Positions 1-64,000 of a stretch of DNA of 64,000 bases are shown here, piece after piece; the first letter of the stretch is position 1; each line of letters begins with the position of its first letter. The position numbers and the translations under genes are program-made. The DNA lies in contig NW_002060951.1 in NCBI RefSeq assembly GCF_000150275.1, forward strand, positions 2,786,580 to 2,850,579, in the 5' to 3' direction. The notes under the pieces were generated by a model. The model saw only the letters and a program-made list of their open reading frames with translations. It was not told where the DNA came from and ran no database searches. The DNA is from Trichoplax adhaerens. Taxonomy: Eukaryota > Animalia > Placozoa.

Positions 1-3000
1 TGTTGCTGTTGCTATGGGTACAGCTAGAGACATTCGCGGCTTCGTTTGCAGATTGCATATCGAAACAGCCATACCAACGGTTAACAAATCGTCAACAGCA
101 TAATGCTATAAAATTGTGATTAGTTCATTGTCAGACCTTACTAACATCAGAGAATAAAGTTACTAGGTAAACGAAACCGTACCTACCTTCAACCCGTTGA
201 CAAATCGTATGCAAAGGAGATTGCAGTCTTTATCAGCCAAATATACTGAATCTACTAATCTAAAATTTTGATAGTGTAATCAGGTTATCTTGAACTTCTA
301 AATTAGGTGAAATAAAGCACTAAAAATGATTCTACCGAGTTAATGCTGATTCACAATTGAAATCTACATAGACTACAATCCCGACACAATCGAACTCATC
401 AAAAGGCATTGAAGTAAATTTCGATTTGACATTACCAACTTGATAGACCTATTTCAAACATCAAGCGATAAATAATGCTTTATTGGTCTAGATTTATTTG
501 GTTCTATTACATAAAATCATCTACCTGACGTTCGATGTAAAGACGTTCAATTGCAACTCGATAAGTTGTTATAGGAATAAATTTTGTTATACGAGTTGTA
601 GAAAGCTGTCAATATACATCAAATCTAAGGGTTAATGCTTAACGACTGTTACCTTCAAATATATAAAATAAAATATGAATACGGATAGAAAGATACCTGA
701 GCACTGCTGGATGTATTTTGAAATCTAGAAACTTAAAATGTTAGCTATCTGCGGTTTGAAAAATCATCAAATACTACGGAACAATAAAAAATTTTAAGTG
801 ATACCTATTAGGAGATGCCGTAAGATGATAAATTCTCAGCAGGTTTCCTTCATTCAACATTTCTAGAATCTCATCGCTTGGTTTCCAAATAGTAAGAAAG
901 CAATCTGGCATCCTTGATTTCTTGCGCTGATAATTGATAAGCCTAATCTTTTTTATAGGAGTGACGGCACTACTAGAAAACTTTAAATTGGTGAAACTAG
1001 TATCAATACAGTATAATTTTTCACAGCGGTAGTATATTTCAAAAACGACTGTATTTAATACTTTTTTAACATTGTCTTGTATCTTTCCTTGGATAACTGT
1101 TTGGATTTTTTCTACTTCAAAGCGATTTTGTGATAGCCGATAGTTCATCATATTTTGACGCTGTTTCTCATTAAGCTGTTTCTAAATTAAAATAATCGTG
1201 GTATATCTTTACTGAATATATATTGAAAATTCAATACAAAAGGAACTAACTAAAGTCTGGGTAAAATCCGCCAATACTACAAATGATATTAAGAAAGTTA
1301 TGATCTATACTTCAAAATTCGCAGGATCAGCAGCAACCCAGTATAGTTCGAAAAGTTTCTTTCCGTCTTCAATCGTTTCAATATTTTCGAAGGATTGCCT
1401 AGCCCTTTTCTTGTTTTGATCTGAGATAAAGTTACATACGTTATAATGCTTCGATTTCTCCGCAAATATACTATTACTGTATATCAAATCTTTGTGATAG
1501 AAATCACGATCAAAACTTATTGCCTCTATTGATGCTGAGTTCTAATTCCTTGAATGCCTCTAAGTATAGAGATTCAGCGAATTTTTCGCTCTTTTCGATT
1601 CTTGCTCTTGCTGCTCGATCCTCAGCACGTTCGCTATATACCCGAACGCAGTCATCGGTTTTTTCCATATATGTTAAGGGATAGCTACGCGCTACAACTA
1701 CATCCAGCCTGCCTACAAGTCCACCATCAGCATAAATGGTATCAATAGGAATAGGAAAAGCTCGAGAATGGCGTTGGTACCCCAACTTAGAATACCATTT
1801 TGCTCTTCTTGTCGAATTAGCAGAAAGACGCAACATTAGGGTATCGGGAGCCTAAAAGTAAATGTTACGAAATAGAACGATAAACTAATTCTCAACTCTG
1901 TGGTAATATACAAAGGAACAAGATTTTAAAAGAATAATGTAGAATCTTTGTTATGTTCAATTACGTTATATCACTAAAATTAATCGTATTTGGTATTTCG
2001 TACATCTAAGGGCGACACCGCATTAGTGGATCCAATCAATTCCGCACCAAAGATACATAACTTTTGTCCAATCGAAATTTTACCATCTGTTAATAACTTT
2101 GTAAGTGGCCGGTCTAAAAGGCCCTTAATGCTATACCATCCATCCGTTAACTCTATAACAGCAAATGTTGGTGCCTATTGTAATAAATTCCATTACTTAT
2201 GATAAATTGCAATAGCAATGCAATGTATGCGCATTTACGTATAGTCCTTAAGGAATTAATTTCGCCGACTTTAATTTCTAATTTACTCTGCTGTCTGAAC
2301 TTACACTTTCATCTATTGTATCACTAGATTTTTCGGGTTTACTTATAATATCGGATACACAAAGAACCAAAGTCCGACATGCGGTATCATCTCTTTCATA
2401 AATTTTCTTTAGTGCGGATCTTTTCGAGACGAAGATGTCAAACAGGATCATGTTAACTTTATACAGTTAATCTTTCATTCTTTACTATAATCTTAAAACT
2501 GTATCGGGAGAATCCTACCTACCTTTTACAGTTATTTATTTCCGTATCATATCGATATTTTAACTGATGTAGAACAACTTCAGGCGTTAAGGACCTATAT
2601 GAATCGATTAATGATTGTCTTTACTAAATCGTATAACAACAATTCACGTGTAATAAGTGATAAGCAAACACTAATGTATAATGCTCTTAATAAACTCCGA
2701 ACAATGGGTCTAAAAACTGTACCTGGACGCAAAACACTGAGGGAAAAAAACTTCATAAGCAGCTAATTTCCAAACGATCCATTTAAAATGATTAGCCACC
2801 CATTCCTTACTTATAAGCGACGGATTAATACTCGGTGCTCTAAGGAATGCCCTGTTTAAAGTTTGATTTCAGTACTACTGATTACTGCATATTAATATTA
2901 CTGTTTCCATGTACATGTAATAGTTCGAATAATACCTAGTAAAATCGTGTAGATCCAAAAAGCTATTATTTGTTAACAAGTAAATATCATCTTCTGTCTT

Positions 3001-6000
3001 GATATTAAACCTTTCGCAGCTTGATTCTTGACAGTTGGATTCCCTTGGTTTAAACTTAAAGGACATAGCAGTCTTACTTGTCACACTTAATACATTTTCT
3101 GTAAGTCCATAGGCCTCTAGCTAGTTAATTAAAATAGAATTAATTACAGTTAAATTACACGATCTGTTATTACAAATTAAGCATCAGAGCTTTTATTACG
3201 TGATTTTGACAACAATAAACGTGATACATTAATACCAGACTATGCCATGTAGAAACGTACTGCAACACGAATACGCTCACAAAATTTGATACCTGATCTC
3301 TTGTAAAGTTCTGTAATTGTCCATAAGAGATTAAAGATTTTAAACTATAGCGCTTGCTGCTCGTATTTATTTTCATCCGCAGCCAATAACCGGTTTGAGA
3401 GAAAGGGTCTTGATTATTTTCCATGAGAATATGAGTATTACGACCATTGCGGGGGCTACTTTTTGGATAGCTTACGGCGTTGGCATTTTCTGCATTTTTA
3501 ATTCATTACGTTATTAATTTTAATAAGTTTATCAAATTTAGACTACTTGCAAAAAATACGCGGCAGCCTCATTTAAGCAAAGATACGTAGTCAACGATAT
3601 TGTCTGTTAGTAAACTCTTAACGCCTTTTGATCGCAGATTACACTCTAATTATCTCATAAAACGGTAATTTCTGCATTTGATAAATATAAAGTCTTAACC
3701 TCTCTCCGTCCAGCAATTTAAATGTCTAGAGATTTTCGAAGGATAAAGACAATGCATACTTCCATTTCTCTTTATATTAAAACTACTTTTAAACCTAGAT
3801 TTAAACAGTAAAGCTGTATTTAGTCTTGGTAAAACAAAAACATAAGTTAAAACTACAATTGTGAACTCATCTACCTTTTAAGGGTTGAATTGTTTTGACG
3901 ATGATATTGACCTCCGATAGGAGTACAACGCACCGGTTTCAATGCCGGCTTAGAAGGCACACGATCAGCAAACGTAACTAAAAAAAAGTATATTAAAGAC
4001 GTATTCTAGTAATAATATTAAGGTATCCCCAAAATTATCATAAGTAGGTCGAGATCATGGGGTTATCCTGATAATTAACATACCGTATTCGCGAATTTAG
4101 TAAAAACTGTATAGCTGGATACACAAGGCTATTTACAATTTAAATTTAGTACAATTAAATCAAGAATTGTGCTTACATGTTGGAGATGTTGATATTGGTA
4201 TAAGGCGTTTACGCATACCATCTATCTATCAAGAATAAAAATAGAACTAAAATTACATAACTAGAGAAAGACTTCTGAGGATCCAAATAAATTACAAAAG
4301 TTAGAGGGTCACTAATAGTTACATAATGGTACCAACGATTCGATTAATAAATTTATAAAGACTTTTTAAAGAAGCATTATATTACTGATACTGTACTGAA
4401 GTTGAACAAGAAGTAAGCCCAAGACAACTAATAATGAGATGTTACAATAGCATTAATGTTATAATGCTATGTCGCCTTCCAACGTATAACAATGTTTAAA
4501 AATAAAGTCTAAAACTACAGGCTATCGAATTCTTAACAATTTATTATGGTTGTAGAAAATACGTTAATGTAGCTCTCGCATATCTTTTCTCGGAAAATGC
4601 AAAGTTAGTATTCTATTTTACCGAATTTTTTTCCAAATTCCTATCGCATTTTGTTTCTGCCTCAAAGATATAAATATATGCTTAGTTATTCCGAGAGTCA
4701 AGTTCGAGAACGATAGGGAACACACAAATATCGTGACTAGTAACGCCTAGATTTAGCTGTTACATCATGCAGTAAGACTGATTGCAAGCGTTAAAAATGT
4801 ACGCGTAGATCTAGTTACCGTTTTTGGAGATTTTTGAACCGGTATCGAAGGCGAGAATAGAACTATCTATTTTACTTTTTCGCCAGTGATCATCAGAAAG
4901 TAAGGCTTTCGCACATTCTTCACTTTCTCGTACTACTTCCAAATCAGTCATAGAATGAAGACTAGGAATCGAAGAACTACCGCAATTATTACTTTCAAAA
5001 ACATTATTTTTTGTCGTCGGATTATCGCCTTCAGTCTCAGATAAAAGTAATCTTGCCTTACGCAACGATTCTTCTGATACTTTAATATTAGTCCCTTTTG
5101 CAGATTTGAATCCGCCCATAATGCACGGTTTTCCCCTGTTAACAAGCTGGTTGGTTTCATCGATCGTATTCATATTGATATCTGGCTTGACATGAGGTTC
5201 GACAGGGGTTTTATTTCTGCTTTGGAATGCATCGCTCCGGCAAGGGGTTTCAATGTTGCTGTTTTTGACTGAATTGCTTTTGCTATCGAATGTTTCACCA
5301 ATATGGCAGATAGTATCATCAGGATCTAAAATCTTTTCAGATTTTATTGCTAATTCAAGCAGTGGTTCGTTTATTGTTGAGCTGTCACGATGAATTTCAG
5401 ATAAAAGTGATTCCGCTAAATCTAAAGATGCATCCGAAACAGTAATGTTTGTGCCTTTAGCAGTTTGAAATCCGGAGTTTACATTTCCAGAGATATCTAG
5501 TTTATCATTTTTTGTACTACTTTTCAGATTATGTTGACCAGAGGGAGATTCAGACAAGCCAATTTTGTCTAGTATATCGCAATTTCTTAACTGCGTATCG
5601 GAACTCCTTATAGCACTTTCAGTTCTATTTCGATGAATCTCCGGTTCCCCTACTTTCTTAAAACCTTTACTGGTGGCATATCTATAGATAAAATTTTTAT
5701 CTATGTTGCTAAAAGAATTATTACTATTCGATGCCACCTCTTCCGATTTTAGTTCTGGCTGCATCTCGTCTATTGCGAAGTTTTCAAAACCCACTTCAGA
5801 CAATAGTAATTTCGCCGACTGTAATGCTTCATCAGATATAGTAATACATCCACCTCTAGCAGTTTGAAAATCAAAATCTACCTTAGATCTTTTATTAGTA
5901 CGAGTATCTGTTTGTTGGTAAGCACTTGAATTATCTTCAGTATTGCCTCGTTGAAAATCAGAATTTCGCATTATATGAAGCTTATTCGATTCATGGTGCT

Positions 6001-9000
6001 CTTGGGATTCACGTTTACCTGACACTTTTATTGATATGTCGCGATCTTGCATAAGTACGCATTTTTTCTCTTTCACAAAGTCACTACCCTCGACAAAATT
6101 GTTCGAGAAATCCTGACGGTTCTGATTACCAACATCATTTTGAGTCTTTATCCTTTCAGATTCCCTATCTAATAATTGGTGGCTTTCGAAATCATTAAGT
6201 AGGGCATTAACTTGTTTAAGTGATTCAGTAGATACGCAAACCTCTTTGCTTGAGGCAGTTGCAAAAGCAACACTATTGCATGCAATTTCAGAGGCATTAT
6301 TTTTAGAATTACTATGAACTTTATTTGTATTCGAGGTCTTCTTTATGGATTGCATTCGCACACCCGTATTTGATTTTTCTGAGTTGTTTAAAGATTTGGT
6401 TTTGGACTGAACTGATCGAGGTGGTACAAATTGTGACACACGCTTCCGTGTATGTGGGGACTTGAGATCCTCTAACGAACCATCAGAGAGGTTGTCTATG
6501 TCTTTCAGTAAGATCGTAGCGCGATGAAGAGCTGCCTTCGATATAGGAACCTTTTGACCGGATGCTGTACTAAATCCTGATAGACCATCCGAAGACTTGG
6601 AATCCTTTGTAAATGATGCGGCAGTATTATGACAGCTAGAATGAGAATCAGGTCTTAACCTTTGAGACTTATTACCAGGCTTCAAGTTCGATGTATAGCT
6701 ATTGGTACGATGGAAAGATTTCTGCTCTGAAGATGAAAAATCCTCCCTTATTAATAATGTATTAGATTTATTTTGGTTAGCTAACATTAAGCCCTGGCCT
6801 TTCGTGATTGAAGTCAAATCAGAATCGATCAAGGATGGAGAACCTCTTTTTAGAGGCGAAACTTTCTCTTCGGTAGTGTCTAGCTCTAGATCACTTTCTT
6901 TTCGCAATCCTTCAATAAAGTTGTTAGCTTCGAGCTCAATTTCCATCATCATAGCCTTAGCTTCATTAAGATGCTTGTCAGATATTCGAACTTTTTTTCC
7001 AGTTGCAGTCCGAAAACTGCAAATGTTCTCAATAGGTGTATTTAAACAGTTTAAATGCTGACTGCCATTAGCAACCGTCTCAGCTGCTTCCATTTCTTTT
7101 GATTCAGCCTCGAGAAGTACTTCATCGGAAACTTCATTCCTTTCGGTACAAATGAATTGGGCATCAAGATGATTCTTAGGATGGTGTACTACGTCCAGAT
7201 TCTTCTTAAACCGGCTTAAATCGTCAGGGCTTGGACATGTTTGGGTGCATACAACATCAGCACTGGCACTTTTATTGTTATCGTTATTCTGTAAGTCTAT
7301 TCTATATCCATTCTTTTCTGCGTTTTCAAATTCCGTATTTAATAGGCTGTAAGAAATATCTTCAGGTGTGGAAGTAATATCTGTATTGATGACAACCAGA
7401 TTCTTAGTAGCTTCACTTAAGCAATTTCTTTTATCATAATAAATTTTCGAGTTTTCAGTCAAAATTTGATATTTTGACTGCACCATGGTTTCCGGCGTAC
7501 TTTGTTTCTTTCCTATAATAATAGACGTACCATATTCAGTCCAAAAAACAATACTATAAGTGCCTTATCAAGAAGATACTGATATTTTACTTTTTTTTTC
7601 CAGTACAGGATTGTACATGGAACCAAATCCACTACTTTCAGTTGCGTTGGGTAATAATTTGGCTAAATCTTCCGCCCCGTTATTATCAGTGTGACTGTTA
7701 ATTACATTAGTGTTTCCGAGATTTGTTTGGAACGCTGTATCAAAAAGTACTCTTGCTACAACCTAGAGAGATAAAATGTCTCCATTTAAATACTGAGCAT
7801 AGCATGAAAATAATACTTAACATCGTAGACTTAGATATTAAGAAGACCTTTGATTGGCTGTTTATTCTTGATGCATTGTTACTACTATTCATTGTTATAT
7901 CCTTGCAATTTGATCCTGTAAATGCAGCTAAAAATTTAGGTATAAATGTTAATAAATCCTTGAATAATAGCACTCTTTAGAACGCAGATATCGCCGGTTA
8001 CATCAATCTCTTCAGGTACTAACTTTGTCCTTCCGCATTCTGAAAAGATCTATGATTTTTAGATAATCCTTTGCTACTAGATGGAGGTGGAGTAGCTAAG
8101 GAATCCGTCCAAATGTAGTAATTATCATCTTCTATACTAATAATTGGATGTGTTTGTATTGTATTTTGAATCTAAGCAAAACGACAATATAGTACTTAAA
8201 GCAGTTCATAAAGTAAATCTTAGCGCGCTTATGCACATCTATTAAATAATTCATAAAGTTATAAATACTACCTTCGGGGTTGCAATCGAACAATTGGATA
8301 AATCTGCCGAGAACAAATAGTAACGTTAACTTTATGTAATTAAAGCTTGAAGACGAAATCTGCCAAGGTTATAATTTAAAGAAAGCATTCGGAAGCTACT
8401 TACCTGATTTAGGCTTGTCGTTTACAGTTTGTATAAAGGTTGCTAAGCGCGACTGGGGCTGACATCTATAATTTTACAGACAAAAAATTCTACAACTATT
8501 ATCACAGAAACTACTGTAGCTGAGCTTAAGTTCTATTTAATTATGTATAATAAAGATTACATAAGAACAGCAGCTGACCGGTATTGTAGAGCAGAAGATT
8601 GGCATAAACGATTTCTTTTAAGATTTACATAAGTTATGGTATGACTTTAAATTACACGGTAATAATATAATTGATCATATCCTAACGCTATCGAGCAAAT
8701 ACTCTTCTAAATGTCTATCCGCAGAATACGCACAATTCGTATGACCAGAGATCATAGTAAAATATCACTCTCACCTTCGAGCATTGTAAATTTCATCCTC
8801 ACTGCTATCGCTGAGTGAGGAAGTTCGCACATGAAGAGGAACAGTACTGAGTATTGGTGAACCGCTATTAGTAAGAGCAACTGGCGTAGAAGACGATAAA
8901 TGAAGACCAGAAGACATTTGGCGTGCAGTTAATGGTGATTCTCCGGAGTTATTTGCATTCCAGATTGGTATAGGGCTATCAGTCAAAGAGACCAGGATAT

Positions 9001-10189
9001 CATTAAAACTATCATCGGGTCTGTTATAGCTAGAATGGATCAATCTAAAGAAAGGCAGACACAAGGATCGGTTTGACATGTTAGAAAAACTAAAGCTGTG
9101 GAGTAAATTGCGATTAAGTTCTAATAATACCAGTGTACAGTTTAGAGCGTGCGTACCTGCGACTACTACCAGCTGTGTGTGTGTATGTAATTTTTTGTGT
9201 TGGAGAGAATAAATTGGGGGATTTCGTATATGACATTAAAGAAGATGGTGTTTTATCATCTGCAATGAATTGAGAATTTTTTGGTGTTTCGTCATTGTGA
9301 TGGTTATAACAGCTTGTTTTATTTTCTTTGCATGAAGTGTCTTTACAATTTCCTTGGATTTTAGATATTTAAAATCGAATACAAATAAAAATTATTCTTA
9401 GAGAAAGATTTCAATGGAAAGGGGATATAGCTAAATAGTACTCAAATACTAGCAAAGTATGGTAGTCATTTATTTGAAATCATGTAAGTTTTGGATAAAA
9501 CAAATCTAAGCATACTTTCACAAATCATCATAGATGACAAACGGAAAATCTATACTCACTATGACTGGATTTTCTAATAAAAGCAACTAATTTTCACACA
9601 TACAGTATATTCTTTCTTTCAAACCAAACAACGGAATTTTACTTTCCCAACAACTATAACGCGATCACAACTGAAACGTCGCCAATTCAGTCAAGGAAAG
9701 CAAAACGCTGCTATTTAGAACTTAACTGTAAATGATTTTTACGGTATTGGGACAATGGATAATAAAATTTAGCCATACCATAAAGTAATAGTAAACCATG
9801 GTTGAATTACTGCGCTCGTTGTAACCTTACTACCACTCAAGTTAAATTATACATGAATTCCTTTACACTGTCAAGTAAATAAATTACTTTTATGTATCTA
9901 TTTACAATGCGGTCAGCATGTAAAATTCTATATAGATACGACATATGATTACATGAATAAAGTTAGTGTATTGGTGGGCTTACTAAACTATAAACAGGAT
10001 ATAAGACTGTAGTTTATCATTGTTGTACATGCTCTAGTTGGTCAGCGATACTGTACCTTCTGTTAATTGTCGGCCAAATGTGAATAGATAAGATTCGATA
10101 GGCATATCTTCACTGTCATCAAATTCAATCTTATTACTAGGTACTATTTGCATCTGTTGACATCTACCGCTGCGGTATGAAAAATCCAT
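1..10189 (-). CDS. BRCA2: BRCA2 homologue, multi-exon, 3' end beyond the window start; the start codon at 10189 is tentative
   Basis: The large exon (ORF 4811-7486) has six BRC repeats ([54 protein letters not shown]). The N-terminal [10 protein letters not shown] motif is at about 8085-8112. DNA-binding domain exons encode [44 protein letters not shown] and OB-fold segments ([21 protein letters not shown]). Confidence 0.95.
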
Positions 10190-11159
10190 TTTACTTGTAC
10201 GTCCTATAAAAACTTTAAATTTTTAGTGCAACATGCATTTTCTGGATTGTATACTACATTAATAATAGCTACGCTCATAGTGATGCATCCATTTCATGAA
10301 AAGAATACAACAGCGCCGATTAATAAAATGAATGAACTTTAATTGTAAACTAGTACTCCGTGAAATAACAATTTCTTACAATGAAACATACGCATAGATT
10401 CCAGGAAATTCCAAACTTATGACTGCATTTACGACTAACTCATACCCCTTCATTCGAAAGGGTGATGTACTGGTTGTTACACTTAATATACGCTATGAGT
10501 TTCTTAAATTTCGATATGCATTAAAGCATTTACGTACTTACTAATTCTGCAGTGCACACTGTACATTGCACAGCCTTCAGCACAAGTGCAATTAATCATG
10601 TCCGTCTTAGTTTTTTACCTTTTCAAGAAGACAATTGGGAATTCTACTATTCCTGGAACTTTTGAACTTGAGTACAGTAGTTTGGGATCTTACTAAAAAC
10701 TTCAATGTTGAATAATTCAATTACAGTATATCATCGGTCTGTTTGTTCTGCGGTAAATTTCATTTTCGTGGGGTTGTTTCGGCTGTCTTGAGATCGTTTA
10801 TAAACACATGTTTAATATTACTTTATTACTTCCTTTTTTTCAGCACCGAGTGCATCAGATACTGTGTGATGCCATCAAAGTCGTGTTTCGAAAAATACAT
10901 ATAACTATGGTTAATCGAGATACTGTATACTGTACACTGTGTGCACTTGAATACTTGTGTCTTGGTGTAGACTTTTTAAGATAAAAGCTTTAGTAAAGGT
11001 TCATGACTTAAAGAGTAGTATAAAGTTTGTAATTTCCCGCCATTGTACGCCTTATAGACTTCATGTAGTGTGCACTGTGCAGTGCACTTTACAGTACCGT
11101 ATTGTCAGTACGTAAACCGGGTATGATTAGCACAGCGAGTTAGTGTAAACACTGCATGA

Positions 11160-11570
11160 GCCAGTACTGTACAGTACTCTAGTGTACTGTACTGTACACT
11201 GTACAGTACGCGAGCCGGCGAGTAGCTGAGTCAAACACCCTACCGTATAGTACTGTACAGTACAGTGTACAGTATAATACAGTACAGTACAGTGTACAGT
11301 ATAATACAGTACAGTACAGTGTACTGTACAGTATAATACAGTACAGTACAGCAGGTGGTACTAGGTTATACAGTACTGTAGTGGCTACTCAATAACCGAG
11401 CCAGTAGCTTATTTATTTTTTTTATTATTACAGTACTGTATTAATCTTATATAGCATTCGGAGTGAATAAGAAGGAAAAAGCAAAGAATATTTCATTTAA
11501 ATTTAATTTATCGCATCTCGTAGTGTACAGTACAAATCAGGTCTAAGTACAACAGTACAGTACAGTACAT
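11160..11570. repeat. TACAG/TACTG (GTACW)n array between divergent BRCA2 and SBDS, including a ~27-32 bp higher-order repeat (x3) at about 11256-11350
   Basis: Read directly: tactgtacagtacagtgtacagtataatacagtacagtacagtgtacagtataatacag... Confidence 0.9.
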
Positions 11571-11597
11571 GCTAACACAGAATTCCTTGCAGTTAAA

Positions 11598-13282
11598 ATG
11601 TCAATTTTCACGCCTATTAATCAGTTAAAATTAACGAACGTCGCGGTGGTTCGCCTAAAGCGTAATGGAAAGCGATTTGAAATAGCTTGCTATAAAAATA
11701 AAGTCATTTCCTGGCGTAATAAAGCGTGAGTACCATTTTTAGTACTATACGGTACAGTACATCATAGGCAGTAATTAATCAATCAAGATCTTGAAATCAC
11801 TATACTGTACTGTACACAATTATATATTATTAATTATAATCACAGTTTATCAAGTTCAACATTTTTGCGTTGATTACTAAGAAATTTATTACGATAGTAT
11901 TTTAGCACTAATCTATCATATTATGTAGAACTGTACTTGCTATGTAGTAGGCACTCAGTATAAAATACAATAAAAGTATATTCTTTTGTGTCCTACCTGC
12001 AAGCTGTAAGCCATTAGCTCACTCAGTACAGACATTATTTTTGTAATGATGTTGATCTTTAGGAACATTTGCAACTACAAGCTACTGTGTATGCTATTTC
12101 TGACTCTTGCACGTTCTCTTTGTAGGGAAAAAGATATAGAAGAAGTACTCCAGACTCACTCCATTTTTATCAATGTTTCCAAAGGTCAGGTCGCTAAAAA
12201 AGAAGATCTTTTCAAAGCTTTTGGTACATATGACGATACCGAAATATGCAAAGAGGTTCATATTACTTAATGCACGTACGAGCTGAGCATTGCTTTTTAA
12301 TTGATAAGCAGAAGTATTTACAGAGTTATATCTTTTATAATGAAGAACATTCCTACATAACTTGCTTTAATTATTACATACGTACTATATGATACACTGC
12401 TACAATATATCACTTTTGTTAACTTTGTAGGTACAATTCTATTTTATCTACCATAGATTTTAATGAAAGGAGATTTACAAGTATCAGAGAAAGAACGTGC
12501 ATCCCAAATTGAGACTATGTTTCGAGAGATTGCCACTATAGTGGCTGATAAATGCGTAAATCCAGAAACGAAAAGACCCTATACTGTAAGTTTGATTGAA
12601 AAGGGAATGAAAGACATCCATTACTCTGTCAAGACGAATAAGAATACTAAACAACAAGTATGTTAAGTTCTTTATCTTACTGAAAAAAACTTCGTTAAAA
12701 ATTCGTATATATTGCTCAGTCAAGATACCTACTACTCGAAAGTAATCAATATTTTTCTTAAAGTTATCAAACGCAATACTAGTTGTTGAGGTCCAGTTTA
12801 ACTTAAAATATTAGTTATTCCCTACTGCTAAAGTTTAACCGCTATAATTCGTATTTACTAGGCCTTGGACGTAATCAGACAACTTAAAGAAAATATGCAG
12901 ATTGAGCGTGCACAAATGAGGTTACGATTAACTTTGACAGGTCGCGAAGGTAGGAAAGCTAAAGAGATCTTGTATCCGAAAATGGCCCATGTGGAGAAAG
13001 ATGAGTGGGATAATGGATCACTAGAAATTGTAAATTAACGAGACTTTAACATGCAAATTGCACAACTATTGTGTATACTCTTCTATGTCTTGGTTCGACA
13101 GCTAAAAATGTTTAGTAAATTTCTAACCGTAACAATTTATATACCTACTGCAGGTTTGCTTGATCGATCCGGGTCACCTGCGTTCATTTGACGAAACGGT
13201 AAGATCACTGACGAAAGGAAAGGGCTCAGTTGAGGTTTTAAATCTAAAAGACATTGAGGAAGGAGATGGAAAGTTGATATAG
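11598..13282 (+). CDS. SBDS: Ribosome maturation protein SBDS, 5 exons
   Basis: [36 protein letters not shown]; [16 protein letters not shown]; [11 protein letters not shown]; [11 protein letters not shown]; ERAQMRLR; CLIDPG; GT-AG introns join in frame; TAG at 13280-13282. Confidence 0.97.
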
Positions 13283-14664
13283 TTTTTACTTTATCTTAAT
13301 TATAACTTACTATCATGCAAAACCTCACAACTACGAGAGAGTTATTTCTAAGTGCATATATGTATTCACACTTTTGTAAGATTGTATAAATATTTTGTTA
13401 AACAGAACAAAGTGGCGTATACGTAGATTATACGTTAGTGCCAAGAGACCTTAAAATTATACCGTAATCTAATTATCTAATATCTGTAGGTTGCAATTCG
13501 TAGTTATTTTAATGCCCCATGTGACTCAAATATGCAATATATAGTGTTCTATGCGCTTTTGAAGGTATACCTACTGTGCGTACCGTATATACGTAAATTG
13601 TTTAAATGAGTATACAGTATAGTAATATAATTATTATACTTTGTTGCCTACATTTTCTATACTCTAACATCATATGCTCGTAAATTAATTCGGAGGAGAG
13701 TTTATAGCGTGCTGCATTACGCGTATTAATTATACAGAAATGGGTAGTTCATTATAATGTGAATGTATCAAAAAATAAATATGTTTGCGTCAGCTCTTAC
13801 CTCACTGTACATTCACTGATGTTTACTTTTACTTTCAAAGGTAAAAACTGTACATCTAACTATAAAATTAAGAATTTAAATCAGATCTCTTGATCCTTAC
13901 AATTACAGGCAACTAAATTATAATAGTACAGAAAATATTACTGTACGAGCTTATATAATAAGATAAATTTACAAACTTATTACGAGTCGCCCCATCATCT
14001 GCATCTAAAATATGCTCAGATAGCAATAAACTACTTACTGTACAGTATTGATAAGTAGGTAAGTTATATCCAAGTACTTGACATATTAAACTCCGTCTGC
14101 AAGATATTCAGAACTTTGCTAAAATTACTTAATACTACAGTGCTTTAGAAACTATCAGTTCAATTGAGCGTCAAGTAGCTATGTCTTGATATCGTATGCC
14201 TTAAATTGTAAACTAAAAAAGCACAAGTACTTAGTCTGAAAATGTAACCAGAAGTCAAAAGGGATCAACATTGATCCGCCAAAAGACTAACAGAACTGGA
14301 AATTTCAAATTAACTAGCTTAATATCCTGTCACTTTGCTGACATAGATATTATATAGTTCGTTTACGCTTTTAAATAACTATAATATAAACTGACGTTAT
14401 AAGTTACGATCAGGGATTGATAGTAATTGTGAAATATTAATCCTCGATATTAAATAATTATTAATAATTATTGTTATTATCATTATTAATATCAGTGTTC
14501 AGCTGTTGGTAATAAGTAATAATAACATTATCATTGGACTACTGTAATACTAATAATTCACTCAAGCAATATGACATTAAATGTCACTTAGTGCAAAAAT
14601 TAAATTATGGATTTCTGTCCATGCTGTATATTCAGTAGGTAACACCAGGGACTCCTCACCACCC

Positions 14665-14708
14665 CCAGCTTCACAACAATTGAAATTACAGTAACGTTGT
14701 GAAGCTGG
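14665..14708. other. Perfect 13-bp inverted repeat (hairpin) with an 18-nt loop
   Basis: ccagcttcacaac (14665-14677) and gttgtgaagctgg (14696-14708). Confidence 0.7.
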
Positions 14709-14759
14709 ACGGATATCGTGACCTTTACTTAATTTGCATAGAGGAACCAAGTATGGCCT

Positions 14760-14940
14760 AAATACAGTACAACGAAAGTACAGTACAGTACAGTACTCAA
14801 TGTAATGTGCGTATGTGCTCACATGACTTTACCTTATTAAGTACAATGCTGTCGTGTACAGTGACCCACACTGTACTGTAACTGAGTGTACAGTAGTTGC
14901 ATGGAACTGAGTAATATACTGTACTGTACTTCACTGTCAG
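14760..14940. repeat. (GTACW)n array upstream of CHFR
   Basis: aagtacagtacagtacagtac; cactgtactgta; tactgtactgtac. Confidence 0.8.
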
Positions 14941-15114
14941 TAAAAGTAAAAGTTATAACACCCGTGCCCCGCGAATGTATCAGGAACACTAACCGTCCTG
15001 TACCGCAACGATGCGAGTCCGAACAAGTAAACAAAAACAAATGACGATTTAGCTATAAAATTCGAACCATAATATGTATATCTAGTGATCCATTGTTATA
15101 CAATTTCAATCAAC

Positions 15115-18100
15115 ATGACATCGACGATCGTGAATGCCAAGCTAATCCCGATGACGGGTTGTAGCTCTGATATTATTGAAATTAATAAAGAAGAAATTAC
15201 CATCGGCAGATTACAAGGTATTACTATTAGACTTCATTTCAATATTTGTACGAGCAGTATCTATCGACTATCGTATGAAATGTTAGTGTATTGTAGTAAA
15301 ATACTATATAAATCGGAAGCGCGGAAAGTATCACGAGCTGGGCGTTTATATATAACGATACACTAGGCGTTCGACGACTTGACTGCATATACTTCATTAC
15401 GCGTTCACCAGACTAATGGAGTATTACAGTAACTGCTGTAACATACCGTAGATTGACTCGATCATTGGATTTGGAAATCCAGTTTAAATAAACAAGTCCA
15501 TTGCTGAAAGCGTTACGATTCCCATAATTGCTCAATGAAATTGTATGTAAATAACGATATTATTAAACTGTAGGTCGACTAAAGTTTAGTATACGAGTAT
15601 GCATAATACTGCATTAATTGATCTCCTTTTAGAGTTATACTGACCAGTGGAACGCATATGACAACTTAATAATTACGTCACCTTACTGTAACTAATTATC
15701 TGATTCCTGCTAAGTAGGCCAATTGATTATTCGATTTTATCTTGTGTACAAATTTGAATTAAAGTAGAATTGTCTTGCTAGAGTGCGATGTGAAAATCTT
15801 GAACAATCCGTTCGTCTCTAGCCAACATTGTAAGTTGGTTAAAGATCCAGATATTGGAGAAATCTGGCTTGTAGATTTAAGGTGAAGATCGGATATTTAC
15901 TTTCCTACGCTTTCTCTTATCCTGACTCTGCTATTTTTTGTAATAAGATTTCCAAAATATTAACTTTTTATATTAACGACTAAACGTGAATTTAGTCTTT
16001 TTACTTGTGCGCATATTTCTGTAGTGAAAACGTTACGGGAATCTACATATATGTGATTAATATGTACAGTAGTTGAGTAGTCCTAAAATAACTAATTGGA
16101 TGTATATCCATATATACGTGTATACTTATATATAATTAATACGTAGTGCTACCATCACATTTAGATACAGCACTGTATCCTAACATGATTTTGTATAAAT
16201 TAATATATATTTAGAGATAGCATATATCAAAAGTGTGTTCTTTACAGTATAGCTGGGAGTTGGATGCAATGAATGAGTTAGGTAGTACTTTGATGCTTAA
16301 ATAATTCAAAAAAGTTGTGTTAATACACAATTATTACTTTTTAAGTTGACTATGTCCGAAAGTAGATTAACTCTCGGTCGTTTCGGGTTGTTTATCACAA
16401 TGAAGTTCTACAAATGAGGCTTGTTTGAAATTTTCGAATTTTTTAGGGTTGCCGTATACTATGTATATAATTTCTTATTAGAACCTACTGAAGCATGTAA
16501 TTGACAATTCTCTTTTTACAACATTTTGGTATATAAATTTTAGTAAGAACGGAACAGTAGTTAACAGTAAAAAATTGCGAAAGGGACAGGTACGGTTCTA
16601 AAGTATATGGACTGTTAAATTAGAGATATTAAACTATAAATTCAAATTTTTATGTTTACGATAACGGTTCTATTTACTGTATACTTGATACTGGTAATAC
16701 TCCACTACGTTTACGTTTATAATACTAGTATATTGTAATTATTGTTCTTAGCGTGCAAAATTAACAAGTGGCGATGAAATTAAAATTGTCTTAAGATCCG
16801 ATAAACAAAACTATAGTAAGTCTGTAACTGGTGATCCTTAAATGAATTTATAAACCTATATTATGCTATGACTTGTTCCTTCTGTACGGTAGAACATTTA
16901 AGTTAATACGCCTTAGTGATGTAAGATCTAACAGACTGTTTCATAATATGATTTCGAATTAATTGTTATATGAAACTTCATAGCCATAATACTACTCATG
17001 ATATTACTTGGGTTACAGTTATCATATGCTGAATAGGTTTACGTGTACAGTAATTGAATTCGATCAGCAATCAATCATCGTTAACATTACTTTGTACAAA
17101 TTGCTGATATACTGTACTACATTATGCTAGTGAATATCCTATAGAATTAGTGTACTAGTATAGTCCGTGGATGTTGCAAATTTCTTTCTTGGTTCAATGG
17201 ACTATCGTATCGGTAATCCTTATATCGCATGTCATTAATATTCCCTAGACGTTTCTTACTTATATGAAGAGGTAAAGTCTTTTTCTGAAACTCTGGAATA
17301 CAATGATTATCTTGAAGGTTTGCTATTCAACTCGTTACTTCGGCCATCGCATAATTACTAATAAGAAATTATTTCAAGTGTTGTCAGCGTCGTTTGTTAA
17401 AGCGACATTTGAAAATTATTTTAGTTCATTTTTAAATTCATCAACTTAAAGTTTCAGCTTCTACGTAAGATTGCATTTAATTCGTGTACTGTTTAATATT
17501 GTTATAGATGAAGGCCTCGAATTTAATCCAAAGAAAAGGCTAGCAGATCAGGTTTCTAACCTTTTATACTTTAATGTTATCTATGGAGTTTAAATTCTGT
17601 ATGTGTCGATCTAAGCTGAACTAGATTACTAATTTTATGTATCTTCCATTGTTATCGTTCATTGCAGGATTTAGAAAGCAACTTAAATAAAAAAATCAAA
17701 CAGGAGGTAAAAGAAGTTTAGAATGCCTTGATAGCAGAAGTTGTTTGAAAACAGGAAATACGAGCTATTGCTTTGTTGCAGTAATCCTTTTCTTCTTAGT
17801 TTACTTCTTATGTCAGTTATGATGTCATGTTTTATAAATGTATCTCTACGCAGTCTGCAACTATTCTCTTTCGCATTAACTGCAATATTTTCATATATTA
17901 TAACATTTTTAGAGCGATGTAGCTTTACCGGAAAAGATGCTTGACGTAGATAACAGTAGAAAATTACAACCTGAGACATTAGTTCCCCAACCAGAAGTGA
18001 CTGAGGACACTACAAAAATCGCTCCAAACTCTACTCTTTCAAATGTTGGACAGGACATGTTAGAAAACTTGACTTGTGGGATCTGTCAGGTAAATCTAGT

Positions 18101-20174
18101 GAACAAATTACTCTTGTTTAAATGAAATTGTACGGAAAAACCTGATGGGTATTTTCATTAAGTTTGAATTCAATCTAATTTAGGATCTACTGCATGATTG
18201 CATTAGGTAAGCGACCACTAAATATTTTCTATCAATAAATACATATATAGTCAGGTTATTTATTCAGTGAGGTTTACCAATCCAAGCAATCGATTAAATT
18301 TTTAAAATAAAAGTATATTTAAATTTTGTAATTTTCTCTGGCCAAGTTTGCAACCGTGTTTACATTGCTTTTGTTCTGGATGTTATTCTCCGTGGATGAA
18401 TCAATCTAATAACTGTCCCGCCGTAAGTAAACATTCATCTTTAAGGCTTTACCTTTCTAATATTCCAGCACTTACAATTCGCATTATTTTTCAGTGCCGA
18501 ATTACTGTAGTTCAAATTAGTCGAAATCATATCATAAATAACTTAGTAGATGCTTACGTAAAACAATACCCTGAAAAAAAACGAAGCGATGAAGATATTG
18601 AAGATTTGAATGCAAAAAATAAAATCACGAGAGAAATGCTTGATCCGCAAAAATTTATTAAAAGAGCACGAAATCAATTTGGCTTCACATATTACGATAG
18701 CGAAGGGTCGAATGTTGAATCTTACGATGGTGATAGCTCAGATGAGGAGTAAGCGAACTTTATTCGAAATATACGTTTTCTAGCCCCTACATTTATTTAA
18801 AAATTAATTATTATTTCGCCGTTTCCCTTCGATATCTCATATTATAGCGAAAGATGTAGGCAATGTCCAGGGAGAATGTCGTACACCAGTGTAGCAGCTG
18901 ATGATGGCTGCAACAGCGTTACCATTTCCAGCAACACATCAGGTTTTACTTGTAACCTTAATACAATTCATATTTCATGCCAATGTTGCTTTGAGCTTCT
19001 GCCTGATCGAAGATCAGAACCGATATCAGATCGAAGGCCACCTGTTCAATGTAAGCAATACGTTTACTATAGCTATGGAGCGTATTGTCTCTCACTTGGA
19101 AAGAATTAATAATTTGCATCGCTTCAAACTATTCAGGCGAACACTGTTCCGGAGTTTATTGCAATATGTACTGGAGGTGCAATGGAGCTTCTTGTGTTGG
19201 ATGCCTATCTCGATTTAAGGGTATGTACAATGCGAGGATATTCTTGTTATCTGTTTTGTCGACGTAGTAGCGCAAAATAAGATGGTAATTGGTAATATAA
19301 TTATAAGCTGACTAATGACATTGCTACTCCCCTGATTACAGACAAGGAATTTAAGGAAGAATGGCTGAGAGAATTAATCAGTGGCAACGTATATGAAACT
19401 GACATCTTGATGGTAAAAAATTCGATTTAGATGATATTAAATGAAAGAGCTTTATTACAATACTTCTATCGGTTATCCTTATATCTTTAAATATCGGAAT
19501 TGCTTTTATCTAGAATTACCTAAATGACAACCATTTGACTATTTCGGATATGACAAAAACGATCTGTAGTAGACTAGCTTCGAATGAGTATTCAACAAGT
19601 AAGAGATAATTTAAGCTACTTCAATTAAATTATAGAGAGTAAGCCACGTGTTCAATATCTTTCATGGTTTGTAGTAATTGATTAATAAAGTTACTATAAT
19701 TTTTAGCCCTTGTATCAGCGAATTTTTCTATCGAGCAAGCATTATGCCATCGTTGTTCTATTTCCGCTTTGCGCCCTTTGGCTTATTGCTATCGAAATGA
19801 TATCCCGAATACTGAATTACCTGGTAGTGATTAGATATTTGAAAGATTTTTTTACTTTATGAATTAAATTTTATTGGACTTATTCAGTTTAAGAATATGT
19901 TATTGCAATTTTGATTACTGTATGCGTATAGCTGAAGTAACTCGCCGCCCTAACTGTTGGTATGGGAAAGAGTGTCGTACGCAAAAAAACAGCTTGGCAC
20001 ACGCAAGGTAACGAGATAGATGTATCACCATCTATAACACTTATATAAAGGGGTCATCTTTAAATTTTAAATTAAATTTTAAATCTTATTGGCCAAATTT
20101 AACTGTTTATCTTCATTACAATATTTTGCTATAGAAATTATAATCATATCTGCGAAAATAGGAGAGGGAAATAG
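15115..20174 (+). CDS. CHFR: E3 ubiquitin ligase CHFR (FHA, RING, Cys-rich region, PBZ), multi-exon
   Basis: FHA (ITIGR, VSSQHCKL, LVDLSKNGT); RING CGICQDLLHDCISLQPCLHCFCSGC...CPACR; HISCQCCFELLPDRR; PBZ RPNCWYGKECRTQ...HARNYNHICE; TAG at 20172-20174. Confidence 0.93.
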
Positions 20175-20399
20175 ATCGTAAACATTGAAGATCAATGTAA
20201 CTCGAAATGTCAATCCTATGATATTGTTTTGTTCTTATCTTTTTGATGAATCAGTTATTGAGTCAGCATCAATAAATTCTGACTATGGCCCGAGTTGTGG
20301 GCACGTTTTAAAATAAAATTCGAATTTCATAGTGGTTTAGTATTTAGTGAATAGCGATCATGATATAATGCACGTCATGATTCATTTAGACTGTATACG

Positions 20400-21025
20400 G
20401 TATTCTCTGTACATGAAGTCTCTACTGTTCAGTGTACTGTACACTATACAGTACTTGTACTGTACTACACGTGTACCTGCACGCGTATTAAGTCTAAATG
20501 TGCGATCCACTGTTTCGAAAACGTTCTTCGATACCATTAAAAGTCATTTAATTTAATTAATTTAAAGCATCACACGATTTTTGTACTGTACAGTACAGTA
20601 CAGTACACAGGATAATACAGTACAGTATACTGTATATCTTGTCAGCTATGTCTTACTTGAGAATAAATAAGTTGATAAGGTTTCGTATACACTGAGCTCT
20701 CTTATCATACAGTACGCTGAGGCTGTACTGTATGCGACATACTTTGCAGTTGTTATCTACAGATGTACTGTACTGCACTCAGTGCACTGTACTGTATAAA
20801 CAGTCATGGACTACTACTGTACAGTGTACAGTACAGGACAAAATGGGACGTGGAAGTGAAGTGAAGCGATGAGATGAAACAGGATAGGACATACTGCACC
20901 GTCGTTCACCAGATGTTGCAGACCTCTGCTGCATAGTACAGTACACTGCAAGGGCACGTGTATGCTACACTGTACAGAACAGTATTGGACTACGCATGTG
21001 ACACATACAGTGTATGTACAGTAGT
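20400..21025. repeat. (GTACW)n array upstream of TYW1
   Basis: Multiple tactgtacagtacagtacagtaca runs. Confidence 0.85.
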
Positions 21026-21108
21026 AGTCAATACTCACTCAATACTTATTCAACCACGAACCCGTGTTATGCAGTGCAGAAACAAGTTACGTGTTAACAT
21101 TAATCGAG

Positions 21109-24100
21109 ATGGTGGTATTGAGGACTAGCAAATTTGATCGAAGTTATTTACCGTTGATCACCATTATTTTGGTAATCTACGTATCAGGCTTTTCGGTTCT
21201 AGCGAATGATGATGAGTCCGATACAGAAACATCGGGATCTGTCCTTACTAAAGGTTCTGACTTCAAAGTGCAATTATTGTGCAGCAGTTATTGATTGATT
21301 CAACTGGCATAGATATTACGTATTTTTTGCTAGAATCACTGTCATCTCTTTCATACGCGTATACGCGCAGCATCTACTATTATTAAGATCTCAATATCTT
21401 TTCATAAACTATATAAAATAAACTACAGTAATTATTTTGAGAGAAACTTTACCCAATTTCCTTAGCAGCCAGCTAAAGGGTACAAAGTAGGTATTATTAA
21501 CCAGTGAACAGTGAACACTAAACACGTAACAGAAATTTGAAATAACCAGCATTTTATGCAACATATTGATTTTTGTTTGCAGTGATCTAATATCAGATCT
21601 TTAGATTCATGTAACGTTGGTGTGATGTTATGCCGATATAGTTAGATCATAATTTTATATCAAAATTAGTGCATACGGGTACAGAATAGTACTTTATACG
21701 CGTACGTTGCAGCATCAAGGTACGGTACATATAGATTGACACGCAACTTTTCGAGAAGGTTTTATGTTTAGCGTGTATATATACTGTACTGTATATATAT
21801 ACCGTATATCAGTAACGACAAACTACTGGTGCAATGTTATATCTAACATTCGCAATTGAAATTTTAGGTACTACTTCCTGCAGCTGGAAATTGTCAACGT
21901 GGCTCGCAGCTATATTGCTTGGGAGTGTTGCTTTAATATTTTATAAGAAGGGATTGGTATTTAATAAGATATTATTAGCTACTATGTATTTAAGCGGAGT
22001 TAACTACAAAGATCCATTCACCGTGATTTTGCTTATAACACGTACGTGTGTCTAATGATATCTTTAGATAAATGAACAAATATCTAATACTAACCAAGGT
22101 AAAGAAACTAGCATTAGGGTGTACTATGGTAGCCAGACGGGAACAGCTAAGGTACTATTACGAAGCTTAGTAACCAAATGAATATTGCATGATGCGTATC
22201 CTAAACCACATTCGAAATCAGTTCGTTTTATTACATTTATCGCTGCATTTGTTACAGCGATTTGCAGAGAGGTTGTACAGTGATCTGAAGGCCTTATTCA
22301 GTGATGAACAAGATGCACATAGAGTAACGATGAACATTTATAGCTTAAACCAGCAGGAACCCGAAGATGTAATAGCTATAAAGGTATATTGGATTCTGAT
22401 TTGAGCTATACAAGTGAGATGCACTTATGCTGTAGTACTGTAATTATAAATTTCTACATATGAGCTATACGGTGTACAGTATAGTATGGACATCATTAAT
22501 CATATAAAATAAGTTATCGACGTTAACTCTTATAGCCAAAATCTAGACAGATTTGTATCTTCCTACTGTCTACCTACACTGGTGGAGAGCCTGCTGAAAG
22601 TGCAAGATGGTTCTATACTTGGTTACAGGATACCGTATCTGATTTTAGGGTTCAGAAAACTCTATTGAGTAAATTAAATTACGCTGTATTTGGTCTTGGT
22701 AACTCAGTCTACCAAGAACATTTTAATTCGGTACAATTTTTAATTTCTTTTTAATGCTCATTTATTATTACTTACTAATGCTGCATAATCATCAAGTAGC
22801 ATAAATTGTAAGTGATAATTACGAGATAGAGTGTGATTCTATTATGGGGTTTTAATCTATAAAGGTTGCTAAGGATACTGATAGTTGGCTTCATAAATTA
22901 CATGGAAATCGAATTTTACCCCTTGGCATCGGTGATAATAACGTAGTGCAAAGTGAAAATGGAGGTGTGTTTAATATTTCATATATTTTTTTTATTTGTC
23001 TAGAACAGATAACACTATGGTATAACTGGCTACACGCCTTTAAAGTATTTCTACGGATACGACATACATTAACATGAACTGCAATAATTACGTGTATTTT
23101 AGTAACTTCATGTTATAAATACCCTCACTATATGACTGATCATTAGGCCTTGAAGAAGATTTCGTGGCTTGGAAAGGAAGGATTTTAAGAGTTCTCAACT
23201 TAGAAATTACTCCTAGTCATAAACCTGTCGATAATGAAGTCAACGTTGCCCCTTCAAAAATAAAGGTAAAAGAGAATGTAATACACGAAGGAAAGATGTC
23301 GACTCTGACATTATTTTATTACCTACGTTTTAGATCTTATATGAGAGTACAAGTGAATCTAGCGATAACAGCGAAGATGAAGAGACAATTGCAATGAAAA
23401 AAAACTCTACTATCCCGATAAAAAATGATGTCGTTGATGTCGAAGACTTAGGGGTGATGCTGAATAATTTAGGGAAGGCAAAGGTAATTCGCATATTCAG
23501 CTAAAGTTTAATATACTTCAGTATCAAATTAGGTTATGATAATCAATTAACCTAGCTTAAGCTATGATATATCTGAATGTATTTACAGTTTTTAGAAGGG
23601 AATTTAAAATTTTTTAGGCAGATAGAGAACTTGAAGTAAGCACACTACAGCGTGTCCAAGCTGGGCCAAAAACATCAATATCCTCCTTAAAGAAAGCTGA
23701 GTTAAGAGATATGGTAACCCCATCCCTAAAAGAGGCACTAAGCAAGCAAGGTAAACCTTAAATGTCATATGAATCGTACGGTGCATTTAACATCAAAGAA
23801 TCAACTTCTTCAGTTTATATTTAAAATCGTTTTTAACCGTATACGGATGACATATTGTATCATGATTAATAAAGCTGATAATTTGCGTTACGGTGCGCAA
23901 TTAAGTACTATAGATGTCGGTATTAGAGACACTTTTCACGTATGTTTCAGGATATAAAATTATCGGATCTCATTCCGGCGTTAAGCTTTGCCGCTGGACG
24001 AAGGTGTTAACAACTGAAAAACTTATTAGAAAATCTTTAGATATTTTAGTCTTCAAAATTATTATACAGTATATCGGCTCTTTCGTAATTAATTAGTTTA

Positions 24101-26185
24101 ACTTGAAGACTTCAATTGTTTTCTGCAGTCAATGTTACGAGGACGGGGTGGTTGCTATAAGCATACGTTTTATGGAATTGAGAGTCACAGATGCATGGAA
24201 ACAACGCCCAGTCTTGCTTGCGCAAATAAATGTGTTTTTTGTTGGCGTCATCACACGAACCCAGTTGGTACTGAATGGCGATGGAAAATGGATGACCCAG
24301 AAAAAATCTTTAATGAAGCACTTAAAAATCATTATGGCTTGATAAAGCAATTCAAAGGCAAGTTAGGACATTTAAGAATTCGCACTATAATTTTATTTTG
24401 TAAGCATAACGGAAAAAATCTCACGGATTTCTTAGGCGTTCCAGGGGTACAAACAGAAAGATTCAAAGAGGCCATGGAAGTTAAACATTGTGCTTTATCT
24501 TTAGTCGGTTAGTATAGAAGTAAATTTGCAGTTGCTTACATTGTAAATTAATGTTGGGCTTTCTTTCTGAAACACGGTAGGAGAGCCAATAATGTATCCA
24601 GAAATAAATAAATTTATTGAACTTCTACATGGAAAGGAAATTTCCAGTTTTCTTGTGACTAACGCACAATTTCCAAATGCTATTAGGTTAAAATCATTAC
24701 TATATTTTACTAGATGTAATGTAGTCTTATTTGATCGTCAAAGTAATACTACACGGTATCATGATTAACGAATTATAAATATTTCTGAATATATAAATAT
24801 TAATAGAGATCTTACGCCCGTAACGCAATTGTATGTGAGCGTAGATGCCAGTACTAAAGAAAGTTTGAAAAAGATTGATCGGCCGCTATTTAAAGACTTT
24901 TGGCCTCGATTTCTTAAAAGCCTTTCCGCCTTATCAGAGAAGGTTCTACAATGCGAAGGAATTGTTTCGATATGATCATTTACATTCGCAAATTTTATGA
25001 ATTTAGGGTCAACGGACAGTTTATCGATTAACTCTCGTGAAAGCGTGGAATGCTGAAGAAATTGAGGCATATGCAAATCTTGTCGGGTACGGGAATCCAG
25101 ATTTTATCGAGGTTAAGGTAAGAGGGGAGACGACAGCTGTTCTCTTATATCTTGTGACAATTTTATAGGATTATAGATCTACGTTCGGTTAGTTTAGACC
25201 TTGCATATGTCACTGTAGTAACTAGATATAACTATATTAAACAATATTTTTCATAAAAAATATTTCTTATTTACTAATAGGGAGTAACATATTGCGGCGA
25301 ATCAAAAGCTTCTAAGCTAACAATGGAAAATATTCCTTGGCATCAAGAAGTAAGATAGCTTGATTCTTTAACATCTTATTATGCTTCCTCACTATTTTGG
25401 AATGCTGTACAAATCCAAAACCTCCTGGTTTTTTAGGTTTTATCATTTACAGACAAATTAGTTGATAATCTTCCGGAATATGAAATTGCTTGCGAGCACG
25501 AGCATTCAAATTGCGTTCTGGTTGCACATAAGAAGGTAGACTACCTTGTACTGTTTAATTAATAGAGTTTTCTATATAGCAAAGCGAACATTTTGTGCTA
25601 TGGAATGTTGTATCGTGAGACATAGCACATAATTCTAAAAATTTGATAGATGATAATACGGTGTTTATGTACACAACCATCGTTTAGTTGCATATATCCA
25701 ATAATTTTAGCGTTTAAGAATTGTCCCACTCATCGAGATATATTCATAATCACATATTTGACTTTTATTTAACAGTTTAAGGTTCATGGCAGATGGCACA
25801 CTTGGATTGATTACGCGAAGTTTCATAAACTGGTTTGAGATAATAATAGTTCTTAATAACAAGTAGTCAAACATACTACTGTATTTTTATTAAAGATTCT
25901 GTGATTAGTAATAATTAGTCTGATTATATAAAGTATATATTGTCTATATTATTTCAATAGTCTTGTTTAGTCATGCTAATTCTTATTATAGTTAGAATTG
26001 TTACTAATTCTCCAATAATTTAGATTGCTGAATTTGCCTCCAATGGAGGTAAGAATTTCGACGCAAGTGATTATATGGCATTGACACCTGACTGGGCTGT
26101 TATCGGGCACCCAGCTCACGGATTTGATCCAGTGGAAACAAGATGGCATAGAAAGAAAAATAATAAAGATATTGGTGGTTGTTGA
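21109..26185 (+). CDS. TYW1: tRNA wybutosine-synthesis protein 1 (flavodoxin + radical SAM), multi-exon; the first two exons are less certain
   Basis: Flavodoxin VYYGSQTGTAK and YAVFGLGNSVY; GYKIIGSHSGVKLCRWTK; LRGRGGCYKHTFYGIESHRCME; CANKCVFC (CxxxCxxC); HCALSLVGEP; FLVTNAQFP; EVKGVTYCG; C-terminus KDIGGC*. Confidence 0.96.
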
Positions 26186-27037
26186 ATAAGTTTGTAGTGT
26201 TGTCTTTTAATCTTATTCTTAAAATCGGAAAATGTTAAATTTTTAAGGAAATAGGATGTTCAATTCATTAATGTATCTCATGTTTCGAATTATATAGGCA
26301 CTTTGCATTTATACTGAAATTTTTCTGATTTTTTGCTATTGTGTAAATACGCTTGTGCTGATAAGGGTCATACGAGTATAATATTATTCTAAGAATTTTT
26401 GTAAAGAATAATGCAACTTATAATCCCTAAATATATATCCGAAAATAGTACCAGTTAAATTGTGAAATTTTTATCTCATGAATCCTTGATTGAACAATGT
26501 ACGATAGCTATGGAGATATATACACAGCTTGACTAATTTACAGTTATATTCATGACTTGAATTTGTAGTAATCTTACGCTATAAACTAGATGCTTTTGTA
26601 TCTAATGTATAAGGATCCAGAATAGCAATGTCATTTTGGAAACTAGATGGCATCCAAAAAATTACCCTATAGCTAAAGTACGAAACTTGGAATTTTCAAT
26701 CTGTAAATGCTAATGTGGTATATATGTGCGAGATTAGAGTTGATGAATTTCATAAAGAAAATAGATGGTAAAACTAAGTAATTGGTTAATATTTTAATCG
26801 ATTTGCGTAGATAAGGATTGGATTGTATGCACAGTAGACTATTATCCATGTTTAGCATAGTGTTCTATATACCGTAAACTTATCGTATATGGGGTTAAGT
26901 ACTGTAAATTACATATGAGTATATAGGAAAATAATCATCATGTGATATAAACATAGGCTAAAGACGCAAATATAGCGCAAATATAGTGATTGTAACTAAA
27001 TCGAGTACGGTATAAAGTTACTGAACCTCGTAAAAGA

Positions 27038-27093
27038 TGTTAAATGAGCACATTATCGTAAACCGTCAGTAAAGCGACGGGAGTTTGCACTAG
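27038..27093 (+). mobile_element. Helitron-like 3' terminus remnant (copy 1)
   Basis: Near-identical to 62960-63015; GC-rich hairpin ccgtc-agtaaagc-gacgg followed by gagtttgca-CTAG|T. Confidence 0.6.
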
Positions 27094-27339
27094 TTGTATA
27101 TAAAATCAGTTCATAACATGCGGTACAATTTCGCCAAAAATTTAAATTTTAACTCATCTGTAATACAGTAACTTGACTAATAAGTACGAGAATGCTATTA
27201 GATTAATAGAACGATAGGTTTAATATTTTCAATCATCAAGTTCGATATTGTAAAGAAGATATATAAATTCGTAAGTTCTAACAGTAATGATATTAGAAGA
27301 GTAATACTAGAGTATGCTTTCTTGATAATGATCAATATT

Positions 27340-29948
27340 TTACAGAACATTTTCAGATAATAAATAAGAATTTAGTTCATTCATTTCATTCCCTAATAGT
27401 TTCGTAACTCTGATAGCCTCATTGGCTTCTTCACCACCAATTTCCTCTAGAGCGATTAAGGCAGCTTCTCTTACATGAGATATAGGGTCATTACGCCTTA
27501 AAACATACAAAGGTACAGAATCATAATAAGATTTGGCTTTGTAATAATTCGTAGATATCCCAATTCAGAGTTGCTTAATGTTAATGAAGGTATTTAATAT
27601 TGAAAACTTTTACAATATTAAATTGCACACGTACCATCGATTTAATATGTTTATGATTGAACTTTCTGCCTTCATATGTCCCAAAGATAAGCAGGCGCTT
27701 TCACGAACCAGCCGATCTTCATCTTGAAGTAACAATATTAGTTTATCGATATGTTTCTTACTTTTAACACCTGTTCTTGCTAGTGCTATGGAGGCAATAG
27801 CACGAATATTCGGATCTGTATCATCGAGAAGATCTGCTAGCGCGGAAATTACTATTGGTGTTTGATATTTTCCTAAGATTTTCGGAAATTGCGTTGTTTA
27901 GCGTAAAATGAATCTTAAATTTTTTGCTAATCTTTTAAACTGGAATTAGGTAGAAATTAAAATTTTACTAAGAGTCATCCTGCTGATTCCTGAAAAATGT
28001 TTAATACCCATACCTAAATTTTCAACAGCTGCCATGCGAACTGTCGACTCCATATTGAATACTTCATGTATTGCTAAGCGACTAGCAACTTGATTGCTTA
28101 CACAGCTCAAAAATTTATGTGGCTTTGACCAATTTTTACCACAAAAGGCGGTAAACTCTTCTTTACGAATGACATCTTTTTTAGTAAAAATATCTTTCCA
28201 AATCACTCCTTGAAGCAACCATTCTTGACGATCATCCGGATAATCGCGCTTTAAAACGTCATGGTAATCGCTCACAAACGCCTTTCTAAATTCAACCCAT
28301 GTTGTCTCTTGCGCTTGAAAATGGCGATCCCAAAAATTTACTGCCGTGACAAGACTCGACTTAGCTAAATTTTACATCAAATGTATTATATTATTTATTT
28401 CTTTTCCATATAAGAAATATTATTAATTTAAGAGTAATATAGTAACAATTAATAAAGGTGTGGAAATTAGTTCACTATCGTAATTTTGTTAATAATTAAC
28501 ATGAAAACATCGATTTCTTATTTTGCTGGAAGCCTACCACTACTCATGGATGAATGTTGTACTGTAGATGCAGTTTCTTCTTGAAAATTAAATTGGTCAT
28601 CTTCGATAAATGATGCTCTTCGATTCTCCAAAATTTCATCATGTGAGCTTATTTTCCTAATTTCTCGTTTTACGCCCTCTAAAACTGTTGCATATTCCTT
28701 ATCATAGCGCTCTTTTTTGCAAAAGAATACCCAGTTCAGTTTGGACAAAGTTAACTTTCTGAATAGAAAGTGGACAAGAATCATGACATAAGTCATTAAT
28801 TTATTAATTTTCCCGCATTTTAAGTCATGTTACAGTAAATCTTTTACATACGTACAGGGCAAAACCCATTTCTTGATTGATTTCTCTGAAATACCGTAAA
28901 GATAACGGTACTATAGGTTTGTTCGAGATATAGGCAAGAGAGACTTCATCCACTTTTGCTTTATTCTTAATGTATGATATACTGAGTACTACTATTATCA
29001 CCTGAATTCATTATCAAAACAATGATATGCATCAGTGCAGCGATGTAAGGATATACGCAAATTTATTTTATTTACGATCGTGACCAATTTCAATATACTA
29101 ATTAAAGCTTTTAGATCTTGTATAATTTATTTGCAACATTTTAAAAACTCGTGCTATGATATACTACTGTAATTATTAGAAAAATATCGTTTTCAAAATG
29201 CAGTATACCTATCACTATATGTGAGTGTCTAACATTGTTACCTTTGCGTTTACAATTGCTTTGCCTTTATCGATATTATCTTTTAACTTTTCGCTACCAT
29301 ACCTAAGATGCCAAAATTTAAGGCCATGATTCCGCAAATAAGCTATAAAGTAATAAAATAAAATAAACATAATCAGTTCTATTCAAAAGAAAATTAGAAT
29401 CAGATGTTATAGTAAAAAGAAATCGTCACTTACCAGTAATTGGAGTTACAATTTCTGTATCATCAGGGCTGTAACTAATGTAGATATCATAATCTACTTC
29501 ATTTGATTGTTTATAAGCTGTGCTTGTGTCTTCAAATGAATCCAAAGTTATACTAGTATTTATATCAGTCGCTTGCAGTTGGTTATCTCCGTCCTTCAAA
29601 TTTTTATGACGAAATTTTAAAATTGGATACTTTTCTTTAGCGGCTATACTAGTACAGAGTCTACAGACCTCTTCGCGTGGGTCTTTAGAGGTTATCGCTT
29701 GATTCTTTACTTCTGGAAATTCCGTATCTGTTTACAGTATACCACAAGTGGGCATACAATGAATGTCCCGACATTAGTAATAGTAATCTGTATGAGATTA
29801 AAATTTACTGTAAACTTATATTACATATATATATATATATATATATACACTACGTTGCTAATAACAGATATCGTAACCGACCTATTACAGGTGATATACC
29901 ATTATTTACATTTTTACGGCTAGAGCCACAAGAAGCAATTGATCCCAT
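27340..29948 (-). CDS. TIR domain + Cbl-like EF-hand region + HEAT-repeat protein, paralog A (N-terminus MGSIASC), about 8 exons
   Basis: Spliced frame: MGSIASCGSS..., YDIYISYSPDD (TIR box 1), AYLRNHGLKFW, GKAIVNAKVIIVVLSISYIKNKAKVDEVSLAYISNKPIVPL, FWDRHF...WVEFRKAF, HEAT repeats (LLDDTDPNIRAIASIAL; LLQDEDRLVRESACLSLG; RNDPISHVREAALIAL); TAA at 27340-27342. Confidence 0.85.
29825..29846. repeat. (AT)n microsatellite, intronic
   Basis: Run of atatat... Confidence 0.9.
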
Positions 29949-30367
29949 GTCCTCGACAACAATACTGTATCTGTATCGTAATTGCTCACAAGAGATGCAG
30001 TATTTGATTAAAAGAAAAGAACTAAAGGATCAACACAATATTACTGTATACAACATTTGAAAGTAGGGCTGTCGTTCGTTAATAACGTAAGAAGTAACTA
30101 CCTTAAATTCGTTAACAATACAGTATTAGTATGCAATGCACGGATAGCGGCAACGACTAATTTTTACAAGAGTATTTGACCAGTATTAAACTACTGTAAT
30201 TAGTTAAAGTGTACGTAGTCCTGACCGTTACCATGGTACTGTAACTGTATCGGCAAAAAAGATAAAAGAAGGAGAAAACAGGAAACGTTTGCTGGATCTC
30301 ATACAAAAGTATTACAGTACAGTATACAGTACTGAACGTTCTGTAGAAGTCCTGACTGAGGTGATTA

Positions 30368-30477
30368 CGGTGGCCGAGGTGGGCCAAATGCTCTCTTGCA
30401 CAATCTATAGTATTGTATTCATAGTACTGTCACCTTCTTTAACTGTCAGCTGCCTTCTTTTAACACCTCGGCCACCG
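30368..30477. mobile_element. 110-bp MITE, Tc1/mariner type (14-bp terminal inverted repeats, TA target-site duplication)
   Basis: TA|CGGTGGCCGAGGTG ... CACCTCGGCCACCG|TA; perfect inverted repeat; too short to encode a transposase. Confidence 0.75.
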
Positions 30478-30628
30478 TAGATTTTACATAAAGTATTTCG
30501 TAAATTAATTGATTTATCACTCGTTATTTCTTTGCTATCTAATAAAGTATCTAAAGCCGTGCAACACTGTACAGTGCAATCAATCTATCTATTAGTTATT
30601 GTTAGCTATCTAAAGATTATAAAACAAA

Positions 30629-33600
30629 ATGGCAAGTAACGTGCCAGAGCACAAACATCTGGACGTAATGATTAGCTATAGCAGGGTTAACCAAAACGTT
30701 ATGAGAAAATTGAAAGGTGAATAAACAAGTAATTCTTGACTAAAATGATACAGAAAATGACTTACACATAACAAAATATAATATTGTAAACTTTAGTTTG
30801 CTAATATGTATCTATCTATTTCATATTACTGAAACCTTAATTGTTACAGTAAATTATGAGCTCCCTAAACAATATTTTCTTAATACCGTACAAGTACTGT
30901 ATATTTTAATTGACTGTAAAATACAATAATACCTTAGAAGCAAGAATCCAATAGCTTGGCACAGTTTCATTTCATAAATACTGTACATACGTCTTAACAT
31001 ATCTGTTATAGTTAATCATTTTTAATGACTAGTAACAGGCAACTATCAAGAAATGTACGTTGTGCTATTATTAAGTAATGGTTAATTAGGATTGATTATA
31101 ATCATATGTAATTATAATATGTAAACATGTTAATGTACTAGTATGTTTTCTTCTTGCTAATGGACTACACAGCAAAATTATATTTATTTTTATCAACTGA
31201 TCTCAACGCTTTTTATAAATGGCCACGAATCGTATCAGTAAAATTGTTTCGGTTGAAAATTAATTTCATGAAACTCGGAAGTTCCATAAATTACAACTAC
31301 GAATGCTCCAGCTTAAACAGATAATCTAGTCATTATGAAAATAAAACGTACATTTATTGATAAATTTTTTCTTTTAGCAATGAACTATTACTTAATTATC
31401 CAGGACCAAGTTTACGCTATATACGCATACGCATATATTTTTATATATAAAAATATTTCATGAGTCTTTGTGAACAATTTAGCTTGCTAATCTATTATCA
31501 CTTCAATTGAAGGTATGTCGTAGCACCAATGCTAGAAGTAATTAAGAAATTATTGTTTTTTCCGATTTATTAATATTTGAATTAAACTTATTTTTGCTTA
31601 CAGACTTTTTGATTGAGAATGGCTTAAAGGTATGGGTAGATGAGATTGGCCTTGAGGCAGGATCAGAATTTCTGAACATAATAGGGCAAGCAATTGTTGA
31701 CGCTAAGGCAAGTCGATGTAAAATCAAATGAAAACATTTTACTAGCAGTTTATAGCTGCATCTTGGCAATATGTGAGCTAGAAATAAACTTACGTCTCTA
31801 AATTACCCGTAAAGTCCTGACTCTTCCGTTTATAGATTTCATACTTTCTAAAATATCTACCCTTTACTCATACCCTTACTTGATCAAAAAAGTATATTAT
31901 AATTTTACCCAATCATCACCTACGTATTATAGAAGGAGCTATCTTCTAATCCGTAGCTGGCTTTTGATCTATACTAGCCCTAATCTGGCAGTGACCTAAT
32001 TTTATATATCTTCGCTAACGTAAGCTGCTTTCCCTTTAGGCCTTTCTGATTATCTTAAGTAAGAATTCAGCTACATCGAAGTATTGTAGGGATGAATTGG
32101 CATTAGCCTATATTTCTAACAAGCCAATTATTCCCGTAGCTCTCGAAAAGAAAAGTGAGATTTTATCTGTTCTTGAATTTGGCATGTAAGTTATATATTT
32201 TAATATATGTGCTAGTAAATATTTTTTTGTAACTGCACAATGTAACTGTATTTTTCTGCAAATTTGAAATGATGTAAATTTTTTGCAATAGATTCATGTA
32301 ATTATTCTTTGTTACATACTAAATGATTACGATACATTTGAGTTCGTTAAATGGTTTAATCTTACTGGATTGTCATTTCTCACAGGAAACTAACTTTAGC
32401 TTCTATGGAATGGATATCTTTAGCTGATGATATGCAATTTGATCAGCAATTAAGCAAAATTATAGCAGCTGTTAACACATTCATCTGCGATACTGATGTG
32501 AGTGAACATAACAATAACTCGGTAAAAAGCCAAGATCGTTTAGTGAATAGACAGATTTCAAAACACAAGAAGTTATTTCATGACCATGAAGAAAAAGACT
32601 TTATCAGAGCTGGTGAAAAATTTATTGAATTTTTAAAAGATTATTATCGTATGGAGGATACAATACCTTGGACACTTTTTGAACAAAAATTTTATGAAAT
32701 AAATGGACCAGAATTAGAAAAATTGTGTAGTTTTGACAATGAGGGTTGGTTGCTAGGAGTTTTATATCGTGAACTAGAGGTGCTTGAAGCAAATGAAAAT
32801 GTTACTAAACAACAGTTGCTAGCATTTACAGATAATAATATAGATATATTTTGGGAAAACGTAGAAGAACAAGCGATACAAAGCTATGCAATGAGAGAAG
32901 TATTTAATATGGATTCCTCTGTTAGAATTCCAGCGATTATGAATTTATGTAAGTTGCAATAAACAAAACACAAACAATTCAGTAGTTCATACGATCAGTA
33001 GTATAAACTCATATCAAAAGTTTGTATTACAATGTAGCTATAGATTGTTTTTCCAAATTGATCAGTTAGCTTGTCATTTTAGCAAAGATTAAAAGCCCTG
33101 CAGTCATGGAGGCATTATCTGATCTGCTAACGGATAAAGATCCTAATATCCGATCAGTCGCTGCCATATCACTTGGTCGACTTGGAGTGCAAAACAATCT
33201 TAGAATTACAAGAAGATTGATCAATTTACTTAATGACAGTGATAGGCTTGTTCGAGAGGCTGGCTGTCTAGCTTTGGGACATATGAAAGCTCAACCCGCT
33301 GTTCGAAAGCTCGTTAAACTTTGGTAAGAGACTTAGGGTATTAGTACTTCTTTATCTTGCAGTAAGTTGATATACGACCAATTGTTGATATATCAATCTT
33401 ATAAGCTATACGTTCAACCAGCTTATATGTGATTTCATAACTACAGTAATGACTATAAAGGACCATATACATCTATACAAGCAGAGTTGATTATTTCAAA
33501 ATATCGCTATCTTAGTAAGCGAGAGAAATTTATTTAGACTGTTCACTTAGGTCGAGACCTAAAAGTGCAGTACTTAATATTATATTATTATCACACCACA

Positions 33601-33845
33601 GATTCATGTTCTTAAAATTATTCCTATCTAGAACCTTGCACTTCTTTTTTAAAAATATTCCAACTTTAAGTTGTATCATTACATTGTATATTTCCAGGCG
33701 TAATGATACAATTTCTCATGTTCGTGAAGCAGCTCAATGTGCACTAAAACGCATAGGAGGTGAAGAAGCTGAGAAGGCCTTACATATTACCAAAGTTTTA
33801 ACCGAAGAAATAAGAGCATTAACTACTAAAAATAATACCAACTAA
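30629..33845 (+). CDS. TIR domain + Cbl-like EF-hand region + HEAT-repeat protein, paralog B, 6 exons
   Basis: MASNVPEHKHLDVMISYSR; FLIENGLKVWVDEIGLEAGSEF; GQAIVDAKAFLIILSKNSATSKYCRDELALAYISNKPIIPV; TIPWTLFEQKF; HEAT repeats (LLTDKDPNIRSVAAISLG; LLNDSDRLVREAGCLALG; RNDTISHVREAAQCAL). Intron positions are shared with paralog A. Confidence 0.9.
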
Positions 33846-34699
33846 GAAGTTACTTAAAATTTTCATTCCATACTCAGAGCCCACTGTTTTCTTGGAGATT
33901 ATTCTAAAATTTTATATAATTTTTATGTTACTTATTCTACGTGCTTGGACTATCTATAAACTTGTAAACTGGGACAACCCTTAGTCAGATAGAGATTGTT
34001 ATAGCAGTCAAAGAATGGCTCAGCAGCACTTAAACTACACATATAAATCAGAACATTTATCCCAAACATTTATTAGATACCCCGGATTCAAGCCCAATAT
34101 AGATTTCTATTATTACACGGTGATTATGCTGTTTTATGAAGCCACCTTAGAATGTGTGCATCACATTGCTAGGGATAACTTATATTACGCTAAATTATAA
34201 TAAATTAATCGACTGATTACAAATGTTTGATGTCAAGTATGTGACGCACATTTAATAAACTATCCAGTAAGCATGAAAACACAGTCATTATATTACTAAT
34301 TGTAATCAATTCAAGATACAGTAGGTGTTTTTTTAACCTAGGATAGGCCTAAATTCCTGCAATGCAGCTGCAGTGAAAGAACCGAAAGTGAAAGTAATTC
34401 TTTGAAGCTGTATCTTATTACGGACTGCTAATAAATGAATTAACGAGCACTAGAATGGGATGCTCACTATTCTACGGAATGGTAGGTGGCACATGATAAC
34501 ACAAGTCAACGACTTAAAAAAATAATATGCTATTTGCGTTTTCTTTTAGATTGCTAGCTTTATAAATATAATAGTAAATGAATAAATTTAATATTGCTCT
34601 CTTGTAGTCTTGACAAGACACATGGTAAATCTTCAGTTCATTATATGATTTTCTTAAGCAATGGTACGCACTGGTGAAACAGCTTTACAGACAGTCCAT

Positions 34700-35330
34700 G
34701 GTAAATCAGTACAGTATACGCCGCCTAACGATTACAGAGACAGTACAGTACAGTACTGTACAGTAATTTGTATTCTTGTGGACATACAGTACAGTAATTG
34801 CGCTGTACACTGTACAGTCCTGTAGTCAAAGAAGAATCATAGCAGATAGCAAGGACCACTCAAGTAACAATGTTACACCTTTTCCACCGTCTACCTTCTC
34901 AGTACATAGAAGACGGAAGGGAAGGAGAGGAGTAGAAGGTGGAAAAATGGTAAAATTCTTTATTTGAGTAGTCCCTCCAGATAGCCCTGAGATAGGTATT
35001 CCATAATTACAGTACGCGACTGTACAGTACTGTAAAATCCACGGTAGCGTACAGTACTTCGCATTTTGTACTGTACTGTACTGTACTGTACAGTACAGTA
35101 CAGTACACTTTGTCTGAGCCTATTTATTAGTACAGTACTGTACTTGACAATACTACAGTATACTGTACACAGTGTACAGTACTGTATAATCTATACAGTA
35201 ATACTGTACAGTATACAGTACTGTACTGTACTGTACAGTACAGTATAGTGTATGGTACATTACAGTACAGTAAAGTACTGTACAGTATTTCTAGTTCTCT
35301 TTGGGTGCAAATCATCGTTGTACTGTATAA
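34700..35330. repeat. Dense (GTACW)n array upstream of the GAS2-like gene
   Basis: ttgtactgtactgtactgtactgtacagtacagtacagtacac...; densest at about 35010-35290. Confidence 0.9.
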
Positions 35331-35409
35331 AAATTAAATTAATTTTATATACTATTTAATAAACGATAATTCGCGGTCATGTTATGTTGTTGGGTTTTTA
35401 ACTGTCAAT

Positions 35410-38400
35410 ATGGTCGACCTTCAAAGCCCAACACTGGTTGAATCTCAACTAGCTGATGAGTATCCTGATATTATTCGTGATGAAATAGAAAAGGAGTATC
35501 TTACCGCACTAAAGGAAGATATTACGGAATGGATTAATGAATTATTAGTCCTTGATTTAATGCCCGATAATTTATTGACGGCTTTAGAAGATGGAATAGT
35601 ATTGAATCAATTAGCACAGTACGTTCATCAAGTTGGTGATAGTTATTTTGATTCGCATACTGGATTGTCTCGGAAAGTCAAGAAACTTCCTTCTAAATGT
35701 CCAAAGTATCGGCAGAATGCATCATCTAACCCGTTCTTTGCGCGGGATAATATTTCGAATTTTATTACCTGGTGCAAACAGCTAGGTGTTCCCGAAGTGA
35801 TCATGTTCGAAACTGAAGATTTAGTGTCCCAAAAAAACATTAAAAGTGTTTTACTCTGCCTTTTAGAAATATCTAGAATAGCCGTGAAGTACGGTGTTGC
35901 ACCAACGGCTATTATAGCCCTTGAGAACGAGATGGACAAAGACCAAGGGCGAAGCGATTGCAGCGACGACAGTTGCGAAACCTCATCAGTGGTATCTATT
36001 GCAACAGTCGGATCCCAGACCGATCTTTTTCCAGACGATAAGCCAATGGTCAAAAGAAGAGGTAATTCAAATTCTCCCAGTAGAGGAACTAAACAGAAAT
36101 CTATGATTCCCGTAAAAGGCATAAAGAAGCAAAATGAAGATACAGTTGAAAAATCTGAGAATGCGATTGATATCGACTGTAAGGTAAGTAATTATAATCA
36201 ACTGACGAAACACCAATTTCAGTTTTAGACCCTACCAAGATCGAACCTTCTTAAGGTATGATACGCAATGCTTTATCCGCAGTACAGTAGAAAGCTGTTC
36301 TAACCGCAAATTTTTGTTGGTGTACAGCATAATAGTTTCATGTAAACGGAGATTTGTAGTACTGTACTGTATAAATTCGTTATAAATACTATAGCTTTAC
36401 GTCTGCTTGCGTGTGATACCGCATCATTATAATTACATGTTACTATTGTTTTACACTAGGCAATCAGTATAATAACAGAATATACTGTTGACTGAAGAAA
36501 GTTAAGAAAATGCTGATTCGAACTACACTTAGTTATTTGATGTGCATTAGTGGAACGTAATACATAGTATAGTGTGTGTGATCAGAGGCTCCTCTAAAAT
36601 TAAAATCTTTCTCAATTTTTAACTGAGTAATCCCTAGCATAACCCAATCAATAATACTGTAATCGGGTAACCAGTTTACTGTATTCGGTTTGCATTAAAA
36701 TACCAGATTTTAGTTCTAATAATTCACTTAGTCGAACTAAAATCAAGTATTTCAAACTATTCTGGACTGCAGTGCGACAGCAGCTTATGTCTCTGATATA
36801 CCATAATTGATTCATAAATCATCATTCTATTGTACATAGCAAAACATATCGTGATTTCTAAATTTTCGTGTACAATACTCGTATTTCTATGGTTTTGCTA
36901 CAGATCCAAAACTTACTTGCAAAATGTACCTGTAAGAGAAAATTTATGTTAAGAAAATTATCGGAAGGAAAATACCGTGTAGGAGAAGATGGACCTGTTA
37001 TTTTCATAAGGGTCAGTTCTGTATATCTAACGGTTTGAAACTTTTTTATAGCTTCATCGAACAATGATTAAATCATAAAAATCCAGTCCAGTGATAATTA
37101 ATAATATTTTGTATTTAAATTGCTTTATTGTGCTTCTACGTATACAGTATACGCGTATTACTATCCTTAAATTAATAATGTCACAGTTTATATAAATGGG
37201 ATGATGGTACTGAGCTTGAGTATTATTTTTAGTCCATGCAGTCTGTACAGACTTATACCAGAGGCTACTAAAGAAGGAACACTGTACCACTGCTACAGTA
37301 TGACATAGAATGGCATAGTGAAGAACCAAAATGGTCAGGACTTCCAAGTGTTAGGAAGGCTTACTTTAGATTCTGCAGACACCCTGCGGTATAATCTGCC
37401 GTCGAGGGTATTAAAGCCGAGAGTTTTTAAGGGAGGGGGGTTTGGAATGTATAATAAAATAAAATATATAATATGGCTGCGCGCTATGATAACAGGAACG
37501 ATAGGCACTTATACCGTACGATTACTTATATGCCTAACATGGTATACTATATATAGATTATTTTACATTTATTTCTATGGATTCTAGCATGACGATTAAA
37601 GCGGCTTATCTTTATGCTGCTAAGAAATTGACTTATTCAACCATTTTAAAACTTGAATACATGAACGTGTTATAGCGTCTCACCAGACACTTTTTTATAT
37701 AATTTTTAATTGTAGGTATTGAGACATCATATAATGGTTCGCGTTGGAGGTGGTTGGGATACACTACGAAATTACGTTGATAAACATGATCCATGTTTGT
37801 ATACCGGTATGCTAACTATTACAGATGATCGAAGAATAAGTTTCTTTCTGTTTATGGCATTTACGTTTTTGCTCTTACAGCTATTGGAGAGAACAATGAT
37901 AAAAAAGCGAAAGATAAAAAATCACCCGGTATTCTATGATAATTTAGTTGATATGAATATTCCGTACGTTAAATCAACCTAATATGTCCAGTCCTATAAG
38001 TTTAATATCTCATGTGTATGCTCTAGCATAGTTTCCTGATGCATACTACAGACCCTGTCTTAGAATGTAATTGCGTGCTACTTATCTTATTCATTCTTCA
38101 TTCTAGCACTTACACCATCTCACAGCGTAAGCTCCATTAGCAGCCTTACCAGTCGACAAAAATCACCTCATATTCCAATAAAAGACAGTAGCTCAACTCG
38201 TAGCAGTTCTGACGATATTAAAAATAATTTATCAGCGCGTTCAAGTCCAAAATTCGATCGCCATAGACTACGCTCATCGAGTTTGACTTTTTCTGAAGTA
38301 AATGCGGATATGCAGCTGTCTCATAACTTACTGAGGAATTTTACACCTGTTGATTCTAGTAGTCACAAAACAATTCATTATTCTACACCTGTAAGTAAAA

Positions 38401-38519
38401 TACCTAAGTTTCCAACTGACAAGAAAGACCCAGATAGCAAGAGTGAGACACCTGTTCAACTTGCTCACATGAAACGCCGTAATTCGAATATTCCCCAGAA
38501 AACACACAATATATCATAG
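35410..38519 (+). CDS. GAS2-family actin-microtubule linker (CH domain, GAR domain, SxIP tail)
   Basis: CH domain [38 protein letters not shown]; GAR domain [46 protein letters not shown]; low-complexity tail with SKIP. Confidence 0.9.
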
Positions 38520-40673
38520 ATTTTAGATTTTTTTGCCTGTACTGCAATGATAGTGGTAGTAATTTTAAAATGCATGGTAACCATTTCTGCAATACGATAC
38601 AACAGCTGTACAACATAATGCACGCGTGCTAAATTTTTTTGATATGATACTAAGCATATGAATACAAATATTATGCATACGCACTGTATAGTGTAACGTT
38701 CTGTTACTCTCTCACGTCTTAAATTTTTTCATAACTTGTTTTGTATTCGACTAATCCTGAATTAGAATTGTGATATAGTTAGTATACTTGTAAATTTATA
38801 CAAGATGCCAAGATGTTTGTGAATAATTTATACAATGTTATAGATCGTGTAAATGTAGTATAGCCTTTATATCAACAATAGGATTTAAAGTGCATTTACT
38901 GCAAATATACATGTACTGTACATATACTGCAGGTGTATATCATTTTTTAAAGTTGAATATGTGATTTTCATATATTTCTGCGCTTTTATATGTTCATCTG
39001 CTCATTTAATGTGCGATTGGTATAGATTTGTTAACAATAATGCTTATATCACATGATGATTGTACCATGAAACGATAGGCCAGAAATGCAGTTATGTCGA
39101 TATCCTTAACGGCTAGTGGGACAATTATGAAAGCTTTATAATTTTCGTTTCGTCTCCTCACCTCGCTTTAGACAGCAGACGACAGACACATCACGCTTTA
39201 CTTAAGCTATTGTTGACAAGCGAAGTAATGTGTTTTTTTAGAAATTTTTTAAAAGTGCTTTCAAAAATCGAAGAACTTCTTACGATTATATATAATTTAA
39301 TTATATGCCTTTGTTAGGTTCGCATAATACTACTTAAAATTTATTTACTAATCTGCACCCCCCTCGCCTTTCCTAGTCGCTCAAATGATCTTGTACATAT
39401 ATGATGTATATATAGTAAATGGATACTTATATATGTAATACCAATATTGTTAAATATAAGTTTGTCACAGCATGTGTGGAACGATAGTATTATTTAATTA
39501 AATTATGTGTGAAACAACAGATATGATGTGTGGATTGCAATATTTTTGACAAATCTTTATACGAGTAAATTACCAGTACAATAAAAATTATCAAATCAGC
39601 ATTCATAAAACATGATTACGGCGCTTCTGGATTAATGATTCAATTAAATCTTAACTTAGAATTCTAGCAAAGTTATGAATTATAATCTATAATCATGCAT
39701 CTATTGTAACAAACTTTTACTAGTATAGTTATAAGGTATGATAATACCGGTAAAGAAATTTGAAAACGAAGGGGAACAACAAATTAGACGGCTAATGCTG
39801 TATTAATACAGGCAATAGGGGTGTCAATTGCTAAATCTGTGCAATAGCTCGTGATTCTATAAGAATACGCGTTCATGACATAAGAAGTCTGTTAATCTAT
39901 TCGAAATATCAGATTTCATTTCGTATACTCTCATAATGCGGGTTTAATTAACACTTAATTTTTAATGTATCTTATTGAATACTGAATAAGGTAAAAGTGA
40001 AACAATAGCATTTTAATAACGTCAAACAGAATTAAATTACCGAGTTGAGTACTTTTCTTAGTTAGTATTACTAAATATTAAATATTCTGGTGAGATATCT
40101 CAAAATTCCATCCCAATTACAGTAATGTGCTGTTCAATTATAACAATGTCAAAACTAAAAAACCTAGCAGCGATAGATTAACGTATTTAGTTGAACGAGC
40201 GTGATAGCCCAGTTTAGTAAATTAAACAGTACAGTATACTGAAATTACGGGAAATGACAGCCTTTGTTTACAATGCACTGCGATTTTTAAATCCGCAAGT
40301 TCCACTTTAGCAATCAAGCTCACCATCATATTTATGTCTCGCCTGCCCAGATGATAGTTATTATTCAGTTAACAATATTCATAAACCTCTAATTTATTAT
40401 TGAATTATGCACTATCAAAAACTTATGCAACAAATTTATACAGAATATCTGGTAAAGGTAAGGTTATAGATAAAAATGCGATTCTACTTGATAATATACA
40501 GTACAATACAAATATTCAACTGCAAAAGTAAACTGTATACTGTATACGCTATTGCTAGCTGAGATATGTTTGTCAGGCATATAGTGAAAGACTCTGTGAA
40601 GTTTTTACTTATTCTATGGTCACAATGTGTTTTTATACAATATTTAGCAAAGCATTTAGTAAGATGAAAAGGT

Positions 40674-43627
40674 TCATAACAGTTTTTTCTTCTTTTTTTC
40701 TTTCTTTTTCTTTTTCTTTTCACCTTCTTCTTGACGTCTCTGAAAAATAATTTGATATAATTTTCAGAGATCATTAAAATATTAATTAATTGACAAATCT
40801 GTTGGTCAGTTAAAAATTGCTGAGATTAATCTATAACATCAACTAACCAGTTTTTTGTGCCTTTTAATTTCATCTGAAAGGATTTGCATAGGACGTTATG
40901 ATTTGTTATAATATTATAAATGATACAGTCGACATTCAGTAGCAACTACAGTATTATACATTGGGTAATAACTTATATCTCGTTGTTCTTCAGATCAATT
41001 ACCGCAGTACATTAAAAATTTCATTAAACATAAAAAGATGTCAATGTATAATAGAAGATTCTTACCATCAGCTCCAGTATTGTTATGACCATCAACCTTT
41101 AATTCACTATTTATTTCCCGGTGTTTGTGTTTTTTATGCCGGTGTTTTTTTCTATTTGACTGTTGATATTGCATCAAGTACTGGTCAGGAATCTATAGCA
41201 TCGCAAAATCGAGATTTTATCAGTAGCTGTACGATTGGTAGCAACGTAACTTGTCGTAATTCTTTCATGTTTAAGTACATGCCTTGCCGGGCATTAAATG
41301 AAATGCGCTTAAAGAATGGTTGGATAACGGCAATAATTCTCTCCCGCCAATCGGAGGCTTATCAATTAGGCCACTCAGACTATAGAATAATATAGCTTGA
41401 AATTAATCAACCTTAAAACAATTATACTATACCATTTGAATTATCATGGTAGGAGTAATTATTGCAAATAATGAATCTGGTGCAGATACACAGTTTCCAA
41501 CTGTTTTATAAGAGCATTTTTTATACAAAACAGTAACTATCTACCGTAAGTTAGCGTTTACTATAAAAAATTGCAATACGTACCCGGGATCAGCTTTCGT
41601 AACCGGCACGTCTACTCTACCTAAGTAAGATGAAACAAATTTATTTTTATTCGTATGATTCCTAGTAGCAACCGTGTATTTAGGGTAAACAGGTAGAAAT
41701 ATTAGATATAATTGTATCTTAACGAAATACGCATAAAGAATACGAGGCATGAAAAAGTATTTACTAACCTAATACACTTTATTATGAGTCAGCAAAGGTG
41801 TAATTTGACATCAGCATAAAATAGTTATGAACGATTATGTAACTTTGTACAAATAGTACACTGTCAGAAGATCTAATAGTTGTGTACAGAATTTACTACA
41901 CATGAATTACAAATGTAATTTTAACTTAAACTACGAACTAAAACAATTCTCGAATTTCGTAATTAGCAGAGAAGATATTTGCAGTCATACGCTGATGGCT
42001 AGATAATTTATTTAATTTTTTGATATACTATGCTTAAAATAGTATCTTAGAATGAACGTCCTGCTAGAAGAAAATACAGAAGGTACGGAGTAAAGGTGGT
42101 AATCCGGTAACGTTATACAGTATGTACTTTGCTTGGATTACTTAGAGACGTTCCGGCAATGTGAAAATCTATCTCTGTAGCTTAACTATAAAATATGTAC
42201 ACCGCTAAATCAGTAGCACTGTGCACATTAGGGTAAACGTATAATTATATATTATCATTACATGTATTAAATATTACTGGAAGCTTATACAGTATTGTAA
42301 TAAAAGTTTAAAAGTTTTATATTCTAAAGAGGTCCAGAGAATATAAGGTCAAAGGTAACCACAAGTGCGAATACGATGTTTACGGCTATTAAAATACGTT
42401 GTAATTATATACCAATATCATTTATTCACTACTAACATTTACGTCTGATTGTAGATTAATAGCAGCCTGATCTCTCAAGACATTCGAGTACAGTACTACA
42501 ATACACTAAGTGATTAGTCATGATTGCAAATTACGGCAAATCAATTCTTATCCAGAGAATTTTTAAATATTGGAATATTTTATTATTCTACGATTACATC
42601 AGAACTACACGTGTATGCTTGTATTACACATCATAAGTCAAGTTCAGCAAAGAAAATTATTTATGTGTATGATATAATTTAAGTTACTCAATAATAACTC
42701 GTACCATATTAATCTACTGTACAATTGATTTATGTTGATTGATCAGTAACTCCGCATACAATGTACTGTACAGTACGGTATACAGCGTCTTGCTATCATT
42801 CATGATCATGACGACAAATGCAGAATTTATGTAGTGTTATAATCGTATAACAACTGATTAATCATATATAATGATGCGTGGTGCATGTGCGACAAAGTTC
42901 ATTTACTATAATATATGGTTATTAAACTAGTAATACAGACGTGTCGGTTTTTCGTACACAAGTACAGTATTTGCATTTTGCTTTAAATTAACAGTAAATA
43001 CGCAGATAGGCCTCGTTTGAGTCGTTTCCACTAGCTAAAAAGCTACAGTACTGTAATATATAGTAACAATTTTTAAAAAGTTGACGACTAAGTACTGTAA
43101 TTTAATCGCGTCACTATGGAAAGATTTAAGAATCGACAAATTTCGGTGACTACGATAGTGTTTGTATACGATTTTAATAAATTACATTATTTGCTACTCA
43201 CCTGGCAATTCAGGTAAAAATGTACTAAGATTTTCTTTCAGTTTCCTTCCGTGATATTGATTATATATATCGATCAAGTCACATTCAACGATTAAATTTG
43301 ATGCTCCACTCATCTTAGCTGGAACCACTGTAATAGTGATAAATCAATCACCAGTTAAAATTGAATATACAGATATAATTGCGTAAAAAAGTATTTCATA
43401 TTCGTTGCTTGCAGTTTCACTCGCAAGAAATTCTTTATTAACTAATCCACACTACCCAGTGTAATTGCTATCTTTAAAAATGTGCGTTAATATAACCTGC
43501 AAACGAGCGCATGGATACCTGGATTATCACTTAATAAATAAAAGTTGGAAAATTCGTTTCGGTTACGGTCAGGCTTAGATCTTTCAGTACTGTTATCTTT
43601 TTCATGTTCTCCAAAGCCGCTTTCCAT
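40674..43627 (-). CDS. MED19: Mediator subunit 19, multi-exon; 3' exon joins are uncertain
   Basis: FYLLSDNP; MSGASNLI; YHGRKLKENLSTFLPELPGRVDVP; LSGLIDKPPIGG; FHLMPGKIPDQY; KKHRHKKHKH; terminal poly-Lys tract. Confidence 0.88.
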
Positions 43628-43699
43628 GACATAGGGCAAAATTTTCTATTTTTGCAATCTCTAATCTTTACAGTTATGTCGTTTTAGTTAGTTTACTCT

Positions 43700-44205
43700 A
43701 CAGTACTGCTAGTGCGCTTCTCTTCGTTTCAATGAAATGAAATACTGTACTTACTACATGTACCGTACTGTACTGTACAGTACAGTACAGTACATGAATT
43801 AAGCAACACTGGTAAGAATACTGTACAATGCTACAGTACAGTACTGTACTTGTATGGTAGCTGTTAACTAGTCCCTGGTTAAAGATAAAAGGCCCCTCTT
43901 TTCCTTTGTGCACAGTGTACTGTACAAGTGTACAGTACAGTACAGTACAGAATTGTAGAGTGTACTGTACAGTACTATGAAAAGTACTGTACTGTACAGT
44001 ACTGTACGAACAAAAAAATCGCTATCATCTGTGTTACCCGGGTACAGCAATCTTAAGACTGAAAGTGTGCAAAAAGTACTGTACTGTTCGAGCAAAAAAT
44101 CGCTATCATCTGTGTTGCCCGGTTACTGTGTACAGTACAGTACAGTACTGTACAGTACTTTATAAATACCACATGCACGGTACTACAGTACAGTACAGTA
44201 CTACG
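43700..44205. repeat. (GTACW)n array in the MED19/GALM divergent spacer, with a local duplication (about 43980-44047 and 44071-44127)
   Basis: Repeated caaaaaatcgctatcatctgtgttRcccgg embedded in tacagtac/tactgtac runs. Confidence 0.88.
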
Positions 44206-44261
44206 GCGAAGTGATAAATTAAATTTAACCTCCTTAAAGACTGACAGTGTGCGAATTCGTC

Positions 44262-46988
44262 ATGACCTCAATTAGGAAAGAACCAATTTCTTATAACGGC
44301 AAGCAGTTAGAGAGATTCATATTAAAGAATAAATCTCTAGAACTGCACCTTAACTCTTACGGCATTATAATCGAGAAAATTATAGTGACTGACAGGTAAA
44401 GATTTAAGATTAAATTAATTTTATTATCGAAAACTAATTACTGTACAGTGTACAGTACTAGAGCAAACGAGACTGTTACCAATAGTTATTTTAAGTGTGA
44501 GTAAAAGGTGTAAGCCTAACTATGAGGAGGTTATTATAAATTGTAATATTATAGATTAGATTACAGTATATTCTTATGAAGACTTCACAATACCATACTG
44601 CACATGCCGTTTTCATAAACAGTAAACAAAACTCTTTTTTTTACAGAGAAGGAAATTCAATCGATGTTGCTTTAGGTTATGACGGAATTGAAGGTCTGTT
44701 GTTGTAATGACTGGGTTTTTAGCTTAATGTACTATATACTAGCCGCCATCTAAAATTACTTTATTAAGCACAATCGACTGTTTATGTCGCATAGTGCTTT
44801 TGTTTTCGGATTTCGGAGGGAATAAGAAGGAAGTTGCGAAACACTGATATTTTGCTTTATATTACTATTACAACCTTAAAGCATATTGCTATTGTACAGT
44901 AGTAAATCAAAATAGTAGATAGGCCATGATGTACAATTTCGGGTTAGTTAACATACAAAAGTATAGTAAGTACGCGTATGTGCACTCTGATGTAATTCAC
45001 TGCTATCTATAGTAGAGTTATAACACTAGACAGTAGACTGATATTAATAATAATACCTTAATATCTTTATATTGCATAGTAATTTTGTCCGCAATACAAT
45101 AAGTCGGAAATGCACCTATATACTTTTAATTTTGGGTTTTTAGGTTACTGTAAGGACAACGTATATTTGGGTTGCGTGGTCGGTCGCGTAGCTAACCGAA
45201 TTGCTAAGGGCCAGTTTACCTTAGATAATAAACAATATCAACTTGCTGTTAATAATGGACCGAATCATCTCCACGGAGGGCCTAATGGATTTAGTAAGGT
45301 CTGTATACTTGTAGGGCTGTAAGACAAAACCGTTCCAGACATTTTGTACATTCTAGATATCTTTCCATTGTACTGTATTTCGAAAAAAATTGCATTGTGG
45401 TAATACTATCTGTATAGTACCGTAAATAACCCAAAAATAAGATCAAATCTGCAGCAACAATGCTTGCACTGATCATGGTAAACGCTCTTACGAAAATATC
45501 GAAGAAGCGATAGGCATTTAGAAGAAAAAAGTTGTTTTTAAGATCTGTAAGACTCTGTAAAAGATACTTTCGCATTAACTTACAACTTTATCAATGGAAA
45601 GATATAATTAACTTCTCGCTTCGGTATAAAATCTCTGCGTCAATCATATAGAGCTTGATCATTAAGAATTAACTTAAAATGTCTATAACTAATGCAAAGA
45701 TTACGTACGTTCTAGATATTTCTTTCTGAGACACAGCTAAATAATCGTCATAAAATAAAATAAATATTTTACTAGGCGATCTGGAGTGCAGAGCAATCAA
45801 CAAACGATAGCGTAACATTTAAGTATGTGAGTGTCGATGGTGAAGAGAGTTATCCTGGTCAGGTGTCAGTAACAGTTACATGTACACTAAGAGGAAGTGA
45901 AATTATCTTGGATTATGCAGCTACGTCATTAGAACCGACCCCAATTAATTTGACCAATCATACCTACTTTAATCTTGGTGGCCACGTAAGCTTTCCGTCG
46001 ATCGTTAAAGAATTTGCGGATATTTAATTTAAACAGAGACATGTCATATATGATACTTATCTTAGGATTCCGGAGATATAAGAAATCACATCATACAAAT
46101 TAATAGCGAGTATTATACTCCTTTGGATGATGTGCAAATTCCTACTGGTAATTACAGTACAGTACAGTAGTTATATATGCGGATGAATTTTTGATTATGT
46201 GTATAATAACATATAAGTGAAAGTATTTGAATTTTTTAATATAAAGGTGAAATTACTTCGGTTAAGGGAACTCCTTTTGATTTCATGTCACCTAAGCCAA
46301 TTGGTAAAAATATGCCCGAAGGTGGATACGATCATAACTTTTGCTTGGCAGAGTGTACAGGACCTTGTATTAGGTAAAATAGTGCATTGTATAAAGCTGA
46401 ACTTTCTTAAATCAGTACAGTAAAATTGCTTCTGAATACTTCAAGATCTATTAAGGTATGACTTTCCATCAATATATTGAATACAGTTTAGTACGTAATT
46501 AAATTGATACAATCAATGTTTTAGACTAGCATAATTACTTATGCTGCTTTGCTTAATCTACAATTTCAACTAAACCCGAAGATCATTTGTAAATTTTACA
46601 AAAAATAAATACGTTCACTTTAACGTAGGGTAACTGAACCAAACAGTGGGCGCATATTAGAAGTTTTTACAAATCAACCAGGAGTGCAATTCTATACTGC
46701 TAACTACCTAAATGGTATTGAGGGTAAGGGTGGTGCAGTATATAATAAGCATTCTGGATTTTGTTTGGAAACACAAAACTATCCGAATGCAATCAATCAG
46801 GTAATGTAAAACAAGGGAATTTTCTTATTTGACCATAATCCGCTAAAGTGCCTCATAGCTTACAAAACTAAGTTAGAGGTAAACAGGCTTGTTATCTTTT
46901 TTAGGACAACTTTCCTTCGTGTGTGATCCGACCTGGAGGACCTGATTACAAACATCGCACCGTTTATAAATTTTGCAACATAAATTAA
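44262..46988 (+). CDS. GALM: Aldose 1-epimerase (galactose mutarotase), multi-exon
   Basis: DVALGYD; YLGCVVGRVANRIAKGQF; NNGPNHLHGG; DGEESYPG; TPINLTNHTYFNLGG; GGYDHNF; TNQPGVQFYTANYL; GFCLETQNYPNAINQ; TAA at 46986-46988. Confidence 0.96.
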
Positions 46989-47437
46989 TGGTCATCAGAC
47001 TGCATTTTACAACACTCTCATAAAATACCCATGACTAGAATTCTATATTTTCATTACACTTTATCTAGTAAATAGTAAATCGTCCTTCATTATTTGTAGA
47101 TGCGTAAAGAACTGTTTACAGAGAACTTTCTATACCATTTATATCAAAATGAGTAAAAAATACTTTCTGACTTTAATTTTGAATTCGTGTTAAGAATGAC
47201 GACAAAAGTATTGATAAGATTCTAAGTAAAACAATTACCATAACGTTGCAATATTTTTATGAAGTGCCACTTTTTTGATAGAAGATTCAAAGTGGGAAAT
47301 ATGAGTTAATAAATAAGAATAGAGTTGACGATACTGTCATAAAATTAGTTAGTTTGAAGAATTATGGACATTTTTACATTTTAAAGTGATTCTAGTTCCT
47401 GTAATTGTTAAATCTGAATTATGATTTCTCATGTGGT

Positions 47438-50400
47438 CTATCCGTTATTTTTTAGGCAAACACTGCACGCCCAACGACCTAATAAGACATTATATACAAT
47501 AGAATTATTTCTTTTGCAATAACATTAAAAGATAAAACTAGATAATTTTTGATAATGATGTTGTCTATCGTATAAATTTCTTAATAGTCAATACCTTCAG
47601 GTGGATGATCAATAGGTGGACTAAGACAATACATATGATAACCTCTATCACAGTCATCACAGAATAGAAGCTTATCCTGTAAAATTTAGAAACAGTTACC
47701 GCGAAATATTTTAAATATGACGGCTCTTTCACAACCCCTGCCATAAAATTATCACTTACATCATTATCAGAAGTACCACAGATACTGCATGATTTACACT
47801 CAATGCACTGCCACGCGTACATCAAAACGGTATCAGTTAGAGAAGGAGTAAATTTTAAACAAGATGGATGACCTATTATAGAATTTTATAAATGTTATGA
47901 GATACAATATAATAACCCTCAACGTCCGTTTTCACATAAAGAATGATTGAAACCTGATCTGCCACAATCGGCACAAGAAATCAAACGTTCTGATTGTCCA
48001 GTCTTTTTATTTAGGTTAACGTCACCAAGACAAAAGTCACAGTAGCGATTTGATTCTACACTAGTAGAGACAGATGACATGATCTTTGCTATCTTTGGCG
48101 GCCGTCCGGATTCGCGAGTAATCTTGATTTTGGACAGATTCTGAATATTATGCGCATGAATATAATGATATTTTAATCCAGGTGGATTCTTGTATCTACG
48201 TCCACACACTAACAAATCATTATATAGGCGCAATAAAACAGTGAATACTTTCATTAGTAGCAACCACAAAAAAATGCACCTACACGTAGATTAACAAAAC
48301 CAATATTCGAAAAGCTTAAAAATTATCATCTAATAGAAAAAGTGCCTTATATAATTATTACAGTCACAGGCGTATGGTTTTTCGTCGATATTTGCGTCCA
48401 TTTGATAAATTTGGTCGTTAAGTTTATGATTCAAAGCTTTTCCCTAAAACATCGGAAGTACTTGCAGGTTATATATTTGTCGGAAACGATACCGTAGAAG
48501 CTATTGTTTCAGAAACTATATTTACCGTAAGTATATTACATAGTTAGATAAAGAATTAAAATCAAAATATAATATCGTATCTATCACTATACAGTGTTGG
48601 ACCTGATAGCTGGGCAATAATATTTTAATTTTTGTTACGACATGTTTATTCCATATTTTATAAGCTACAGTAATCAAAGGACTCATTGAGCTGCTGCAGG
48701 TTACCTTTTTCAAATTATTTCGTTCTCTTGTAGGCACTATAGTAGAATCATCTTCTAAGGTGTCATTAACTGTAACCTTTTCTGCTACATTAATAAGATC
48801 AGAACTATCGAATTCATCGGTTTCATCGTCAACGTCACTAAATAAATGGGGAATACAAAAAATTTTAGACAAGATACTCATTATATGCATGACGTCCCAG
48901 TTCCAGGCCGTCACTAACCCTATCGAGGTCGCTTTAAGCAATTTCAGTAGCAATTTACGCAAAATTTCATGAGGATTACCAAATACTCATCCCACTGATT
49001 ATAATTATAGATCAAAAAAAACTTTGGATCATCTCTGTATCAGACTTAAAATGTTGCTAGGCTACAGTATTATATTTATATACCTGTTATTTTCACTCTT
49101 CACTTTTTCAATACCAGTGATCTTACTTCCGGTATTACTATCTGCAGGAACTAAAACAATAATTTATTAATTTCTGATGCACCTTCTTTTCTCTGAATAT
49201 ACGCTGAGCGATATAATCCTCTTTTACAAGCTATTAATTCATAGTTTAATACAATTCAGAAATGCTAAGTAACTTGGTATGCCATATTCAACACCGAAAG
49301 AGTGAGATCGACACCAAGGTAAGGAATACATAGTATCATATACTGTAATAATCAAAGTATAAGTGCTATAATAGAATCAACATTAAGAAAACCCACAGTA
49401 TCCTTGATTATCAAAACTCTTCCGAGCTCTGTTACATTACTTTTGTATTGTAGATGCAAATTTTAGTCACAGTCATAAGGTAATAGATGACAGTGAGCGA
49501 CTATTAATTTAGGAGTCAAGATTAGCTGTAGCCACGCGTAATTATACTATTTTAATAGATGTTTCGGAGGAACTATCAAATCACAATACATTACATCAAA
49601 AAAGAGCGATTAGTAAACAGTTACTTTATATGATTCGATAGATCGAGCATTTTTACAGCTGGTAATGTCAAAATACTCTAACTTTTATAAAAATCACGTC
49701 ATATAAACTGCGACTGTCATCAAATAGAGCAAGAATTCTAATATACATAATATACTTTACTCAAGAGGAGCTACAGGCAATACGCGCATTTCTACAGTAT
49801 AACACTACGTAATACGCAATGATTATCGTATTGCATACGTACGTACTAGAGTAATATTGAGTAACACACAGCAGTGTTTAACACCTTCTCATCTTATTCA
49901 CTTCAAAATCCGAAATTGTTTCCTATATAAGCTGTTTTAGATCATAAATGGATTTAATTTACTATTTTACATGTGTATTTGTACTGTATTTAGTGTTGTG
50001 GGATTGTCGCTGAATAAGATATAAGGACTGTTTTCCTACTTTGAGTAGTCTATGCAGCATGCAACCTGAAATTAGAGGAAAGTTTATTATTCACGCATTG
50101 CCATATTTTATGCATATAACGATGCGTGCTATGTGTTGAGGTATTGCATGAATATTAATATTAAAAAGGCTCACAAGAAAATGCCTTAATTCCGGTTTCA
50201 AGTTCACTTGAACGATAGCGCAAAGTATAGCACGATAGATCCAAGACTGAATTACCTGAAGCATCTAACTGTTGTTGTTCGATTGTTTCGTTGTCCTCAA
50301 GTTTCTTACGTCTATATCGCACAGCCGTATAACTGTAAATTTGGCCGGATTCGATTCCTTTGTGCCTTTGCTTTGATGTCATCCATAAGTAGCAAGGCCT

Positions 50401-51089
50401 TTGTTCAGTTGCAGTATGAGTATCAAAGTAAGGAAGTCGAGATTGTCGATTACGAGATAATGTGACGTTATAGGTTGCAGCAACTTCAATGACCTCACGG
50501 TATGGATCTCTACGGTAAAATTTTAAGAGGTTTGTAAATCAAATTTTATTTTGAATTTCTGAATTACCAATAATCGGTACAGGATTCTAGTGAACAAATC
50601 AATCAATTATCTTTGTAATCCACTTGTGATTACGTTATCTCTACAATTAAACCGTATACTACTGTGGTAATTTGTGAGGTCGAATTCCGCTCGTGAAACG
50701 AATATGCTGTAGTTATTGTACCGTATGCTATCATAGCGTAAAGTACAACTTAAAAAAATTCAATTTTTAAGTTAAACTGTACTTCGTAAAAACAAGCGTA
50801 TCATTCTACTTGTTGTACTGTACTCCTCAATTATAATTATTATAAGACAAAGAAACTCTGATCGTCTGTGGAAAGTTACAGTACTGTACGGTATACGCGT
50901 AGTAGATATAATTTGCTAAATGAAGGTTTCTGCTCTTCTTAAAAATCAAAAATCAAATTTACGCGGATCACGCATACTTATTCACTTATTTATCGCGTTT
51001 ATTATACAATTATAATTATCCATAAGTTACAGCAAAGATAACCTGGCAGAAAATGCTTTACCACTTGCTATCCTTTTCAAGGAACTCAT
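47438..51089 (-). CDS. DPF/requiem (d4) family double-PHD finger protein (BAF complex subunit)
   Basis: Requiem N-terminal domain ([26 protein letters not shown]); C2H2 [19 protein letters not shown]; PHD1 YCDFCLG...[13 protein letters not shown]; PHD2 [13 protein letters not shown]...[16 protein letters not shown]...WACSVC. Confidence 0.93.
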
Positions 51090-51144
51090 TCTCCCGGTAC
51101 TGTAGTTGATTTTCTAACAGAAATAATGTGCGCAGTTCGCCAAA

Positions 51145-51655
51145 TACCTACAGTACAGTACAGTACAGTACCGTACAGTACTGGGCAGCAGTGTACTGTA
51201 CAGTACAGTACCGTACAGTACTGGGCAGCAGTGTACTGTACAGTACAGTATGACGACTCGACGAAAACACACTCTATCAAATTACAGTACTGATTTCTGT
51301 ACCGTACTGTACAGTACAATACTGTACAGTACAGTATACTGTAGTACTGTACACTGTACAGTATCAGTCTTTGCCGACGTTTGCAGGATTACTGTACAGT
51401 ACTGTACTGTACAGTACAGTATCATCAACTTCTGTACTGTAAGAACTGTACAAGACTCCTAGAATAATGTATCATTGTTTAAGCTATTTACGCTGAGTAT
51501 CTGAGTAATCGGAGTTATTATGGCTGGGCCTACTGTACAGTAACAGCGGAATTACAGTACTGTACTAACGAAAAAGTAATGAACCTTTCTTGTTGCTGTA
51601 CTGTACCCTCTTTTCTTTTGCTCCATGCAAAATGCAGCAGTAGCAGTACTGTACA
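51145..51655. repeat. (GTACW)n array in the DPF/GPANK1 divergent spacer, with an exact 40-bp tandem duplication (51161-51250)
   Basis: cagtacagtaccgtacagtactgggcagcagtgtactgta x2.25. Confidence 0.9.
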
Positions 51656-51699
51656 ATTAAAAATGAAATAATCCGTCTCGGTGAAATCTTTCTGAAAAA

Positions 51700-52827
51700 A
51701 TGAGTACAAATTCCGATTTAATCAAAAAAGCTGGCATCACTTACAAGAATTTTGTTCCCGAATGTAAGCCAAGGAATCGCTTTGCTGATTCATTATCCAA
51801 CGACGCTCCAGTTACGAAAGAATTGTTAGGTAATAAAATACGAAATTTTTACTTAGAAACCGTTGCGACAAACCCAGAATGTGAAGATCAAAACTCTCTT
51901 AATTCCTTCTCTCAAGTACCCAAACCCACATCAGTAACAAACTTTAACAATTTCGATCCTCAAACTTCAATCCAAGAAACAAACGTACCAAATACCCCTA
52001 CAAACCATTTAAAATCAACTCAATATGCTGAACGGATTAGCATTCATACAATATTTAAGTACGCAGAAAAAGGAAAGCTAAGTAGGCTAAAAACAGCTTT
52101 ACAATCTGGAATGTTCAATGTTAATGTAAGAGATAACTTTTCTTGGACCTTACTCATGAGTAGTTCTTACAATGGTCAAGAAGAAGTTACTTTATTCCTT
52201 TTAAGCATGAAGATCGATGTCGAAGCAAGAAATCGTCGGGGACAAACGGCATATGATTTAGCTTTACTCTCAAGCAACCATAAGATTGCTGAACTGATTA
52301 GAAACTCTGCTATCGCGAAAAACAACTCATTGTCAAGGGATTATAATTATGGTAGCAGTTCCAATCACTCACTGACTATTCCTTCGTCAATCAATCAAAA
52401 GAAATGGTGCAATGTCTGTAACAAAGAATTATCGTTGTCTTATGCAAGTAAGATACAAGATGATCACGCCTATTCAACAACGCATTTATTTAATGTTCAA
52501 GATAAAATTAAACTTCAAACTAGTTACGCTATTCCGAGTAGTAGCATTGGCTATAAACTTATGCTAAAGAGCGGATGGAAAACGAATAAAGGATTAGGAA
52601 AGCATGGAAATGGTAGAAAGTATCCGATTAAGACTGCTCTAAAGAACGATAGGAAAGGAATTGGTGCAAGCAAAAGGCCAACTGTTAAAGTGACTCATTT
52701 TAAAGCATTTGACACAAACATACTAGACAAACCCTGCAACAAATTTATAAATATGAAGATTAGAACACAAGAATTAAAAGAAGAGAGAACATGGGAGAAG
52801 GCAATGATTAGGCAACTTAAATCATAA
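51700..52827 (+). CDS. GPANK1: G-patch and ankyrin-repeat protein, single exon
   Basis: Ankyrin repeats (VNVRDNFSWTLLM; RNRRGQTAYDLA); CNVC...HAYSTTHLF zinc-finger-like motif; G-patch SSIGYKLMLKSGWKTNKGLGKHGNGRKYPI...DRKGIG; VTHF. Confidence 0.9.
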   Translation: MSTNSDLIKKAGITYKNFVPECKPRNRFADSLSNDAPVTKELLGNKIRNFYLETVATNPECEDQNSLNSFSQVPKPTSVTNFNNFDPQTSIQETNVPNTPTNHLKSTQYAERISIHTIFKYAEKGKLSRLKTALQSGMFNVNVRDNFSWTLLMSSSYNGQEEVTLFLLSMKIDVEARNRRGQTAYDLALLSSNHKIAELIRNSAIAKNNSLSRDYNYGSSSNHSLTIPSSINQKKWCNVCNKELSLSYASKIQDDHAYSTTHLFNVQDKIKLQTSYAIPSSSIGYKLMLKSGWKTNKGLGKHGNGRKYPIKTALKNDRKGIGASKRPTVKVTHFKAFDTNILDKPCNKFINMKIRTQELKEERTWEKAMIRQLKS

Positions 52828-53807
52828 TATCTTATTAGAAACGTATACATATTTTATGCTTTAACGAGTAATTTGGATAATGATCATGATACACGGGACT
52901 CCGAAAATATTCGATTGCTGAGATGTCTCATATTGACTTGTAACTATTCAATAATTATAACATAATTTATCAGTCATACTAATTCTAAAGAGAACGTGTA
53001 TTAATCGAATTAAGAAAAGAGCTTTGATACGAGTACATCTAGTGCTACCCCTCACTCATGATACGTAATTCTCGAATAATGTACTATTTTCTAATTATTT
53101 GCAAATTTAGCTTAATCGAGTCGTAATGTATTTATACTTCTTCACAACCCTCAAACCGTAGCGCCAAAGCTAAATAAGATGTCTATAAAATCGCTTGTAA
53201 GCATAATGTATTCTTTACTATACTACGCTTACATAACATTAAACGCCAGACAGATATGACTGCTTGACGATAAAATAGTTTAATAACATCTTAATTAATT
53301 ATAGGGGAAATTGAATGAGTATTTAACCGATCTATTAGATGTTATCGGTAATCGACAGTACAGGTTAAGAACGATTAGAAGAAATTTCTTTATTTCAGGT
53401 TTTACATACGGTGATATTCAGAGAGTACCTAGGCACTGTACATTATGCAATTACAGAAATCGACGCCAAAGTACATTTTAAGTTAAATTAATCGAACTAG
53501 ATTCAAATGATCACTTTCTTACGTACAGGATAATTAACACTATAAATAAACTTAAATATTTACACAAGCTGCATGTTTGGGCTGAGAAAATAGCCGTTAA
53601 TGAATATTTCTCTCAGACAATAGCCATAAAATGAAATATACGAATGTACAAAAAATTACGGTCATTAAGTAATGTTTATGGATGCAAATTCAAATTAACA
53701 CATTTTAGTCTCTCAAGAGGCTTCCTTTCGCATATACTAAAAATTACGCAAGGCCTGAGGAGATACTTTCGGGTATAAAGGAATTTTGCTGATGTAGGTT
53801 TTCAAAT

Positions 53808-56800
53808 TCATGCTCGTCTTTCGAGTAAGCTTTGAGAATACTTAATTTCTATTATTTATGAAGAAAATAAAATTACTTCACATAAGTCATATTCTATTAT
53901 TGCTTAACCAACATACTATTACCCATGCATTTAATATTCCAGTCAATGTTACTCTTGGCATCTTCAATAATCTTGAACTGAGATCTTCTATGATTGTTAC
54001 AAAGAAAGGATTTGCTCCTGTAAGGAATAAGTCCGAATTTATTAGGATTCATTTCAGTTACGATTCAATTTACTATATGAGAATAATGTGATGAATACGA
54101 TCCCAGTACTAACTATATTCTACTGTTGTGGTTTGACACTGAGCGGAGCTATATGGATAGTCTTCCGGAATAATCACATAAATTGATGGTACTGGCGGTA
54201 AGCTGGCATCATCTACAAGGTATTGTAAATTAATCTCATAGCATAAGCACCTTCGCACGAAGTTACTCGAAACTATCTCATAGCCTCGAGATTTATGAAT
54301 AACTTGAGAGCTTTCACAGTTATAAAGCACAAAACTTACCTATAGAGCATTTTAATAGAAAAGATTCGCTGTCCATTAATGGATGGACATTCTTTTCGAT
54401 GACAAATAAATCATCCAATTCAGTCATTTCAGTCTCTATTACGTTCTCTTGTTCACTTCGCATTTTACTATCAGAATATTTAATTCTCTTCCGTTTGACT
54501 GTCTGTTCAGTGAGTCTGCAATGGTATGAAATATGTGTACTATAGTTTGATATAGTCGTTATCTTTTCATACAATGAATCATCACACAAACATACGAGTA
54601 TTTCATGCACGTAATATGTATCCTAACGTACGGTGTCATCGGGCCTCTCATAGTTGTGAATGCAGGTCCACAAGTTTGTTGAAGTGCATATGCTAGCGCT
54701 GGAGAATTTAGATTTGCAGCAATGATATCAATCAGAGGTTTACATACATCCTGTGATGGAGCAAGTCCAGATGAGGTAGTTACAGGTGCAGACCCCACGG
54801 AAGTAGTGCTAACAATTGTATTAGATGAAGAATTTGATGTTGTAGTTGCAATAGACGTCACTCCGTTAGTATTTGTGGCTGCTATACCATTAGTAGTAGT
54901 TCCTATAGCCTTATTAGGAGATAAGTGAATATTCGTTAGCTAAAGTGCGCTAATTTTTGAGCTGCATTATTTTATGGTTCCTTAAGATTCATTTATCTTT
55001 CATATTATAATTATTTCCTTACTACTGACGGCGGTTGAGACTGGGGAGAAAAAGAAGCTTGAAGTTTTTCTAAGACACTTTCGCATTTTGTAAGAGTTGC
55101 TAGAGGCACCCTAGAAATAATAATAACACCAGCGTTAATAATTATAATATATAAAACAGCATTTTATCAATCCTATAACCAAATCTACCAAGAACAAATA
55201 CCTCTTCTGGGGATTAGCCAAGATTTCTAAGAGACTTTTCATCTTATGTATCTCCTTTTTTCGCCCTAAAACAATAGTAATCTGTAACCAGATATTCACT
55301 CGTAAAACCTGGCGTAAAATTATAGGAAACCTACCCTCTTTCGTGGTTCGGTCAATTAATCTTCGTAGCGGTGCGATATATTTTGTGAGATCTCTGAGCT
55401 AATTTATGCAGGTAATTAGTAAGCTTGAACGACACGCTCATTATTACCTAGTTTAGATTTTGTAAAGAAAAAAAGCAAAATACCTTTTCCATGTACGCTG
55501 CATCATCACTGGGATTTACCGATTGTAAAGGACTCGAAGCTGGTACCGAACCTCCAACAGATCCAACTGATCCAGGATTAGCATTAGTAGCGGGTGACTG
55601 AGAAACTGTAACAGAGTTAGGCGTAGTAACATTCGTTACGGGAGATGGCGCTAATAGCGGAGATTTAGTTGGTGCTTGTACTATCTGCGGATAGAAAGGG
55701 GATTTTGATGATTGTTGCTGTTGAGGTTGCGACTGGGGGTACGGAGATTTAATAGAAGGCTGTGGATACGGAGACCTATTATTTAACATTGGCGGTTGCT
55801 GAACCGGAGATTTGATATTTTGCGCTGGATAAGGAGACCTATTATTAATTACTGATTGAGGGTGAGCAGGAGATTTTAAACTCGGTTGTTGCTGTTGGTA
55901 AGAATTTGCAGGATGACCGGTAGTAAGCGGAGATTTAATTATTTGTTGATGAGCTTGAGAATGATGCCCTTTACCAGAATTAACCTGAGGAGAAGGATGT
56001 GGAGACCGTATAGCTTGTTGTTGGACATAAGCCGATGGGCCAACCTGTGGCTGAGTATGTGGAGATTTAATTGGTTGCTGCACATAAGCAAACTGAGCTG
56101 ATTGATTACTATGAGGAGATTTAATCGGTTGCTGTAATGCATAAGGAGACTGTGATGGTTGACTACTATGAGGAGATTTCATAATCGGTTGTTGCGAATA
56201 AGGAGATGGATTCGGAAATGCAACAGTCTGCGAACAAGGTGATGGGTTTGGTTGCACCTGATGGGGGTACTGTGATTGGTTCGTGCCTTGTCCTTGTTGG
56301 CAGTACGCGTTTGCTGAAGCAATACTAACTTGACTATATCCTAGTCCTTGACCTTGAGAAGAAATACTAGTAGGCGGCTGAGGGCCATTACTGCTACTTG
56401 ATAGTAAAGCCGAAGTTAATAAAGCGGGTGGGTTATTTACATTTGCACCACCACCTAAAAGATATGATCGTAACCGTGCAGTCATTCACTAGATTTGAAG
56501 TTAGCCCGAATAAAGACAGCTAAAGGCGCTAATGTAAAAATTTAATGCGACTAGAATAAAACGATACCATAAAAGACTTCTTTAGCTTACCAACACTAGC
56601 TTGAATATTCGGTCTTGATACTGGAGGCACAGTTTGATTACCGGTCGGATTACATTGATTCTGGGCAAAAGCCTGGGATAGCATTGGAGCAGTTTGCGAT
56701 GTGCGCCTAGTGCCTGGTCCATCTAAAATATTAAATTTTTTAATTTTAGAGTGCTCAGTGGCCTTTTCACTCAGAAACTACAGTGGCTGCAGCAAAATAT

Positions 56801-58303
56801 CATATTTAAGGCACCACCAGTCGACATATTCGTACATTGGATTTTTGTAATAGTATCAACTCATATAAATAATTTGATATTGATTGATTAGGGTATAGAG
56901 TATAATTGTAAAATCCTTCGTAAAAATCCTAAGTTTGTTACAGTTATTTACACTAAATTTATAGAACTACAACTCCAAAAAATACGTTCTTCGATAATAA
57001 CAATAAGTTATAACCAACATTTCATAATCTTCATATTATATAGTACATAGAATGTGGTCATCTAAATCCGATAGGAGAATTGTCAGGTGTAAATCCGAAT
57101 GATTTAGTAATAAAACTCATTAGTTTTAATGACAGTAACAGATATCAAGACTATTTTCATTAATCAGCATTTAATAATGTGTCAAGTTATGTATCTTAGC
57201 CAATCAATCATTATTCTAATACTAGCAACCAGAATTTTACAATATACTTTACACCTTATATAATATGGAAAACAAAATTATTTGGTTTTAAACTAATCAC
57301 GATCATGTGAGTAATGGCTTACTATTATTATAAAATGCAATCAGTATACGCGCATCTATTTTATTTAAAACAAAATTCACAAATTTTAATTCTAAAAGTA
57401 TAAACCGTGTTAGATCGAAATTAGTTTAAGAAGATACAAAAGTTTATCAATAATCGACAACCATTGTAAACTTTCGTTCACCAGTACTTAAAATAATTAG
57501 CCCCTTACCTGATTTGCGGTTGTCTTTCATGTGTAAAATAAGCCTTGCTACTAAGTTCAGATAGCGTTCCTAATAAATTTACGAAATCAAGGACAATACA
57601 GTGTAAGTTAATGAGGTATTGAACATGCTGTAAACAGTAGAAACATTCAAACTTTCAATGTCAAGATACATTCATCGCGTTATATTCACAGTATATGTAA
57701 TATAGATAAGCCGTATGCCTATTCTTGATATACTGTACTGTACATTGAACAGTATATATTGGTCATTCCATGGGAATGACCAAGGTTGACCGTAACATAT
57801 ACAGTCCGGTTTAGCTCGGTGCTATTTGCAGAGATCTGCAATACTGTACTGTATCTGATAAAGCGCAGAAATCCGGTACGAACAGTTACTAACCTTACAG
57901 TCAGCATTACCAAAAATATGCGCTTCCATCTCGCGAGCTGACTTGGTTGTTGGATTACAAGAATTTCTCATTGCTTCCATACTATATGTACATTACAAAG
58001 ACATGAAATAAGGATATAAAGCAGTTATATGTAAAAACATTCCGCATAGTACCGTGCATATATAATTGTGATGTGGCACACAGTATACCATACAAGTATT
58101 ATTATTTAAAATCATCTACCAACAGATGTGCAGGCAACAAAAATCGTATGCCACTATGCCAATTACTAATTACGCATGTAATAAATTAACGTAAAAAGTG
58201 CTACAAGGTCATAGATTACTTACATCTGGTTGATAACATGTTGTCGAAATTCGGAAGAATGCCAATCTTCCTGAGATTGTCTATAATTGTTCGAACCATT
58301 CAT
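53808..58303 (-). CDS. MED15: Mediator subunit 15, multi-exon
   Basis: KIX domain EDWHSSEFRQHVINQI...KSAREMEAHIF...RYLNLVARLILHMKD; Q/P/S-rich middle; LTKYIAPLRRLI, KMKSLLEIL, VPLATLTKCESVLEKL; C-terminal LPPVPSIYVIIPEDYP, LTGILNAW. Confidence 0.92.
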
Positions 58304-59194
58304 TGTTGATGTACAGTACAACTAACACGCCGGCACTATCAGTGTAAAGACTTTGACCAGAAAAATAAATATTATTATTACGTATGCAAGCGCAAAGTCG
58401 CAAACTGAAAACTTGCAAAATTTAGAAAGCTGTCAAGACTTAAAAGGTAGATATACAAGTACGCGTATATTCTACAGAGCCTACGTCATCATAGACAGAA
58501 AAGATTTTAAGACAGTCCCCATAGTGTTTTTACATTAACATTATAACGATCAAGTAAGTATATCACTAGCATCAGTGATTAATTACAGTAAAAATCGCTA
58601 CAAAAGATTACACGAAGGCCGTTTAGAAACTTTATAATAAATAATCATAATTAATAATAATTACAATACTCCTATGAACTATAAATCTAAGCTGATTATG
58701 TTATTTTACATATACATCGTATATCAATATACTGTATATCTAATTCTAGATCGTGCCTTTAAGGACTAATGGAGTACGCATGCAAGTCAAGTACTCCACT
58801 GGAGAGTACTGTAACTAAATTTTAGAGCTAACATTTAAATGCTAATTGCGTACTCATGGTGACGACACTACAATTTACATCAAATTTCACTTCTACAGTA
58901 GTCTGCAGTACGTAGTTAAAACCTAAGAATCATCATAGAATTAAATGTTCGAATACGCATAATTTTATAGTTAGATCTTTTGTAGTAAACCGTCTGTAAG
59001 AGAAGACTACTATACATGCTCTCAAGTTCGTACCGGATGGAAATCTTTTAATTCACGCTGCTTCTAAGAATAAATGCTGATGTTATCTAATAAAAAGACT
59101 ACTTGATTTAGAATATTGGGATTGCTGTGCCGTAAAAGAGAGAATGTTTGCTAGTCTGAAAGTCTAGATAAGACTTTTTACCTTGATAAACAGG

Positions 59195-59900
59195 AGTACT
59201 GTACTGTACACTGGTACTGTACAGTACGAACCCAAAACAGTATGTACTGTACAGTACTGTACAGTACAGTACAGTGCTGTATTGTACAGTACAGTACAGT
59301 ACTGTACTGTACATTAAAAAGGTTTTTCTTTTCTATCATACAGTACAGTACAGTACAGTACAGTACGGTAAAATACCAATGTTAATATTAAGTTCTTTGG
59401 CTATTTTTGGGGACATATTTCATCCATATTTATTTGAGAAAATTACCGGATTTTATATTAAAACGGCAAGAATGAAGTGGATCACACTTTACTGTAGCCG
59501 AGAAGCGTAATAGACAGTACAGTACTGTACAGATTAAAAAAATTTTCTTGGACTCTGTATACTGTACAATACAGTACAGTATGAGCTACATTGATAAATT
59601 ACCTACAGTACAGTATTTCAATTTTATAGTCTATCGTACTGTACAGTGTACAGTACCGTGCAGTCATATTGCGGACTGGAGCTAGGAGCTAGACTTAAAT
59701 GAGATGGAAGATGAGACGGCGTGTGAAGTACTGTACTGTACATGAGCGATGAGCATGAACCATAGACAAGAAATAGTGAAATAGAAAGACATAGCGGTGC
59801 ATAGTCTGTTTACTAAAAGTAATACTAGTGCAGTACTGTACACCTTGATTAGCAGTTAAAAACTGTAAAACTGTACCACTGTACTGTACAGTATACAGTA
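59195..59900. repeat. (GTACW)n array in the MED15/C2orf69 divergent spacer
   Basis: Long tacagtacagtac/tactgtacag runs. Confidence 0.9.
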
Positions 59901-60057
59901 TGCATGTTTGTGCGCAGCGCAAAAGTCGATCCGGAAACGACCCACCGGTACTATTCCTGTAGGAACTTCCTTGCAGTGTTCCTTCAGCTCGATGCATTTA
60001 TATTTTTAGTTAAAATTTGAAGTGTATACAGATTTTGAATCGGCTTGTTATACGATA

Positions 60058-62057
60058 ATGATATTACGACTATCACAAGTTGTTGGATCGAAACAAAGAT
60101 GTAACGAAATCCTCGGATATTTTGCTTACAACGGTAAAAATCTGGTCGTTTTCTTTCCGGGTGATATTCAGGTAATCAAAATTAAAATTGTTGCACGCCG
60201 CAATTTGATATTACCGATGCTGTAAAATGCGTATGAACAGTAAAATCGCACATTAAAGTTGATAAAAGTGATTGAATAACCCTAATTGTGAAATGCAACT
60301 TACTTACATACCACCTCTAGTCATTCCGGATTCATTTCTAAAATTACTTATTATCTTATCAGGGACTTTTATTGGATCAATTCCACCTGTCTAATCGAAT
60401 TGATCCTGTTAGAAATTCTGATTTTATTATACGTACTGTACATACTTTATAAAGTAATAAGAAAATAGCCGTGGATTACTAAATATTTATCTATTATATT
60501 TGGTAAATTTAGTAATCCTTGAAATGGCCAAGCCTAAAATTAAGCGGGTCGATTCGATATGATGAAAACAAAATTAAAAAATTTATTTTTAATTTATTTA
60601 TGAAGTTACAAGTTATACTGCACTGACCAAAATCCGCATACATGCAGATAATAATTATAACAGATAAAGTTATGTGTCTACTAGTACTCCATAATATTGA
60701 TGAAAACCAAAGTTAGGCCATGGTATATTTGTATAAGTACGCGTAACGGAACATTGTAGCAAGTCCATGGTTGTAGACATACGCGATATAGAGATGATTT
60801 TCTATATCTTATTTTAGCCATAATATAATTACTTCAAATTAAGCCCGAACTGGTCCAAGCATAGTTCGTAAACAGATCTAACACATACAGACCATACATT
60901 TCTGATACGATTGGCTAGATACAATAATGTGATAATGAGCACTAATATTTACCACTATTCTCGTACTATACACTCTACTACTAACACAATATTACAACAG
61001 CATTGCCTGTCGTACCTTTTGACATTTATTCTATTCGAATTATCGGCAGTGCATTTAGTTTTCAACTACAGTGCAATAAGATTTCAAATTACGATTTCTT
61101 TCATATAAATACTCTATGATTATTTTGAATTCGTTATTTATTCCACATAAGCGGACAGTACACGTTTACTGCAGTAATACGGTAGATGTAAAAATATTAT
61201 ACGTACTAGGGCACTAATAAGTGTAATTAATTTTTGCTAGGATTTTTACGAAAATATGATAAAGAATCAAATTAACAAGAAATATTCTCATTGGCATTAT
61301 CATCATGTATTAGAAATTATTCAAAAAAAATTTGCTGACAGCCATATACTGATTATCAAACCTTCAAGAATGCACGGACAAATGTATAGTTGCTACGATC
61401 ATTTCCTCCACTGTGATGCTTATGGCAATCCTGATTATAACAAACCTAGTGATTATGCGATTGACCATCTAGAGACAATAATATTAAATACGATAAAGGT
61501 AGTTGTAATGCTGACATTAACAAATTTACAAATATCCCTCTTGAACTCTGAGTTCATATTAACAATCCTTTTTACACTCTTTGTATCAGGAAGTAAATAA
61601 AGACCTCCGCAGAAACGATTATGTAAAGTATGACTTGCCGACTGTCTTAATTGGCTTTAGTAAAGGATGTGTAGTTCTGAATCAATTAATCCTTGAATTA
61701 TCCAATCGAAAAAAATGTATATCTGAAAATGCTTGCGATACGAATATAAATTTGTTTAAACGCATAGCAGGGATTCATTGGCTAGATGGAGGACACAGCG
61801 GAGAGAACGGGACTTGGCTGACTAATGAAGGGGTTATAAATGATTTAGTATCAAACGTCCCGTTAGTATGTTGCCATGTGACACCTTATCAGATGATGGA
61901 TGGAACTAGGCCTTGGGTATATTTAGAATATGAGCGCTTTGTACAGCTATTAAATAAATCTGGTGGTAACATAAAGACCTATAACTACTTCATGGATAAA
62001 CCTCGTTCAATAGACTATCATTTTAACCTATTGGAAGCATTCTTAAATAACATTTAA
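60058..62057 (+). CDS. C2orf69: C2orf69 (UPF0565) homologue, alpha/beta-hydrolase-like, 3 exons
   Basis: VFFPGDIQ|DFYENM; IIKPSRMH...SCYDHF; LIGFSKGCVVLNQL; WLDGGHSG...WLT; HVTPYQ...RPW; HFNLLEAF. Confidence 0.88.
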
Positions 62058-62959
62058 ATATGTAAATACAAAAGTTATATATGTATGTTGCGGCGATCGT
62101 TTGAGATTGGTCTGAATATAGTATTCTCCTAAGGAATACTGTAAAATTGAATAATGCTACCAATATCTCACCTCTGCCGCCGTTTCTCATTCTTTCATGA
62201 ATTTCGGAAAATCTATCTAGGCTTTACTTGCCTTTATGTAATATATTTTTAACATTAATATCGAAAATACACCCTACGACATTTCAGATCCTACCCAGAG
62301 ATTTTTGATAGCTTTTTTAAGTTGATCATAAATATTCTCTAATTACAAATTATTTTAACGGAAATTCATACTGTATGTCTCGGTAATCTCTATCCAAAAG
62401 AAGTTATTCTATAGACATTGTGAATCCTCGATGGAGCAAGTCAAAATTTCTGAATAGATTAAATATGAAAACGAAAGCTTCACGAGTAAAATATTGTTTT
62501 ACTGTTAGTACGAATAACCCTTAACAATCATCATATTCCCCAACTATCATTAATATGTAATGATCAATGCCAGCTAAGTAACAATTACCGATGTATGTAA
62601 TTTGGACATCGTATGTCTTTCATTCTTCTACTACAAAAGGTTTATCGTCACTTGTGATTTTAAAATTAATATAATTAATGAGATATCAGACCATCTATCC
62701 TACGGCTTATTCCAAAGAATTACTGGTATACTCAACTGAAACAATTCCAATAAGAAATCTACAACCTACGATGAAAAAGTCACGAAGCAACAGATGATAA
62801 ATTGTAGTAAAAGTACTGTACTGTACAGTATTGTAGTGCTGTACCGTACATTTGTACAGCATACAGTACTTGGTATAAAGTTAAAGGTGCGTTCACACGA
62901 TGAACTTTTTTAATTACTGAACCTCTGACAGGTCTATCAAATGGTAATACTGTACTATC

Positions 62960-63015
62960 TGTTAAATGAGCACATTATCGTAAACCGTCAGCAAAGCGAC
63001 GGGAGTTTGCACTAG
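62960..63015 (+). mobile_element. Helitron-like 3' terminus remnant (copy 2)
   Basis: One mismatch versus copy 1 over the shared stretch; hairpin ccgtc-agcaaagc-gacgg then CTAG|T. Confidence 0.6.
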
Positions 63016-64000
63016 TAATAATAAAATTATCATTTTCTAGTGTGTACGGATACTACGTAAATACGAAAATACGTGACATAGAATAGTGCTTACATACTCA
63101 TTTTAGTTTAGGCATGCCGAAGACTAGTCACCAACAACTAATAAATTACAACTTTTAGAAGCACTAGCTCCCCCAGGTGCTATGCTACCTGTTAACGCGA
63201 TTTTGTACAGTGGTGGTATCTGCATGTGAGAACTAAATATTACACATACACATTTTACGTTATCACTTAGGCTAGCTCATATACTGTACAGTACAGCCTC
63301 TACCAGGTTCAGACTCAGTGCAGAAAGGACACAATGATAATTAATTATACTGAACTAGCACGTAATTTCTATAATTACTGTATGAAAGAGTTTTAAAAAC
63401 GGGTAAATTTGTAGAAGCTTCATACCAGAGCCTGGCACGCGCTATTAAAGGTATTACTTTTGTCATATATCTGAATCTTAAACTTGGTTAATGTTAGTAT
63501 AGTAAGATAGTAACTGTACAGTACTGTACTGTAGATATTGTTAAACGATGATATGTATGGAATGATAACGATATCTAATGGTTTATCATATGATTAGGTA
63601 TTGGTGTTATGCGCAAGCGTGAAATAGCTATGCGGAAATTGTGTATCGTACAGTATGCGTATGATATACTGTACAGTATAGCTCTATTAGAATGAAGACT
63701 GCGGGATTTTTGCGGTAACTACAGAAGTAATGCAGAATAAAGTTAGCTTGTAGCTTAGCAAAAGAAGCACGTGTATTTCTTTGAGTTCGGACCGGTTCCT
63801 CAACGAAAATACACAACGACTTTTACATACATGATCAAGGAAGAATTCGTTAACACCTTATTTTTATACCTTTATAACCATATGACATTTTAAAACATGC
63901 TTTCGTTTTATTTAACTATCGAATTAATTATAATATATTATAATACAATTCTACTCTCAGATCAAAATAAACATTTATGATGTTATATCATCCGGTCACC

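What the first reader, a model, noticed from the sequence alone, without database searches (positions are those of the whole stretch)
27340..33845. Head-to-head pair of paralogous TIR-EF-hand-HEAT genes: candidate two-component animal TIR signalling/immune module
Seen: two divergently transcribed genes with start codons about 680 bp apart. They share an architecture (N-terminal TIR, a helical middle region, 3-4 C-terminal HEAT repeats) and five intron positions, but are strongly diverged, which indicates an old inverted duplication. There is no LRR, Ig, death, SAM or transmembrane segment, so these are not TLR, IL1R, MyD88 or SARM1. Established: enzymatic TIRs (SARM1, plant TNLs, bacterial Thoeris) cleave NAD+ through a conserved Glu; SARM1 is gated by ARM repeats; plant sensor/executor NLR pairs (RRS1/RPS4) lie head to head. 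Inference: a co-expressed heterodimer in which HEAT solenoids gate a TIR NADase. I do not recognise this architecture from any characterised animal protein.
Basis: partly seen in the sequence, partly recalled or inferred. Interest (0 to 1): 0.85.

Follow-up and report, generated by a model that had tools for sequence, protein, structure and literature searches.

The report
Ancient head-to-head TIR-HEAT gene pair
Two neighbouring, oppositely oriented Trichoplax genes encode related but unequal TIR-HEAT proteins of an uncharacterised family found from sponges to amphioxus, and the two-gene arrangement seems far older than placozoans, which points to a conserved two-part signalling module whose chemistry is still unknown.

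Summary
RNA contigs from four studies give two spliced, divergently transcribed genes. A is TRIADDRAFT_59118 (minus strand, 9 exons, 499 aa). B is TRIADDRAFT_59119 (plus strand, 6 exons, 429 aa); its database model lacks 26 aa. The start codons lie 680 bp apart. All five B introns are shared with A in position and phase.

Both proteins have a TIR_2 domain, an EF-hand-like pair without calcium-binding loops, and about four PBS-lyase-type HEAT repeats.

The architecture is not unique. It defines an unnamed family in sponges, placozoans, spiralians, echinoderms, hemichordates, amphioxus and a tunicate. No member is characterised.

New here: A and B belong to two ancient subfamilies. B-type keeps a conserved BB loop and a plant-like S..YC.DEL glutamate motif. 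A-type has a degenerate, shortened BB loop. A clade uniting A and B is rejected (p-AU 0.007).

An unrelated spiralian-like contig carries the same A/B head-to-head pair. In six named bilaterians the two genes have near-adjacent identifiers on contigs of equal listed length.

Heterodimer formation, HEAT gating and NADase activity remain untested.

The scan had already noted the A/B asymmetry on this same stretch.

The parts
29882..30157 (-). Gene A exon 1: 5' UTR and codons 1-22 (ATG at 29948). The protein starts MGSIASC, an N-myristoylation-type start.
   Evidence: RNA contigs and joint 29727/29882; model; motif test
29669..29727 (-). Gene A exon 2 (N-terminal extension)
   Evidence: Joints in four runs; borders
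29434..29593 (-). Gene A exon 3: end of the N-terminal extension and TIR strand A (DYDIYISY)
29242..29342 (-). Gene A exon 4: TIR helix A, strand B and the degenerate BB loop
28856..29001 (-). Gene A exon 5: TIR strand C, helix C with the D-E-V glutamate, strand D
   Evidence: Pfam TIR_2 on the exon; alignment
28538..28758 (-). Gene A exon 6: end of TIR (KLTLSKLNWVFF, an A-type signature) and linker helix
28014..28364 (-). Gene A exon 7: EF-hand-like pair and first HEAT helix
   Evidence: paralogue match to B exon 4
27635..27872 (-). Gene A exon 8: HEAT repeats
   Evidence: HEAT_2 57.7 bits
27340..27496 (-). Gene A exon 9: last HEAT repeat and stop codon (27340-27342). The 3' UTR runs on below 27340.
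30158..30436 (.). Shared upstream region between the ends of the A and B transcript contigs. It is a putative bidirectional promoter and holds part of a cluster of TACAGTA/TACTGTA heptamers.
   Evidence: Contig ends (contigs do not fix true starts); composition and motif counts
30437..30716 (+). Gene B exon 1: 5' UTR and codons 1-29 (ATG at 30629), TIR strand A (LDVMISYS)
31604..31707 (+). Gene B exon 2: TIR helix A, strand B and the conserved BB loop (VWVDEIGLEAGSEFL). It is followed by a GC-AG intron. 26 aa of this exon are missing from the database model TRIADDRAFT_59119.
32040..32185 (+). Gene B exon 3: TIR strand C and helix C with SKYCRDEL (candidate catalytic Glu, residue 83), strand D
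   Evidence: TIR_2 28.2 bits on the exon; alignment to the plant TIR motif SSWCLDEL
32386..32948 (+). Gene B exon 4: end of TIR, long helix, a disordered stretch, the EF-hand-like pair (about 32594-32833) and the first HEAT helix
33083..33323 (+). Gene B exon 5: HEAT repeats
   Evidence: HEAT_2 50.1 bits; joint
33698..33845 (+). Gene B exon 6: last HEAT repeat and stop codon (33843-33845)
   Evidence: The loose end of the RNA contigs at 33324 continues with the letters found at 33699

Best explanation
The stretch holds two real Trichoplax adhaerens genes, TRIADDRAFT_59118 (A) and TRIADDRAFT_59119 (B). They are transcribed away from each other from a shared upstream region of about 280 bp.

Each encodes a protein with no transmembrane segment or signal peptide. 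Each has an N-terminal TIR domain, an EF-hand-like pair without calcium-binding loops, and about four PBS-lyase-type HEAT repeats. They belong to an uncharacterised family found from sponges to amphioxus.

A and B are the local representatives of two ancient subfamilies.
- B-type keeps a highly conserved BB loop and an S..YC.DEL motif. Its Glu aligns with the catalytic Glu of plant TIR NADases.
- A-type keeps the Glu but has a shortened, unconserved BB loop and no aromatic residue four positions before the Glu.

The divergent A/B arrangement recurs in an unrelated animal contig. The pair therefore seems to have stayed linked since before placozoans and bilaterians split.

Most likely mechanism (inferred, not shown): the two proteins act together as an asymmetric TIR pair. 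B-type would be the signalling-competent TIR, possibly cleaving NAD+. A-type would be a non-equivalent partner or regulator; in Trichoplax it alone carries an N-myristoylation-type membrane anchor. The EF-like and HEAT part would be the binding or autoinhibitory module.
For: Shown:
- Spliced mRNAs of both genes occur in four studies.
- Gene models and shared introns.
- The A model is identical to P0151. The B model differs from P0150 at one residue.
- TIR_2 and HEAT_2 score above the Pfam cut-offs.

Family range:
- 55 relatives of the middle exon among 1.84 billion representatives.
- Named members in molluscs, annelids, nemerteans, a brachiopod, echinoderms, hemichordates, amphioxus, a tunicate and sponges.

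Two subfamilies:
- In the 39-row careful tree, A groups with A-type proteins at 100/98.
- The AU test rejects an A+B clade (p 0.0068).
- In the 84-row tree the A-type group (33 rows) and B-type group (51 rows) each have SH-aLRT 98.
- Column counts: BB-loop Gly is present in 45/51 B-type rows, while 31/33 A-type rows have a gap there. An aromatic at -4 occurs in 42/51 B-type rows and in few A-type rows, where the commonest residues are H, Q, A and T. Glu is present in 43/51 B-type and 26/33 A-type rows.
- A-type signatures 'VWH/Y' and 'K[IL]NW.F'.

Linkage:
- L009 carries a B-type gene on the plus strand and an A-type gene on the minus strand upstream. Their starts are about 4 kb apart or less.
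- Near-adjacent gene identifiers on contigs of equal listed length in B. floridae, Lineus, Lingula, Dimorphilus, Mizuhopecten and Glandiceps.

TIR type:
- Z 18.0 and 26% identity to the SARM1 TIR.
- Profile hits to Cat1, AbTIR, SARM1, Roq1 and RPP1.
- PADLOC hits to SAVED-TIR, pAgo-TIR and ThsB.
- Motif alignment to a plant TIR.

Anchor: A starts MGSIASC. MGxxxS-type starts occur in 26/51 B-type and 7/33 A-type proteins.
Against:
- NADase activity is not shown.
- The Glu is Gln in 8/51 B-type rows. In A-type rows it is Gln in 3/33 and Leu or Ala in 4 more, and it is Gln in the A-type gene of L009. Catalysis therefore cannot be universal in the family.
- The TIR fold matches scaffold TIRs (Hydra TRR-2 Z 17.9, MyD88 16.6) nearly as well as enzymatic ones.
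- Linkage is not universal. In Ostrea, Tubulanus, Patella and Solemya the identifiers are far apart. In Anneissia, Aplysia, Lymnaea, Saccostrea and Ylistrum the two genes sit on contigs of different listed lengths.
- Four other metagenome loci with 4-10 kb upstream of a B-type gene show no A-type gene.
- Identifier adjacency is a proxy.
- Flanking genes are unrelated: radical-SAM, RING, and CH plus GAS2.
Confidence: 0.55

Rival explanations
1. The two proteins work independently as non-enzymatic TIR adaptors or regulators of MyD88-type signalling through homotypic TIR contacts. This is the role proposed for ecTIR-DC proteins. On this reading the head-to-head arrangement is only a relic of an ancient inverted duplication, kept by slow genome rearrangement.
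For: - Kamm et al. 2019 (PMC6321704) and their citation of Gerdol 2017 propose adaptor or regulator roles for such families.
- The fold matches scaffold TIRs almost as well as enzymatic ones.
- Glu is replaced by Gln in whole subclades.
- Linkage is broken in several species.
Against: - The divergent pair is kept in Trichoplax and in a distant spiralian-like contig.
- Identifiers are near-adjacent in six further lineages.
- There is a consistent, lineage-wide asymmetry of the BB loop.
These are more than a neutral relic would predict, but none of them proves coupling.
Confidence: 0.3
2. One reading: a co-expressed A-B heterodimer in which the HEAT solenoids gate a TIR NADase, as the ARM domain gates SARM1.
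For: - A candidate catalytic Glu with an aromatic at -4 in B, in a plant-like motif.
- Among solved TIRs listed, SARM1 shows the highest sequence identity (26%).
- A helical-repeat domain sits in the same polypeptide.
- Both mRNAs are present together.
Against: - Nothing tested here bears on gating.
- The HEAT repeats are of the PBS-lyase/alphaRep type, not SARM1-like ARM.
- The domain order is reversed and there is no SAM oligomeriser.
- The Glu is not invariant.
- The complex prediction gave no verdict.
Confidence: 0.2
3. A is a decaying or functionless duplicate of B, with a degenerate TIR on its way to loss.
For: - A is the faster-evolving copy, with end branch 2.2 against 1.3.
- A deviates at many positions that the family conserves.
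Against: - A has an intact 499-aa frame across 9 exons.
- It is spliced and expressed in four studies.
- It is 497/499 identical to its Trichoplax sp. H2 orthologue.
- It belongs to a subfamily retained in at least 30 species across phyla, with its own conserved motifs.
Confidence: 0.03

Closest known systems
SARM1 (ARM-SAM-SAM-TIR NAD+ hydrolase)
   Same: - A TIR joined to a helical-repeat domain in one cytosolic protein.
- The B TIR model superposes on the SARM1 TIR at Z 18.0, rmsd 2.5, 26% identity.
- A Glu with an aromatic four residues before it.
   Different: - The domain order is reversed (TIR is N-terminal).
- There are no SAM domains.
- The repeats are PBS-lyase-type HEAT, not ARM.
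- An EF-hand-like pair is inserted.
- Two unequal paralogues are present.
- No activity is known.
Plant paired TIR-NLRs RRS1/RPS4 (head-to-head genes, TIR heterodimer of unequal partners)
   Same: - Divergent gene pair.
- One partner has a canonical TIR and the other a deviant one.
- The RPS4/RRS1 TIR structures are among the fold matches (Z 16).
That the plant pair is head to head and unequal is from established knowledge, not tested here.
   Different: - No NB-ARC, LRR or integrated decoy domain.
- The animal pair is hundreds of millions of years old rather than lineage-specific.
- Interaction is not shown.
[quoted passage not shown] 2017, as used by Kamm et al. 2019 for Trichoplax sp. H2
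   Same: - A TIR family widespread in invertebrates.
- No vertebrate among the hits here.
- Function unknown.
- Kamm et al. count 8 such proteins among 16 TIR proteins of Trichoplax sp. H2.
   Different: I could not read Gerdol 2017, and Kamm's Figure S1 is an image. So I cannot say which numbered family this is. I also cannot say whether the A/B split, the BB-loop asymmetry or the linkage were described.
Prokaryotic defence TIRs (ThsB, SAVED-TIR, SPARTA TIR-APAZ, Cat1)
   Same: - Profile similarity of the B TIR: PADLOC E 1e-7 to 1e-8; Cat1 E 1.4e-9.
- Fold Z about 17 to the SPARTA TIR.
   Different: - No prokaryotic full-length relative was found. The genome-contig scan was negative, but it used a single peptide pattern.
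- The C-terminal domains differ.
CBL TKB EF-hand domain (Pfam Cbl_N2) and alphaRep / PBS-lyase HEAT-like repeats
   Same: - Middle domain: Z 6.0 to CBL residues 183-264; family profile E 7e-4 to CBL-B; weak Cbl_N2 hits in two orthologues.
- HEAT part: E down to 6e-61 to alphaRep proteins.
   Different: - There is no calcium-binding loop.
- The Z score is in the range where helical arrangements can match by chance.
- The four-helix bundle and SH2 domains that flank the EF-hand in CBL's TKB are absent here.

Membership tests
TIR domain (Pfam TIR_2, PF13676) | Profile score above the curated cut-off (28 bits) | tested here: met
   B copy (P0150) 78.9 bits; A (P0151) 51.9 bits. Single exons score only 14-28 bits because the domain is split by introns.
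Enzymatic (NAD+-cleaving) TIRs | Glutamate at the position of the catalytic Glu (plant SSWCLDEL motif, SARM1 E642) | tested here: met
   B exon 3 aligns SKYCRDEL with SSWCLDEL of chain 7xoz (E 0.59 for the 48-aa exon, but the register is clear). A has DEV at the same column. Across the family, Glu is present in 43/51 B-type and 26/33 A-type rows.
Enzymatic (NAD+-cleaving) TIRs | Conserved BB loop and aromatic residue at -4 of the Glu | tested here: inconclusive
   B and the B-type rows have them (Gly 45/51, Tyr/Phe 42/51). A and the A-type rows do not (gap in 31/33; the commonest residues at -4 are H, Q, A and T). That these features are needed for catalysis is established knowledge for other TIRs, not tested for this family.
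Enzymatic (NAD+-cleaving) TIRs | NAD+ consumption or nucleotide product in vitro or in cells | not testable with these tools
   Needs a biochemical assay.
SARM1 orthologues | ARM - SAM - SAM - TIR order with a C-terminal TIR | tested here: not met
   The TIR is N-terminal, there is no SAM hit, and the repeats are HEAT_2.
TLR / IL-1R / MyD88 | LRR or Ig ectodomain with a membrane segment, or a death domain | tested here: not met
   No such Pfam family was found. The most hydrophobic windows are TIR core strands.
Canonical EF-hand calcium sensors | 12-residue calcium-binding loop (PROSITE PS00018) | tested here: not met
   0 of 84 family members match. No Pfam EF-hand family matched A or B.
EF-hand-like fold (Cbl_N2 type) | Paired helix-loop-helix units that superpose on an EF-hand domain | tested here: inconclusive
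   The model m46c0fa35cec1 has two helix-strand-helix units at pLDDT 81-97. VIA-align gives Z 6.0 to the CBL EF-hand, and many EF-hand proteins score Z 4-5. Foldseek finds nothing below E 1. The profile matches CBL-B at E 7e-4.
PBS-lyase-type HEAT repeats (HEAT_2 / HEAT_PBS) | Profile score above the cut-off and an alpha-solenoid fold | tested here: met
   HEAT_2 67 and 91 bits. AlphaRep chains match at E down to 6e-61 and TM 0.75-0.89 on the target.
ecTIR-DC families (Gerdol et al. 2017) | TIR family conserved across invertebrate phyla and lacking in vertebrates | tested here: inconclusive
   Hits come from sponges, placozoans, spiralians, echinoderms, hemichordates, amphioxus and a tunicate, with no vertebrate or arthropod listed. 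However, the searches scored only the 8000 candidates sharing most words, and the defining paper is not held.
Conserved divergent gene pair (bidirectional promoter) | The same two paralogues are head to head in distant lineages | tested here: met
   This window; Trichoplax sp. H2 locus tags 006850 and 006851; L009 with A-type on the minus strand and B-type on the plus strand. For six named bilaterians only identifier adjacency is known, not orientation.

The most novel reading that the evidence does not exclude
A metazoan-wide, genomically linked two-gene TIR module, older than the placozoan-bilaterian split. The B-type protein would be a second family of enzymatic, NAD+-derived-signal-producing TIRs in animals. 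The A-type protein would be its obligate pseudo-enzyme partner or membrane anchor, and the two would be co-regulated from a shared promoter. That would make it an animal counterpart of plant sensor/executor TIR pairs.
Probability: 0.15. Interest if true: 0.85.

Novelty: new variant of a known kind. Interest (0 to 1): 0.62.

Why it matters
[quoted passage not shown] It then adds one TIR-fold hydrolase, Raw.

This finding is a second, widely conserved animal TIR family with three notable features:
- an enzymatic-type motif;
- an unequal partner paralogue;
- apparent preservation of the two-gene arrangement since before bilaterians arose.

That gives a concrete and cheap test of whether NAD-based TIR signalling exists in animal lineages beyond SARM1. 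Such signalling is known from bacteria and plants.

Even if the proteins turn out to be plain adaptors, a paralogue pair kept head to head across such distances is a rare case of deep microsynteny. It would point to shared regulation.

Tried and rejected
This gives no verdict on binding.
No coordinates or orientations could be fetched for the named animal genomes, so linkage there rests on gene identifiers and equal contig lengths only.
- The protein-atlas search on the middle exon gave only unnamed bacterial clusters at or below 0.94 and no usable lead.
- phmmer of the middle exon against PDB sequences found nothing.
- The genome-contig scan for prokaryotic relatives found none. It used one peptide pattern, so this is a weak negative.
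- Literature: Gerdol et al. 2017 is not held. No paper in the library names these genes or a 'TIR-HEAT' protein. Whether the amphioxus adaptors bbtTIRA and bbtTIRC belong to this family could not be checked.
- The reading of A as a pseudogene was rejected, as set out under the rival explanations.
- Long-branch attraction as the cause of the A-type grouping was considered. It was made unlikely by denser sampling (A's end branch fell from 2.2 to 1.2) and by shared A-type motifs. It is not formally excluded.
- Joined models: the spliced models were joined only inside scripts, for translation, intron mapping and comparison. Searches used exon references or the database proteins P0151 and P0150.
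- Read laying was given 6,000 letters.
Full report
**What is in the sequence**

The window comes from a 105.6-Mb, 1414-contig genome. The proteins it encodes are catalogued as Trichoplax adhaerens TRIADDRAFT_59118 and TRIADDRAFT_59119.

I laid assembled RNA contigs of four runs from four studies on 27341-33340. They show two spliced transcripts on opposite strands. I moved the joints to canonical intron ends. I also recovered one 91-nt intron that the repeat filter had hidden.

- Gene A lies on the minus strand. It has 9 exons, its ATG is at 29948, its stop is at 27340-27342, and it encodes 499 aa.
- Gene B lies on the plus strand. It has 6 exons, its ATG is at 30629, its stop is at 33843-33845, and it encodes 429 aa. 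One of its introns is GC-AG.
- 680 bp separate the two start codons.
- The transcript contigs end about 279 bp apart. Contigs do not fix true transcription starts.

The A model is identical to database protein P0151. The B model differs at one residue from the Trichoplax sp. H2 protein P0150. The T. adhaerens database model of B (403 aa) lacks 26 residues of exon 2, which is the BB loop of the TIR domain.

I built the joined models only inside scripts. Every search used single exons by reference or these database proteins.

**Check of the observation**

- A and B are 37.6% identical over 415 aligned residues.
- All five B introns coincide with A introns in position and phase. A has three more introns.
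- Full-length copies score TIR_2 at 78.9 bits (B) and 51.9 bits (A), and HEAT_2 at 67 and 91 bits. No other domain family matched.
- The genome holds no third copy.
- The AlphaFold model of B (mean pLDDT 84, pTM 0.72) shows three parts: a TIR domain at residues 11 to about 125; two helix-strand-helix units at residues 183-260; and nine helices forming a capping helix plus about four HEAT repeats.

The one qualification concerns the 'EF-hand'.

- No member of the family has a canonical calcium-binding loop (0 of 84).
- Foldseek finds nothing significant for the middle domain.
- The exhaustive aligner puts the CBL EF-hand second of 48,161 chains (Z 6.0). Many EF-hand proteins follow at Z 4-5.
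- The family profile touches CBL-B at E 7e-4.

I read this as an EF-hand-like pair that probably does not bind calcium in the canonical way.

**The family**

I used the middle exon of B as the query because it is the family-specific part. It found 55 relatives among 1.84 billion cluster representatives. The long ones all carry TIR_2 at the front and HEAT_2 at the end.

Profile searches added about 150 proteins. They come from molluscs, annelids, nemerteans, a brachiopod, echinoderms, hemichordates, amphioxus, a tunicate and two sponges. Nearly all are named 'uncharacterized' or 'TIR domain-containing'.

So the architecture is not unique to this locus.

Kamm et al. 2019 count 16 TIR proteins in Trichoplax sp. 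H2, eight of them in the 'ecTIR-DC' families of Gerdol et al. 2017 (PMC6321704). This pair is very likely among them. I could not confirm that, because the defining paper is not held and the relevant figure is an image.

**Two ancient subfamilies**

This is the main new result.

- A careful tree of 39 proteins puts A with a set of divergent bilaterian paralogues at support 100/98. It puts B at the base of the main group.
- The best tree that holds A and B together is 25.7 log-likelihood units worse (p-AU 0.0068). I named that test after seeing a quick tree, and long branches are involved.
- After a search with an A-type profile, an 84-protein tree resolves an A-type group of 33 and a B-type group of 51. 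Each has SH-aLRT 98, and each contains Trichoplax plus deuterostomes plus spiralians. The two sponges fall at the base of the B-type group.
- The simplest reading is a duplication after sponges diverged and before the placozoan-bilaterian ancestor.

The groups differ systematically.

- B-type proteins keep VWVD..GL.AG.DFL..IGQAI. The loop Gly is present in 45 of 51.
- B-type proteins also keep S..SKYC.DE, with an aromatic at -4 in 42 of 51.
- A-type proteins have an unconserved, shorter loop, with a gap at that Gly in 31 of 33.
- A-type proteins have mostly non-aromatic residues at -4 and their own motifs: W followed by H or Y, and K[IL]NW.F after the TIR.
- The Glu itself is kept in both groups (43/51 and 26/33). 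It is replaced by Gln in whole subclades.

This agrees with the earlier scan note on this stretch that B is canonical and A degenerate. I tested that note here and extend it from one locus to the whole family.

**Linkage**

The metagenome scan returned 19 loci. One of them, L009, is an 11-kb contig of an unidentified spiralian-like animal.

- It carries a B-type gene on the plus strand, with a canonical BB loop and SKFCQDEL.
- Upstream on the minus strand it carries an A-type gene. Its start reads MTEEGGERICDIILTY at about 2181. It has a degenerate loop and the motif LTLAKINWIFF. Its best matches are all A-type proteins.
- The two starts are about 4 kb apart or less.

This is the same divergent A/B arrangement as in Trichoplax.

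In six named bilaterians, the A-type and B-type genes have identifiers 2 to 12 apart and sit on contigs of the same listed length. These are B. floridae, Lineus, Lingula, Dimorphilus, Mizuhopecten and Glandiceps.

In other species the two genes are far apart or on different scaffolds. Four other loci with 4-10 kb upstream of a B-type gene show no partner.

So the linkage looks ancestral and often retained, but it is not universal. Orientation is directly seen in only two lineages.

**What kind of TIR**

- The B TIR model superposes best on the human SARM1 TIR (Z 18.0, rmsd 2.5, 128 residues, 26% identity).
- Hydra TRR-2, the grapevine TIRs RPV1 and RUN1, and SPARTA TIRs are within one Z unit. 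MyD88 scores 16.6.
- By sequence profile the nearest solved TIRs are Cat1, TLR15/TLR2 and bacterial TIRs including AbTIR, then SARM1, Roq1 and RPP1.
- PADLOC gives SAVED-TIR, pAgo-TIR and ThsB for B, and much less for A.
- Exon 3 of B aligns its SKYCRDEL with the SSWCLDEL of a plant TIR cyclase/hydrolase.

These results show that B has the residues expected of an enzymatic TIR. They do not show activity, and fold similarity cannot separate enzymes from scaffolds.

**Mechanism**

Shown:
- two expressed, unequal paralogues transcribed from a shared upstream region;
- subfamily-wide asymmetry;
- recurrence of the divergent pair in a distant animal.

Inferred:
- The two proteins act together.
- B-type is the competent TIR, possibly an NADase.
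- A-type is a partner or regulator.
- The EF-like and HEAT part acts as a binding or autoinhibitory module, by analogy with the ARM domain of SARM1.

One further feature supports a division of labour. A starts MGSIASC, an N-myristoylation-type start with a nearby Cys, while B has no N-terminal extension. Across the family, MGxxxS-type starts occur in 26 of 51 B-type and 7 of 33 A-type proteins, including sponges and deuterostomes. Membrane attachment by lipidation is therefore probably ancestral. In Trichoplax it is carried by A only. This rests on a motif, not on an experiment.

**Surroundings**

The flanking genes are unrelated: a radical-SAM exon, a RING finger, and a CH plus GAS2 domain gene. 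This is not an immune gene cluster.

**Verdict**

The heterodimer, gating and NADase steps remain hypotheses.

The finding is a new variant of a known kind: a TIR signalling protein with a helical-repeat domain. Its real interest lies in the ancient, asymmetric and apparently linked paralogue pair.

Noticed in passing
window 31604-31707 and intron 31708-32039: The public T. adhaerens model of gene B (TRIADDRAFT_59119, 403 aa) lacks 26 residues of exon 2, the TIR BB loop. RNA contigs from four studies support the 429-aa form, with a GC-AG intron after the exon. The Trichoplax sp. H2 model (TrispH2_006851) has the full form.
   Followed up: yes
window 29927-29948 (first codons of gene A): A begins MGSIASC, an N-myristoylation-type start with a possible palmitoylation Cys. 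MGxxxS-type starts are common in the family (33 of 84 proteins) but absent from Trichoplax B.
   Followed up: partly
window-wide; clusters at 11001-11500, 14501-15000, 20501-21000, 30001-30500, 35001-35500, 43501-44500, 51001-51500 and 59001-60000: The heptamer TACAGTA/TACTGTA occurs 312 times in the window, against about 15 expected from base composition. It forms dense clusters. One cluster (8 sites between 29963 and 30325) lies in and beside the shared upstream region of the pair. Another lies just before the CH/GAS2 gene. The clusters may instead mark promoters or intergenic regions.
   Followed up: partly
window 32486: T>G in RNA contigs of three of four runs changes Cys147 to Gly in B. 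Gly is the residue of the Trichoplax sp. H2 protein, so several 'organism A' runs carry the H2-like allele.
   Followed up: partly
window 30801-31425: Low-depth RNA-run contigs (depth 3-6, against 40-85 on exons) lie inside intron 1 of gene B. They could be unspliced precursor, DNA carry-over or a separate transcript.
   Followed up: no
window 30327: One contig of run X5 ends here and continues for 255 letters unlike the window. It lies inside the shared upstream region. The cause is unexplained; it could be a chimera, a variant or a splice to elsewhere.
   Followed up: no
window 18306-18749, 24102-24509, 35338-36225, 37716-37979: Neighbouring open frames carry RING-finger, radical-SAM, calponin-homology and GAS2 domains. 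They are ordinary genes unrelated to the pair.
   Followed up: partly
L009:1531-1680 (minus strand); family alignment column of B residue 83: The candidate catalytic Glu is Gln in the A-type gene of L009 and in 8 of 51 B-type proteins. These include the oyster, scallop and Solemya sequences inspected. Part of the family may therefore have given up catalysis, if it ever had it.
   Followed up: partly
proteins P0220 and P0221 (ENA contig of 517,750 bp): Two near-identical B-type proteins are listed on contigs of the same length. They group with a third unnamed ENA protein (P0017) and, on long branches, near the tunicate. This is probably a recent duplication in an unidentified animal.
   Followed up: no
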